From Centroscyllium fabricii (lineage: Eukaryota): 64,000 nucleotides of DNA. Positions 1 to 64,000 of the stretch are shown here, in pieces (within the stretch, counting starts at the first letter, position 1; the number at the start of each line of letters is the position of its first letter). The notes under the pieces were generated by a model. That model worked only from the letters and a program-made list of their open reading frames with translations, was not told where the DNA came from and made no database searches. Location: positions 336,784,001 to 336,848,000 of the forward strand of contig JBNRSN020000004.1 in assembly GCA_051313645.2 (NCBI GenBank), written 5' to 3'. The position numbers and the translations under genes are program-made.

Positions 1-4
1 ATAC

Positions 5-1399
5 GTGCCGGGGTCCCAAATGTATATAGCGGACACGCTGTCCCGGGCCGCAGGCAGGGCACCACAGGACACCACAGCCGAGCAGGAGGTGACCCTGCAA
101 GTTAATATGATTTATGCGGCACTCCCGGCAACACAGGAGCAGCTGCTCCGCATAACCAGGGAGACGGCCAGAGACCCGGTCCTCAAGAAAGTGATAAAAA
201 ACCTGCAAGCCGGCTGGAGAAAAGGTTCCTGCCCCCAATATCAGCAGCTACACACCGAACTCTCGATAATAAATGGGGTGATTTTAAAAGGGGATCGAAT
301 AGTGGTGCCGACCTTGTTGAGGAGGGAGATGCTACAGCGCATCCATGAGGGACACCTGGGAGTGGAAAAATGCAAAAGAAGGGCCAGAGAGGCAGTATAC
401 TGGCCAAAGATGAACGAGGACATTGACTCTATGGTGGGGGAATGCGCTACGTGCACACAGTTCTAGCACAAGCAGCGCAGAGAGCCCCTCTTACAGCCAG
501 AGCTCCCCACCCAGCCATGGGGAAAGGTGGGGGCGGACTTGTTTCACTTTGAGGGAAGAGAGTACCTTCTGCTCATCAATTACTATTCCAACTACCCCGA
601 GATCGCGCTGCTAACAAGCACCACGTCCCGAGGGGTAATCACCCATATGAAGTCCACATTTGCCCGATTAGGCATCCCCCACACAGTGATGTCCGACAAC
701 GGCCCACAATCCGTAAGCTACGAATTCAAAGAATTTGCCACCAGATATGGATTCGAGCACACTACATCCAGCCCGCAATACGCCCAGGTGAATGGAAAGG
801 CAGAGAAGGGGGTGCAAATCGTCAAGCGCCTCCTGACAAAAGCAGCACATAGTGGGGCAGACATATACCTGGCCATGATGGCCTACCGGGCTGCACCCCT
901 AGAGAGTGGGAGGTCCCCAGCAGAGCTACTCATGGGTAGGAAAATCAGAACGCGCCTCCCCAGCCAAGGGACACCGGGGGTCCCAGACGCGCAGTGGGCA
1001 GGAAAGGCCAGGGCACTGCGCGAGAGACAGAAAAGCCATTGCGATAGAGCAGCCGCGCCTCTCACACCCTTACACCCACAGGAGGTAGTGTGGATGAAGG
1101 GACCTACAGCCTGGGACCAGAATGCGATGGTCATGGAGCCAGTGGCGCCCCGATCATATAAAATCATGACGGAGGAGGGGGCCATCTATCGGCGCAACAG
1201 GAGGCACCCACGACAGACCTCAGAGAGATTCGACCTGCAGCGCGAAGTCGAAGAAGAGGGCGACAGCTCGACACCGGGAGAGGGACCCTCGGAGGTAACT
1301 CCCCCACCGGAGACACCCAACGAGACGATGAACAATGAGCAAAGCGGGGGCATGGAGAGTGAACACTTGGGGCCCACCCACTTACAGCCCCCCCACTGA
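5..1399 (+). pseudogene. pol: pol remnant (integrase) with an in-frame stop
   Basis: ORFs 5..466 and 527..1399 share a frame and are separated by TAG at 464-466; IHEGHLG...CATC zinc finger; YRRNRRH C-terminal motif. Confidence 0.88.
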
Positions 1400-1558
1400 G
1401 ACACTCTGAACGAGTCCAGAGGTCAGTCGTCAGAATGAACTTATAGCCAGACGGCCTCCGGACAACGAACATTGAATATTAACAAGCACCCTACACTTCC
1501 ACGGGTAACAGGGAGTGTAGCGGAATTGATAGCAACACAGCGGGTAAAAGGGCGGAGA

Positions 1559-1768
1559 TGTAATGATGTGATACATGCACTGTCAGGGGCTGGTGGACAC
1601 GCTTTACGGCTGTAGTAAAGACACCAGCCCCTGGGTATAAAAGAAAGTCATCTTGAGCACACGGTGAGAGTGCACTGAGCAGGCAACGTGTTGAGACCTA
1701 TTAAAGAACCTGAGTGAATCTCATCTCGTGTGGCTCTCAGTAATTTACTGTACGATAGTAACGTTACA
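1559..1768 (+). repeat. 3' LTR (210 bp)
   Basis: Begins TGTAA right after the PPT, ends TTACA, TATAAAA at about 1636, ATTAAA at about 1700. Confidence 0.8.
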
Positions 1769-2189
1769 CTCAGTATGGGGTGAACGCTTCACCTGGAAGC
1801 ATGGTAAAACCCATCTTTGTAAATAGTGATAATATAGTGGATTAAAGCTTTACTTTAAGTTATTGATGTATCACACTCCTTTATTACATCACACAGTGAT
1901 TATGTTACCAGACTACTAGTGTTACTAGGTCTACATGCTCTGAGTATAACTGTAGCCCTCATTGGGTTTATGTCCAAGCATTCCTGCAGTTAGGCTGAGA
2001 TAGTAATGAATTTATGCAACCATAAGAGTGGGGATTATTCCTTTTATATTAGCACACTTTTCTGTCCACACATCAGTGGCAGCCACGTGGAGTTGTTTAT
2101 CACCACTGGGCCAAGTGTAGCACCGAGAAACAATGTTGAAACTCAGTCTGGCACCTTACTGGAAGGAAGGAAGTCTTTTGTGGTAACAA

Positions 2190-2276
2190 CATAAAACGCT
2201 GGAGAAACTCAGCAGGCCAGGCAGCATCGGTGGAGAGAGAAACAGAGTTAACGTTTCAGGTCGATGACCTTTCGTC
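2190..2276 (-). repeat. Penelope-like terminal-repeat fragment with a degenerate hammerhead core
   Basis: Minus strand reads GGACGA-AAGGTC-ATC-GACCT-GAAA-CGTT; the same repeat recurs at about 3495, 29283, 35768/36592 and 46650. Confidence 0.6.
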
Positions 2277-2520
2277 CTTTTGTGGGGACTGCTTTCCTGA
2301 CCCTGATACTCCTCCATGATGAACAGTCAGAAGGTCCATAACTGGATAATGTGCCTCCACCAGCAATCCTCCTAACATTGGGAAATTTGCCCCATGAGAG
2401 TTTAATCGGAAGAATTTATCATTTCAATTGATTTGTGTGGGACTGTGTGGCTCCTTATTGTACTTATCTTGACAGGTTACATTTTGATGTTTTATTGAAG
2501 ATTAAACTTAAAGGGACAAT

Positions 2521-2680
2521 GGGGATGAAATTGGTCTTCGCCAGTAGTGCAAAATGCGCTCATAGTGAATCGAAAGGCCATTTTAAATTCAATGGAAAAG
2601 ATAACCACGTGCAGTTTAAAATTGGCTCCCATTCACTCGGAACGCATTTCACACAACTGGCAAAGTCCAATTTCATCCCC
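2521..2680. mobile_element. 160-bp MITE, PIF/Harbinger-like
   Basis: Perfect 14-bp TIR GGGGATGAAATTGG / CCAATTTCATCCCC extending imperfectly inward; flanks AAT/AAA. Confidence 0.7.
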
Positions 2681-3492
2681 AAAATGTCTAATTATTTGAA
2701 TAGGTAAATCAACTAATGCCAGGGCACTGTGGTATAACTACCTTGTGATTTACAAAGATTGCCATAACTGCCAGCTTATTATTACAATTAATTTAGCTGG
2801 ATGGAAACTGAGAAGGAATGAGAGATATTGAGATGGCTACATTGGTTTTATGCTCCTGATGAGATAGGTTTCCCTTTACCAGCTTTACCTCATGGTGTTT
2901 CTTTTTGGGGATAGTTTCCTCCTACCAGCCGTTGATCCAATTGCACATGCGCAAGGTACAACTCCTGGAGAACCCTGGCTTCAGAAAGATTTCAGAGAGA
3001 AATTGAATGCAAACCTTTTGATGTGGAACTGCTGCTCCTCTGGAGGATGCAAGTCCTTTGTAAGAGATAGCACTCCAATTGACCATGAAGGCATTCTCGC
3101 TAAGGAATATCAGTTTTACTGGATATCAGAAGGAAGAGCTGTAGATTCATAATAAAAAAAACATACAGACTGCACTTTGTCCCAGGAGTACAGAGTTAAT
3201 GAAATGTTACAGACTTGAGATTCCTGAGGGAAACACTTTGGAACTCTTTACATGAATGTATCGCAGAAAGGGTTTAAACCGAGGCTAGCTTCAGGACACC
3301 CAGACAGCTGATCACCTAATTATAATGGGGATCCTCACCAGGCAGGACGTAGCCAGAGATACATAGATTTTCTGAATCTTCGGGCATGGTGCGGATACCA
3401 GATCCTCAATTAATCTCCGAGCTCCCCATTGTGAAATTTGTTTAGCGTAGACTTCTCATTGAAGGCAAGCCCCTAAACATCTCGAAGGATAG

Positions 3493-3623
3493 CAAAATAC
3501 TGCAGATGCTGGAAATCCGGAATAACAACAGAAAATGCTGGAAAAACTCAGCAGGCCAGGCAGCATCGGTGGAGAGAGAAATATAGAGTCGACGTTTCGG
3601 GTTAGGGCCCTTTGTCAAGACTG
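3493..3623 (-). repeat. Penelope-like terminal-repeat fragment with a mutated hammerhead core
   Basis: Minus strand AGTC-TTGACAA-AGGG..CCC-GAAA-C-GTC-GACT; stem I and the GUC triplet are retained, but the CUGANGA core is mutated. Confidence 0.6.
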
Positions 3624-4004
3624 AAGCCAGGAAATGAAAGAGGTGAGAAGGCCGGGGGGAGCTGGGAGGGAACAAAAGGGAAGAGAAAACAAAAGAGAAG
3701 AGAGAACAAAGAGAAAAGATATTAAGAGGTTTTCAAAATGAGATGAGATGGTGATGGGGTTGGGGACAGAAGACAGCTATAGATTAGATGAGAAATGCAC
3801 TGGCAGAATGGGAGGCAGAGAGATAAAAAAGAGAGAAAACATCTCACTTTATGCAGCAGAGCTGAAATTGGTTGCAAAAGGACATCTTGCAAAGCTGCAA
3901 CTATTACAATGCTTTTTAGCTAGCCAATCCTCATCAGGAAACTGCTTCTTCAAAATTGAGCTGTGCCATTCCGGGGTGATGTCAGGCATCACTTCTTCAT
4001 ACAA

Positions 4005-4240
4005 AGGGCGGTGGAAATCTGGAATTCTCTTCCCCCTGGGTCAACTGAGAATTTCAAAACTGAGATTGGTAGACTTTTGTTAGGCGAGGGACACTAAGGG
4101 GCCGGGGCGGGGCGCTAAATGGATTTGGAACGAAGGCGGGTAGGTGGAGTAATGATACAGATCAACCATGAGCGAATTGAATGACGGAACAGGGTCGAAA
4201 GGCTGAATGGCCTATTCCTGTTCCTGTGTTTCTATGTTTT
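4005..4240 (+). mobile_element. CR1-type LINE 3' fragment
   Basis: Ends GGCTGAATGGCCTATTCCTGTTCC..TTCTATG, the same tail as other CR1 copies in the window. Confidence 0.65.
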
Positions 4241-4370
4241 TTAAGTTTTACCTACAGTATCAGGTAGATGAGGAGAATAATGATGTGTGGAGCTGGAAGA
4301 AAGGGCAGGTCTGAGAAATCACAGTTCTCTCCAAAAGGAAACTGTTGAGTGAGAGCAATGAAAATACTTG

Positions 4371-5150
4371 GGGGGGCGAAGTTCGCCACCTTTGCGCCCA
4401 CCGTTAGTGCCTTCAGGACGCAAAGGGCTTATCATCCGGGCGGGGGCGATAGTAGTGTCTGTCGAGAAATTTGCTACTGAGGCGCTAGCCAATAGCGCCG
4501 TGCCCCAGCCGGTAGAGCCCCGGGCTGCTGCTCCGCTGGCGATGTCATCACCGCCGAGCGATGCGACCCCTTAGCGCACTGCACCCAAAATTTGGCTGTG
4601 CCCTGAGAAGTTGCCACAGGTGATACCAGCGACAGCCTAATGGGTCACGAGCCGGGCAGCACACCACTGGCGGGGCTCTAATTAAGGTGGTGGTCTGGCT
4701 GCGCCCCGTGCCAACGTTCTTTACTTTGGTTGACCTCCAGGTCGGCCCTTCTTGGGGGCCCTTGGCATGGTCCGTGGCCGCCATTGCGTCATCCGGCATC
4801 GCGTTTCAGCACCGGGCTGTGGCCACGGCACCATGCTGCCTTGGTGGGCTAGTGGAGGCCATCAAACGGCCTGCAGAGTGAGCAGCAGCCCTCCACTTTA
4901 ACGGAAGGGGAGGGGGCGCTGAAACGTGTCAGTGCCACACAGAGCGGCCACGTAGCTCTCAGGCGCTACCGCGTTTCGTGCCCCACGCACCAGCCCGAGA
5001 GGAAGTGGAGCGCCCGAGATAGAGTTCTGCTTCCTCGCTGGGTGGTAAGCCCAATTTATCAGCCAGGGCGGGTCTCCCGCCACGGATGCTAATTGTGAGG
5101 CGCTAATTCGGTCGGCGCATCCAAACGGGGCCTAACCAAATTTTGTTCCC
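4371..5150. mobile_element. Non-autonomous PIF/Harbinger-like DNA element
   Basis: 3-bp TSD TTG on both sides and imperfect G-rich TIRs; subterminal sequence matches 11575-11629 in reverse. Confidence 0.55.
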
Positions 5151-5734
5151 TTGGAATTACATTGTTGAGGTAAAATGGATCCACAAAATGTCCTAACTTT
5201 GTGGACACCGAAATATTTGTAGTGTCTCATAAAAGGTCTATTTGACCAGTTAGCAAATCTTACTGGAACTCTGCCCAACCGTGAAAGGAATGATTATATC
5301 AAAGCATATATCACATGAGGAGACTGCTCCAATTTGGGAGGACCTATTGGTATTTGCCTTCCAGAGACAACATATAGACTTCAGAAGTTATAAATCATTT
5401 GGCACGGTAAGTGTCTGTGGAGAATAATGGGCCGGGAAACTGCATTAACTCCTGAACTTGAAGGGCAAAAAGCATGTGAATTATGCAGACCCAATTTACT
5501 GGGGTTTTTTCAATAGACCACTGAGATAAGTTGCGTTTCTTGTTTACGACCTATTGGCTGAATTTATAGGGCCGATTTTTCAAGTTGATGCTGGGGGAGA
5601 AGTATAGTAGGAGTTCAGAGGCAACCTCCTCTGATGATGGCATAGGGACTGCAACTAATGGCACAGCAAATACATATGAAATATAGTTGGCCATGCCACA
5701 TACTTCAGTATGTGTCAATGTTTCAAATCACTGC

Positions 5735-5860
5735 ATCCCCACTTCCTTTGCCCCACCATTGGTGGCTGTACCTTCAGTTGTTTAGGCCCTCAGCTCTGGA
5801 ACTCTGTCCCTAATCCTCTCCACCTCACTGTTCTCCTTTAAGACTGTCCTTAAAACCTAC
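5735..5860 (+). mobile_element. L2-type LINE 3' end, left part; continues at 11633-11777
   Basis: Homologous to 39360-39494; the joined halves reconstruct an L2-like tail ending in (GTT)n. Confidence 0.6.
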
Positions 5861-5954
5861 GGAGGAAAAATTCAGTATTGCCCCGTTTGGGGTGCAATTA
5901 TCAGCCAGGCGCAAAGATTAGCGCCTGGCGCAAATGATCACTTCCGACTGCAAA

Positions 5955-6252
5955 GTCACAGTCTAAGGGTAAGGGGTAAGCCATTTAGGACTGAGATGAG
6001 GAGGAATTTTTTCACCCAGAGAGTGGTGAACTTGTGAAATTCTCTAACACAGAAGACAATTGAGGCCAATTCATTAAATATATCCAAGAAGGAGTCAGAT
6101 ATATTTCTTAAGGCTAAAGGGGTCAAGGGATATGGGGAGAAAGCAGGGACAGGGTACTGAATTTGAATGATCAGCCATGATCCCATTGAATGGCGGAGCA
6201 GGCTCGAGGGGCCGAATGGCCTACTCCTGCTCCTATCTTCTATGTTTTTATG
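5955..6252 (+). mobile_element. CR1 (HER1-type) LINE 3' fragment
   Basis: Encodes HSLRVRGKPFRTEMRRNFFTQRVV (ORF2 C-terminus) plus a 3' UTR; near-identical to 40341-40637. Confidence 0.85.
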
Positions 6253-6580
6253 TAAACTTGGCTTTTATTGTAGTGATAGTTACCCTCTTCCCAGTAGGGG
6301 GCAACAGAGGGTTAACAGGAAGTGAGAGAGATTAAACAAGGCCTCGAGCAATGGCTGAGCAGACACACAATCCTGAGTCTGTCTCAATGTGTTGAACACT
6401 CTACATGGTGTCAGATTTGCGATCTGAACCCACAATAGAACTGAATTCCGCAGTGAAACCAGTCAGCTCCCGGTGAGTGAAAGTTTATGATAGCTGTTTA
6501 AGCCACAACTGAGAAAACCGAAAGAGACAGAGAGAGAGAAAGAAAAAGTGTATTTACCCCATGGTGCTTAGCTTACGATC

Positions 6581-7405
6581 ATGGCCACTCAAAGTCCTGC
6601 ATTCTTTCAGATTTCTCCCCCCTCCCAGTTTGATTTTACGTGGCCGGAAGCGTGGCTGTTGTGGATCAGCAGATTTGAACGTTTCAGACAGGCTTTGGGC
6701 CTCGATAGACAGGCACAGCAAAAACAGGTGAATACCCTATTATATTCTATGGGAGCGGAGGCTGAAGCGATCGTCCAGTGCAGGAATATTATGGCTGATC
6801 AACTGAAAAGCTATGACACAGTTAAAACGGAGTTGTCTAATCATTTTATCCCACGGAGGAATTTGATATTCGAACGCGCAAGATTCCATAGGCGCGGGCA
6901 GGGGAGAGGGGAATCGTGTGATAGCTTCATCAAGGCGCTATATGACCTCATCAAACACTGTGAATATGGAGATATGCGGGATGAACTAATTCGTGACAGA
7001 TTGGTTGTTGGACTAAGGGATCTTAAACTCTCTGGAAAATTGCAGATGGATCCAGACCTCACAGTTGACAAAGCAAAAACACAGGTTTTCCAAAGTGAAA
7101 CAACAAAGAAACAGCAATCAATGCTTCAGAAAGGTAGTAATGAGGAGGAGGAGTCCATTGAAACCATAAGTGCCACCCGACAAGCAGGTCCCCAAAAACA
7201 TTTTTCAACCAAATCAAGACAGACTGACTCACATGAATATGTGCAGAGGCCTCGCACTGGAACTCAAACTGGAACACATTTCCAAGCTCAAAAGCGGAGT
7301 TGCAGATGGTGTGGCCGGAGTACACATAATAGACTAATCTGTCCAGCCAAAGATGTTAGCTGCAGGAATTGTCAGAAAAAGTGGCATTTTGCTGCAGTTT
7401 GCTGA
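6581..7405 (+). CDS. gag: Gag with two CCHC-type zinc knuckles
   Basis: CRWCGRSTHNRLIC and CRNCQKKWHFAAVC; IRDRLVVGL motif; the terminal TGA is in frame with pol. Confidence 0.88.
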   Translation: MATQSPAFFQISPPSQFDFTWPEAWLLWISRFERFRQALGLDRQAQQKQVNTLLYSMGAEAEAIVQCRNIMADQLKSYDTVKTELSNHFIPRRNLIFERARFHRRGQGRGESCDSFIKALYDLIKHCEYGDMRDELIRDRLVVGLRDLKLSGKLQMDPDLTVDKAKTQVFQSETTKKQQSMLQKGSNEEEESIETISATRQAGPQKHFSTKSRQTDSHEYVQRPRTGTQTGTHFQAQKRSCRWCGRSTHNRLICPAKDVSCRNCQKKWHFAAVC

Positions 7406-7522
7406 TCCACACCTGCGGTTGCTGAAATATCAGAGGACGACGACTATGAGATAGCGGTCCTGGGGTCAATTGGAAATGGGCAGGACCAGCCGTGGACCAT
7501 CACCCTAAGCCTGTGTGGCCAC

Positions 7523-10500
7523 ATGACTGAATTCAAAATTGATACAGGGGCTGATGTCACTGTTATCCCGGAGTGCCTCTACAACGACCTAGGTCTAGAG
7601 GCTCTTCAGAGCACCTCTAAGATTCTTCAGGGGCCTGGTCAAATCCCGCTGAATGTCAGAGGAAAATTTTCAGCTACCCTGACCCGTGGTCCATGGTCTA
7701 CAAAGCAGGTTGTGTATGTGGTACAAGGTCTACGGACAGCGCTCCTCGGTCGCCCCGCCATCATTTCGCTGCATCTGGTGTCCTGGTCGGACCCACAAGT
7801 AGCAGAGACAGTATCTACGGATCTTGAATGGGAGGTCAGACAGTGGTTCCCCAGACTGTTTCAAGGCATTGGGCGACTGCAAGAGGAGTATCATATTCGC
7901 CACAAGCCAGAGGCCAAACCTTTTGCTCTCTCAACACCCCGACGTGTCTCACTCCCCCTTATGACCAAAGTTAAGGAGGAACTAACCCACATGGAGCAAC
8001 TGGGGATAATTGCAAGAGTTGAGGATCCCACAGCCTGGTGCTTCAGAATGGTCGTAGTCCCAAAACCCAACGGAAAAATCAGAATCTGTGTAGACCTAAC
8101 AAAACTCAATGAATGTGTCTGTAGAGAGCTGCATCTCTTACCCTGTGTAGAGCACACTCTGGGGCAGCTGAAAGATGCAAAGGTTTTTACAAAGCTTGAT
8201 GCTCAATCTGGTTTCTGGCAAATATCCTTGACAGAGGAGTCAAAATGTCTTACCACGTTCATCACGCCATCTGGACGTTACTGTTTCCACAGACTGCCCT
8301 TTGGAATATCCTCCACCCCTGAGCATTTCCAGCGCCGCATGTCCCGCCTCCTTGAGGGACTTGATGGTGTCTTATGCCAAATGGATGATGTGCTGGTGTT
8401 TGGCACAACCCAAGAACAGCATGATCAGCGACTGTTTGCAATTCTTGGTAGACTACAGCAAGCTGGACGTACTCTCAACTCCAAATGTGAATTTGCCAAA
8501 ACACAGGTGAAATTTATTGGCCAGATCATCGACGGGACCAGTGTCAGAGCAGATCCTGACAAAGTCAAGGCCCTCACACACATGGCTGCGTCAAGAAATG
8601 TATCTGAAATACGCCGCTTCATGGGCCTGGTCAATCACTTGGGCAAATACATACCCCATCTAGCCAATAAAACCAAGCCACTCTGGGATCTCCTCAATAG
8701 GCAGACCTCATGGTATTGGGGACCCCAGCAGTTCCAAGCTTTCACAAAGATAAAGACGGAGCTAACCACCCCGCCAGGCCTTGCACTGTATGACCACAAT
8801 ACACTCACTGAAGTGTCAGCTGATGCCTCATCATTTGGCTTGGGTGCAGTCCTTTTACAAAAGAGACCTGACACTGACTGGCGCCCTGTAGCCTATGCTT
8901 CACGAGCCCTTTCAAAAACAGAGCAGCGCTATGCGCAGATTGAGAAAGAGGCCTTGGCCATTACATGGGCGTGTGAGCGCTATAGAGACTTCCAAATAGG
9001 CATGACATTCCAGGTCGAAACAGATCTCAAGCCCCTACTTACACTATTGGGATCTAAAAACCTGGACGAGTTGTCCCCCCGCATTCAGCGCTTTCGAATG
9101 CGACTCATGCACTTTCACTTCACTATATCACATGTGCCAGGGAAGAGCCTAACAACTGCCGACGTCCTCTCCAGAGCTCCCTACCAGCTGCCGGTGGATG
9201 ATTCCTCTGAGGTGCAGTGCATAGAGAATTATGTACACTCAATACTCACTGCACTGCACATTACCGAGAAATGCCTGGCTGCACTTTGTCACGAACAGGA
9301 AATGGATGAACTACTTCGTCAGGTCTTCACATACTGCTGTGAGGGCTGGCCAGATGATGCAAAACTTGACAACGCTCTTAGACCTTACGCGGCTGTTTCA
9401 GGTGATCTCACTATTGCACAAGGATTGCTACTACAAGGGTGCCGGTTGGTCATTCCAGCATCAATGCAGAAAGACATTCTGGACAAACTGCATGATGGCC
9501 ATCAAGGGATCACAAAATGCAGAGCACAAGCCAGGTGTTCTGTCTGGTGGCCTGGATTAAGCGGTGAACTACAACGTAAAGTACAACAGTGCCCAAGCTG
9601 TGCCCAAATGAGACAACAACCACCAGAGCCATTGATTCCAGATGACACCCCTGAGGGCCCATGGCAGAAGGTTGGGGCTGATCTATTTCATTTGGATAAC
9701 TCAACGTACCTGGTAATGTTTGACTACTTCTCTCAGTTCATTGAAGTTATCAAACTTTCCTCCACCACCTCACATGCAGTCATTGAGTGTATGAAATCCT
9801 GCTTTGCCCGCCTAGGGGTCCCACTGCTGGTCCGAACAGATAACGGCCCCCAATTCGCCTCAGTCACCTTTTGCTCATTTGCCGACAGCTGGGACTTCAC
9901 CCATGTCACATCCAGCCCTCTGTATCCTCAAAGCAATGGGGCTGCCGAGCGCGCTGTCCAGACAGCAAAACATCTTTTTAAAAAGTCACCTGACCCATAC
10001 CGGGCACTCCTTGCATACCGCTCCATACCTCTTTCTAGCGGCTTCAGCCCTGCTGAGTTGCTACAAGGCAGGAAACTTCGCACAACCGTGCCAACTATGC
10101 CATCACTCCTGAGCCCAGGTTGGCCTGACCTCCAGAATTTTACAGACAAGGATAAACAATCTAAACTAAGACAACAGGCCAACTTTAACAGGCGCCACAG
10201 AGCTAAGCCCTTGTGTCCACTCCTTCCAGGTGACTATGTGTGGATACAGGACTCCCGCAAAAGAGGCATTGTGCAAGGACAGGCCAACACCCCAAGATCG
10301 TATCTGGTTGATATCCAGAGCCAGATTGTTCGTAGGAACCGCAGGCACCTCGCACTTACACAGCAGCCCCCAGACGCTGATGAGCCTTCCATTCCCGATG
10401 ATGACAATGGGGATGTGGGTCCTGGAACTCCCCCACCCACAGGGGATACCCCAACTCCATCGGGTTCCAGACAATACCCTGAAAGGGTACGCAAGCCTCC

Positions 10501-10528
10501 TTCATACCTCCAGGACTTTGAAACATGA
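7523..10528 (+). CDS. pol: Pol: protease, RT, RNase H, integrase
   Basis: DTGA protease; RT LPFG...QMDD; RNase H DASS...YAQIEKE; integrase HHCC and D,D,E; Gypsy domain order. Confidence 0.93.
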   Translation: MTEFKIDTGADVTVIPECLYNDLGLEALQSTSKILQGPGQIPLNVRGKFSATLTRGPWSTKQVVYVVQGLRTALLGRPAIISLHLVSWSDPQVAETVSTDLEWEVRQWFPRLFQGIGRLQEEYHIRHKPEAKPFALSTPRRVSLPLMTKVKEELTHMEQLGIIARVEDPTAWCFRMVVVPKPNGKIRICVDLTKLNECVCRELHLLPCVEHTLGQLKDAKVFTKLDAQSGFWQISLTEESKCLTTFITPSGRYCFHRLPFGISSTPEHFQRRMSRLLEGLDGVLCQMDDVLVFGTTQEQHDQRLFAILGRLQQAGRTLNSKCEFAKTQVKFIGQIIDGTSVRADPDKVKALTHMAASRNVSEIRRFMGLVNHLGKYIPHLANKTKPLWDLLNRQTSWYWGPQQFQAFTKIKTELTTPPGLALYDHNTLTEVSADASSFGLGAVLLQKRPDTDWRPVAYASRALSKTEQRYAQIEKEALAITWACERYRDFQIGMTFQVETDLKPLLTLLGSKNLDELSPRIQRFRMRLMHFHFTISHVPGKSLTTADVLSRAPYQLPVDDSSEVQCIENYVHSILTALHITEKCLAALCHEQEMDELLRQVFTYCCEGWPDDAKLDNALRPYAAVSGDLTIAQGLLLQGCRLVIPASMQKDILDKLHDGHQGITKCRAQARCSVWWPGLSGELQRKVQQCPSCAQMRQQPPEPLIPDDTPEGPWQKVGADLFHLDNSTYLVMFDYFSQFIEVIKLSSTTSHAVIECMKSCFARLGVPLLVRTDNGPQFASVTFCSFADSWDFTHVTSSPLYPQSNGAAERAVQTAKHLFKKSPDPYRALLAYRSIPLSSGFSPAELLQGRKLRTTVPTMPSLLSPGWPDLQNFTDKDKQSKLRQQANFNRRHRAKPLCPLLPGDYVWIQDSRKRGIVQGQANTPRSYLVDIQSQIVRRNRRHLALTQQPPDADEPSIPDDDNGDVGPGTPPPTGDTPTPSGSRQYPERVRKPPSYLQDFET

Positions 10529-11632
10529 ATAGCTTAAGAACCAAGACACCTCATAGGGTCAGAATAATACCCGAGGTACTTGGTGGAGGGTTCAGGCAGT
10601 CGCCTTGTCCCTCCAAGCTTACTCTGCTTGTATTATTCATTTTTTAAAACAAAAAAGGAAAGAGAGATGGATTAGAGATGTTATATTTGTTAAGAGTTGT
10701 TCTGATGTTTGTTAGAGTTTGTTATTTCTTAAGCACTGTAAAAAAGTAATGATTTGAAAATGTTAACAGTAAAGGAATAGTTTTCAAAGTATGTTTAGAA
10801 AGGGAGATGTAGTGATAGTTACCCTCTGCCCAGTAGGGGGCAACAGAGGGTTAACAGGAAGTGAGAGAGATTAAACAAGGCTTCGAGCAATGGCTGAGCA
10901 CACACACAATCCTGAGTCTGTCTCAATGTGTTGAACACTCTACATTTATCACACCTGGAGGTGATTGGAGCGCTAAGTCAGGTGCTTCACACCTGTCTTA
11001 AGGCGCAAAGGCCTCAGAGCGAGGCGCTGCCTCAGAGCGCTGGTGAAGCTCATGTGACGTCAGTCAGCAATGGAACACAGACACACTGGCACCGTCCAAT
11101 TCTTAAAGTGGAGGGTTGATCTTGCTCTCCATTCACATCCTACTCATTGCAGCCTTGAATCTCGGCCTGGAGAGACGTGTACATCTAATCTGCTGGGAAA
11201 AATAATGGAGAGACCCAGGGAAAGAGCTGAGAGTGCAGCCCCCGCGTTCTCTTCTAAATTGATACAAGGAAGAGCAAATCAAAATGAACCTGCAAGTGCT
11301 GCTCAGTACCCTTTAAATAGCGCTCCCCTAGTCCCTTCCTAACTGCAAAACTCTCCCCTCAACCTGTCGTTACTAGTGGCAGGCGGTAAGGCAGAGGGCA
11401 TCACTCGATATCCGGTCCGGGGTGCTACCGGGGCGTTGCGCACTCGACTGACGTCACGATCTGCCGGCACAGGAGATCATGGCAGTGATGTTTAGCGCTG
11501 CCGCAAAATGTCTAGTTAATTTCGTGAGCGGCGCAAACATTGCCGCGCCCGAGCGCTAGTTGCTTTGCGCCCCATTAGTGCCCTCTTAAGGCGCTAACGG
11601 GAGGCGCAAACTAGCTGAATTTTTCCCACTAC

Positions 11633-11777
11633 TTCTTTGATCACATTTCTGATCACCTGTCCTAATGTCTCCATCTTTGGCTCATGTCAGTGTTTGTCTG
11701 ATTACATGTCTGTGAAGTGCTTTGAGATGTTTTACTCTGATAAAGGTGCCATATTAATGTAAGTTGTTGTTGTTGTT
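11633..11777 (+). mobile_element. L2-type LINE 3' end, right part
   Basis: Homologous to 40645-40790; ends in (GTT)n. Confidence 0.6.
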
Positions 11778-12019
11778 TGCATATGTAATTTAGACATATT
11801 CCCTTCATAGTGTACCTGACCATCTATCTATTAGCCCACTGGTTTCAGTCAGATTGCTCCAAGCAGAAAACTGTAAGCTGAGGCTGAGCTACTTTATATA
11901 ATTTTGTCTTTTAACCTTTAATAAAGTCTTTCATTCCAATTTGGATTACGAAGTGGCAGAGATAAGAAAGTGGAGAAAATCATTTTCAAGAAATGAACAG
12001 AGACAGTTAGTCCAGCATA

Positions 12020-12907
12020 ATGTACTGGAGAGGGTACAGAAGAGATTGACTAGAATGGTACCAGGGATGAACGATTTCAGTGATGTGGAGAGACTGGAGA
12101 AGCTGGGATTGTTCTCCTTAGAGTAGAGATGGTTAAGGGATGATTTAATAGAGGTGTTCAAAATATATGGGATTTTGATACAGTAAATAGGGAGAAACTG
12201 TTTCTACTGGAAGGAGGGTCAGTAACTAAAGGACACAGTGTAAGATAATTAGCAAAAGAATCAGATAAGTAGAAATAGTTTTACACAGCAAGTTGTGATG
12301 ATCTGGAATACGCTGCCTGAACGGGCAAAGGAAGCAGATTCAATAGTAACTTTCCAAAGGGAATTGAATACATACCTGAAGTGGAAAACATTGCAGGGTT
12401 ATGGGGAAACATAGAAACATAGAAACATAGAAACTAGGAGCAGGAGTAGGCCATTCGGCCCTTCAAGCCTGCTCCGCCATTCAATGAGATCATGGCTGAT
12501 CATCCAAACCCAGTACCCCGCCCCTGCCCTCTCCCCATATCCCTATCGAGCCTGCACCGACACACATCCCACCCTATCTCCATAACCCCACATATTTAAT
12601 CCCCCTAACACTAAGGGTCAATTTATCCTGGCCAATCAACCTAACCTGCACATCTTTGGACTGTGGGAGGAAACCGGAGCACCCGAAGGAAACCCACGCA
12701 GACACGGGGAGAATGTACAAACTCCATACAGATAGTCACCCGAGGCTGGATTTGAACCCGGGTCTCCAGTGCTGTGAGACAACAGTGCTAACGACTGTGC
12801 CACCGTGCCGAAAGAGCAGGGAAGTGGGACTAATTGTATGGCCCTTTCAAAGAGCCGGCACAGGCATGATGGGGTGAATGGCCTCTTTCAGTGCTATATG
12901 ATTCTGT
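12020..12907 (+). mobile_element. Degenerate CR1 LINE 3' fragment interrupted by a SINE
   Basis: LERVQKRLTRMVPG...ERLEKLGLFSLE; CR1 3' UTR resumes after 12810. Confidence 0.8.
12409..12810 (-). mobile_element. HE1-type tRNA-derived V-SINE
   Basis: Minus strand shows A/B boxes, V-domain (GTGGAGTTTG..ATTCTCCCCGTGTCTGCGTGGGTTTCC), CR1-derived tail and (TTTCTATG)n end. Confidence 0.88.
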
Positions 12908-13363
12908 GAGCACTTGACACCATCCTTTGCAGTAGCTGGATATTGAACTTCATATTAACTTGCTATCTGTTGCTCAGACAGTAATTACTTTTATCTGGCA
13001 GACAATAATGTGATCTGAAACTTTCTGAAAGTGGAACAATCTGTAACCTCATGGCCTGGCATATTCTTCACACTACCATTACCATCAAGCCAGGGAACCA
13101 ACTCTGGTTCAATGAAGAGCATAGAAGAGCATGCACTGGGTGTACAAAGGACTTCTGTTATGTGGAGAGACTGGAGAAGCTGGGATTGTTCTCCTTAGAG
13201 TAGAGATGGTTAAGGGAAGATTTAATGGTGGTGTTCACAAATATATGGGGTTTTGATCGAGTAAATAGGGAGAAACTGTTCCACTGGAAGGAGAATCAGT
13301 AACCAAAGGACACAGGCGCCAACCTGGTGAAGCTACAATAGAGGACTACTTCAATTCCCTTTT

Positions 13364-13686
13364 GGGCGGCACGGTGGCATAGTGGTTAGCACTGTTGCCT
13401 CACAGTGCCAGGGGCCCGGGTTCAAATCCGGCCTCGGGTGACTATCTGTGTGGAGTTTGCACATTCTCCCCGTGTCTGCGTGGGTTTCCTCTGGGTGCTC
13501 CGGTTTCCTCCCACAGTCCAAAGATGTGCGGGTTAGGTTGATTGGCCAGGATAAATTGACCCTTAGTGTTAGGGGGATTAAATATGTGGGGTTACGGGGA
13601 TAGGGTGGGATATGTGTCGGTGCAGGCTCGATGGGCCGAAATGGCCTCTATCTGCACTGTAGGGATTCTATGATTCTATGATTCTA
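13364..13686 (+). mobile_element. HE1-type V-SINE, short-tail variant
   Basis: tRNA head, V-domain, (ATTCTATG)n tail. Confidence 0.85.
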
Positions 13687-13946
13687 CATGCATGCTAAAC
13701 AGCGGAATCAGCATGCTATAGACAGAGCTGAGTGATCCCACAACCAATGGATCAGATTAAAGCTCTACAGTCCTGCCACATCCAGTCATGAATGGTGGCA
13801 GACAATTAAACAACGAACGAGAGGAAAAGGCTCCATGAGCAACTCCATCCTCAATGATGGTGGAGCCCAGCACCTGATTGCAAAAGACAAGGCTGAAGCA
13901 TTTGCAACCATCTTCAGCCAGAAGTGTTGAGTGGATGATTCATCTC

Positions 13947-15015
13947 TGTAAACCTTTCTCTTACTGCAGTTCGAACTTCGTGAATTACGAATAAGCGTCA
14001 CAATTACAGACAAGTATGTGATCAATAAAATTGGTCTTTATTCACACTATAGTTCAAAATTCAAGTGTACAATGGCAATATGTGCCCACTTTACCCATAC
14101 ATAAAAGTATTTCCCAGAAATTTACACACTACCTCTGGGCGATTTATATTCCAAATCAACCATACATAAAAGTACCCCTTTTAACAATACCTAAGCTCTA
14201 TGTGTGAATTTGATACATACTGCTTTATCTCTGGGTGATCAGTCCAGGGAGAGCCGTAAGTCAAAACATAGACTGGCCAGCTTTCTCTGTTCACAGAAAC
14301 ATAGAAGATAAGAGCAGGAGTAGGCCATTCGGCCCCTTGAGCCTGCTCCGCCATTTAATGAGATCATGGCTGATCATCCAAATTCAGTACCCTGTCCCTG
14401 CTTTCTCCCCATATCCCTTGATCACTTTAGCCTTAACAAATATATCTAACTCCTTCTTGAATATATTTCATGAATTGGCCTCAACTGCCTTCTGTGGTAG
14501 TGAATTCCACAGGTTCACCACTCTCTGGGTGAAGAAATTCCTCCTCATCTCTGTCCTAAATGGCTTACCCCTTATCCTTAGACTGTGACCCCTGGTTCTG
14601 GACTCCCCCATCTGTCTGTCTGTTCTTCCATTCTGTCTTCTGTGTTTCTTCTGTGTTCTGAATTTCCCGACCCTGGGTCACTCTTTATAGCGCCTTTCTG
14701 CCAGTCCCACTCGTATATCACTGTCTGCCTCCCTCTGATAGGTCAGTTTCACTCCAAACCTTCTCTGATTGGAGTTTCTTCCGCATGACATGTTCATGTT
14801 CCTGTGAGGTGTGTGGGGGCAAGACTTCCTTGTCAGCCATGTTCCTTCCTGTCCATATGGCCTTTCAAACAAAGGACCATATGCTGACCACCAGGTAAAG
14901 GACCCCCTGCTGACTTCCGCCATTTTGAATCCGTCTGTAACCATTTCACGTTTCATTCTGAACTTCGATCTCCACACGTTAGCAGCGGTTTTATTCCAAT
15001 TTTTAGAATCTTACA
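13947..15015 (-). mobile_element. Solo LTR (about 750 bp without the nested CR1), ERV- or Gypsy-type
   Basis: TGTAA...TTACA termini; 4-bp TSD TCTC (13943-13946, 15016-15019); TATAAA at about 14688 and AATAAA at about 14040 on the minus strand. Confidence 0.75.
14296..14610 (-). mobile_element. CR1 (HER1-type) 3' fragment nested in the solo LTR
   Basis: Reverse complement matches 40323-40637. Confidence 0.85.
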
Positions 15016-15642
15016 TCTCGTCCTCCTCCTGAGGTCCCCACCATCATCGAAGCCAGTCTTCAGCCAATTCGATTCACTTCATGTGTTATCAGGAAATGGC
15101 TGAGCTCACTAGGTACAGCAAAAGCTATAGTCCCTGACAACATCCTGGCTGTCGTGCTGAGAACTTGTGCTCCAGATCTAGCTGCACCTCTAGCCAAGCT
15201 TTTCCAGTACACCTGCAACACTGACATCTACCTGACAAAGTGAAAAATTGCCCAGGTATGACATGTTGACAAAAAGCAGGAAAAGTTCAATCCAATCAAT
15301 TAGCTCCCCATCATTCTACTCTCAATCATCAGCAATGTGATGGAAGGTGTCATCAACAGTGCTATCAAGTGACACTTACTCACCAATAACCTGCTCACCG
15401 ATGCTCAGTTTGGTTCCGCCAGGATCACTCGGTTCCAGGCCTTGTTCCAAACATGGACAAAATAGCTGAATTCCAGAGTTGAGGTGAGAGTGACTACCCT
15501 TGATATCAAGGCAGCATTTAACTGATTGTGGCATCAAGGAGCACTAGTAAAATTGAAGTAAATTCAAATTGGGGCAAACTCTTCACTCGCTGGAGTCATA
15601 CCTAGTACAAAGGAAGATGGTTGTGGTAGTTGACGGTCAATC

Positions 15643-15806
15643 ATTCAATTCAATTCAATTCAAGTTTTATTGTCATTGCAGAGTACTAGTACAATAACAC
15701 GAGACGAAGACTCGACGCTCCCGAGAGTAGTGCAAATAAATTACATGCAAATTGCATACAGTAAAGTACATTATCAGGTGTGCAGGTACCGGAGTTTATT
15801 TACATA
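15643..15806 (-). mobile_element. Short LINE 3' tail ending in (TTGAA)n
   Basis: Minus strand AATAAAACTTGAATTGAATTGAAT; interrupts the RT coding remnant. Confidence 0.5.
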
Positions 15807-17601
15807 TTCTCAGATGTAGAACATCGCTGCAGGAGTTCCTCAGGGCAGTGTCCTAGGCCCATCCATCTTCAGCTGCTCCACCAATGACCTTCCGTCCATC
15901 ATAAGGTCAGAAGTGGGGATGTTGATGATTGCACAGTGTTCAGTTCCATTTGAAACTCCTCAGATAATGAAACAATTCATGCCCCCATGCAACAAAACCT
16001 GGACGACATTCAGGCTTGGGCTGATAAGTGGCAGATAATATTCACATCGCACAAGTGTCAGGCAATGGCCATCTCCAACAAGAGAGAGTCTAACCACCTC
16101 CACTTGAAATTCAATGGCATTACTGTCACTGAATCCCCACCATCAACATCTTGGGAGTCACCATTTGACCAGAAACTTAACTGGATCCACTATATAAATG
16201 CTGTAGCTACAAAAGCATGTCAGATGTTGGATAATTTGCAGCAAATCACTCACCTTCTGACTCCCCAAAGCCTTTCCACCATCTACAAGGTACAAGTCAG
16301 TACTGTGACGGAATACTCTCCACCTCCCTAGATGAGTGCGGCGCCAACAGCACTCAAGAAGTTCGACACCATCTGGGACAAAGCAGCCCACTTGATTGGC
16401 ACCCCATCCACCACCTTAAACATTCACTCACATTGTGTGAATGAGAAACAAATACTGAAATCATCTGGAGCTAAATGACCCTTGAAATCTTTTTAAATGG
16501 ACCCTTTTTGTTTGTCCTTTGCCACCTGTTTGAATGCTGACGTTTAATTGAAATTTGGCATGCTCGTGTTTAATATGCAGTTGCTTCCTTGGCTTAACAT
16601 TCACCTTGCAGTTTATTTTACAGCCACATCATGTTTTTTCCTTTCCTTTTACTCCTTCCATGATTACTCAACGTGACATCATTCACTGCTAAGACAAATG
16701 AGAAAGGTTTCACTGCCTTACTTGCATGTTTTAATATGGTAATAGGTCAGTCTGATGAGGAGCACAGTGGAATTAATGGTACAGATTCCATGTTTAATTT
16801 TGACAGAATTGCTCCTCCATTACACTTCAATAGGGCATTCTGGAGTGGGTATAGGTTATTGATTTCAAAGTTTCAATGCTTTGATATTAGTAGTGGGTTT
16901 TGATCCAACGTTCTTGGACAAGCAAGAGTTCCAGCTGAATATCCCAGTCTTGAAAGAACCGCCATTCACAGAAAAATGACATGCCAGATTAGCAAGGCTG
17001 CTGGATTAAAAGGCAGCTCGGTATGGCAGCAGTTTGAAGACACATCTTGTTCCATTTTGATGAGTCTAAATCGCAGTCACGTCAGTAACCATTATGGGTA
17101 ATGACTTTTGCCGCTTGTCAGTTGGATTTCTATGCAGAGTTTTGTACCATGAGGGGGGAAAAATTCTCCAGCTGTTCCTTCTCATGGTTAATGTGACTTT
17201 TTCCTGGCAAAAACGTCCAAATTGTAAAGCATTGTGGCGACACGCCCACCAGGACCATCGCATCCGCCTTGGGAGTACTGCGAGACGGCCCCGCCCGCTG
17301 GGCGGCGTGATGACATCACCGCGACTTCCGGCGTGATGACGTCGCCAGGTGGACACCCGGCAGTGACGTCACCGACCTTTAAATACCGTGGTTCCAGGTG
17401 GCTCAGTCTCTTTTCGCCACCTGGCCTTAGCTGTGTTAGTAATAAATGATAACTTTCCGAATCTTCTGTGTCCAGTGTGGTTCTTCAGCCCTGCATGCCT
17501 CTACAGTGGTGACCTCGATACTTGGAACGAATTCCAAGGGAACAATGAAGCAGTCGCTGCAGGACTGAGGGCCAAGCTGCCTCAGTCGAATCGCAACCAC
17601 C

Positions 17602-20600
17602 ATGCCAGCAGGGATCGAAACAGCACGCCACCACAGACGGGGCCAGCACTACGGCCAAATCCCAAACTTACCTGAGTTCTGGGAACTCCGTCCAGCGGCC
17701 TGGTTCCTCAACACGGAGAACACCTACCGCATCTATGGCGTGCAGGGGGACGACCGTTACAGCCTGCTCTTCGCGGCCCTTTCGCAGCCCACGATCGACC
17801 GAATGTGGGCATCAATCCAGCAAGAACCAACTGCTGGCAGGTACGAAACGCTTAAGGCCGCGCTGCTAGAAAAATTTACCCCCACCCAATTTGAGCGCGA
17901 CTGCCAGCTCATCAACCTCCCCGATCTCAGGGACGCAGATCCATCGGACCTTTGGGCCCAATTTGAAGCGCTTAATTGCGACCCGGCCACCATTAAGCGC
18001 GCCTTGTTCCTCCTTAAACTACCCCCCTCCGTCAGACCGGCTCTGACGGTCCATGAGCACTATACCAAGGAGCAACTGGCTCAGGAGGCCGACAAGTTGA
18101 TGAGGGCCGAGCGCACCCGAGCCTCCACGCGCCAAACCACTGCCGCCCCACCGGAGCAGTACTACGCGCACCCCAGGCCCGGCCACAGGTCCCAACCCAG
18201 AGCGGTGCGGACCCACAAAAAGCCACGCACCACAGGCCCCGGCTGGTGCTACTACCACACCAGGTTCGAAGCCAAAGCGCAGCGCTGCGTCCAGCCCTGC
18301 ACCTTCAAACCCCAAACCAGCCCAAGCCCCACCATGTCCGTAGGCCGCTCTGGAGCACTGCTCTTCGTCACGGACAGTGGCTCAGGCCTCCGCTTCCTCT
18401 GCGACACAGGCGCGCAGCACAGCATCGTGCCAGCCTCCCCCGCAGAAACCAAGCAAGGCACCCAAGGCCCACCACTTGAAGCCGCAAACGGCTCCGAGAT
18501 AGTTACGTTCGGCACCCGCCAGCTTACCATCAAGCTAGCAGGCCACACGTACAAGTGGGACTTCATCACAGCACAAGTCAAAATACCCCTACTCGGGGCC
18601 GACTTTCTGTGCGCCCACGGCCTACTGGTCGACGTTACCCGACGCTGCCTGGTCGACATCCACAACATGTCGACCATCCCATGCTCCACAAGGCCGGCAC
18701 ACCAGACCCACGCAGCGTCCCACTGCCGAGCCCGGAACTCCGACACGTACGCCACACTGCTCGCAGAGTTCCCAGCCCTAACCAACCCCACCTTCACAGC
18801 CCGCACGGCCAAGCACGGGGTGGAGCACCACATCACCACCACAGGCCCCCCAGTCCATGCCCACGCACGCAGGCTGGACCCGGCCAAGCTGGAGATCGCG
18901 CGTGCCGAGTTCCACATCATGGAACAACTCGGCATAATCCGCCGCTCCAGCAGCCCCTGGGCCTCTCCCCTCCACATCGCCCCCAAACCCGGCGGTGGCT
19001 GGCGCCCCTGCGGCGACTACCGCCGCCTCAACAACGCCACCACCCCAGACAGGTACCCCATCCCCAACATCCAAGATTTCTCATCAAGGCCGGCTGCACG
19101 GTCTTTTCCAAGATCGACCTGGTACGGGGCTACCACCAGGTACCTGTGCACCCGGCGGACGTCCCTAAGACAGCCGTCATTACCCCATTTGGCTTATTTG
19201 AATTCCTCCGAATGCCCTTCGGACTCAAAAACGTGGCCCAGGCCTTCCAGCGCCTCATGGACTCAGTCCTACGGGACTTGCAGTTCACGTTCGTCTATCT
19301 CGACGACATCCTCGTGGCCAGCACCTCCCCCCAGGAACACCTCCTCTATCTCAGGGCCCTTTTTAACCGCCTGGCCGAACACAGCCTTATATTAAGCCCC
19401 TCCAAATGTCGATTCGGCCTCGAGACGATCGACTTCCTTGGCCACCACATCTCCCAGACCGGGGCCATACCCCTGCCCTCCAAGGTGCAGGCGGTCCAGG
19501 AATTCCCCCGCCCGCACTCCATCAAGGGGCTGCAGGAATTCCTTGGGATGGTTAATTTCTACAACCGCTTCATCCCAGGAGCAGCCGCTCTCATGGCCCC
19601 CCTCTACCACGCCACCCGCGGCCAGTCCAACAAGGCTGCGGTAGAGTGGACGGCCGAAGCCTCCACCGCAACCAAAACCGCGCTGGCCAATGCCACGCTC
19701 CTCAGCCACCCTAGGCCCAACGCCAGAGTAGCCCTCACCACCGACGCCTCCGACCGCGCTGTCGGAGCAGTCTTTGAGCAGTGGACAGGCGACTCCTGGC
19801 AACCCCTGGCCTTTTTCAGCCGACAACTCCGGCCCCCGGAGGTCAAGTACAGCGCCTTCGATAGGGAGCTACTCGCTCTCTACCTCGCAGTGCGCCACTT
19901 CCGCTTCCTCCTAGAGGGCCGCCACTTTACAGCCTTCGTGGATCACAAGCCACTTGTGTCTGCAATGGCTAAGATCTCTGAACCCTGGTCAGCCAGGCAG
20001 CAGCGCCAGCTCGCGGTTGTGTCGGAATTCACTACCGACATACAACACATCGCCGGCCGCGACAACGTGGTCGCTGACTGCCTCTCACGCCCCACCATCA
20101 CCTCCGTTCAAACGGCCGTCGACTACACCAAAATGGCGGCCGACCAACTAACCGACCCCGATCTGCTCGACCCAGCTACCAACCTCCCCGGCCTGCTCTT
20201 GGCCACCGTAGCACACGGGCACACAGCCACGGAGGTCCGCTGCGACGTCTCCCTCCCGCAGCCCAGACCCGTCGTCCCCCACGCATGGAGGCGACACATC
20301 TTCCAGACCCTCCATGACCTGTCCCACCCCGGTGTCCGCGCGTCCACAAAGCTCATCTCTGCGCGATTCATTTGGCGCGGCCTGCGCAAGGATGTCCGCG
20401 CCTGGACCAACTCCTGCAATGCCTGCCAGCACGCCAAGGTGCACAAGCACATCAAGGCACCGCTGGAAACGATCGCCATCCCAGCTAGAGGCTTCAGCCA
20501 CGTCCACATCGACCTGGTCGGACCACTACCACCATCACGTGGACATACACATATCATGACTATGGTCGACCGCCGCACCCGCTGGCCAGAAGCTGTCCCC

Positions 20601-21338
20601 CTCACCGCTACCACCACCGCGGACCTGGCCAGGGCCTTCATTGCCACCTGGTTCGCACGTTTTGGCGTCCCCACCGACATCACATCAGACAGGGGCCCCC
20701 AATTTACCTCAACCCTATGGGCAACCATCGCCCACGACCTCGGGGCAATCCTGCACCGAACCACCGCCTACCACCCACAGGCCAATGGCCTCTGCGAACA
20801 TTTCCACTGCTCCTTCAAAGCTTCCTTGCGGGCCAGCCTCAAAGACGCGACCTGGACCGACTGCCTGCCCTGGGTAATGCTCGGCCTGCGTTCAGCGGCC
20901 AAGGAAGACCTGCACGCCTCAGCGGCGGAACTGGTCTATGGCCAACCCCTAACCGTGCCAGGCGAGTTCGTGGCAGAAACAAACGCCCCCTGGTCAGCCA
21001 AATGCTGCCTCAAAGACTTTAACAACCAGGCAGTGGCGTTCAAACCACTTCCGGTGGCCCGGCACAGAGAGCCGGCAGCACGTGTTCCAGACACCATCCA
21101 GAATGCCAAGTATGTGTTTGTCCGCCACGACGCACATCGAACACCACAACAGCCACCGTACGACGGACCGTGCAGAGTGCTTCGGGCGGGACCTAAAACA
21201 TTCCAGATTAAAATGGGCAACAGAGCTGAGACTGTCTCAATCGACCGGCTCAAACCGGCACACGTAATGGCGGGTGAGACAACAGTCCCCGCGCAGCCAC
21301 CAAAGCGCGGACGCCCTACCGCACCAAAGCCCGCCCAC
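17602..21338 (+). pseudogene. gag-pol: gag-pol with a frameshift near 19088 and a MITE in the 3' end
   Basis: Frame 1: [25 protein letters not shown]-terminus to IQDF. Frame 2: FSKIDL, YLDD, RNase H, integrase HHCC/DDE, PYDGP. Confidence 0.9.
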
Positions 21339-21737
21339 CAGGGCCGGCTCAAGGTATTTGGGGGCCCCAAACAAGGTATTTTGGGGGCCCCAAACAAGGT
21401 ATTTGGGGGCCCCAAACAAGGTATTTTGGGGGCCCCAAACAAGGTATTTTGGGGGCCCCAAACAAGGTATTTTGGGGGCCCTTTCTGTTTGTGTCTGTAG
21501 ATATGTGTGCACAAGCACAAGGGGGGCTTCTTCTGCCGGCACTAAAACCTACTGTACCCAGTATATAATTATGCACCAGTTATGTACCAGTACATTGTGC
21601 ACAATATTGTGCAGGGGCAATGTATGTCTATCATGGGCTATAATTTAAGAATGAAAACACTTAGGCCTATGAGGGGCCCTCTCAAATCGGGGGCCCTAAA
21701 CAAATGTTTACATCGTTTATATGGTAGGGCCGCCCTG
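21339..21737. mobile_element. hAT-superfamily MITE (399 bp)
   Basis: 8-bp TSD CCGCCCAC (21331-21338, 21738-21745); TIR CAGGGCCGGCTC / GGGCCGCCCTG. Confidence 0.88.
21351..21481. repeat. 22-23-bp tandem repeat, about 5.8 copies
   Basis: Unit AAGGTATTT(T)GGGGGCCCCAAAC with a quasi-palindromic core. Confidence 0.95.
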
Positions 21738-22539
21738 CCGCCCACACTCCAACGCAGAACAAGGAGCAGCGCACGACACGTGCTGGCCGCATCATCAGGC
21801 CACCTCAATGCCTTGCCTGAGACGACACGTGCGGGCCGCATCATCAGGCCACCTCAACACCCCGCCTGAGACTCAACTTTTTATTCTCCATTTTTTTATT
21901 TTACTTTATGCTCCTTTCTCCTCTAACTCGAACTCCGCTCTCCCTCACGGATTCTGGGGGGGAGCTGTGTGGCGACACGCCCACCAGGACCATCGAATCC
22001 GCCTCGGGAGTACTGCGAGATGGCCCCGCCCGCCGGGCGGCGTGATGACGTCACCGCGACTTCCGGCATGATGACATCACCAGGTGGACACCCGGCAGTG
22101 ACGTCACCAACCGCGGGACCTTTAAATATCGTGGTTCCAGGTGGCTCAGTCTCTTTTCGCCACCTGGCCTTAGCTGTGTTAGTAATAAATGATAACTTTC
22201 CGAATCTTCTGTGTCCAGTGTGGTTCTTCAGCCCTGCATGCCTCTACAGCATACTTGGTTAAAGAAATGATATACACTGGTGAAAAATCTACAGGGGTAG
22301 GGGCCAAATGTGGAGAAATTACTGCGAGATTCATAAAAGTTAAGATTCAATTTATTCGTTTGGTGGTTGAAAATTGGGATAGTCATTAATACATAATAAT
22401 ATGCAGCTAGCAGTGTAAAATGTCTTCCATTTGTTCAATGAATTAGCCATGAGCGTTTTGCAAGTAAAGGCATAAGTGATTTTGTTTTAATCAGCTGCTT
22501 TCAGCCTCTGAGTGGTCCAGTGTAGAGCACATTGTGTAG

Positions 22540-22985
22540 CTGGATTCATTCAAGTGCAGGATGTCCTGCACAATCAGATCTGGCACCCTACATAATCCTG
22601 CATAATCTACATGAATGGCCAGCAATTTGACTACCTGAATATGCAAATTGTGCTCAATTCACAGATCCTTCTAATATTGTTCACTGCCAAATCCCAGGAA
22701 TCACACATTCATCTAGCAGTGCTCTGTAAATGTCTGGCTGTGTCCAAGGATTTGACGGGATCTCCACTGAAACAGCCCAGAACCCATAAACAGAGGCTGA
22801 AAGGCGCAACAAATAAGTAGACAAAAGCATGTAATTTCTTGTAGAGCGTGCTTTTGGAATGCTGAAACAGAGATTGAAGTGCTTGTGCATATATGGTTGT
22901 GGTTTACAGTATGATCTCCCCCCAAAAAACATAAAGCCTCCAAGTTTTTCTCTGCTGGTTGCACATTGCTCAGTCTGGTTTTATG
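22540..22985 (+). pseudogene. Degenerate Harbinger/HARBI1-like DDE transposase C-terminus
   Basis: From 22841 translates as VERAFGMLKQRLKCL..GCGLQY, matching the Harbinger ERxFGxLKxRFxCL..GGxLQY motif; stops and frameshifts present. Confidence 0.6.
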
Positions 22986-23113
22986 AGAAGTATCTGCAAA
23001 TGGATAAAGAGTGATAGGGCACAAAGCAACCTGAGAGCTACAAATGCCGGGATCATGGCGTTATGAACTGGAATTATCCGACTGAGATCAACTTGCCCTG
23101 CTCGCAACGGGTT

Positions 23114-23514
23114 GGGCAGCACGGTGGCACAGTGGTTAGCACCGTTGTCTCACAGCACTGGAGACCCGGGTTCAAATCCAGCCTCGGGTGACTATCTGTG
23201 TGGAGTTTGCACATTCTCCCCGTGTCTGCGTGGGTTTCCTCCGGGTGCTCCGGTTTCCTCCCACAGTCCAAAGATGTGTGGGTTAGGTTGATTGGCCAGG
23301 ATAAATTGACCCTTAGTGTTAGGGGGATTGAATATGTGGGGGTTACGGGGATAAGGTGGGATATGTGTCGGTGTAGGCTCAATAGGGATCGAGGGATATG
23401 GGGAGAGGGCAGGGGTGGGGTGCTGGGTTTGGATGATCAGCCATGATCTCATGGAATGGCGGAGCAGGCTCGAAGGGCCGAATGGCCTACTCCTGCTCCT
23501 ATCTTCTATGTTTC
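23114..23514 (+). mobile_element. HE1-type V-SINE, full length
   Basis: A box TGGCACAGTGG, B box GGTTCAAATCC, V-domain, CR1-derived tail. Confidence 0.9.
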
Positions 23515-23674
23515 ACGTGGGGAATTTCTGCTGTACATGAAAACATTTCTGCCTCTCTGTTAATTGTCATTTCTTAATATCGCTTGGCATTTATAGTATC
23601 GATGTGACCAAGATTGGCGGGCAAATTCTTCTTGCAAAATTAGTCTGAAATCTGACGAACATAACCTTAATGGA

Positions 23675-23954
23675 TGTGGTAAACCGTTTACCACTAATAC
23701 TGCTGTATTGTACATAGTCTCTGTATTGTATTGTATTGGACATGGTTGCCTCTTGCCCACCTGAGATCTACCTGGGATGCCTCAGCCGGCTCCGCCTCCT
23801 GGCTCCACCCACAGACGGCTGTATAAAGGTGGCAGCCCTGCTGACCTCGTGGCATTCCAGGACCTGATAGTGACAAGACCTGTACTCCAGTTCTTTGCTA
23901 ATAAAAGCTTCAATTGCTTTACTTCTTCGACTCACAGTAATTGATCGTGCATCA
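23675..23954 (+). mobile_element. Solo LTR related to the 47-62 kb Gypsy lineage
   Basis: TGTGGTAA...AATTGATCGTGCATCA; 5-bp TSD ATGGA; TATAAA and AATAAAAGC. Confidence 0.85.
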
Positions 23955-23999
23955 ATGGAGATTATTATTTCAATATAATGGAGCATGTTAATGTTGTAA

Positions 24000-24255
24000 T
24001 GTAGGAAAGCAAGATTTCCAAGCAAAATGAGGGAGCCCACACGGAGGAACGATGAACAACAGGTCTTTTACTTCCAAAATCAATCTCAACACTGAACACA
24101 AAAGCCCGCAAAACACGTGATGACGTCACCGCGTTGTATCACGTGGGTCCGTTTTTCCCGTGCTCTTAAAGGGGAGGTTACATACTATGCTTAAAGGGAA
24201 TTATGCATAAGTGATCTGTATACAGGTATCTACAGTGGGATGTGAACCTGCCACA
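24000..24255 (-). mobile_element. Solo LTR (TGTGGCA...CCTACA family)
   Basis: 4-bp TSD GTAA; similar to 26667-26908. Confidence 0.7.
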
Positions 24256-24441
24256 GTAACACAGTTACAGAAAATTAGCTTCATATTTATTATCATTGAA
24301 TCTTTCTCATTGTGCAAATGCTTCGCTACTGTTAGTGCATAGAACACAGATTTTTGTGTAACAGAATTGTATTGAAAGCTCCTGTAAACAATATTTTATA
24401 ATTCTCTTTTGTTTTCTCTGATTTTGGAGTTTAATTTTTAA

Positions 24442-24631
24442 TCAACACCACTTAAACAGATTACCTGGTCATTATCACATAGCTGTTTGTGGGAGCTTGC
24501 TGTGCACAAATTGGCTGCCACGTTTCCTACATTACAACAGTGACTACATTTTGAAGTATTTTGTTGGCTGTAAAGCACTTTGGGACATCCTGAGGTTGTG
24601 ATGCGTGCTATATAAATGCAAGACTTTCTTT
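24442..24631 (+). mobile_element. Deu-domain SINE 3' portion (AmnSINE1/SacSINE1-like)
   Basis: CTGTTTGTGGGAGCTTGCTGTGCACAAATTGGCTGCC...TACATTACAACAGTGACTACA...CTATATAAATGCAAG, recognised from memory of the consensus. Confidence 0.75.
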
Positions 24632-24932
24632 AATTTTTCTTGTCCGGTATACGGTTGGTAATAAATCTAATCCAATCATGAGCTTCCTTCTTTTTGACAA
24701 TCTTTGCTCTGCAAACAATGGCTACTTTTAATGGGTGTTGGAATACTGCCAACTGGGGAACGCACCTGTTAGCTTTCCAAACTATGGAACAAAATGCAAA
24801 AACAAATCCAATGGCTTCTTTGCCCAATGTATCATTTAGATAGATAATAAAATCGCTTCAGGGGAGAGTTATGAAAAACTTCAAGCCAAATCTGACTTTC
24901 GTTAAACACTGCTAAATGACTTTCCACACGAA

Positions 24933-25123
24933 TAGAAATGTAGAAACATAGAAACTAGGAGCAGGAATAGGCCATTCGGCCCTTCGAGCCTGCTCCGCCA
25001 TTCAATGAGATCATGGCTGATCATCCAAACCCAGTATCTCGCCACTGCCCTCCCCCATATCCCTCGATCCCTATCGAGCCTGCATCGACACACATCCCAC
25101 TCTATCCCCGTAACCCCACATAT
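24933..25123 (-). mobile_element. HE1 SINE 3' fragment
   Basis: Matches 12409-12595 and 38473-38660. Confidence 0.8.
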
Positions 25124-25791
25124 GCAATAGTGGTTAACCTATCAGAATAGGTACATCTATCAGACACAGGAGAGAATGAGGCCCACATTTCCTTCGTGGA
25201 ATTCAGGCGAAAGAGAACGATGTTAAGCATTAACATTTAAAGAAAAAAATTAATTGGTGAAAATGTACTATCCTCAGGATTCATACAAGGAATCAAAGGC
25301 TGAAAGGCAAACAATGGAAAATGATATAAAGAAACCTTGTTAGTGCCTTTGTTAAAGGAAAGCTGGATGCAAATGGATTCTACCCAATTATTTTAAGGTG
25401 CACAGTTAATGAACTTTCCTTTCAGGTCCTTTAATGAGACCACCATTCCCTGTAGGAGCAGATGCTCAACGTGTGGCAGTTTCAGAATCATGCCGTTGTG
25501 TTATGGCAGCTGTCAGCTGACCCAGGAATGCCCCCTGACACCAGTCCAGGGAGAGTGTACCACTTTTTGCCAGAACCAATGCTACATTCTTATTGAGAAT
25601 TTAATTACATTATTCACTAAAAGGACAGTAAAACACTTGTGCGTGCCTGGGCCGACCCAGGGACCTTGCAGAGTGGAATGTGCTCGTAAGTTGCAGACTC
25701 AAGCTCAGAAGCACCCAGCGTTTAACTCTTGCATTGCATCTGTAACAAAGCTTGATATCTGGAGTATGATGTCTGTGAACACTCGGCAGAT

Positions 25792-26608
25792 GAGCTCGAT
25801 TTTGTCAATGGGGAGCTTTAGGAGGCGGGACTCCCACTTTTTGGGTTGTCGGCCCGCCTCCATCAACTTGTGGCCAACCCACGCTACTTTCCCTTGATTG
25901 GCTCAGCAGGCCAATTAAGGGACAGCTGGTTACTGGTGATGTCAGCGATTGACATTTCGTCTGTCAAGAGCTTTTGACAGATGAAAAATCAGCGTTTGAC
26001 AGCTCTGTGAAGCTGTCAAACACTGACAATCTCTCATCTAACTTGAGTCTTTCTACTCAGACTCAGTTAGAGATCTCTCCAGACCAGAAAGTAGAATGCT
26101 GCAGCTTTTGACAGTTCAGCGGCCATTCTGCTTTTTGTGCCTGTGAGCTGAGGGACTCCCGAGAACTGAAGGAAGACTGCAGGAGAAAGTAAAGGTAAGT
26201 AAAACTTATTAAAACACTTTACACTTACCTCACACACTTACCTCTGCACACATCACCCATCACTCACCTGCACAATGCACATCTCGACCCCTCCAACCCC
26301 TTCAGACCAACGGTCCACCTCGCTACCTTGGCGTGGTTTGGAGCCGTCGGACAGCTCACACTTCAGGGCTAAAAATAGGGATTAGGCAAAAAAATGCCTG
26401 TTAACTACCTGTTAACAGGCAGTTAATTGGCACGAATCCCGTTCCTGCCTCGGGGAGGCGGCTCCCAGCACAGGTCGGATACCCGCCTCCTGGAACATTG
26501 GCACAGGGGAGGGTTGGGGGCGGGATGGGTTACTGCCTCCTGATTCTGCAATTTTCCTACCACTCCTGCTTCCAAGCCCGCCTCCTCGGGGCTTGGAAAA
26601 TCAAGCCC
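25792..26608. mobile_element. Putative Harbinger-like non-autonomous element
   Basis: Imperfect TIR GAGCTCGATTTT / AAAATCAAGCCC; no clear TSD. Confidence 0.4.
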
Positions 26609-26666
26609 TTTGAATACGTTACCAGTCAATCTTCTATGGCAGTGCTTGTGGTAAATAGAATGATAT

Positions 26667-26908
26667 TGTGGCATTTCGACATCAGCGGATAAATGTCTGT
26701 GTATAGTTATTGCATGTAAATTCCCCTTTAATTCACAGTGTTCCCCTCCCCTTTAAGAGAGAGGGAAACAGACTGATGTCATGACGTCATAGCGCGTTTC
26801 GCGGGATTTTTCTTGTGAGAGTCATTTTAGGTTTGAACAGTAAAACCTGAATTTGAGTTACTCCTCATGTTGGCTGAATTATTCGCTAGGCGAGCACAGT
26901 CTCCTACA
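26667..26908 (+). mobile_element. Solo LTR (TGTGGCA...CCTACA family)
   Basis: 4-bp TSD ATAT; similar to the reverse complement of 24000-24255. Confidence 0.7.
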
Positions 26909-27574
26909 ATATGCTGGTTTACAATGATGAATATATAAAACTTTACTGCACAATATATCATTCTGCGGCTAAGGCAAAATTATGTTCTGCCCCTTAAAGG
27001 GCCAGAAAGTCTAATTGCTATAACTAAAACCTGAGGCCAGGAAAGGTTGAAGATTAAATTATGCTTGTCAGTTTCAGGCTGCTGCTCAGACACACTCAGC
27101 TTGTTAACACCTGCCCAAATTTTACGGTCAATGCCGAAGGGACGGCGCTTGCTGCTGACCTTGAAAAAAGCAGCCCACAAAGATTTAGCGGGCTGTGTGA
27201 CGTTGATTTCCCCTAATCCGATGCAGGTTCAATCTGGCACCATCTACAGGGGATCTGTGGGGTCCAGGAAAAGTGAAATCATCAAGCAGGCTGAGCAGCC
27301 TATCAAATTGAAGAATTCTCACAGGCAGCAAACCAGAAAGTAAAAAGCACTGATTATCATTCACTTTTTAGTCATTTTATAGAGAGCAAAATAAAGATTG
27401 GGACATACACATAGAATTAATGTAGAAGCTGAAATGTCATAAACAAAGATTTAAAAAATAAATGTTTATTATTTTAAAATTCAATGGAAATTTTAAAAAT
27501 GGAATGGAGGGAATGACACTCCACACATATACAATTAGTTTTTCAGGGCCAGAGAGGTTGTTCAGCAGTAAGTA

Positions 27575-28128
27575 CGCCACCATCTACAAGGCACAAGTCA
27601 GGAGTGTGATGGAATACTCTCCACTTGCCTGGATGAGTGCAGCTCCAACAACACTCAAGAAGCTCAACACCATTCAGGATAAAGCAGGCCGCTTGATTGG
27701 CACTCCATCCACCACCTCCAACATTCACTCCCTCCACCACCGGCGCACTGTGGCTGCAGTGTGTACCATCTACAAGATGCACTGCAGCAACTCGCCAAAG
27801 CTCCTTCAACAGCACCTTCCAAACCCGTGACCTCTACCACTTAGAAGGACAAGGGCAGCAGATGCATGGGAACAGCACCACCTACAAGTTCCCCTCCAAG
27901 CCACACACCATCCTGACCTGGACTTGTATCGCCGCTCCTTCACTGTCGCTGGGCCAAAATCCTGGAACTCCCTTCCTAACAACATTGTGGGTGTACCTGC
28001 ACCATATGGACTGCAGAGGTTCAAGAAGGCGGCTCACCACCATCTTCTCAAGGGCAATTAGGGATGGGCACTAAATGCAGGCCTAGCCAGCCAGCGATGC
28101 CCACATCCCATCAATGAATAAAAAAAAA
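27575..28128 (+). mobile_element. 5'-truncated LINE 3' end, same family as 13050-16432
   Basis: TIYKAQVRSVMEYSPLAW...LHHRRTVAAVCTIYKMH; ends AATAAA plus an A-run. Confidence 0.8.
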
Positions 28129-28732
28129 CGTCAGTTACACCTCACTCAATAGGGCTTAAATTTTTCAATACAGCAAGAATAGTGCGTAAAAAGTTGAAGT
28201 TCACATTAAATCACTGATTCTGTGTTAATTGCCTCTGTGAAGACTGCAACAGGCACCCTGTGGAGAAGCAGGGTATCACTGACAGTGACTTTCAGAATTC
28301 CACATTTAACTGTGCATGTGCGGATGCCAGCAGTTTCTGTCCGTTTTACACAGTAATGGTGGCAAACATTGACAGTTTCACTGTCATTACAACTGCAAAT
28401 TTTGGGCCAATGTTTTGCTTCTATATTAAAGCGTAATACCTGGAGTGTGATGCCAGGGTGTGCTGACATAGTATTTTAATACACTAATGGATAATTATAT
28501 ATAATAAGTTGATAAGATATTGATACTCCCTCCTACAGCGGTACAATGGGATTCAGAACTATGCAATGCTATGATACATGGTTCAGCATCAACTGGCTCC
28601 TGATCCATCACATTCGATAGCTCCTGGAGTCAGCTATGTCCATTCTGTTCTGTCTATGCAAGTTGTCGAATTGTTTTCAATATATAAATAGATAGTGTTT
28701 GAACATTTTGTGCAAAAAAGTAGCAGTAAGTA

Positions 28733-28952
28733 CAGGTTGAGCACCGTTAATCCGGCATGGGCGGGACCAGGCCCGTGCCGGGAAAGTGAAAATCCCGAGC
28801 GATTAAAGCTTCGGTGAGGGCATGCGCAGGCCATTCGCCGAAGCATCAATCGTGGCGGCCATTTTGCGTATGCACAGGGCAGCCAGGGAAATTATTGCTG
28901 GACGTTCGAAGCTGCCCGTTTTTCGGGTAGCAGATTAACGGTGTTGAACCTG
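28733..28952. mobile_element. Tc1/mariner (pogo/Tigger-like) MITE, 220 bp
   Basis: TA TSD on both sides; 20-bp TIR CAGGTTGAGCACCGTTAATC / GATTAACGGTGTTGAACCTG (2 mismatches). Confidence 0.85.
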
Positions 28953-29282
28953 TAACAGAATTTATAAAATCAAACTATTTCTTATTAGTTTCTGCGGAAT
29001 TTATCCCACTGTATACGTTGTAATAAATGCCACCGGATCCTTAACATTCCGAGATTAGAGCAGCTCCAGCTACCAACCATTATCCTGAATTTAATATGCA
29101 AACAGCAAGAGCTTTCCTCATTTAGCTGAGATGTAACTGGTCTTGGTTATGGCATCATGAATGCATTAGAATATGAATGAAACTGATGGCTGAGTAAACT
29201 CCTGCTGAGCCACTTTACAAAGCACTTACAAACTATGGGTACTGTAGAGCAGTGGTTCGGTTCCTGAACTAGCAATCTAGAG

Positions 29283-29380
29283 ATAACAACAGGAAACGCT
29301 GGAGAATCTCAACAGGCCAGGCAACATCGGTGGAGAGAGAAACAGAGTTAACGTTTCAGGTCGTTGACCTTTCTTCAGCA
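29283..29380 (-). repeat. Penelope-like repeat with an intact hammerhead core
   Basis: Minus strand CTGAAGA-A-AGGTC-AAC-GACCT-GAAA-C-GTT. Confidence 0.65.
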
Positions 29381-29739
29381 ATCTCGAGGCCTGGACTGAT
29401 AACCCAGGGAAAGGTTGGCCTCGTGCATATAGGGATCCCTTCCCAGTGACCCCACCAACTCTTGTGGGGTCAGCGCTGGTGGGTGCTGGTACGCGCAATC
29501 GCAGTGAAACCGCTGGGATTGTGGCCTGTCTGTTTCTGAGGTCCTAATTTCTGGCCCAATAATTATGGAGGCAGAAATCGAGGCTACTCCCAGTGACAGA
29601 GTCGCCTAATACTCCGGTCCCTGTTTAATGACTGGCAAAGTGCAGAATGAGGTAGTGGTGAGGACAGTAGCTCTTCCTGCCCATAAGACTGCATTGCCCA
29701 ATGATTCGAAGAACAAGCAGAAACCATAGATGTTCAAAA

Positions 29740-30170
29740 TACAAAGGAGGCAATTCGGCCCACTGTAGATAGTACAGAGACCAAAGTCATATATTGGATT
29801 GTTCTTTGCTGGAACAATCCAAAACTAATCCCAGTTTCTTCCCATAACCCTGTTTCTTCTTCTGATTCATATGCTTATCCAATTTTCCCTTAAAAGATAC
29901 AATCCTCTCTGCCTCAATCATTCTCTGTGGCAAAGCATTCCACACTCCAACCATCCTCTGTGTAATCAAATTTTCCTAACCTCTCTCTTCACTCTCACAG
30001 GGCCAATTTTAAATTGACGACCCCTCATCACTTACTCCTTAAACAGAGGAAATAGACTTCCCCTGTTCAATTCATCAAAATTCTTCATGACTTTAAAATC
30101 TGTATTAAATCTCCTCTTAGCCTTACCTGCTGCAGTGGAAAAGTCCCAGTATTTCGAGTCTCTCTAATTC
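29740..30170 (-). mobile_element. Old CR1 3' fragment
   Basis: TQRMVGVWNALPQRMIEA...FKGKLDKHM...GYG. Confidence 0.7.
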
Positions 30171-30621
30171 ATAGATCCCATTTCTGGAAGAACAGGAAGG
30201 AAACAAAGGTTCAGTAATAGCTTCAAAATCTTGCTAAAGATCTTACGATAGAACTCTTTATCTGCCCCTTGTGTAAGCTGCAAACTTAGCATCCTTAGAT
30301 ATGGGAAAGTTGATTGCTAAGTCCGCGCTATCGAGCTATAATAACAGCGGACTAGACTTCATGGTATGGAACCAAGAGATGTTTATTCAACCATTACAGA
30401 GTCTGGAACTGAGCATATCGCTCCACACCCGAACTTATATTCAACTGTGGTAGACCGCGGTATTGTAATATCCTGGCACTACATAAAGTAGTGCCCAGTA
30501 CAAACCCTTAAAGGTACATACACCACATTCCTCCCCTCTTAATTTATCTTTACGGTATAACATTTCAGGATACGAGGGAACTAACAATCAACTATTTATA
30601 TAATAATAAGATATGTACAAG

Positions 30622-33600
30622 TTACAGGTTCAGTCTTTGTGGGGGTCTGTGGTCTCTAGTTGGATACCGCCTTCTGACAGCCGGTGTGGAAGTGGTCCTT
30701 GATGACTCACAGTCCACATCTACCTCCAGTAGACATTCCTCAAGGGCCTCATATTCTGCTGTATTGTTGTGAGAGATTGTCTGTTCTGTTGACGCCGTGG
30801 TTTGGGGTAACTCCTTACTGGCTACCGTAGCCTTCACGATTTGGTCAGCGTGTCTTCGAATTTGCCCCTCTGGCGTGTCCACTGTGTATGATAATGGTCC
30901 TTGTCGATGACTGATTGTTCCAGCCTGCCATTTATCATGTCTATAGTCTCTGGCCAACACATCTTGACCCACGTCGAAGCTCCCGATTTCCCGGTCAGCA
31001 GCTTTCTGGAATATCTTGTTTTCTACATCACGTCTGATGTTAGGTTGTAACAGATCCAATCTGTTGCATAATCTCCTATTAAAAAATAAGACTGCAGGCG
31101 CTTGATTAGTTATTGCATGAGCAACATTACGGTATGCAAATAGAAAATGATCTATTTTGTCTTGTAAATCCAACTTTCCTCCCTCCGTGGCTTTTATGGC
31201 CTTTTTGAAAGTCTGGACGAACTTTTCGGCTAATCCATTAGTGGCTGGGTGATACGGCACCGATTTATAATGCCGTATTCCGTTCCTTTTCAAGAACACT
31301 TGAAACTCCTCAGACACAAATTGAGGTCTGTTGTCGGAACAAATTTGTTCCGGTATGCCATTTCTGGCGAACATGGTTCGGAGAACCGTGATTGTCTTCT
31401 CCGCTGTGGTGGAGGACATTTTTATTACCTCTGGCCATTTGGAAGGGCCATCCACTACCACCAGGAACATGGCATCCATAAATGGCCCCGCAAAGTCTAT
31501 ATTGATCCTTTGCCATGGAGATGATGGCCACTCCCAAGGGTCTAGGGGTGCCTGGGGCGTAGCATTCTGTACCATCTGGCAACCTGTATATTCTTTAGCC
31601 AATTGCTCGATGTCTTTATCGATTCTAGGCCACCACACGTATGCTCTGGCTAAGGACCTCATCTTGACCCCGCCCAAGTGTCCCTCATGTAAGTCAAGTA
31701 AAATTTGTTTGCGTAATTTGAGTGGGATCACCACATTAACGTGCCCCGGCAGACTGATAACTGGTCTTTCCCAGTAGCGTATTCTGGCCATAGATTGAGG
31801 TCCTCCCTGGACCATCCTTTGATCATGACGCTAAATTTTTTTGAAAGACAGGGGTCATTCCTAGTTTCCCTTTCTATTTGTTGGCTGGTAACAGGTAATT
31901 GTTCCACCACTGCCATGTGATATAGTTCTAGAGGATCTTGTTGTCCCACCTCTCCTGTTTCTGGCAGAGGTAACCGAGACAGGCCGTCCACATTCCCATG
32001 CCTCTTGGTTCCTTTGTGTTCTATGGTGTATTTGTGAGCACCTAAGAACAATGCCCATCTTTACAGCCTTTGAGCTGTCATCTGGGGTACCCCTTTTTCT
32101 GGGTGAAAGATGGAAACTAAGGGTTGGTGATCGGTTAATAACGTAAATCTTTGGCTGTGTAAGTAATGGTGAAACTTTTTCACCCCCCACACCAGGCTGA
32201 GTGCTTCTCGGTCAATCTGTGCATAACCTTTCTCTGCAGTGGTGAGAGATTTTGAAGCAAATGCTATTGGTCTTTCAGACCCATCGGGGCATTTGTGGGA
32301 TAGTACCGCACCAATGCCATACGGGGATGCATCGCATGCCAGTTTGATGGGTAGACTGGGGTAAAAATGAATCAGAACCTCTTTTGAGGTGATCATCTTT
32401 TTGCTTTTCAGGAAAGCTGCCTCACAGGTTTTCCCCCACTTCGAGGATGTTCCCGCCTGAAGTAGTGCATTCAATGGGTAAAGCACTGTTGACAAGTTGG
32501 GTAGGAACTTATGGTAATAATTAATGAGTCCCAAGAATGACCGTAACTGGGAAACGTTTTCTGGTTTTGGCGCATTTACAACAACCGCAATCATGTCTGG
32601 CGATTTATGTAGACCCTCACTATCTATTTTGTAGCCGCAGTATGAAATGCGGTCTTTGAAAAATTCGCACTTTTGTTTGTTGGCCCGCAGACCATATTCC
32701 TTTAATCTCTCTAATACCATTTCTAAATTGGCCAAATGTTCCCCATCCATTCTTCCCGTTAATAAAATGTCATCCAGGTAGCATTATGTCCCTGGAATAC
32801 CCTGCAATACCTGGTCCAAGGCCCTCTGCCATATGGCTGGAGCTGATACAATTCCAAAAACCATTCAGTTGTATTGATACAACCCTTTATGTGTATTGAT
32901 GGTCAGCAGCTTCCTGGAATCCTGCTCCACCTCCATTTGAAGGTACGCTTGTGAAAGGTCAATCTTATTGAAGCATTTCCCACCTGCTAAAGAAGCAAAA
33001 ATGTCTTCAATTCTTGGTAATGGGTACTGTGCAGCCTTTAAAACAGGATTAACGGTCATCTTGAAGTCCCCACAAATGCAAACTTTTTTCTGTTCCCCTT
33101 CCTTGATTGGCATTATTTTAATTACTGGTACGATGGGCGTTGCCCACTCGCTCCATTCAACCTTTGATAAAACCCCTTGTGCTTTCAAGGCCTCTAGCTC
33201 TGCCTCCACAGTCAGTCTTATGGCGTAAGGTACTGGCCATGCTTTAGCAAATATTGGGGTAGCCCCTTGTGTAATCATCACTCTCGTGTTAATATTTTTT
33301 AACTTCCCCAGGCCAGGTTGGAAAACCTCTGGGTTTTTCTCCAAAGTTGTGGTTAGTCTCCCAGTAACCGATGGTTTATCATCAGTCTTGCTCGAAATCA
33401 GAAGCTTGTTTATTGTACTCCAGTCGAGGTGGATCCTCCTGATCCATTCCTGTCCCAGGAGTGGTGCTCCACCATCCTTTAGGACACATAAGTCCAGTCC
33501 CTTTATTTGTTTGTCCATGTATTGGACTGTAATGGGCAGCCTCCCCATTGTTCGAAATTTTTGCCCAGTATATGCTTTTAGGATGATTGGGGATTCTTCG

Positions 33601-34908
33601 AGAGGCACCCCTCTGAATGCCTTCCTGTAAAATTTTTCGTTGATCACCGAGAGTGCTGACCCCATGTCTAATTCCATAGATATCTCCACCCTCGCAACCT
33701 TGAGGGGAAACCATATAACACTACGATCTGTGGAATTGCCCATGTTGTGGACCTTGAGACTTCCAAGACCCCACTCGTCTCTATTAGAGTTTTCCGATTA
33801 ATTTTCCGAACCATCTTCCACTAGTTTGTTTAGTTTCTTAGTTTTGGACTGTCTCTGTGGCATTTTAGATATCTTCCCAGATCTGCAAGCTGCCGCTATG
33901 TGGCCCATCTTGCCACACTGTCTGCAATCCTTGTCTTTAGCCCAACACCTACACCTCTTGCCAGAGCGGTAGCACTTTTTAGTGCGTGTTGTAATTTCAT
34001 GGGTTTCGTGGTAGATCCCATTGTTCCTAATCTCGGCTGCCCCTGCAGCAGCTGCCTCATGTGCCACGGCAGTTTCTAATGCCTGCTCTAGTGTGATCAT
34101 CCAAAATTTCACACACTAATCTGCCCCTTAAGTAGTTGGGCAGTTCATCCCCAAATGTACCATTCTTAGACAGTCTTCTGAGTTCCGTTATGTACTCTGA
34201 CTGTGACTCTTCTTTTTGTTGTTCTCTTTTAAAGAACTTGAAGCGTTCTGCTATAAATGGGGGTTTTGGGTTTAAATTCTCCCTTAAAACGTTTATAATC
34301 TCTTGCAGCTTTTTGTCCCCTGGCTTGTCTGGGGACACCAGGGTTCTTAACAACCCGTAAGTTTCAGGTCCCATTGCATTCAACAGCGTGTTTACTTTGT
34401 TGGCATCTGCTACTGTCTGTACTTTACAATAGATGTCAAAGCGTTCTAGATATGCCTCCCAGTCTTCCTTCTCTGGCTGGAAGACCCCACAATTGTTTAA
34501 TCTAGCATTGGTTATTATATTCTGAAACATTTTAAATGGCATCTTTTCCCGCCTTTTTCGCTTCTCTTCCGGCGCTTTCCCACCTAAAGATGGCATTTTC
34601 CCACCTTTCCGTTTCTCTTCTGGTGCTTCCCCGCCTAAAGATGGCGTTTTCCCGCCTTCCCGCTTCTCTTCCGGCACGTTTCCCGCCTCCAAAATGGCGT
34701 TCCCCGCCTTTTCTGTCCTTCGCCGCTGAGTTTTTGATTTCTCCCACGGTCTTTGGGAAGGATTGCGCTCCACCTGCACTCTGTCGTTTTCCTGCGGTTG
34801 GAGGTCCAACCCTGATCCTCGACAACCACCGTGTGTGACTGGCTCTGCCGCTCTGGATCTCCTCGGTCGACCCCGATGTGCGACTGCCGCTGCCGTTGTC
34901 CGTGTCAC
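30622..34908 (-). pseudogene. gag-pol: gag-pol broken by multiple stops and frameshifts
   Basis: Fragments: Gag (WEAYLERF, CRQCGKMGHIAAAC), protease (ELDMGS), RT (KIDLSQAYLQ), RNase H (CDASPYG), integrase (HEGHLG, IDFAGP, SDN, NGLAE). Confidence 0.88.
34533..34712. repeat. About 51-bp tandem repeat (about 3.5 copies) in the gag 5' region
   Basis: Recurring AAAGATGGC..TTTTCCC.CC....CG.TTCTCTTC.GG unit. Confidence 0.75.
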
Positions 34909-35790
34909 TCCGCCGACGTCTGATGTCCGACTGCTTCTGTCGATGTCCTGGCCCCACCTCGAGTCGACGTCCGATGTCCGACTGCCTTTGCTGGGCTAGG
35001 TCCTGTGCTCTGCGGCCTTCCTGCCATTGCTGAGCTGGGTACCCGATTCCTGCTGCCGATGCTCCCGTTAGCGATCTTCCCTGCGATGCTGGCGAGCTGG
35101 CTGTACTGAAGGTGCCATGACACTCCCGATTTTGGAGTGCTGGCTGTCTGTGTTCCCTCTGCATTACTGGAGAATCGCTGCTGCTCCCTCTTTTGGAGTG
35201 CAGGGTGTGTCGTAGTGGTCGATGGTCGACTGCGAGAACTGAAAACTTTTCATTCTTCTTATCAGCCAATTACACAGCTGTGGATTCGACCAACCTCGTC
35301 GCCATTGTTAAGTCCACGCTATCGAGCTATAATAACAGCAGACTAGACTTCATGGTATGGAACCAAGAGATGTTTATTCAACCATTACAGAGTCTGGAAC
35401 TGAGCATATCGCTCCACACCCGAACTTAAAAACAACTGTGGTAGACCGCGGTACTGCAATATCCTGACACTACATAAAGTAGTGCCCAGTACAAAACCTT
35501 AAAGGTACATACACCACATTGGTGCCGAAACATTAAACCAGATCAAACTTCAGGAAATTGCATGGATGTCCAAATTATCTCCTCGGAGCCTCATTTTAAT
35601 GTAGTTAACAAGCAAGTGTTTGTGCGCCAGTACAAATGCTGAACAGAAATGGGACGGTAAATAGATGGAAAACCAGCTTAACACCTCTCTGGCAGTTTCC
35701 CAATTGCCTATCTCCCCTTTGCACACATTGGTTGGCCGACTGATCAGCAAGCATGGTGGTTGTGCGGAAAGGTCATCGACCTGAAACATT

Positions 35791-36591
35791 CAGGGGAATT
35801 TTCCCGGTTCCATGAGGGTGGGTTTCCAGCGGGCCAGGGCCTAAAACCACAAAACTGTGGGCTCGCGACAACCCCCGCCAGATCCCCGCTGATTTGCACT
35901 TGTCTGCGGGCCTGTTTTCCCGCCCTGATTCTTTCCCGCCTGCAACCGGCAGGGTTAATCGTTGAGGTAATTAGGGGCCCTTAATTGACATGGGTAATCC
36001 CACTTTAAGGGCCCCTCACGATTTTAAAGAGCTTCCCACCCATTCCCCGCCATCCTGAAATCCCGCCGGTAAAAGCTAGCGGGATTACAGTTAGCTTGGT
36101 CACTTTCACCTTCATGGCATTGAAGGACTGACAGTACAATGCTTTCCAGGCCTTCAACACACTGGCGGTGTAACTGACTCCCTTTTCTGAAGACCATCTG
36201 TGGAGAAAACACTGAAAAGACTCACCTTGACAGATGATGAAATGCTTGGTCCCGAACTCTGAAAGATTTCCAGAGCATCCTTACGCCTGTCACTCAGCAC
36301 ACTTGGGCTTTGCAATTGGTTGCACTCCACTGTGATGTCACAGTGGACTGTTTCCATGGAAACTGACAACAGACATTTCCTAGAACTGTCCATCAAAGCT
36401 CTGGCTCCCAGCTGCAGCCTGTTGCTTTCTGAATCGATTCAGGCAATTGGAAGTGGCTCCCCGCACACGGGGAATTAATTGGTCACTTAAGCCAAATTTG
36501 CATGGGGTTCCCAGGCCCTTGGGCGGGCGGGCCAGAAACCCGACCCAACCAAAACCCGCCAAATTGCCGCACCTTCAGGAAAATCGCCACC
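35791..36591. mobile_element. Harbinger-like non-autonomous element inserted into a Penelope-type repeat
   Basis: 3-bp TSD ATT; imperfect TIR with an ATTTTCC/GGAAAAT core; flanks rejoin as GACCTGAAACATT-AACTCTGTTTCTCTCTCC. Confidence 0.65.
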
Positions 36592-37458
36592 ATTAACTCT
36601 GTTTCTCTCTCCACAGAAGCTGCCTGATCTGCTGAGTATTTCCTGCATTTTCTGCTTTTACCCTAACATGAATCATCAGCATGAATCATTCTGCGCTGGC
36701 TGCTGTATCCACTTTGTATCCACGGTTCAACAGTGACTTATAACTAAATCCTCCGACAAATTTCAAATACAGCCTGTACAACATTATTTGACCTGAGTAA
36801 TACAGTTTAAATATATGTTCATGAATATTTGAGTTGGAAGTGTAGAGTTTGTGCACTGCAGTATGTAATACAATATTTACATTACCAGTGTTGATTTCAT
36901 GCTGGTGTCAGCCCGCAGTAGCTCATTGCAACACAGTCAATCATTAGTTTCTATTGAGCTTTTATTAAGTTGGTACTAGTCTAGTTCTTTGCTTAATGGA
37001 ATTGCATGGAAAATCTGAAGTGCATGAAAATTTCGAGCTCCCTCTGGGAGTTCCAATGATGAATGGACAGTGTTGAGACAGTGTCGGTGATAGGGCTATA
37101 AAAGCTGATAAATGAAACCTGCTCATGCATCAGCACACTGACTGTATTCCAATCTTTTATATCTCATTCTTGCCATCAATGGCATCACAATAAAACTGAT
37201 CTGTGGCTTTTCCATTGTCCTTGTTTCAGACCTCAGTTCATCCCAGACAGATCACCAGGCTTTTCCGCACACATTACAGCCTTACACTTCCATAAAGTTA
37301 CTTTGTTATAATTGTTCGATTGGTTCCACACGTATTTAGGTGCCCCGACCATTACATTATTGTGATGGGATTTTAGACAGCTTCTACATGTTATGAGACC
37401 GTGCGATACATCGTGTACCTTTACTGAAGTTAAATTGATGATCAGGTATAGAACATAG

Positions 37459-38467
37459 TGTGGTAACCGTTATTACCACTGTAATAGTGAAGCACAATAT
37501 AAACCAGCATGTATAGCGGCTGGGTGCACTGTACATAGTTTTTGTATTACGACACTGTCGCAGGGTCAGGTCAGCCACACCTCTAACTCCTCCCCTCAGG
37601 TGAGTGCCTTATAGGTGGGGTCTGACCTGCCCCCATTCATTCTGTACCTGATGTCCGACCGGAGCGTAGCTCTTTTGTAAAGCTAATAAAAGCCGTGCAG
37701 TTCCCGGACGGGCGCGAGGACACAGTTTCCATCAGGGACCTAACGCCCGCCGGGAGCACCACAGCAGACCCCTGGTCAAGCCTCAGCCCGACAGCCACTA
37801 CCTACCGACCACTGGCCTATACACCATCCACAACCCACCGGATTTTGGCCTATGCACATACACACACCGGAGCCCCCGCCACTACCAGCCGAGGACCAAG
37901 AACCGGACGCCGCACCGCAGGCACAGCAGCAGCCGGAGGGCCCGGCCCCACCGCCACTACCGGCACCAGCATCGACACTACCGGCACCAGCGCCGCCGAC
38001 ACTCCCGGCACCAGCGCCGCCGACACTACCGGCACCAGCGCCGCCAAAACTGCAGGCACCGGCGCTGCTAACAGAGACCCGGCGGTCCTCAAGGCAGACG
38101 CGACCGCCGGAGAGACTTATTATGAACTGCTCTGTCCATTCACCCTGCCGGACTTAATTTTCAAAGAAGGGGTGAATGTGGTAACTGTTATTACCACTGT
38201 AATAGTGAAGCACAATATAAACCAGCATGTATAGCGGGTGGGTGCACTATACATAGTTTTTGTATTACGACACTGTCGCAGGGTCAGGTCAGCCACACCT
38301 CTAACTCCTCCCCTCAGGTGAGTGCCTTATAGGTGGGATCTGACCTGCCCCCATTCATTCTGCACCTGATGTTCGACCGGAGCGTAGCTCTTTTGTAAAG
38401 CTAATAAAAGCCTATAGTTAAGGTAACTACTCGTCTTTAGTATTATTGTATTATTGACGATACGTCA
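37459..38467 (+). mobile_element. Internally deleted Gypsy derivative (partial 5' LTR, integrase tail, PPT, 3' LTR)
   Basis: 5' LTR 37459-37694 stops just after AATAAAAGCC and joins VQFPDGREDTVSIRDL; 3' LTR at 38177-38467; TSD CATAG/CACAG. Confidence 0.88.
37960..38070 (+). repeat. 24-bp tandem repeat encoding PAPAPPTL
   Basis: CCGGCACCAGCGCCGCCGACACTA, about 4.5 copies. Confidence 0.85.
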
Positions 38468-38472
38468 CACAG

Positions 38473-38877
38473 AACATAGAACATAGAAACTAGGAGCAGG
38501 AGTAGGCCATTCAGCCCTTCGAGCCTGCTCCGCCATTCAATGAGATCATGGCTGATCATCCAAACCCAGTACCCCACCCCTGCCCTCTCCCCATATCCCT
38601 CGATCCCTATCAAGCCTGCACCGACACATATCCCACCCTATCCCCGTAACCCCACATATTCAATCGCCCTAACACTAAGGGTCAATTTATCCTGGCCAAT
38701 CAACCTAACCCGCACATCTTTGGACTGTGGGAGGAAACCGGAGCACCCGGAGGAAACCCACGCAGACACGGGGAGAATGTGCAAACTCCACACAGATAGT
38801 ACCCGAGGCTGGATTTGAACCCGGGTCTCCAGTGCTGTGAGACAACAGTGCTAACCGCTGTGCCACCGTGCCGCCCT
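38473..38877 (-). mobile_element. HE1-type V-SINE, full length
   Basis: Reverse complement of the 23114-23514 type. Confidence 0.9.
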
Positions 38878-39339
38878 ATGTTTGTGTCGAGGCATTAGAA
38901 TCGTCCATCAACAATTGCTATAATGTGTGAGCAGCCACTTTAATTACCCTGATCGTATCGCTGCTGTCAATCATGGTCATCTGTCTGGAATTAAAGATGT
39001 CCCTAATCAGTTGTGTAAGGTACAATTCCAGTTGACTAAATCTGAATATTTGGGGCCCAAACACCTGGGGGCCTTTGATCCTGGTGTGAGTGGCAAGATC
39101 CGCCCACCAGGAACCGCAGGGTCAGGGGGAGGTTCCCTGTTTCCGGTGTTTCTGCCGGTCACCTGCTCCAGTAGGGGAGCACTTCAGATGCTGACCATAG
39201 CGGGGTTGGGGGGAGGGGTGTTAGGGGGGGAAAGGTGGCTCTGAGCAGCCGTTCACCTTTATGGCGGCAGCACAGTCCCAACTTGCAACATTAGAAGGGG
39301 CTAGCCGGCTCTCCTTTGTGCTGGCCATGTTCATCACAG

Positions 39340-39494
39340 CTCCTCCAATTCTGGCCTCTTGCACATCCCCGATTTTCATCGCACCCACCGTTGGCTACTG
39401 TGCCTTCCGGTGCCTAGGCCCTAAGCTCTGGAATTCCCTTCCTAAACCTTTCCGACTCTCCAACTCTCTCTTCCCCTTTAAGATCTTCCTTAAA
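39340..39494 (+). mobile_element. L2-type LINE 3' end, left part; continues at 40645-40790
   Basis: AFRCLGPKLWNSLP motif; homologous to 5735-5860. Confidence 0.65.
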
Positions 39495-40639
39495 TGCAAA
39501 GTTACAGCACACAGGATTGGGGGTAAGGTACTGTCTTGGATAGAGAACTGGTTGGCAGACAGGAAGCAAAGAGTTGGAATAAATGCCTCTTTTTCCGAGT
39601 GGCAGACAGTGACTAGTGGGGTACCGAAAGGATCGGTCCTTGGACCCCAGCTATTCGCAACATATATTAATGATCTAGACGAGGGAACTAGATGTAATAT
39701 CTCCAAGTTTGCAGATGACACAAGGCTGGCTGGGCACATGTGCTGTGAGGAGGATGCAGAGAAACGCCAGTATGATTTGGACAGGTTGGGCGATTGGGCA
39801 GATGAATGGCAAATGCAGTATAATGTGGATAAATGCGAGGTTATCCACTTTGGTGGCAAAAACAGGAAGACAGATTATTATCTGAAAGGTAATAGATTGG
39901 GAAAAGGGGAAGTGCAAAGAGACCTGGGCGTCCTTGTGCACCAGTCACTGAAGGTAAGCATGCAGGTGCAACAGGCAGTTAAGAAGTCAAATGGTATGTT
40001 GGCCTTCATAGCGAAAAGATTTGAGTACAGGAGCAAGGATGTCTTGCTGCAGTTGTACAGGGCCTTGGTGAGACCACACCTTGAGTATTGTGTGCAGTTT
40101 TGGTCGCCTTATCTGAGGAAGGATGTTCTTGCCATGGAGAGAGTGCAGCGAAGATTCACCAGGCTGATACCTGGGATGGCAGGAATGACGTATGAGGAGA
40201 GATTGGGTTGATTAGGCTTATATTTGCTTGAGTTTAGAAGAATGAGAGGGGATCTCATTGAAACTTATAAAATTCTAACAGGACAAGAGAGACTAGATGC
40301 AGAAAGGATGTTCCTGATGGTCGGGGAGTCCAGAACCAGGGGTCACAGTCTAAGGATAAGGGGTAAGCCATCTAGGACTGAGATGAGGAGGAATTTCTTC
40401 ACCCAGAGAGTGGTGAACCTGTGGAATCCTCTGTCACAGAATATAGTTGAGGCCAATTCATTAAATAATTTCAAGAAGGAGTTAGATATATTTCTTAAGG
40501 ATAAAGGCATCAAGGGATATGGGGAGAAAACAGGGACAGGGTATTGAATTTGGATGATCAGCCATGATCTCATTAAATGGCAGAACAGGCTTGAGGGGCC
40601 GAATGGCCTACTCCTGCTCCTATTTTCTATGTTTCTATA
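39495..40639 (+). mobile_element. 5'-truncated CR1 (HER1-type) LINE with the RT C-terminal half
   Basis: SGVPKGSVLGP, FADD, LVRPHLEYCVQFWSP; one stop at 40209-40211; apparent TSD TTAAA (39490-39494, 40640-40644). Confidence 0.92.
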
Positions 40640-41462
40640 TTAAACCTACCTCTTTGTCCCAAGCATTTGTTCACCTATCCTAATATCTCCTTATGTTGCT
40701 CGATGTAAATTTTTGTCTGATAATGTTCCTGTGAAGCACCTTGAGATATTTTACTATGTTGAAGGTGCTAAATAAATGCAAGTTGTTGAAGTTTTTGTTA
40801 TCCAGGCCCCAGGTGGGCTGCACAATATGCCTTCCTGTACCTGTCAAACTAGCTGGCTGATGAAGCCAAGGAGAATCACAACCTGGAAATCCCACCTCCC
40901 TACCACATCCCATTGATGGAGGGGGCTATGTTTAGGGCGGATGGAGGTTCCCCTTTGCAAGGCCTGATGGATACTAATAGCAGGGGCCAGGACCTAGATA
41001 CACTAGGATACACCAGTCCTGGCCTAATTCACAAGCCTTCTGCTGGGCTCTCAGACAGTTTAGAGTGGGAGTGTATTGGAAGGGCTGCAGGTTTCTTCGG
41101 GACCAAAGTTACAATAGTATTTGTGAAATATTGGACTGTTAGATCTGACAGACATACTCATGTATATTTAAATCTGTTTCTGAATCCAGCTCCATTTTAG
41201 TTCCAATTGGAGATTGTTTCAACAAACGTTTTAAATCCAAGAAGCGATCTGCTGGCAGATTAGCCAGACATCCCAACAGGTGCAGAGGATCATACACCCG
41301 AGTACATGGTTGGTGAATCTTGAGACCTTTGAGAGTAGCAGACAGCGTTTGTTTTGTCAAAACATGAAGAAAGGAACTTAGCTTCAGTTTATGAAGATCT
41401 CAGGATATCCAAATGTAAGAAGTCACACAACGCCAGTTTATAGTCCAACAGTTTTATTTGAA

Positions 41463-41501
41463 ATCACAAGCTTTCGGAGCGCTGCTCCTTCATCAGGTGA
41501 A
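41463..41501 (-). ncRNA. Minimal type I hammerhead ribozyme motif (inverted copy)
   Basis: Minus strand TCAC-CTGATGA-A-GGAGC-AGC-GCTCC-GAAA-G-CTT-GTGA. Confidence 0.75.
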
Positions 41502-41844
41502 GTGAAGAGATGCATATAGGCACAGCATATATAGTCAGAAAACAATGCTAGATGACCTGCTGTGATTTCCAGCAAAAAAATAATTTCATTTTTTATTGTT
41601 TTTTGTTTGCTTTTTGTTTTTCATACAGACCCCATCATCTGCAACATTTGACCCCTTGTGACCCCACCTCATTGTTCTTTGATGGAATGTTTTCCTGACT
41701 GACCTGTTTGGACATCATTTACAACTTTGATTGCTGTGATTATCTCTCTGCCGAGGTGTGATAAAGGGCAGTTCGAAAAATTACCTGTAATTATCTAGCA
41801 TTGTTCTCTGACTTTATATGTTGTGCCTATGTGCATCTCTTCAC

Positions 41845-41883
41845 TTCACCTGACGAAGGAGCAGCGCTCCGAAAGCTTGTGAT
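41845..41883 (+). ncRNA. Minimal type I hammerhead ribozyme motif
   Basis: TCAC-CTGACGA-A-GGAGC-AGC-GCTCC-GAAA-G-CTT-GTGA: stem I TCAC/GTGA, stem II GGAGC/GCTCC, palindromic stem III AAGCTT. Confidence 0.75.
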
Positions 41884-42089
41884 TTCAGATAAAACTGTTG
41901 GACTATAACCTGGTGTTGTGCGACTTCTTACATTTGTCCACCCCAGTCCAACACCGGCATCTCCACATCAGGATATCCAGTGATCTCCCCACGTCACAGC
42001 TTGACGCGACGGTGAAGTTACAAGTGGTTCAAGGACCGGCCCTGTGAGAAGACACTGCGTTTGATGTTAGACCTGACTCTGGAATTATA

Positions 42090-42372
42090 CTGCCACCACC
42101 TCAAAGGACAAGAGCAGCAGACGCATGGGAACACCATCACCTTCAAGTTCCCCTCAAAGTTACATACCATCCTGTCTTGGACATATATCGCCATTCCTTC
42201 ATTGTCGCTGGATCAAAATCCTGGAATTCTCCAGCACTATGTGCGCACCTTCACCACACGGAACAGTTCAAGAAAAAGGCCCATCACCACCTTCTCAAAG
42301 GCATCTGGGGAAGGCCAATAAATGCTGACCTTGCCAGCGATGCCTGCAACCCAACTAATTACTTTAAAAAAA
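42090..42372 (+). mobile_element. LINE 3' fragment, same family as 27575-28128
   Basis: Homologous to 27833-28128. Confidence 0.7.
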
Positions 42373-42808
42373 TCAATACAGAGGCAAAGGGGAAAATTGG
42401 CTCTTGTAATACCTGATGAGTATAGCACTTCCCTGTGGAGGCTGGCACTGACATGGGAACTTCAGCTGATGAAGTTTTCAAGAAGTAAGTGCAATAATTT
42501 AAGTAAATTCAATTGTATTCATTTAGCAAAACCTAACGCATTCTGGCAGAATGCTTGAAGCAATAATAAGTTTGTCCTTTGCACACATAAAATTTTCACT
42601 TTGGGATAAGTGGTCACTTAGCAAATTGTCAAATTAAACCAACCTATGATGCAAATGGCACAATATATCTAAATAAAGGCCTACAGTAATTGTAAGTTGG
42701 AGCTGCACTTTAAGACCCGATATCCCTGGGCTGTAAAGCTGATATCCCGCCTAAAGTCAATTAGCACAAATGGCCACAAGTTTAATAAAATACAAGGACA
42801 AGTCTAAC

Positions 42809-42971
42809 CACAGCAGAGCTGAGCTGAGTTTACAGCTATCAGCTTCTGCCATGTACTGATATACTCAGCAACATTTTCAAAAACTGGCATGCCCCAAGGC
42901 ACAGAATTCTGTTTACTTGAACTTGGGGTATGCAGTTTCGAAACTGCCGGAGGACATGTAGGCCGTGCAGC
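42809..42971 (-). other. Candidate host coding exon (163 bp)
   Basis: Minus strand TACTAAC branch point (42998-42992), pyrimidine tract, AG, stop-free frame AARPTCPP...PVFENVAEYISTWQKLIAVNSAQLCC, donor G/GTTAGA; lies in apparently unique sequence. Confidence 0.4.
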
Positions 42972-43549
42972 CTTAAGAAAATGAAAAGATTGTTAGTAAT
43001 AAAAAGGTATTTCTTCCCACTGTTGGAATAGTGCTCCACATATCTGTTGCTGGCATATTATGGAGCTTCACAGAGGTGCATTGTAACCATATTTGTAGCT
43101 ACAATAATTCATCATTATTGTTAAAATGTAAAGTAAAATCTAATACAGTTGCAGAAAACCAAGTTAACATGTCATTTGCGTATCATTACATTGAATGTGC
43201 AGCATCGAAACAGGCTATTCATCCCAAATGGTCCACAAGAGCCTCCACAAGAGCCTCCTCCCACCCCTCATCATCTAACCCTGTCAGCATAACCATCCAT
43301 TCCTTGCTCCCTCATGTACCTATCTAGCTTCCCATTAAATGCATCTATGCTGTACGCCTCAACAATCCTTGAAATTCAGTAAGACTGCAAAGTGCTGTAT
43401 ACAGGGATAAGAATTGATGAGATGCATGTCAGCTCCTTTTCGCATTAAACTTTGCGAAGCCAGCTGTAAGCATTTATTATTTAAGTATATATGGTTATAA
43501 TTCCCAAAATGCTTTGTATTAAGCCTGAAGTTTCCTGATTACAAGCATT

Positions 43550-45553
43550 GGCCGAGAAATTCGTGGCCGCCATGAAAAGTTGCTGGTTAGCGGCCGCTGA
43601 AAATGGCCGCAGTGGCAGGAGAGAAAAATTTGCATTGGGGACTAACGATCTTTAGCCCAGCGCTAACTGACTGTGTAACGCCTGCCTGGTGGCGTTAGTG
43701 CAGGCATCGGTAGCGAAGTTGGTGTCCAGAACCGGCGTTCCAGCTTCCAGCCTCTGGAAGTGAGGCAAAAGAGATCACCTGGCATTGTTGGACATTAAAA
43801 GGGCAATGCCTTCTGGAATGAAAAATAAAAATGAAGTAAAAGATGCAGTTTTCAGCCCTTACTGCCTTTAAAAAAAAGTAATATTAAAAAGAAGTCCCAA
43901 ATGGGAGTATACTCTTTCACACCTCAAAAAATGTGAAAAGTGCTTCAACACTAAAATAAATGGCTCAGCAAGCCAGGGAAGGGGCAACCAAGGTCTTGCA
44001 TGCAACACTCCAGCTTTGTGCAGGGGGTCAACATTGCAAGAGAGGTCCTCTACCCACAGGGGCCAGGAGGCCCTCCAGATAGAAGGATGTGGGACCACAT
44101 CACAGAGCCCGTCACTGCCGGCTGTGTCGCACCCCACCATCTGGCTCCAGTGCCCAAAGAAGCTTCATGACCTCAGACCACTGGTCAAGGTCAGTGAATG
44201 CATCTTCAAAATCCCTCTCCTACCAACTGCACCACTTGCATTACACACTTCTCAATGCACGACCACGACCACGACACCGCCTCCTCCCAATCACTCACCT
44301 ACCATCAATCTGCACCAATCACGAGGCACATCTCCCATTCCTAGCTTCATCTCACCCCCTTGGAGGAGATGGTGCAGGTCATTCTTGGCAGGGGCATGGC
44401 GGAGCCATTGGCCAGCGGCAGGGCATAAAGGATATAAGATGCTCGTATCTGTGGTAAAACTGTATTTCACAACTGTAATGGTACCATAATGCACCACTGT
44501 ACATATGTAGATATCGGTGTACAGGAGCCTGCCTCAGCTGACCCACCTCTGACTCCTCCCCTGAGTCCAGGTATATAGGTAGTTGCCTACCATCCCCCGG
44601 TCAGTACAGACCCAAGCTCAGCTGAGACACGCTCCATTCTATAGTTAATAAAAGCCTTTTGTTGAGGTAACTATTTGTCTTTGTGTCTTAATTGACGATA
44701 CGTCAGTATCCTCATACGTTATCCTCCTTCTCACATGTGTTTTATTGTCAGAAATAATTGTCAGTGTGGCCCGTCAGTATCAGACCACTTCAAACCCAGA
44801 AATTGGGCTTTGAACACGTGAGTACGGATGGGGTACTCACCCGTAGGCCATTCAAAAGTGCCGGTTTCGTGCATGCACTGTGCATGCGCAGGAAACCGGC
44901 ACTTCCGTTCCCTGAACTAAGGGGTTATGCGGTGAAGCGCGTGCGCAGGAGCGGCAGCGCGTGCGTACTGCACTTACGCTTTTTTTTCAGGATTTCCTGT
45001 CCAGGTAAGTGAGAAAATGTTGGACATGAAAAAAAGCAGCCGTGAGGCCTGCTTTTAACAAGGTAAGTGCTGAATTCATTCAAATTAAAACATTTTTTCC
45101 ACGGGTTGATTATTTTGAAATACTCTAAAGAATGGTAAGTTTATTTTTAACCCCGCCAGGAAAAATAATTATTTTTTTCAAAATTTTTAATTATTGTTTA
45201 AAACAGTTATTTCATGTAATTTACAGTTATTTTAAAAATGTGATTAAAAAAAAAATTATTTGAAGTTTCAGTGATGTTTTGGGGCTTGTAGTTTTCATAG
45301 TTTTGACAGCCCTACCTGTCAAACTTATGAATGGAGCATTCTTGCTCCGATTGGCTCTCCATGGCCCACGTGATCCCAGAGGACGCATCACACTAACTGC
45401 GCTGCTGGGATACGCAAGCACTGCGCGCCAGCAGTTGGAGGAGGCCCAGGATCGGAATTTCACGCGGGCCAACATCTCAATGGCTGGCGCGCAAGTTAAG
45501 TGCAGGTTGGAGGCTTACACCCGCGGGAAGCATCCAACCCGAATTCTTGGGCT
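43550..45553. mobile_element. PIF/Harbinger-derived element or composite with a Myb/SANT ORF remnant
   Basis: TIR GGCCGAGAAATTCG / CGAATTCTTGGGCT; TSD ATT; WLQCPKKLHDL at about 44142-44174 resembles the trihelix QCxKKxxDL motif. Confidence 0.5.
44450..44705 (+). mobile_element. Solo LTR of the 47-62 kb Gypsy lineage
   Basis: TGTGGTAA...AATTGACGATACGTCA; 5-bp TSD GTATC. Confidence 0.9.
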
Positions 45554-45999
45554 ATTATGTGATGAAATTCACCCAAGAGAATGTATTATTATGAAGTCGT
45601 TACTTGAAGTTTTTTGAGAAAGAATTGGCATGTATTAGAAATTTTTATATCCGGTATATTCTAATCATACATACCACTAATGTGGGTATTCCCACCTTGG
45701 AGTCAGAAGATGAAGGCTTCAAACCCCACTCCAGACAGTTCCAGTGAGTGGAGACCTGAGCTCCAGCTCTGAATAATGGACTGACGTTCAGATAAAGAAC
45801 CCCCACACCCAATGGTAGGTGGGGTCCTTAACCTTGGTTACAGTCCACCGAAGAGAAGATATAACAAAGTTAAAAACCAAAGATAACGGGAAACCACCTC
45901 AGCCACTCTTCCCTATTAAATGGCTCCACCCTCTCATGTGTGAAACTCAATTTAGGACCGGCCCTGGGATGGACCACTAATGCTAAACCTGATCCTATA

Positions 46000-46299
46000 T
46001 GACGTATCGTCAATAATCTAATAAAACTAAAGACGAGTAGTTACCTTGACTCAAGGCTTTTATTAGCTTACAATGGAGCTACGCTCCGATCGAACATCAG
46101 GTACAGAATGAATGGGGGCCGGTCAGTCCCCACCTATAAGGCACTCACCTGAGGGGAGGAGTTAGAGGTGTGGCTGACCTGGCCCCACGACAGTGTCGCA
46201 ACACAGGACAGTTGCATCATGCACCCGACCGCTATACATACAGATAATATTGTATACAATATTATGGTGGTAATTACTGTATATACAACGGTTACCACA
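46000..46299 (-). mobile_element. Solo LTR of the 47-62 kb Gypsy lineage
   Basis: Reverse complement closely matches 38177-38467 and 50350-50639; TSD CTATA/CTGTA. Confidence 0.9.
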
Positions 46300-46649
46300 C
46301 TGTAGACATAGGAGTGACCACAGTACCCAACTTGCAAATTCATTGAAAACCATAATTTTTGGTACACGCAGTAGTTAGAAATGAATCTTCTGACTGTATC
46401 CTCTGAATTTTAAACTCAAACAAAGTGGAGTTCACCAGGAACTCAGTGAATGAATGTTGTAGCATTGCAAGATTCATCAACATATTTCAAACCATTCCTA
46501 GATTAATTTGTTAAATGACATGGGTCTGATGCACCTAACGACTTATATAATACATCTGATTCAGTTGTGGAAACTGAAACCATCACTCTGCACTTATTGA
46601 AAGGGTTTATCAGAAGAATTGCTATCAGTGTCAGTAAGCAATATCAGCA

Positions 46650-46752
46650 ATGTTCTGTAGAAGGGTTTTGATCCGAAACCTTGACTCTATTTCTCTCTCC
46701 ATGGGTGTTGCCTGGCCTGCTGAGTTTTTCCAGCATTTTCTGTTGTTATTAA
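46650..46752 (+). repeat. Degenerate Penelope-like hammerhead repeat
   Basis: CTGTAGA-AGGGTTTTGATCC-GAAA followed by the shared TTTCTCTCTCC...CCTGCTGAGTTTTTCCAGC segment. Confidence 0.55.
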
Positions 46753-47332
46753 TGATCTCCATATGGACAGTTTCATCATCATACGCTCATCATGCAGTAT
46801 GGCTGCTCTACTATAGCCACAACTGAACAGACATTTGCTGGACTCCCATTACCTACCAATTGCAAAATAATATGCAGAGGACTTTACACAGGTTATTCAA
46901 AATCTGGAAACAATTATCATGCTGGGAGAACCTAATAATAGTCCCAAGTTATCCTCTGAAGCTAACTTATCAGCAATCCATTTTATAATTGTCTCTTTCT
47001 ACATTATATCAGCAGCATTCTTAAAAAAATTGGTATGTCTGCAAACAGTCTTTTATGAAGATTGTGGTAAACCATTTAGTGTAGTTCACACTGTGTTATT
47101 ATTGTATATAGTTTGTGCTAATAAAGTTGTTCCTTTCTGTAAGGACCTGGACCAGCTGACCCCGCCTCCGGGTATGAGTATAAAGGAGGATGCTCCACCC
47201 ACCTGACTCTCATTCCGGGCGGGACTCATCGCGGACCAGGTCTTGTTCTTAGCGAATAAAAGCCTTTGATTATGATTCACCAAAGACTGGCGTAATTGAT
47301 TAGCGCATCAATTTTATTCGCTGAGATTTACA

Positions 47333-50300
47333 ATGGGTGATGAGCAAGGACAGAGCCAACAGCCAGCTGCACCAGACAACAGGAAATCGATCCTCAAGCC
47401 GAAGACTCTCGACCTCAAACCCCAGGCACCGAACGCTTTGAACGATTTCGAGCACTGGCTGAGCTGCTTCGAGTCGTTTCTGGTGGTGGCCGGAGTCAGC
47501 GATACGCACAGGAGACGGGTCCTAGTCTCCTGCGTCAGTGGCAGGGTCTATGCAATCATCAAGAACACCACTGACTATGATGCAGTGTTGGAGCTGCTGA
47601 GGGCTCGGTACCTCCAGCCTGTCAACGCCATCTACACTCGCCATCTACTCGCCACGCGGAGACAACAGCCTGGTGAGTCGAACGAGGAGTGTCTGGAGGC
47701 TCTTCAGGCTCTCGCTCTGCGCTGCGAATGTGCACCCGTTAACGCCCAGGAGCACATGGACCTCCTCGTCCACGATGCCTACATGGCAGGAATCCGATCG
47801 TACCAGCGCGCACCCGCTTGCTCGAGCAGGATAATTTGTCCCTGAACCAGGCGGTGAAGCTCTCCAATGCGGTGGATGGGGCCCTCCGCAGCCTGGATTC
47901 GTACACGGGGTACGGCTCCCACACAGTTTCCCCAGGGCCTTGGGACTCGCGTTTAATGGCCTCGACGGCAACCGTGGCAGCCACGGCGCCATCCAGACAG
48001 CCAGCGCCCCTGAAATGCCATTTTTGTGGCCAAAAATGCCACCCACGAAGCTCCTGCCCAGCGAAGTCGGCATCCTGCTCCAGGAATCTGCTAAGAAAAC
48101 GGCAGCAGCCTGCGATCTCTACGCCACAGAGTGGCCTCAAGTACCTGGCGCCACCCAACAGCGTTTTTCTAATAAACTATTACTTACCTTGCCTCGGGTG
48201 CGGCCTGCCAGCGCCATTTCCCGCGTTCTGCCATCTTCCTCTAAAGTTAAAACGTGGGCGCTGTCTCCATCTTTGGGGGCGCGGCCTTCTTCATGGCTGG
48301 AATGGCGCGAACGGGCGGCAGAGGGCCCGCCCCATCATGTGACGCCGCCATCTCCCCGCGTCACGTCAGCAGCGGTCCACCCCATCATGTGACGACGACC
48401 GAACGGGCGGCAGAGGCCCCGCCCCATCACGTCACGCCGCCATCTCTCCACGTCACGGCAGCAGCGGTTCCCCCCATCACGTGACACCGCCATCTGATCG
48501 CGTCACAGCATCAGCGGTCCCGCCCCATCACGTGACAACGCCATCTTGGTGCAGGACGGCCTGCATACCTACAGCGGAGGGCCTGACGCCATCTTTGCAT
48601 AGGAAGATTTTTAAAGCACAGGCTGCTGCAACAACTAGTAACTTTAAATCAACCTCTGTGGTCCTGGCAGCTGCAACAGACTACTCCAGACCACTTCAGC
48701 ATCCGGGCGCTGCTGCTGCGCCGCGAGCCCTTCGGTCTTCCCGACGGCATTCTCGGAGACTCACCCACCGGTCCGAAACACCAACATGGCCCGCCGCGTG
48801 CGAATCACAGGCGCCGCCACCAACCGCGGACCCTGCATCGCACAAGGGCCCCAGCGCGCACACCACACTTGCCTCTACGGCCCCGAACCCATCTCTTACT
48901 TTATCAACAATGACCACCCGGGTGGAGGGGCACCTCACCCGCTGTCTGTTCGACACTGGGAGTACGGAGAGCTTTATACACCCTGATACAGTGCGCCGTT
49001 ATTCCCTCAGGGTTAGGCCCACGCATCGTAAAATCTCCCTCGCCTCCGAGTCCCAGACTGTGGACGTCATCGGCTGCTGTACAGTCACCATTACCGTGAT
49101 GGGGACGACATACCGCAACTTTCCAATGTACGTCCTCCCACAGCTCTGTGCCCCTATGTTTTTGGCCTGGATTTCCAGTGCCATCTGCAGAGCTTAACAA
49201 TGGCGTACAGTGGTCCCCTGCCTCCTCTCATGGTCAGCAGCCACGACTGCCCTGCCTCACAACCACACTCCTCTTGCGGTCTGTCTACCTTGAAGATAGA
49301 CCCCTCCTCGCTGTTCGCCAACCTTGACCCTGACTGCAAGCCCATTGCAACCAAGAGTCGACGATACAGCGCGGGGGACCACACCTTTATTAAGGCAGAG
49401 GTTGCCCGGTTGTTGCGGGAGGGCATCATCGAGGCCAGTAACAGCCCGTGGCGGGCCCAGGTGGTGGTGGTTAAGTCGGGCAACAAACAGCGCATGGTCA
49501 TTGACGATAGTCAGACCATTAACCGCTACACTGGGCTCGACGCTTATCCGCTTCCTAGGATAAATGATATGGTCAACCAGATTGCCCAGTATAAGGTCTT
49601 CTCCACCATCGACCTTAAGTCGGCCTATCACCAGCTCCCCATCAGAGCTGAGGACCGTAAATACACTGCCTTTGAGGCAAATGGGCGCCTTTTTCACTTC
49701 CTCCGGGTCCCCTTTGGGGTTACCAATGGAGTTTCGGTCTTCCAACGGGAGATGGACAGAATGGTTGACCAGTACCATTTGCAGGCCACATTCCCGTATT
49801 TGGACAATGTCACGATCTGTGGCCATGATCAGCAAGATCATGATGCCAATTTGGACAGGTTTCTCCGTATGGCCCAGCGTCTGAACCTCACTTACAATGA
49901 GGATAAGTGTGTGTTCAACACTAACCGGTTGGCTATCCTCAGCTACGTAATTGAGAACGGGGTCCTCGGTCCTGATCCCGAACGTATGCGCCCCCTTCAG
50001 GAGCTGCCTCTGCCGCACTCCCCCAAATCTTTGAGGAGATGCCTGGGGTTTTTCTCGTATTATGCACAATGGGTTCCCCATTATGCTGATAAGGCCCGGC
50101 CTCTCCTCAGAGCTACCTCATTCCCGCTCCCATTAGAGGCCCAAATTGCATTTTCACATATTAAGCAGGACATCATCAAGGCAACCATGCACGCTATTGA
50201 TGAGTCTCTCCCCTTCCAGGTCGAAAGCGACGCCTCAGAATTCGCCCTGGCCGCCACCCTCAACCAGGCAGGCAGGCCCGTTGCTTTCTTCTCCCGTACC

Positions 50301-50349
50301 CTACAGGGCCCTGAAGTCCGCCACTCTTCAGTGGAAAAAGAGGCCCATG
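47333..50349 (+). pseudogene. gag-pol: gag-protease-RT-RNase H (5' part) of element A
   Basis: ORFs starting at 47333, 47818, 48481 and 49200; CHFCGQKCHPRSSC, CLFDTGS, FPYLDN, SDAS. Confidence 0.88.
48310..48552 (+). repeat. Imperfect about 48-60-bp tandem repeat in the gag-protease linker
   Basis: Recurring CCCCATCA(C/T)GTGAC.CCGCCATCT. Confidence 0.75.
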
Positions 50350-50663
50350 TGTGGTAACCATATATATGTATATAAATTACCACTGTAATATTGGTGCCAA
50401 TATTACCACTGTACATAGCGGTCGGGTGCATAAGATGTTGCGACACTGTCGTGGGGCCAGGTCAGCCACACCTCTAACTCCTCCCCCAGGTGAGGCCCTT
50501 TATAGGTGAGGACTGACCGGACCCGTTCATTCTGTACCTGTTGTTCGTTCGGAGTATAGCTCCTATGTAAGTCAATAAAAGCCTGTAGTTAAGGTCACTA
50601 CTCGTCTTTGGCTTTATTGAGTTAATTGACGATACGTCAGTTTTATTGACTTAAAAATTCGAA

Positions 50664-53600
50664 ATGGAGAGCGGCGCAGTAAAACCAAAGAAGCTGGACA
50701 TCAGTCCACAGGACCCAGCTGCCGCCACTACCTTCGAACACTGGTTCGGTCTCCTGGAGGCCTACATGGACGCCGCCAAGGCTACAACCGACGGGAACAA
50801 GCTACAGGTTCTCCGGTCCAGGATCTCCAGCCGAGTATTCTCCCTCATCTGGGACGCCAAAACGTACCCAATGGCGGTGGCGAAACTGCGAAAATGCTAT
50901 GAGCGCCCAGTCCACTCTGTCTATGCCAGACATGTGCTCGCGACCAGACCACAACTACTGGGTGAGTCGAATGAACAGTTCGAGCAGGCACTCCAAGCCC
51001 TGGTACGGGTCTGTGGCTGCCAACCACGGACAGCAGAGGAGGAGGCGAATCTCCTCGTCCGAGATGCCTATGTAACAGGACTAAGGTGCGTTGAGGCCCG
51101 CCAGCGGCTGCTAGAGAAAGACTCCCTAACTCTAGAGGAGGCGATCTCCATCTCGAACTCGGTGGAAGGTGCACGCAACAAGCTGCAGGCGTACAGCGGC
51201 ACAAACCCGCAGGTCTACGACGTGTGGGCTGCACCACAACGGGCCCAGGCCTGGGCAGCACCACAACGGGCCGAGACCCCCACGATGGCAGCGACAGCCG
51301 CAAAGACGCAGGCGGACAGAAAGTGCTACTTCTGCGGCCAGGGATTACATCCACGGGCGAGATGCCCAGCGAGGACCGCGACCTGCGAGAGGTGCTCCAA
51401 GAAGGGACACTATGCAAAGGCCTGCAGATCAGCCCTGGCGCCCAACTCCAGGTACAACAGCGCAGCCTGCGAAAGCTCCGCCAGGCCTCAGGTAAGCTGC
51501 AATGGCAGCGCGATCCAGCGACGGTCCGGGGGTAGAGAAAAAGCACCCCCATCTCCCACCCTGATGCGGCAAAGGCCGGCTGCACCCACGGCACGCCAAG
51601 CTCAGCCACGGCCGGCCAGGCGCGACCCCCCAACGCCGGTAGCACGCCCAGCGCGGCCCGCTGCGTGCGAATCACGGGCACCGCCAACCCAACCACCGCG
51701 GCTCGCTGCGTGCGAACCACGGGCACCGCCAACACAGCCACTGCGGCCCGCTGCGTGCGAACCACGGGCGCCGCCAAAGCTCTCACAGCGGTCAGCCACG
51801 TGCGAACCACGGGCGCCGCCATCTTGCCTCCAACGGCCCGCCATGTGCGACCCCTCGGCGCCGCCATCTTGTCTCCAGCGGCCCGCCATGTGCGAACCAC
51901 GGGCGCCGCCATCTTGTGTTCAGCCTCAACCAGCAGGGGGCCCCCACACACAAACACACACTTCGGCCTCAGCCATACCAAAAGTCGAACAGGCTAGGCC
52001 GCACACCCTATCGAACTCGATTATGCTGATTAAAGTTAACAGCCATACTACCAATTGCCTGTTCGACACTGGAAGCACAGAGAGCTTCATCCACCCTGAT
52101 ACAGTGCGACGCTATGGACTGCAGATCCTGCCCACGAGCTACCAAGTCTCCCTTGCTTCACAGTCCCACACCGCGGACGTTACCGGCTACTGCTCCTACA
52201 CGCTCACAGTCAAGTGTTGCGTGTACCGCAACTTTAAGTTGTACATCCTCAAGCAACTGTGCACCCCAACCTTACTGGGACTGGATTTCCAGTGCCACCT
52301 TAAGAGCGTGACAATGGAGTTCGGCGGGACCCTGCCCCCCCTCACCGTCAGTAGCCGGGACAGTCCCTTCCCAAAGCGGAGCCCGGCCTGCGGCCTCTCC
52401 ACCCTGAAAATCGACCCCACCTCACTGTTCGCCAATCTCGACCCCAACTGCAAACCTATTGCTACCAAGAGTCGGCTGTACAGTGTGGGGGATCGGACAT
52501 TTATCAGGTCGGAGGTCGGGCGTATGCTGAAGGAGGGGATAATTGAAGCCAGCACCAGTCCCTGGCGGGCCCAGGTTGTAGTGGTGAAGACTGGCGAGAA
52601 ACAGCAGCTGGTTATCGATTACAGCCAGACTATTAACTGCTACACCGGGCTCGATGCCTACCCACTCCCCCGCATCTCGGACATGGTCAACCAGATCGCC
52701 CAATATAAGGTGTTCTCCACAATCGACCTTAAGTCGGCGTATCACCAACTCCCGATCCGGAAAGCCGACCGCCCGTACACCGCCTTCGAGGCAAACGGTT
52801 GGCTCTACCACTTCCTCCGGGTCCCCTTCGGCGTGACCAATGGAGTGTCAGTGTTCCAACGGGAGATGGACCGCATGGTTGACCAGAACGGGTTGCGGGC
52901 CACCTGCCCCTACCTGGACAACGTGACTATCTGCGGCCATGACCAGCAGGACCACGATGCCAATCTGGCCAAATTCCTTGACACGGCGGAACGGCTGGAT
53001 CTAACGTATAACAAGGACAAATGTGTCTTTAATACAGATCGGCTCGCCATCCTCGGATACGTGGTGGAGAATGGGGTCCTCGGCCCCGACCCACAGCGTA
53101 TGCGCCCATTGCAGGAACTGCCCCTTCCTCACAACCCCAAAGCCTTGAGGAGATGCCTAGGATCTTTCTCCTATTACGCACAATGGGTCCCACAGTTCGC
53201 GGACAAGGCTAGACCACTCCTCAAGGCTGCCGCCTTCCCTCTCTCGGTAGAAGCCCAAACGGCATTCACCCGGATAAAGGAAGACATCATCAAGGCGACC
53301 ATGCACGCCGTTGATGAATCCATCCCTTTCCAGGTGGAGAGTGACGCTTCGGACTTTGCCCTTGCCGCCACCCTGAATCAGGCAGGCAGGCCCGTAGCGT
53401 TTTTCTCCCGCACCTTACAGGGACCCGAAATTCGCCACTCTGCAGTGGAAAAGGAGGCCCAGGCCATCGTGGAGGCCGTGCGCTATTGGCGTCATTACCT
53501 GGCCGGTAAGCGTTTTACCCTACTCACCGACCAGCGGTCGGTTGCGTTTATGTTTAATAATAAACAAAAGGGTAAGATCAAGAATGATAAGATCCTGCGG

Positions 53601-54830
53601 TGGCGGATCGAGCTCTCGACTTACGAGTACGACATTCTTTACCGACCAGGCAAACTCAATGAACCCCCGGACGCACTGTCCAGGGGAATGTGCGCCAATG
53701 CCCAGCTAGACCGGCTGAAGGACCTCCACGAACGCCTCCGTCACCCGGGTGTCACCAGACTCGCCCACTTCGTTAGATCCTGTAGCCTCCCCTACTCCAT
53801 CACGGAGATCAAGGCTATGACCTGAGAGTGCGCTGTTTGCGCCGAGTGCAAACCCCAATTTTTCAGGCCAGACACGGCGCACATCATTAAGGCCACCCGC
53901 CCCTTTGAACGTCTAAGCGTGGACTTCAAAGGCCCCCTCTCCTCCACCGACCGCAACTCGTACTTCCTCATGGTCGTAGACGAGTTCTCCCCCTTCCCCT
54001 TCGCCTTCCCCTGCCCAGATATGACGAGCGCAACGGTGATAAAACACTTCACCACGCTGTTCGCCATTTTCGGTCTCCCCAGCTACATTCATAGCGACCG
54101 GGGGTCATCGTTCATGAGCGATGAACTGCGCCAGTTTCTGCTCCAGAAAGGGGTTGCCTCGAGCATAACGACCAGTTACAGCCCCCGGGGGAACGGCCAG
54201 GTAGAAAGGGAGAATGGGATCATCTGGAAGGCGGTCACCCTGGCTCTGAAGTCCAGAGGCCTTCCAGTGTCCCATTGGCAGGCAGTCCTCCCCGACACGC
54301 TGCACTCGATACGCTCCCTGCTATGTACTGCCACCAACGCCACCCCTCATGATTTATTGTTTTCCTTTCCCAGGAAGTCGACTTCGGGGACAGCTCTTCC
54401 ACCGTGGCTCACGACGCCGGGGCCGGTCTTCCTTAGAAAACACGTCCGCGGCCACAAGACCGACCCCCTGGTAGACAAGGTGCAGCTCCTGCACGCCAAC
54501 CCACAGTACTCCTACGTGCAGTTCCCGGACGGGCGCGAGGACACCATCTCCATCAGGGACCTAGCGCTCGCCGGGAGCACCAGCTCGCCCAGCCACGATA
54601 TTTCGACCACCCCCTGCACCTACAGTGGCCACCAAGGTATCCAGAGCCCCAGACGTGGCCAGCCCAAGACCACCATTCGGATGGCTCGGACCAACCACCA
54701 CCACCAGCATCTGAAGTTTTGGCACCAGCGCCGCTGTCACCACCACCGGACCCGAGCGGGACGGATCACACGGAACTTCTGCCAGAGCCCCGGCGGTCCT
54801 CCAGACAGACGCGACCGCCGGACAAGTTAA
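50664..54830 (+). pseudogene. gag-pol: Single-ORF gag-pol of element B with a nonsense codon at 53823-53825
   Basis: ORFs 50664..53825 and 53919..54830 share a frame; two CCHC knuckles, DTGS, YLDN, RNase H, integrase D,D,E. Confidence 0.92.
51652..51918 (+). repeat. 45-bp coding tandem repeat (PAACEPRAPP...), about 6 copies
   Basis: GCGGCCCGC....GTGCGAACCACGGGC.CCGCCA recurs every 45 bp. Confidence 0.88.
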
Positions 54831-55182
54831 TAATGAACTGCTCTGTCCATTCACCCCGCCGGACTTAAATTTTCAAGAAGGGGTGAATGTGGTAACCATA
54901 TATATGTATATAAATTACCACTGTAATATTGGTGCCAATATTACCACTGTACATAGCGGTCGGGTGCATAAGATGTTGCAACACTGTCATGGGGCCAGGT
55001 CAGCCACACCTCTAACTCCTCCCCCAGGTGAGTCCCTTTATAGGTGAGGACTGACCGGACCCGTTCATTCTGTACCTGTTGTTCGTTCGGAGTATAGCTC
55101 CTATGTAAGTCAATAAAAGCCTGTAGTTAAGGTCACTACTCGTCTTTGGCTTTATTGAGTTAATTGACGATACGTCACCATG

Positions 55183-56631
55183 CAATTGTGGAAGCAGTGC
55201 ACCACTGGCGCCACTATTTGGCCGGTAAGCGTTTTACCCTTCTTACTGACCAGCGGTCAGTAGCGTTTATGTTCCACCATAAACAGAAGGGTAAGATCAA
55301 GAATGACAAGATCCTCAGGTGGCGGATCGAACTCTCCGCCTTTGAGTACGACATTCTGTACCGGCCAGGGAAGCTTAATGATCCCCCGGACGCCCTGCCC
55401 CGAGGATCGTGTGCCAGTGCCCAGTTGGGTAGTCTGAAGACCCTCCACGCTAATCTCTGCCACCCGGGGGTCACCAGGCTCGCTCACTTCGGCAAATCAC
55501 GCAATCTCCCTTATTCCATTGTGGAGATCAAGGCGATGACGCAGGAGTGCCCTGTCTGTGCTGAGTGCAAGCCCCAGTTCTACAGGCCTGACAGGGCGCA
55601 CCTCATCAAGGCCACCCGTGCATTTGAGCGCCTGAATGTGGACTTTAAGGGTCCCCTCCCCTCTACCAATCGTTACTCGTACATCCTCACTGTGGTCGAC
55701 GAGTTCTCCCATTTCCCTTTTGCATTCCCATGCACAGATATGATGAGTGCGACAGTGATAAAGCATTTTATCACGCTATTCGCCATTTTCAGCCTCCCCG
55801 GCTTCGTACACAGCGACCGGGGGTCCTCTTTTATGACCAACGAACTGCGTCACTTTCTGCTCGTGAGGGGGGTTGCCTCGAGCAGAACGACCAGTTACAA
55901 CCCCCGGGGGAATGGCCAGGTAGAGCGGTTTAATGGGACCATCTGGAAGGCCATTTCTCTGGCCATTCGATCCAAAGGCCTTCCAACCTTACACTGGCAG
56001 GAGGTCTTCCAGGATGCGCTACTCGTTCCCTTTTGTGTACAGCTACCGGTTGCACTCCTCACGAGAGACTCTTCTCTTTCCACAGGAAATCGACTTCGGG
56101 GACGTTGCTGCCGACGTGGCTTACCAACCCGGGGCCGGTCCTGCTTCATGGGCATGCCCGGCGGCACAAGACGGACCCTCTTGTTGAACGTGTGCGCCTG
56201 CTGCATGCCAACCCTCAGTACACTTACGTGGAGTACGCAGACAGGCGTGAGGATACCGTCTCAATTAGAGACCTCGCGCCCGCTGGAGACGTTCATGGGG
56301 AGTTGTTGGCGGAGCCCTTGCCCTCCAGGTCGCACTTCCACAACAGGGGCCGACTTTTCATTCACCGGCGCACATTACATCGGGGCCCTTGCCACCTACA
56401 ATGCACGACAGAGTTCATCACATTGCTCAACCTCCGGCGGCTGCTACACCTCCACCAGATCTTCCTGCGTATGAACCTCCTCTTCCACCGGTGGAGTCCC
56501 TGTTCACTTCGGGAGCCCCGTCAGCATCTTTTCCGATTGCGACTACTCCCGCTTTTTCATGTGAATCGCCATTGCTTCGCAGGTCTTCTCAGACTGTTCG
56601 ACCTCCTCAAAGACTGATAACGCAGTGCTGA
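55183..56631 (+). pseudogene. pol: RNase H end and integrase of element A
   Basis: AIVEAVHHWRHYLAGK continues EKEAH from 50349; HHCC, DFKGP, SDRG, NGQVE; frameshift near 56020. Confidence 0.88.
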
Positions 56632-56959
56632 TGTTCGCCCCGCGGGACTTGTTTTTTAAGGAAGGGGTGAATATGGTGAACCATTTAGTGTAGTTCACAC
56701 TGTGTTATTATTGTATATAGTTTGTACTAATAAAGTTGTTCCTTTCTGTAAGGACCTGGACCAGCTGGTTTATACTCATACTCCGGGTATGAGTATAAAG
56801 GAGGATGCTCCACCCACCTGACTCTCATTCCGGGCGGGGCTCATCGCGGACCAGGTCTTGTTCTTAGCAAATAAAAGCCTTTGATTACGATTCACCAAAG
56901 ACTGGCGTAATTGATTAGCGCATCAAAGATGAAGCAGCGCTACCCCCACATACACTCAG

Positions 56960-57330
56960 AATTATAGAATGATACAGCACAGTAGGAGACCATCCGTCAT
57001 GTCGCGACAATGCCGGCGCAGTGAAAGAACTATCCAATTAGTCCCACTTCCCTGCTCTTTTCCTATAGCCCTGTAAATGTTTCCCTTCAGGTATTTATCC
57101 AATTACCTCTTGAAAGTTGTTATTGAATCTGCTTCCATCACCCTTTCAGGTAGCGCATTCCAGAACATTACAACTCGCTATGTAACTTTTTTTTTTCTCA
57201 TGTCGCCTCTGATTCTTTTGCCAATTACCTTAAATCTGTGTCCTTTGGTTAGTGACTCTTCCGCCACTGGAAACAGGAGGTGTGACAGACAAAAGAGTAC
57301 TAAATATACTCTGTCAAAACCCTTCATGAT
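56960..57330 (-). mobile_element. CR1 3' fragment split by element C; continues at 61993-62240
   Basis: MKGFDRV...TKGHRFKVIGKRIRGDMRK on the minus strand; upstream CR1 coding sequence resumes after 61992. Confidence 0.75.
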
Positions 57331-60300
57331 TGTGATAAACATGTATATCACTTGTATATAGTTGACTGCCATGTATTATGATGTAACCTATACCTGTACT
57401 GTATTACACTGTTCTGTGAGATGACACCTGGGACATGCCCAGGTTGGCTCCGCCCACGACTCCTCCCCCGCAGGAGGAGGTATATAAGTGACTGCCCCCA
57501 TCCCCCATGCCATTCCCGGGGACAGTCGACTTGCTGGTGTGTGTTCCAGGTGTAGTGAATAAAAGCCTGATTGTTCCTAATTACTACTCGACTCCGAGGA
57601 CGTTATTGAAGGTTACAATTTTATTCACTACTGTTAAAAATGGATACCACAATGCTCAAGCCAGCAGTGTTCGAAGTGGATCCCCGATCACCAGGAGCAG
57701 CGAACGCCTTCTCACACTGGCGCAATGTACTCGAAGGATACATCAGAGCCAATGCAGCGGTCATCATGACCGAGGAGCAAAAACGGCGACTCCTCCACGC
57801 CCGGGTGGGCCCTCAGGTGTACTCGATGATAGTGGACGCCCCATCGTTCCAAGAGGCCCTCAGGATTCTCGAGGCGGAATACAATCGGGCACCAAATGTG
57901 GTCCACGCTAGGCACAAACTCGCCACCAGAAAGCAACAAACCAGTGAGTCAAGTGTGCAGTTTCTAAGAGCCCTTAGAATACTGGCGCGAGACTGTGACT
58001 GCAGAGCGCTAACGGTCCAAGTCCATATAGACAGCCTTATCAGAGACGCCTACGTAACAGGCTTAAAATCGGACTATGCCAGGCAGAGACTGCTGGAGCA
58101 GAACGGCCAGGACTTACAGGCGACTACAGACTTGGGGCACGCGCTGGATAGCGCCTCAACGGACTTATCCTCATACTCAAATAACTATGCAGGCCCAGCC
58201 CCGCAATCTTGGACAGTGCCGGCGCAACGACCGGCAGAAGAACTAATCACAGAGGCCTACGCGAAAACGGCAGCCAAATGCTATTTCTGTGGACAATCCC
58301 AGCACTCAAGACACAGCTGCCCTGCTAGAGAAGCGACCTGCTCGAAATGCGACAAGAAAGGACATTATGCGAAGGTTTGCAAGAACACTAGCATAAAATC
58401 GAAACTGGGTAGCGCCGCGTGTGGAACAGGGGAGCAGCCATATTGGGCTCACCCATCCCCCACTCAGCATCCCTTGTGGCAGCAGCAGCAACAGCGGCCA
58501 TCTTGGACTCAGCCTCCACAGTACACCACATGGCGGCAGCCATCTTGGGGAGCGGCCTCGGAGGACTACTCTCCGGATCAAGACGACTTGGAGGACCCTG
58601 TGTTAGCATCGATGACCATCGACCAGAGGAAGACTCAACCGCTGGAGAAATCTATGATGCCGGTGGAAGTCAACGGTGAAGAGGTGGTGTGCCTGTTCGA
58701 CAGCGGGAGCACAGTAAGTTTTATACACCAAAGTACTGTAAAGCGCCTCTCCCTTAGAGTAATCCCTGCCTGCCAGAGAATATCTATGGCATCCAAGTCG
58801 GAATTTTCTGACGTCACCGGGCGCTGCACTGTAACACTTAATGTCCAGGGCGCAATATTTAACGATTTTAGTTTTTACGTGCTGCCGCAGCTCTGCGCCC
58901 CCCTACTCCTGGGACTGGATTTCCAGTGCCACCTCCAGAGCGTTACGATGGCATTCGGCGGACCCCTTCCCTCACTCACAGTCAGAAACCGCGGCTCAAT
59001 GCGGTACCCCCAGCACACTACCTGTGGCCTCTCGACCCTTAAGGTTGCCCCTCCATCCCTCTTTGCCAACCTCACCCCAGACTGCAAGCCCGTCGCCACC
59101 AAAAGTAGGCGCTACAGTGCTGGGGACATGGTATTTATAAAATCTGAAGTGCAGCGCCTCCTAAAAGAAGGGGTAATAGAGGCCAGTAATAGCCCCTGGA
59201 GAGCGCAGGTAGTGGTAGTAAAAACCAGAGAGAAGAACCGGATGGTTGTGGACTACAGCCAGACCATAAACCGGTTCACCCAACTAGATGCCTACCCCCT
59301 CCCCCGGATAGCGGACATGGTGAACCAAATCGCCCAATTTAAAGTGTATTCCACGATCGATCTTAAATCGGCTTATCACCAGCTTCCCATCCGCCCAGAG
59401 GACCGTCCTTATACAGCCTTTGAGGCTGACGGTCGCCTCTACCACTTCCTTAGGGTTCCGTTTGGTGTCACGAATGGGGTCTCGGTCTTCCAAAGGGAGA
59501 TGGACCGAATGGTTGATCGGTACGGGCTGCGAGCCACTTTCCCGTATCTTGATAATGTGACCATCTGCGGCCATGACCAGCAGGACCATGACGCCAACCT
59601 CCAAAAATTTCTCCACACGGCCAAAACCCTGAACTTAACATACAATAAGGAGAAATGTGTTTTTAGCACCGCCCGTCTGGCCATCCTCGGCAGCGTGGTG
59701 GAGAACGGAGTCATCGGTCCAGACCCGAACCGCATGCGCCCCCTCATGGAGCTCCCCCTCCCCCACTCCCTCAAAGCCCTTAAATGGTGTTTGGGATTTT
59801 TCGCCTATTATGCCCAGTGGGTCCCTAATTATGCGGACAAAGCTCGGCCACTACTTAAATCGGCCTCTTTTCCCCTTTCTGCAGAAGCCAACTCGGCGTT
59901 CTGCAGAATTAAAAACGATATTGCCAAAGCCACGATGCACGCTGTGGATGAGTCCGTCCCGTTTCAGGTAGAGAGTGATGCATCTGACTTTGCCCTGGCC
60001 GCCACCCTTAACCAGGCGGGCAGACCCGTGGCCTTCTTTTCACGTACCCTCCAAGGCCCCGAAACCCGCCACTCCTCAGTCGAAAAGGAGGCCCAGGCCA
60101 TCGTTGAAGCAGTGCGGCATTGGAAGCACTACCTGGCCGGCAAACGTTTTACCCTGTTGACTGACCAACGATCAGTCGCATTCATGTTCAACAACAAGGA
60201 ACGGGGTAAAATAAAGAACGACAAGATATTAAGGTGGAGAATTGAACTATCTGCGTTCAATTATGATATCTTGTACCGGCCTGGGATATTTAACGAACCC

Positions 60301-61987
60301 CCAGATGCCCTATCCCGCGGTACCTGTGCCAGCGCACAGGCTGACCGTCTCCAAACCCTTCACAATGACCTCTGCCACCCGGGGGTCACCAGGTTGGTCC
60401 ACTTTGTGAAGTCCCGCAACCTCCCCTACTCCATCGAGGAGGTCAAGACCCTGACCAGCAACTGCCAGGTCTGCGCGGAGTGCAAGCCGCACTTCTACCG
60501 GCCAGACCGGGCGCACTTGATCAAGGCCACTCGCCCCTTTGAACGACTCAGCATCGATTTTAAAGGGCCCCTTCCCTCATCTAATAGGAATGTGTATTTC
60601 CTTAACATTATAGATGAGTACTCCCGCTTCCCTTTCGCCATTCCCTGCCAGGACATGACTTCCGCTACCGTCATCAAAGCCCTTAATAGCATCTTCTCCC
60701 TGTTCGGGTACCCCAACTATATCCATAGTGACCGGGGGGCCTCTTTTATGAGTGACGAGCTGCGTCAGTTTCTGCTAGCGAAAGGGATCGCAACTAGCAG
60801 GACTACCAGCTACAACCCCCGGGGGAACGGGCAGGTAGAGAGGGAGAACGCCGCGGTCTGGAAAGCCATCCAGCTAGCCCTACGGTCTAAAGGCTTCCCA
60901 ATCACCCGATGGCAGGACGTCCTCCCTGAAGCGCTCCACTCTATCCGGTCCCTCCTGTGTACTGCCACTAATGCCACCCCTCACGAACGACTTTTTGCCT
61001 TCCCCAGGAAGTCAGCTTCCGGGACCTCGCTACCATCGTGGCTACTATCTCCGGGACCGGTCCTGCTTCGGAAGCATGTGGGGGACACAAGGCAGATCCC
61101 CTAGTCGAACGGGTCCACCTCCTGCACGCCAATCCCCAGTACGCATACATAGCGTACCCCGACGGGAGGGAGGACACCGTGTCCATAAAGGACCTAGCCC
61201 CAGCAGGAGTCCCCAAACCCAGCCCCGCCAGGCAGCCCGCGCTTCCAAGAAACCCCGCCCAGCAGCCCGCGCACCCAAAACGTTCGGTGACGCTGGGCCC
61301 AGTACCCCAGTATGTCCACAAGGCACCTGCGAGCAGCACGACCTGGCCCCAAGCTTGGATCCACAACGCGCGCCCACTAGAGTTAGAGGACGAAGGAGAG
61401 AACGCGCCCCCTGCTGTCAGAATAAGGGCACCACCGCCACACAGAAGTAACACAACAACCACCACTAGTCGACCGGCATCAATAGAGCAACCGACACAAA
61501 CAGCCGCTCCACGACCACGAACACCACAGGCACCACCAGCGGTGCGAAGATCGACGCGGATAACCAGACCGCCTGAAAGACTCAACCTGTAGTCAAAAGA
61601 ACTTTGTTTTAAATAAAAAAAAAAAATTCTTTCCTTATCTCTCTCACTGTAATTATTAGTCTTTCACCCCGCCGTACTTTCGTTTTAAAGAATGGGTGAA
61701 TGTGATAAACGTGTATATCACTTGTATATAGTTGACTGCCATGTATTACGATGTAACCTATACCTGTACTGTATTACACTGTTCTGTGAGATGACACCTG
61801 GGACATGCCCAGGTTGGCTCCGCCCACGACTCCTCCCCTGCAGGAGGAGGTATATAAGTGACTGCCCCCATCCCCCATGCCATTCCCGGGGACAGTCGAC
61901 TTGCTGGTGTGTGTTCCAGGTGTAGTGAATAAAAGCCTGATTGTTCCTAATTACTACTCGACTCCGAGGACGTTATTGAAGGTTACA
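57331..61987 (+). mobile_element. Ty3/Gypsy retrotransposon C, nearly intact
   Basis: 287-bp LTRs at 57331-57617 and 61701-61987 (3 differences by eye); 5-bp TSD ATGAT; PPT before 61701. Confidence 0.96.
57640..61592 (+). CDS. gag-pol: Single-ORF gag-pol of element C with one frameshift near 61080
   Basis: 1154-aa ORF with CCHC knuckles, DSGS, YLDN, RNase H and integrase; the C-terminal GHKADPLVERV...RRSTR..PPERL lies in another frame. Confidence 0.9.
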
Positions 61988-62551
61988 ATGATATTGAACA
62001 CTTCTTTCAAATCTCCCCAACCTCCTCTGCTCTCAGGAGAACAACCCCAGTTTCTCTAGTCTCTCCACGTAACTAAAGACTTTCATCCCTGATATTATTC
62101 TAGTAAATCTAAACTGCACCCTCTCGATGGCCTTGACATCCTTCCTAAAGTGTGATGCCCAGAAGTGGTTACGATACTCTAGCTGGGGCCTAACTAGTGT
62201 TTTAAAGGTTTAACAAACTTCCTTGCTTTTGTACTCTATGGTGTCAATTTTAACTGAGCTGTGGAGGAGGGCTTAGAGCCTTGCGGGGGATTAAAATCGC
62301 TAAAACCAGCAGGCGGGACCCCCCCCCCCCCCCACCTGGTTCCCGACTCCGAGCTATTTTAATCCAGGCGTCCCAAATCTGTCCCACCTGCAACAGTGGC
62401 CTTTATAATACTATTTTAACCATTCCTTGCAATTTTAATGCTTTTCTCATGTGAAACATGCTTGGTGGGAATCATGCCTGTGAAACCTGGTGTGAGCACT
62501 ATTGGCATTAAAGAGGAGATTTGATCAGTCATCATTTGCAGATGGCAGGAC

Positions 62552-64000
62552 TGTCACAGGGTGCCTGTTCCTTTAAGAATTAGAAACAGTTTTTGCTGTT
62601 GCTCCACAGCTGTTTTGAGGAATGGGTTCCCTTGTTATGTCATTAACTGTTCTATTATCTGTGTATTTGCTAGTTGTGCTCTGCTCTCATTGCCTCGAGG
62701 TTATTGGCTATCACCAAATGGTATACTTGCTGGTTTTAGTATATAAACTGGAGGTAGGCTTGAGAGCAGCTGCGGGATCATTGTGTTGTAATGTGTTACT
62801 GAATTGGACTTCTACCACACATTCTTCAGGCCACTGGACGAAGTGGGTACTGCTGTTGAGCTGAGTGGCCGTCAGAGGCAAGGAGGTTGGGAGATCGACT
62901 GACTCAACTTTTACTTTGCACTCTGCTATTTCAGGTGCTCAGGCTGAGTTACCCGACAGGGGCATTGGGGTGGAACTCATATCACTCTGCCTTGACAGTG
63001 CGCCCTGCTATCGGGAACCCAGCAATGGACAACTCATCTGTGGAGTAAGGGCGTTCCCCTGCTTGTGGATCGGAATCCACTACTTGGACATTCGTTTCTT
63101 CATCCGAACCCAGGTTTGGACATTGGTGACCTGTATGCAGAAGCTGTTCCCAAATCCTCTACGAAGTAGGTGGATTGTGATGTCATGCTCGCAGAGGAGG
63201 ACCTGTTCGTTTCTCTTTAAGTGTTTGGATGGTGGTTGTCCAGCTTCTAGAGGAGAGCTCGTTTAAGTGGACAGTTATGCCTGGACTTGTATTTCTCGGG
63301 AGAATGACGCGCTTGGTTGTGTGGCACCCCTCTATCCATTACTCGCTATTTTGGGAAGTCTGTGCCAGTCTTTAGACAAGACTTGTGTTAAATATGTGTC
63401 TTATATAATTGTATATGTGTCTTATATAATTGTATGTTTATGGTATTCTATGGGGTTTTTGTGACAAAGGAGTTTTGCTATCTAAGACGTTTCAGTGTCT
63501 CTGCATTTGGGCCCCGCCTTCATTCCACTTACACCCAACCGTTACAGAATGATCCCGTCAAATGGGGCTCAGCAGACACTGTACCGTCTAAGCACTCCTT
63601 AAATTTTTTTTTTGTAGACTGTTGTCTCTTCTCTGTACCCTCCGCCCACCCTATTTCGGCTTATTGGGTATTTGGGCCGTCACTGTCGGCCCTTAAGGGG
63701 GGGGGTCCTGTCACAGGGTGCCTGTTCCTTTAAGAATTAGAAACAGTTTTTGCTGTTGCTCCACAGCTGTTTTGAGGAATGGGTTCCCTTGTTATGTCAT
63801 TAACTGTTCTATTACCTGTGTATTTGCTAGTTGTGTTCTGCTCTCATTGCCTCGAGGTTATTGGCTATCACCAAATGGTATACTTGCTGGTTTTAGTATA
63901 TAAACTGGAGGTAGGCTTGAGAGCAGCGCGGGATCATTGTGTTGTAATGTGTTACTGAATTGGACTTCTACCACACATTCTTCAGGCCACTGGACGAAGT
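62552..64000 (+). mobile_element. Non-autonomous LTR element with about 1-kb LTRs and a 148-bp interior; 3' LTR cut by the window end
   Basis: 62552 onward is repeated from 63709; the first copy ends ...CCCGTCA (63560) and is followed by PBS-like TGGGGCTC (63563) and PPT AAGGGGGGGGG (63695-63705). Confidence 0.75.

Follow-up and report, generated by a model that had tools for sequence, protein, structure and literature searches.

How does a Gypsy-type LTR retrotransposon start reverse transcription when the position next to its 5′ LTR offers no binding site for a tRNA? The question is raised by three elements, here called A, B and C, in the window, that is, the whole stretch of 64,000 nt of Centroscyllium fabricii DNA that was analysed. 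All three are complete LTR elements flanked by target site duplications (TSDs) of 5 bp, and their gag-PR-RT-RH-IN order, TG...CA LTRs, TSDs and polypurine tracts (ending GGGTGAA) place them in Ty3/Gypsy. Among solved structures, the best relative was the reverse transcriptase (RT) of Ty3 (E 2.7e-48). B was inserted within the RNase H of A, and the two LTRs of each element differed at 10 of 248 aligned nt in A, 3 of 290 nt in B and 3 of 286 aligned nt in C. The features on which the argument draws are the following.

Element A:
47063..47310, + strand: 5′ LTR (TG...CA), TSD AAGAT, paired with the LTR at 56672-56925
47179..47184, + strand: TATA box, at a spacing conserved across families
47210..47215, + strand: initiator-like YCATTC, with a putative +1 at 47212 to which the family-A fossil ends point weakly
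47212..47261, + strand: candidate self-primer of 50 nt, from +1 to the end of the arm
47249..47261, + strand: 13-nt LTR arm with AATAAA, followed by GCC, pairing with 47312..47324
47312..47324, + strand: primer-binding site (PBS) position, complement of the arm (12 Watson-Crick pairs and one G-U)
47333..56617, + strand: broken gag-pol in several frames, interrupted by B inside RNase H
56658..56671, + strand: polypurine tract
56672..56925, + strand: 3′ LTR

Element B:
50350..50639, + strand: 5′ LTR, TSD CCATG, paired with the LTR at 54888-55177
50501..50506, + strand: TATA-like box
50529..50580, + strand: candidate self-primer of 52 nt, with +1 at the A of TCATTC (50527-50532), the same A at which inverted-copy ends pile up in the B subclade
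50568..50580, + strand: 13-nt LTR arm
50609..50619, + strand: second, shorter complement of the arm inside U5, with approximate limits, present in only part of the B subclade
50641..50653, + strand: PBS position, perfect 13-nt complement of the arm
50664..54830, + strand: single gag-PR-RT-RH-IN frame carrying an internal stop and broken further on, without a chromodomain match
54874..54887, + strand: polypurine tract ending GGGGTGAA
54888..55177, + strand: 3′ LTR

Element C:
57331..57617, + strand: 5′ LTR, TSD ATGAT, paired with the LTR at 61701-61987
57481..57487, + strand: TATA box
57512..57564, + strand: candidate self-primer of 53 nt, with +1 at the A of CCATTC (57510-57515), where inverted-copy ends pile up in the C subclade
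57552..57564, + strand: 13-nt LTR arm
57619..57631, + strand: PBS position, perfect 13-nt complement of the arm
57640..61592, + strand: gag-PR-RT-RH-IN with a frame break close to the integrase C-terminus, without a chromodomain match
61687..61700, + strand: polypurine tract
61701..61987, + strand: 3′ LTR

A previous sequence-only reading of this DNA had proposed that the PBS position of A, B and C pairs with a segment of their own LTR. The three pairs were indeed found to be exact reverse complements, in A up to a G-U at position 12, and no TGG follows the 5′ LTRs of these elements. It was equally right that the three other complete Gypsy elements of the window have normal sites, with TGG 0-1 nt past the LTR. 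A single base (A in A, G in B, A in C) separates the LTR-terminal CA from the T run of the PBS position. The extension of the A pairing to 15 bp with one G-U stood only in part: the conserved duplex is of 13 bp with a sharp edge, and the G-U does exist but is apparently private to this copy, copies of the A family elsewhere reading CTAA at that place.

The same reading had claimed covariation from three copies, which the genome-wide comparison strengthened. A degenerate RT motif of the lineage gave 200,970 exact matches in the 7.2-Gb genome, corresponding by a rough estimate of ~4.7 kb per match to ~0.9 Gb, or ~1/8 of the genome. The first 60 matches were taken without regard to the PBS, and a gag-anchored search of these loci yielded 51 upstream regions, A, B and C included, with two more lying at locus edges; none of the 51 carried a TGG primer site. 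Forty-eight copies were scored: three whose 5′ LTR is interrupted were left out, and three others, whose RCC anchor is mutated, were moved by one base once they had been inspected. Over positions 1-13 from the LTR end, 607 of 624 cells were Watson-Crick pairs and three were G-U; the duplex was perfect in 35 copies and had at least 12 pairs in 46, and pairing fell to 18/48 at position 14. The T run always lay one base from CA and the arm directly before RCC, and the register was kept, in that arms with three or four A's face three or four T's. Positions 11-10 of the arm are AG in nearly all copies, after a T or an A; reading this AG as a 3′ splice site was dropped, the AG itself being paired.

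Relatives from metagenomes were drawn from 80 loci, of which 27 were inspected for upstream sequence, 22 passed on and 20, from ~8 families, scored. The duplex is retained in these ~8 invertebrate-type families, whose RT identity is 57-63%: positions 1-13 were Watson-Crick in 256 of 260 cells, with no G-U, and 16 of 20 copies were perfect. Both sets pooled, G-U pairs occupied 3 of 884 cells. Twenty-two distinct perfect haplotypes of arm and PBS were found, 15 of them in one genome, each matching its own LTR. Shuffling the partners among the 22 left 9.1 ± 0.3 of 13 pairs (maximum 10.7 in 10,000 shuffles), a descriptive figure since the haplotypes are related. The numbers of Watson-Crick cells in both sets, the drop at position 14 and the shuffling result thus reject a chance origin of the duplex. 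Across the genome, the matched forms AATAAAA/TTTTATT (193,007) and ATTAAAA/TTTTAAT (72,267) totalled 265,274 against 1,102 crossed forms (613 and 489) spread over families, some sites being counted twice.

The arm overlaps a poly(A) signal in the fish families, which raises the question of what the helix is for. Each of the 48 own-genome arms has one of the hexamers AATAAA and ATTAAA, and no change other than the switch between these two is frequent. Folding gave the duplex a mean pair probability above 0.8 in 39 of the 48 distinct copies, and the hexamer was predicted to be less often unpaired in the 5′ than in the 3′ context (0.01 vs 0.78 in A, 0.06 vs 0.54 in C, 0.03 vs 0.14 in B). Folds of single copies frequently placed a hairpin at the RCC directly after the arm and one at the LTR end, varying between copies; whole-region z-scores were modest (-1.35, -2.88 and -1.70) and are not counted as evidence. 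In the invertebrate set, neither hexamer was present in 13 of the 20 arms, two of these copies having AATAAA further on. The conserved trait is the pairing, not the poly(A) hexamer. Since the invertebrate relatives keep the duplex, often without the hexamer, masking of the 5′ poly(A) signal would be secondary. The earlier suggestion of such masking is therefore plausible as a second function in the fish families, where the hexamer is predicted to be buried, and fails as the conserved core.

Two explanations give the hexamer a larger part. In the first, transcripts that stop early, at the poly(A) site of the 5′ LTR, would anneal in trans to the PBS of a full-length RNA and be trimmed to the duplex, so that the poly(A) overlap would belong to the mechanism. 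The constancy of the hexamer in the 48 own-genome arms agrees with this, and the same fossils ending at +1, described below, would be expected; however, the 13 invertebrate arms without either hexamer, the burial of the hexamer in the full 5′ context (unpaired 0.01-0.06), which should limit 5′ polyadenylation, and the conserved RCC with its frequent hairpin right after the arm, which suggests a site recognised in cis, make a primer in trans improbable. In the second, the duplex would only hide the 5′ poly(A) signal and an overlooked host RNA, such as a tRNA half, would prime. Half-tRNA priming exists in some copia lineages according to the available part of one study (PMC6317226), the hexamer is predicted to be far less accessible in the 5′ than in the 3′ context for A and C, and the comparison with tRNA halves, in which the longest match to the PBS-position sequence was 8 nt, covered Lys and Cys genes only (30 of 63 tRNA matches). 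Against a host primer, each of the 15 perfect haplotypes of one genome follows its own LTR, the duplex ends precisely one base away from the LTR with G-U nearly absent, the duplex persists without the hexamer, and the sequence captured after the LTR was, in the patterns searched, LTR and not host RNA. We regard this explanation as very unlikely.

If the primer comes from the element itself, the affinity of the lineage to the self-priming chromoviruses has to be considered. The nearest named proteins were found in rays and sharks (78-84% identical), followed by sea anemone, nematode and damselfly (59-63%), and no relative was found in the viral contigs searched. In an RT tree of 53 rows, 43 lineage rows formed a clade with 100/100 support, apart from seven chromodomain-bearing metagenome elements and the three TGG elements of the window; these seven stand in for the chromoviruses in place of Tf1 and sushi, and long branches meet among the outgroups. 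The sequence-only reading had seen no chromodomain, and the domain search agreed: a Chromo domain matched neither the frames of A, B and C nor four invertebrate polyproteins, while the positive control matched in three of three metagenome chromovirus ORFs, and the domain was also absent from the domain lists of 120 homologues. By RT placement, the A/B/C lineage is separate from the chromoviruses.

The position of the RNA start then decides which part of the RNA could act as primer. Counted upstream from the end of the arm, most own-genome copies have a YCATTC-like initiator at 50-54 nt and a TATA-like motif at 79-84 nt (57 and 94 nt in one family); among the 20 invertebrate copies TATA motifs were found in only three. 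Contigs from three sequencing runs, aligned to B, were uninformative about its RNA start, its RNA end and polyadenylation. A primer longer than 13 nt that stays attached would sometimes be copied by RT past the 13 nt, so that the LTR would be followed by an inverted copy of itself longer than 13 nt. This prediction was tested, and 1,290 extended inverted copies were found after the LTR (782 in the B subclade, 367 in the C subclade and 141 in family A), ~0.5% of LTR-leader matches, with no match to the reversed-pattern controls. The first 100, 30 and 20 copies of these three groups were scored, 150 of the 1,290. Sixty-nine were long (at least 120 nt) and are taken to be DNA-templated, and 36 ended from -1 to +2 of the initiator A, 19 of them exactly on it. 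Among the copies counted as short, L200 and L177 are long ones with deletions, and L242 is doubtful. The end rate per nt at risk was 9.1% at the initiator vs 1.0% over the preceding 24 nt and 0.15% over 54 nt starting at +7. After repeated junctions were collapsed, 23 of 129 copies ended at the initiator (6.5% vs 1.0%, Fisher p 1e-9; before vs beyond, p 5e-7).

The short inverted copies mostly run on into the interior of the element at many different sites, with 0-8 nt of microhomology. At the commonest acceptor junction, the T opposite +1 was kept in eight of nine copies although the acceptor has C. Copies sharing a junction showed different flanks where visible and 3-5% divergence, compatible with independent origin as well as with amplification. 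In family A, only two of nine short copies ended no more than 2 nt from the initiator and one more at +3; two ran to ~+40. Since copying from a DNA template would not be expected to halt at the initiator, the pile-up is read as the RNA 5′ end. In the own-genome families, the data support an RNA 5′ end ~40 nt upstream of the arm, which would make the arm internal (+38 to +41 onward).

It had been anticipated that a start exactly at the paired segment would reduce the system to ordinary Tf1-type priming, in which transcription starts at the arm and the first 11-13 nt are the primer. The inverted copies, on the contrary, stop at the initiator ~40 nt upstream. With the arm internal, the B and C subclades cannot follow the ordinary Tf1 layout. 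The nearly invariant AG, preceded by T or A, does look like an initiator, and a second start at the arm is conceivable and may apply to the invertebrate relatives; the conserved TATA and initiator spacing in most own-genome copies, the copying up to the upstream initiator and the covariation of positions 12-13, upstream of the AG, nevertheless leave this layout with hardly any probability. An AG-started primer of 11 nt, the Tf1 length, was likewise dropped as positions 12-13 pair and covary. The fossils, the missing chromodomain and the RT tree thus lend support to what had been proposed before, namely self-priming from an internal LTR arm, off the cap site and outside the chromoviruses.

The long inverted copies bear on a further alternative, in which the genomic RNA would be closed into a circle by pairing of its 3′-terminal R copy with the PBS, and this R copy would then be cut to act as primer. 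Among 27 scorable long copies of the B subclade, nine continue through U3 into the polypurine tract, as this alternative would have it, but 14 extend as far as the start of the LTR and have a 5-bp TSD there, which speaks for a DNA template, and the short class stops at the initiator, which only the 5′ copy explains. A 3′-end primer is accordingly judged quite unlikely. The long B-subclade copies fit priming of a plus-strand DNA tail on another LTR copy. Nor do the short inverted copies prove a covalent primer, as a DNA tail on a second intact RNA leaves the same product.

We consider it likely that the lineage self-primes minus-strand synthesis with a ~52-nt 5′ fragment of its own RNA. In this self-priming, transcription would start at the initiator A ~30 nt past the TATA box, as the fossils suggest, and covariation indicates that nucleotides ~+40 to +52 pair with the 13-nt PBS position, which begins one base past the LTR. 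Cleavage would fall on the AAA(A)|RCC junction or no more than one base away from it and would most probably be done by the RNase H of the element's own RT, following the Tf1 precedent; it would leave a 5′ primer of ~52 nt (50-53) held by 13 bp. An RNase H domain was found in the lineage polyprotein, and the register of the duplex would place the cut after AAUAAAA. When LTRs were sought that run into foreign sequence at the predicted cut, 85 matches came up, most of them showing the end of a different LTR element (20 of 25 inspected loci match element E2). The polymerase and RNase H sites of Ty3 RT lie ~13 bp apart (PMC5371799), the length of the duplex, and it may be hypothesised that this spacing sets the cut.

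The primer would then stay attached and be copied during plus-strand strong-stop synthesis, normally for the 13 nt used in the second strand transfer, which would regenerate the PBS from the arm. Such regeneration would explain why covariation is Watson-Crick only and G-U is nearly absent. In ~0.5% of copies, RT would have continued toward the 5′ end of the primer and jumped into the element, giving the inverted fossils, which may alternatively arise from a DNA tail primed on another LTR copy. In the fish families, where the arm coincides with the poly(A) hexamer, only the stretch from hexamer to cleavage would be left for the first strand transfer, and the 5′ poly(A) signal would probably be hidden as a by-product. 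Retroviral poly(A) hairpins, as in HIV-1, also hold the 5′ LTR AAUAAA in a helix, there a local hairpin with priming by a tRNA; the helix is common to both, and here the partner is the primer site itself.

Several known systems resemble this arrangement in part. Like Tf1/Tf2 of Schizosaccharomyces pombe, Tj1, Tosmo and the Tf1/sushi group, as presented in the available parts of four papers (PMC7175516, PMC4600332, PMC10085805, PMC11042837), the lineage lacks a tRNA PBS and has an LTR-adjacent site that pairs with its own LTR RNA. The Tf1 primer consists of the first 11 bases of its RNA, cut by RNase H between bases 11 and 12 (PMC7175516), within a three-duplex structure around the PBS (PMC10085805), and about half of the cDNA carries a PBS copy at its 3′ end (PMC11042837). 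That a PBS copy can stay at the cDNA 3′ end in the Tf1/sushi group is counted as a likeness; helices flank the central duplex there, to which the hairpins of the single-copy folds, varying between copies, may correspond. Unlike Tf1, which uses the first 11 bases and carries a chromodomain, the lineage would use a 13-nt arm at ~+40 to +52 in a ~52-nt primer with an unpaired 5′ part; it has no chromodomain, its RT is 27-31% identical to chromovirus RTs, and its arm, with AAA(A) at the end and RCC next to it, overlaps the hexamer of the poly(A) signal in the fish families. It would therefore work like Tf1 but fall outside Tf1/sushi on primer position, chromodomain and RT placement.

Self-priming was also predicted for plant Tcn1 (gypsy) and TAR/Houba (copia) from LTR complementarity 0-5 bp after the LTR, although these belong to other lineages and hosts and the prediction, in the accessible text, comes without a start site or primer length (PMC6317226). 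The polypyrimidine site of Dictyostelium Skipper and the Conserved Hairpin Site of fungal GalEa similarly lack TGG, and their priming is left unexplained, both papers reporting that the LTR has no complement (PMC5006619, PMC5445492), whereas the complement is perfect and covarying here. Of the named animal Gypsy clades, Saci2 has TSDs of 4 bp vs 5 bp in A, B and C. The arrangement was not described in the accessible portions of the literature searched (PMC6317226, PMC4600332, PMC5341516, PMC2864245, PMC5006619, PMC5445492, PMC3601003, PMC6238403, PMC2871265, PMC13524379, PMC12471100), subscription papers and Repbase aside.

A combined reading can be put forward tentatively, as one about as apt to fail as to hold. 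An animal-wide, non-chromoviral Gypsy clade would have evolved self-priming independently of Tf1, by means of an internal 13-bp duplex measured by the distance from polymerase to RNase H. The capped 50-nt primer would never be removed and would be copied back into the PBS in each cycle, so that arm and PBS co-evolve by templating, and the same helix would silence the 5′ poly(A) signal in cartilaginous fish. More than 1,000 trapped intermediates would map the RNA start, along with LTR-plus-inverted-LTR insertions from paired strong-stop DNAs.

What is new here is the primer-like inverted LTR copies that map the RNA 5′ end upstream of the arm. With such trapped copies, transcription start and primer length would become readable from the genome alone wherever an element has a high copy number and a self-complementary primer site; they also turn the mechanism into three precise predictions of RNA ends. 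In the literature searched, as far as its available parts go, fission-yeast Tf1, whose primer is the first 11 bases of its RNA, is the one element with experimentally demonstrated self-priming. The lineage would thus be a second, separately placed solution of different geometry, present in a vertebrate genome and in invertebrates, and it would imply that RT can choose its cut site without a nearby RNA 5′ end.

Besides the three complete elements of the self-priming lineage (A, B and C), the window holds other LTR-derived sequences, of which two belong to the subclade of B.

Other LTR-derived features in the window
6269-10945, 17233-22249 and 30313-35520: three further complete Gypsy elements, each carrying a TGG primer site
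37459-38467: B-subclade deletion derivative, its 5′ LTR cut off three bases past the arm (the LTR segment complementary to the PBS position) and joined to the integrase-end region, after which come the PPT and an entire LTR
46000-46300, minus strand: B-subclade solo LTR
62551-64000: direct repeat resembling an LTR, with 99% identity between its copies, which extends beyond the window edge and encloses ~860 nt

The reverse transcriptases of the three TGG elements are 26-34% identical to that of C, and the flanks of the deletion derivative differ by one base. The direct-repeat structure, in which no long ORF was found within the ~860 nt between the repeats, is possibly a non-autonomous element. 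An LTR element related to that at 17233-22249 ends no more than one base from the AAA|GCC junction of the self-priming lineage's LTR at 20 of 25 examined loci in which this LTR is joined to foreign sequence at the predicted cut (L351-L375); the count was taken at this junction position only, and an insertion hot spot there would be no more than a possibility.

Within the U5 of B (50609-50619) lies a further arm complement of 8-10 nt, which is also present in B-subclade loci such as L045, L043, L064 and L088 and switches along with the AATAAA/ATTAAA of the arm. It is missing from A, C and several B-subclade families; it could be a temporary fold or a fold of the 3′ LTR. Tandem repeats of 45 nt, variable in copy number, occupy the gag-protease interval of B (51606-51920), and similar repeats, also variable in copy number, are found in A (48308-48546). 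In two gag-anchored loci (L081 and L087) gag is extended at its N-terminus, with an upstream ATG near the PBS.

Elsewhere in the genome, four extended-PBS matches at 378 bp spacing (G000:C335:139983542-139984708) suggest a tandem array derived from a single fossil, that is, a copy whose inverted LTR stretch exceeds the arm. Mini-insertions composed of a single LTR, one base and an inverted U3-plus-arm copy, with a 5-bp TSD on both sides, were observed among the scored extended copies (L171-L270, L271-L300 and L331-L350; for example, L183, L186 and L188), and this structure was present in 14 of the 27 scorable B-subclade long copies. Such insertions possibly arose from two plus-strand strong-stop DNAs, each priming on the other, which were then integrated.

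Follow-up and report, generated by a model that had tools for sequence, protein, structure and literature searches.

Three Gypsy elements in the window

The window (the whole stretch of 64,000 nucleotides of Centroscyllium fabricii DNA analysed here) contains three env-less Ty3/Gypsy elements on the + strand, A, B and C, with 5-bp target duplications (AAGAT, CCATG and ATGAT, respectively). They display LTRs bounded by TG...CA, a polypurine tract and a short target duplication, the Pfam domain order protease, reverse transcriptase (RT), RNase H and integrase, and an RT nearest to Ty3-type RTs. Two usual traits of the superfamily are missing, namely the third catalytic aspartate, which is an asparagine here, and a tRNA primer-binding site (PBS); the asparagine is a variant trait that leaves superfamily membership unaffected. 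Element A opens with its 5' LTR (47063–47310), and its RT and the start of its RNase H (49032–50349) are interrupted by element B, which is nested in the RNase H region. Element B consists of a 5' LTR (50350–50639), a gag-pol frame for Gag, protease, RT, RNase H and integrase (50655–54830), a polypurine tract followed by AA (54872–54887) and a 3' LTR (54888–55177; 99.0% identical to the 5' LTR). The pol region of A resumes at 55178 with the rest of RNase H, the integrase and the polypurine tract (55178–56671) and closes with a 3' LTR (56672–56925; 94% identical to its partner). Element C lies downstream, with its 5' LTR (57331–57617), a single gag-pol frame of the same content and no env (57640–61592) and a 3' LTR (61701–61987; 98.0% identical to the 5' LTR). 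None of the three copies retains an unbroken frame: A is both split by B and frameshifted, an in-frame stop at 53823–53825 interrupts B, and C has a frame change near 61080. The LTR identity of about 99% that the first-pass annotation gave for B and C is exact for the former and slightly generous for the latter. Two further elements of the window, which we take to be Mag-like and CsRn1-like, are only 28% and 34% identical to this lineage.

The motif YLDN is found in frame, within Pfam RVT_1 domains, at 49797–49808 in A (TATTTGGACAAT), 52911–52922 in B (TACCTGGACAAC) and 59545–59556 in C (TATCTTGATAAT), as the first-pass annotation had reported. Upon alignment to the Ty3 RT (PDB 4ol8), its asparagine takes the place of the second aspartate of YLDD; the remaining RT motifs of the window are YLDD, YLDD, FADD and QMDD. 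The earlier remark that Asn is kept while synonymous positions vary was also borne out, with a pairwise pS of 0.72–0.79 between A, B and C, close to saturation. Since Asn was retained across nearly saturated synonymous sites, the presence of YLDN in all three elements is not due to chance. The motif-A catalytic aspartate (59359–59361 in C, within IDLKS) and the first aspartate of motif C are invariant in the 92 aligned homologues (92/92). Over 200 RT codons, dN/dS is 0.04 between A and B and 0.05 between B and C and, judged from these sequences, the RT is under strong purifying selection.

Asparagine is the state of an abundant family

At the scale of the genome, a broader context pattern recovered 225,743 YxDN against 468 YxDD sites. 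This count was made because the narrow patterns missed the Val codons GTG and GTA; it was run without the serine control of the narrow count, an Asn-to-Ser change at the next base of the same codon. In narrow context, 32,291 Asn sites were found, and Asn-to-Asp variants (84) were not commoner than the Ser control (126). If all were full length, about 226,000 Asn sites would represent up to roughly 1 Gb of the 7.2-Gb genome, which is an upper bound. Among 20 high-scoring copies of the C family, picked for their long frames, 18 possess both LTRs and one frame of 1313–1350 amino acids, with YLDN in all; their LTR pairs are 94–100% identical, three of them being identical. The asparagine is the state of the family, not the decay of single copies, and the possibility that intact members mostly carry YLDD fails on the young copies with intact frames, which all have Asn. 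The lineage does include a small family with YLDD in this genome. It accounts for about 30 of the 100 YxDD sites listed (by extrapolation ∼140 of 468), with RT segments 54–72% identical. The ten copies examined look degenerate, with two LTR pairs at 95–97% and longest frames of 287 and 406 amino acids. By the counts of YxDN and YxDD sites, this genome holds no sizeable Asp-bearing sister family.

On the RT tree, the lineage forms one clade (support 100) of 210 rows, 142 with Asn and 64 with Asp, while the motif ends in DD in 44 of 44 rows outside it. In a further tree, row L260, a neighbouring element caught by best match, was ignored. The root of the lineage reconstructs as Asp, and Asn and Asp alternate through at least 20 changes. 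YxDN occurs in 100 of the best 120 homologues, Asn families are also present in corals and sea anemones, and the shark-and-ray clade has Asn in each of its 16 rows, although one transition would give Asp. A scan of viral contigs found no relative. The lineage may already have a name under an existing Gypsy clade; no reference sequence of MolGy, PolGy, Cigr-1, Tor, Mag or CsRN1 was found in the searched part of the PMC6238403 and PMC8556966 supplements, which gave no motif match.

A primer site complementary to the element's own LTR

The first-pass annotation had called the elements PBS-less, which is right for a tRNA PBS but not in general, as a self-complementary primer-site segment is present. 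The 13 bases right after the 5' LTR (leader +2 to +14) pair with an LTR segment that ends in an AAUAAA-type signal. In C, 57619–57631 is a perfect 13-nt complement of 57552–57564, the candidate self-primer; the corresponding segments are 50641–50653 and 50568–50580 in B (13 bp, no G-U), and 47312–47326 and 47247–47261 in A (15 bp, one G-U), the LTR partner extending each time up to the A-run of the poly(A) signal. This helix was found in 27 of 29 distinct LTR-leader pairs, with 341 of 351 positions in Watson-Crick and two in G-U pairing, and its edge is sharp after +14. Moreover, a compensatory swap between C-G and G-C is concordant on both sides in 30 of 30 copies. It is this covariation, not energy, that supports the helix, as z-scores for folding of the whole region are modest (−1.3 to −2.5). 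None of the 27 leaders that form the helix has TGG within its first 8 nt, whereas the window's remaining Gypsy elements with an LTR pair show it 0–1 nt past the LTR (3/3). ARAGORN detected no tRNA gene in the window, and Rfam returned a single chance-level match (E 0.91).

Minus-strand synthesis is probably primed from the element's own RNA, as these sequences suggest, in a manner similar to Tf1. Tf1 and Tf2 of Schizosaccharomyces pombe, and the Tf1/sushi group, are Ty3/Gypsy elements without tRNA PBS; their PBS is complementary to the R sequence of the same element, as is the case here, and the Tf1 primer is made by an RNase H cut after base 11 (consulted part of PMC7175516). In our elements, a cut past the A-run would free a 3' end beside U5, RNase H being the probable nuclease, as it is in Tf1. 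The helix itself would also mask the 5' poly(A) signal. Unlike in Tf1, the poly(A)-signal segment serves as the 13-nt partner and is located ∼35–40 nt past the start predicted from TATA and initiator-like spacing (in C, a putative TATA-like box near 57483 and an initiator-like CATTC near 57511), and this distance makes the cleavage step a conjecture. In the consulted portions of the self-priming literature (Tf1 group, GalEa, TRIM), pairing of a PBS with the poly(A) signal is not described. The RT also differs from Tf1/sushi by lineage-specific signatures, and we did not file the lineage in that group because Pfam detects no chromodomain in A, B or C and the tree holds no labelled Tf1/sushi RT.

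A probable two-aspartate enzyme and its alternatives

Population and comparative evidence strongly supports the first-pass proposal of a naturally functional two-aspartate RT, and the enzyme very probably works with two aspartates and Asn at the third position. For the account as a whole, we estimate a probability of about 85%: three families of one env-less Gypsy lineage, a two-aspartate RT acting in cis, a recent amplification of their own and probable self-priming. The RT would polymerise via the motif-A aspartate and the first aspartate of YxDD, these two kept carboxylates binding both metals. The secondary role that the third residue has at metal A and at the end of the primer would fall to the Asn amide; the roles of the carboxylates, the metals and the third residue are established polymerase chemistry. 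Lineage-wide changes probably let either Asn or Asp work, and the RTs of A, B and C would be active in cis and power the recent spread of their own families. Changes common to Asn and Asp members are a fingers Arg to Ser with one inserted residue, Pro to Gln, NAP to NGV, and an aspartate-glutamine pair (TDQ) at the second catalytic Asp of RNase H (60163–60168 in C), which is found lineage-wide. The AlphaFold model displays a normal RT-RNase H fold (pLDDT 86.9), with CaMV and Ty3 RT as top matches. Among the 18 residue states with the largest frequency gap between N and D rows, none changed in a consistent direction with Asn in 7–8 well-supported independent pairs, a test of low power; RNase H columns do differ by Asn/Asp state in a comparison uncorrected for kinship.

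Could the Asn polymerase instead be dead or crippled, its copies mobilised in trans by a YxDD RT and the frame preserved for the sake of Gag, protease, RNase H and integrase alone? Precedents exist, as changing either aspartate inactivates retroviral RTs (consulted part of PMC554778) and Ty1 D211N does not transpose (consulted part of PMC2148107), and the genome offers both the same-lineage YLDD family and unrelated YxDD Gypsy elements. However, ∼140 sites of a family whose examined copies look degenerate stand against 225,743 Asn sites, dN/dS is near 0.04 in a polymerase domain whose other two aspartates are invariant, and corals and sea anemones have Asn families as well. With the YLDD family so scarce and the RT under purifying selection, trans mobilisation of an inactive enzyme, which the first-pass annotation had named as its own refutation, appears very unlikely. 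Even less credible is a post-transcriptional conversion of Asn into Asp, by A-to-I editing at the first codon position or by deamidation, which would make the working enzyme YxDD. By the genetic code, a single A-to-I edit gives an Asp codon, and relatives do alternate between the two residues. Yet genomic RNA is also the message of a single frame, so edited RNA would reach progeny copies, and Asp copies are not enriched over the next-base Ser control. As to deamidation, Asn before Val or Ile deamidates slowly.

Two other alternatives concern the helix. Its sole function may be to mask the 5' poly(A) signal, perhaps along with a part in translational control, with an unrecognised host RNA as primer; such a role fits a helix that always spans an AAUAAA-type hexamer, is able to form at the 5' LTR alone and has a start that differs from the predicted transcription start. 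We find it rather unlikely, as the helix begins exactly at the PBS position (+2), where TGG is lacking, and its few G-U pairs, sharp +14 edge and two-sided swaps without intermediates are expected from primer copying into the PBS, while a purely structural helix should allow wobble. The first-pass annotation had raised the possibility that the RT is co-adapted with the unusual priming. In its strict form, tRNA-independent self-priming would need or select Asn, for instance through slower polymerisation relative to the primer-making RNase H cut. In our data, Asn is seen only within the lineage with the self-complementary leader, the shark-and-ray clade is entirely Asn despite being one transition away from Asp, and suppressors of Ty1 D211N lie in RNase H (consulted part of PMC2148107), where this lineage has its unusual TDQ. 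But TDQ occurs in Asp and Asn members alike, the root is Asp with at least 20 later changes, and the same helix is formed in YLDD members (L124, 16 bp; L254, 15 bp; L163 and L185 as candidates), although not in L253, a YLDD copy with a clear target duplication. Strict co-adaptation is unsupported, because YxDD members pair likewise and none of the RT residue states compared follows Asn, and we judge it improbable. The lineage has both traits, Asn and this mode of priming, without a strict link between them. A weaker co-adaptation, in which lineage-wide changes made Asn tolerable, may have taken place; it is also possible, albeit doubtful, that Asn is selected in much of the lineage and tunes polymerase speed or metal use against the TDQ RNase H that makes the self-primer.

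Relation to known elements and consequences

The same natural Asn occurs in LTR retroelements of nematodes, the BEL/Pao elements with YVDN (Cer7–Cer12 of C. elegans; Atlas and other belpaoviruses of Ancylostoma ceylanicum). In Atlas, the two LTRs are identical and the frame is uninterrupted (consulted part of bioRxiv 10.1101/2021.11.23.469668), and the 2005 study of PMC554778, in the part consulted, left undetermined whether Asn preserves activity in a natural element. That source also gives a triple Cys-His Gag box as a BEL/Pao trait, whereas two CCHC knuckles are present here in 18 of 18 long-frame copies, together with a Ty3-like RT. Our lineage belongs to another superfamily, lacks env, alternates between Asn and Asp on the tree and reaches ∼2 × 10^5 copies, a number that makes a control for mutation rate possible. 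As the superfamilies differ, the two Asn states likely arose independently, on a tree built without BEL sequences. No statement on the priming of YVDN elements was found in the literature searched. Likewise, we found no report of YxDN in Gypsy elements, in searches outside most subscription journals and Repbase: YxDN spellings combined with reverse transcriptase led only to nematode BEL literature, YLDN as a whole word only to unrelated literature among the matches listed, and the peptide signatures of the lineage only to unrelated matches.

YxDD passes for an invariant hallmark of active RTs, and Asn very probably suffices here, in a second superfamily. A major family that expands the genome would be misjudged by any annotation that calls YxDN copies dead or insists on a tRNA PBS. 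With its self-complementary primer site at the poly(A) signal, a widespread lineage of animal Gypsy elements would join those that prime without tRNA; if so, one 13-bp helix would silence the 5' poly(A) signal and supply the primer, and RNase H would first have to cut the element's own RNA past the poly(A) hexamer. In the same vein, repeated Asp/Asn switching would amount to a natural experiment on the third carboxylate, for which the Asn and Asp sister families are ready pairs.

In HIV-1 RT, D186N is strongly damaging. For Ty1, the first-pass statement that D211N blocks transposition and leaves polymerisation was confirmed in the consulted part of PMC2148107, which reports a 223-fold lower kpol, a preference for Mn2+ and RNase H suppressors restoring only 5–10%, and cites Ty3 RT mutants of the third aspartate with a flexibility equal to or above that of Ty1. 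The Ty1 and Ty3 mutants carry the same substitution and keep polymerisation in vitro; the change studied here, in contrast, occurs naturally, has become fixed in families and goes together with massive amplification. Finally, the Ty3 (Metavirus) RT is the best PDB match by sequence (E 3e-50) and the second-best by fold, with the same PR-RT-RH-IN order, but where our lineage has YLDN, DYSQT and NGV, Ty3 has YLDD, the fingers sequence DYR-T and the motif-B sequence NAP.

Three env-less elements with a YLDN reverse transcriptase

The three Ty3/Gypsy elements A (47063-56925), B (50350-55177) and C (57331-61987), in none of which env was seen, share the reverse transcriptase (RT) motif YLDN. The 12-mers coding for it lie exactly where the first-pass annotation had located them (3/3), in frame and within RVT_1 domains, and alignment to Ty3 RT places the Asn on the second Asp of its YLDD. 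The polyprotein order is protease, RT (Pfam RVT_1), RNase H and integrase, and each element displays TG...CA ends, a polypurine tract (PPT) and a 5-bp target duplication. The LTR pairs are 94% (A), 99% (B) and 98% (C) identical, so the ∼99% previously claimed for B and C stands for B and is slightly too high for C. B sits inside the RNase H region of A, which is broken by this insertion and by frameshifts; B has a stop at 53823-53825, and C shifts frame near 61080, so that neither is intact. In a protein homologue search, the closest named proteins came from sharks and rays, which makes a cartilaginous fish the probable host. Between its Gag and protease, B also carries in-frame 45-bp tandem repeats (51606-51920) coding for a Pro/Ala/Cys-rich linker, and similar repeats are found in A near 48308-48546.

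Asn is the family state

The Asn is a family state rather than decay. All 150 scored matches to the RT of C in a protein search of the host genome are 97-100% identical, and 18 of the 20 copies picked among them for long open frames possess both LTRs and one frame of 1313-1350 codons. Every one of these 18 carries YLDN, contrary to the possibility, raised beforehand, that most intact members are YLDD. Their LTR pairs are 94-100% identical (three are identical); the two CCHC knuckles, the protease DSG and the motif-A Asp are each present in 18/18, the first RNase H motif is exact in 17 and the integrase HSDRG motif is found in 15. Across the host genome, an exact pattern matched 32,291 Asn sites, against 84 for Asp and 126 for Ser, the latter serving as control for an A-to-G change identical in kind, one base further on; the Asp variants thus do not exceed the level of post-insertion mutation. 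With a broader pattern, the counts were 225,743 for Asn and 468 for Asp. Comparisons among A, B and C show nearly saturated synonymous sites (pS 0.72-0.79) with pN of 0.10-0.13, and dN/dS amounts to 0.04 (A-B) and 0.05 (B-C), A-C being saturated. Both Asn codons occur (49 and 21 of 70 loci). Asn has been retained for long in these families, although Asp is only one transition away.

The RT-motif sites of the lineage, i.e. the animal Gypsy clade of A/B/C relatives, number ∼226,000 in the host genome, roughly one per 32 kb, and the lineage may be a main driver of its 7.2-Gb size. Many sampled copies have no LTR pair within 3.4 kb on either side. At G000:C1:100032728-100045822 in the host genome, four leader matches at ∼4.36 kb spacing hint at C-family elements arrayed in tandem with common LTRs.

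Distribution across homologues

Tabulating the motif, as had been proposed, gave 100 YxDN, 19 YxDD and one YLGN in the 120 best-matching of 1068 homologues. The tree analysis covered 147 of 149 cluster representatives and used 254 of 272 rows, leaving out short matches and the Asn/Asp column. One clade with a support of 100 groups 210 rows (Asn 142, Asp 64, other 4), and all 44 rows outside it end in DD. Parsimony yields 20 Asn/Asp changes, a count that is only approximate because many inner branches are weak, versus a mean of 55 and a minimum of 44 in 500 shuffles; the root state is Asp, and 40 gains are required if reversals are forbidden. Asn is found in 16/16 rows of the shark-and-ray clade, and each 90%-identity cluster is fixed for one state, except for one YLEN member. 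According to source names, corals and a sea anemone harbour Asn families, and a damselfly and a whipworm harbour Asp families. We could assign the lineage to none of the named Gypsy clades, and it may already bear a name. NCBI lists two member proteins (P0013 and P0071) under bacterial metagenome bins, probably because of contamination.

Asn and Asp members have in common a Pro to Gln change in WRAQ, an Arg to Ser change and one extra residue in DYSQT, the replacement of NAP by NGV, and TDQ in RNase H. None of 18 candidate states followed Asn in independent pairs, a comparison of low power. AlphaFold predicts, with confidence, an ordinary RT-RNase H fold that places the motif on the catalytic beta-hairpin; its best fold matches are CaMV and Ty3 RT.

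A probable two-aspartate RT

Taken from sequence, the family state of Asn, purifying selection and YLDN in long-frame copies argue, as the first-pass annotation had proposed, that this hugely amplified animal Gypsy lineage very probably has a natural, functional two-aspartate RT. Supply of RT in trans by a YLDD family of the host genome is unlikely. Such a distinct family does exist (∼30 of 100 Asp rows among those listed) and is placed elsewhere within the lineage (tree rows L255 and L257), but it is degenerate, with ∼140 sites against >200,000 copies needing RT. Of ten copies of this family, nine match C at 54-72% identity in RT segments and one at 47%; an LTR pair (95-97%) is present in only two, whose longest frames are 287 and 406 codons. 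Moreover, mobilisation in trans leaves unexplained why the polymerase domain is under purifying selection and why the other two aspartates stay unchanged in 92/92 homologues. The Ser control likewise speaks against RNA editing of Asn back to Asp, given that the single-frame message doubles as template.

Two-aspartate right-hand polymerases exist, as illustrated by GDN in negative-strand RNA virus polymerases. D186N severely impairs HIV-1 RT. The Asn substitution itself is already known from another superfamily and from laboratory mutants. According to PMC2148107, Ty1 D211N polymerises in vitro (kpol 223-fold lower, Mn2+ preferred) and loses transposition, in agreement with the first-pass annotation; RNase H suppressors give a partial rescue (5-10%), and Ty3 is cited as at least equally flexible. 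Natural YVDN is known from nematode BEL/Pao elements, whose activity is called undetermined in PMC554778, and the Atlas preprint describes a YVDN element whose frame is unbroken and whose LTRs are identical (bioRxiv 10.1101/2021.11.23.469668). We found no published report of YxDN in Ty3/Gypsy, nor of the primer geometry described below, in a literature search thin on subscription journals. The finding is valuable for the scale of its evidence and because the lineage offers natural sister families with Asn and with Asp, through which a question explicitly left open can be tested.

A self-complementary leader

Directly after each 5′ LTR, leader positions +2 to +14 are complementary to an LTR segment ending in an AATAAA-type signal. 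By sequence complementarity, 47247-47261 (LTR) pairs with 47312-47326 (leader) in A, 50568-50580 with 50641-50653 in B, and 57552-57564 with 57619-57631 in C. From 58 LTR-pair elements of the host genome and metagenome contigs, 11 were dropped for an ill-defined LTR end or anchor; the remaining 47 represent 29 distinct pairings; the helix forms in 27 of these, and the other two look wrongly delimited. The 351 helix positions comprise 341 Watson-Crick pairs, two G-U and eight mismatches, and pairing drops to about half beyond +14. At +8 to +13, leaders pair at 5.5/6 positions with their own LTR versus 3.3/6 with LTRs of other elements, and a C-G/G-C swap in the family of C is concordant on both sides of the helix in 30/30 copies. 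Eight additional Asn elements with LTR pairs all have the helix, partial in one.

The description of A, B and C as PBS-less is correct in that no TGG was found in the first 8 bases of the 27 helix-forming leaders, and incomplete in that the leader pairs with its own LTR. TGG lies 0-1 nt past the LTR, as an ordinary primer site, in the three other LTR-pair Gypsy elements of the window: 6269-10945 (+; LTRs 98%; QMDD in place of YxDD), 17233-22249 (+; 94%; DUF7041 Gag, presumably CsRn1-like) and 30313-35520 (−; 95%). Position, scarce wobble, sharp edge and swaps without intermediates fit a primer copied into the PBS at each cycle, and the lineage probably primes itself. A TATA-like box lies ∼81 nt before the A-run, and an initiator-like CATTC follows that box by ∼30 nt; together they predict a transcription start 35-40 nt ahead of the helix. 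The arrangement would thus resemble the known self-priming of Tf1 (PMC7175516) in logic, not in geometry. The helix would additionally mask the 5′ poly(A) signal. We infer a primer-freeing cut, its nuclease and the R copy used. On the LTR side, an AG opposite +11/+12 is near-invariant (G 26/27, A 24/27) and GCC almost always follows the A-run; both could serve as cleavage or initiator signals. If transcription started at the A of AG instead, the primer would be 11 nt long, as in Tf1.

This priming structure is lineage-wide and not bound to Asn. Co-adaptation of the two, suggested earlier as a possibility, is not supported in its strict form, since YLDD copies carry the same helix (16 bp in L124, 15 bp in L254); L163 and L185 are candidate YLDD helices without LTR pair. 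Three YLDD elements with a repeat pair lack it, two being poorly delimited and one (L253) a real miss.

Other repeats in the window

A solo LTR at 46000-46300 (−), ∼81% identical to that of B, has an apparent 5-bp target duplication. At 37459-38468 (+), an internally deleted lineage member retains only an integrase tail and PPT between two LTR parts (97% identical), the first ending just past its own poly(A) signal. Direct repeats 99% identical and ∼1.16 kb apart, with a G-rich tract ahead and no long frame between them (62551-64000), are possibly a young non-coding TRIM-like element extending past the window end. Finally, a LINE-type RT fragment with a FADD motif lies at 39225-40211 (+), amid dispersed SINE- or LINE-like repeats.
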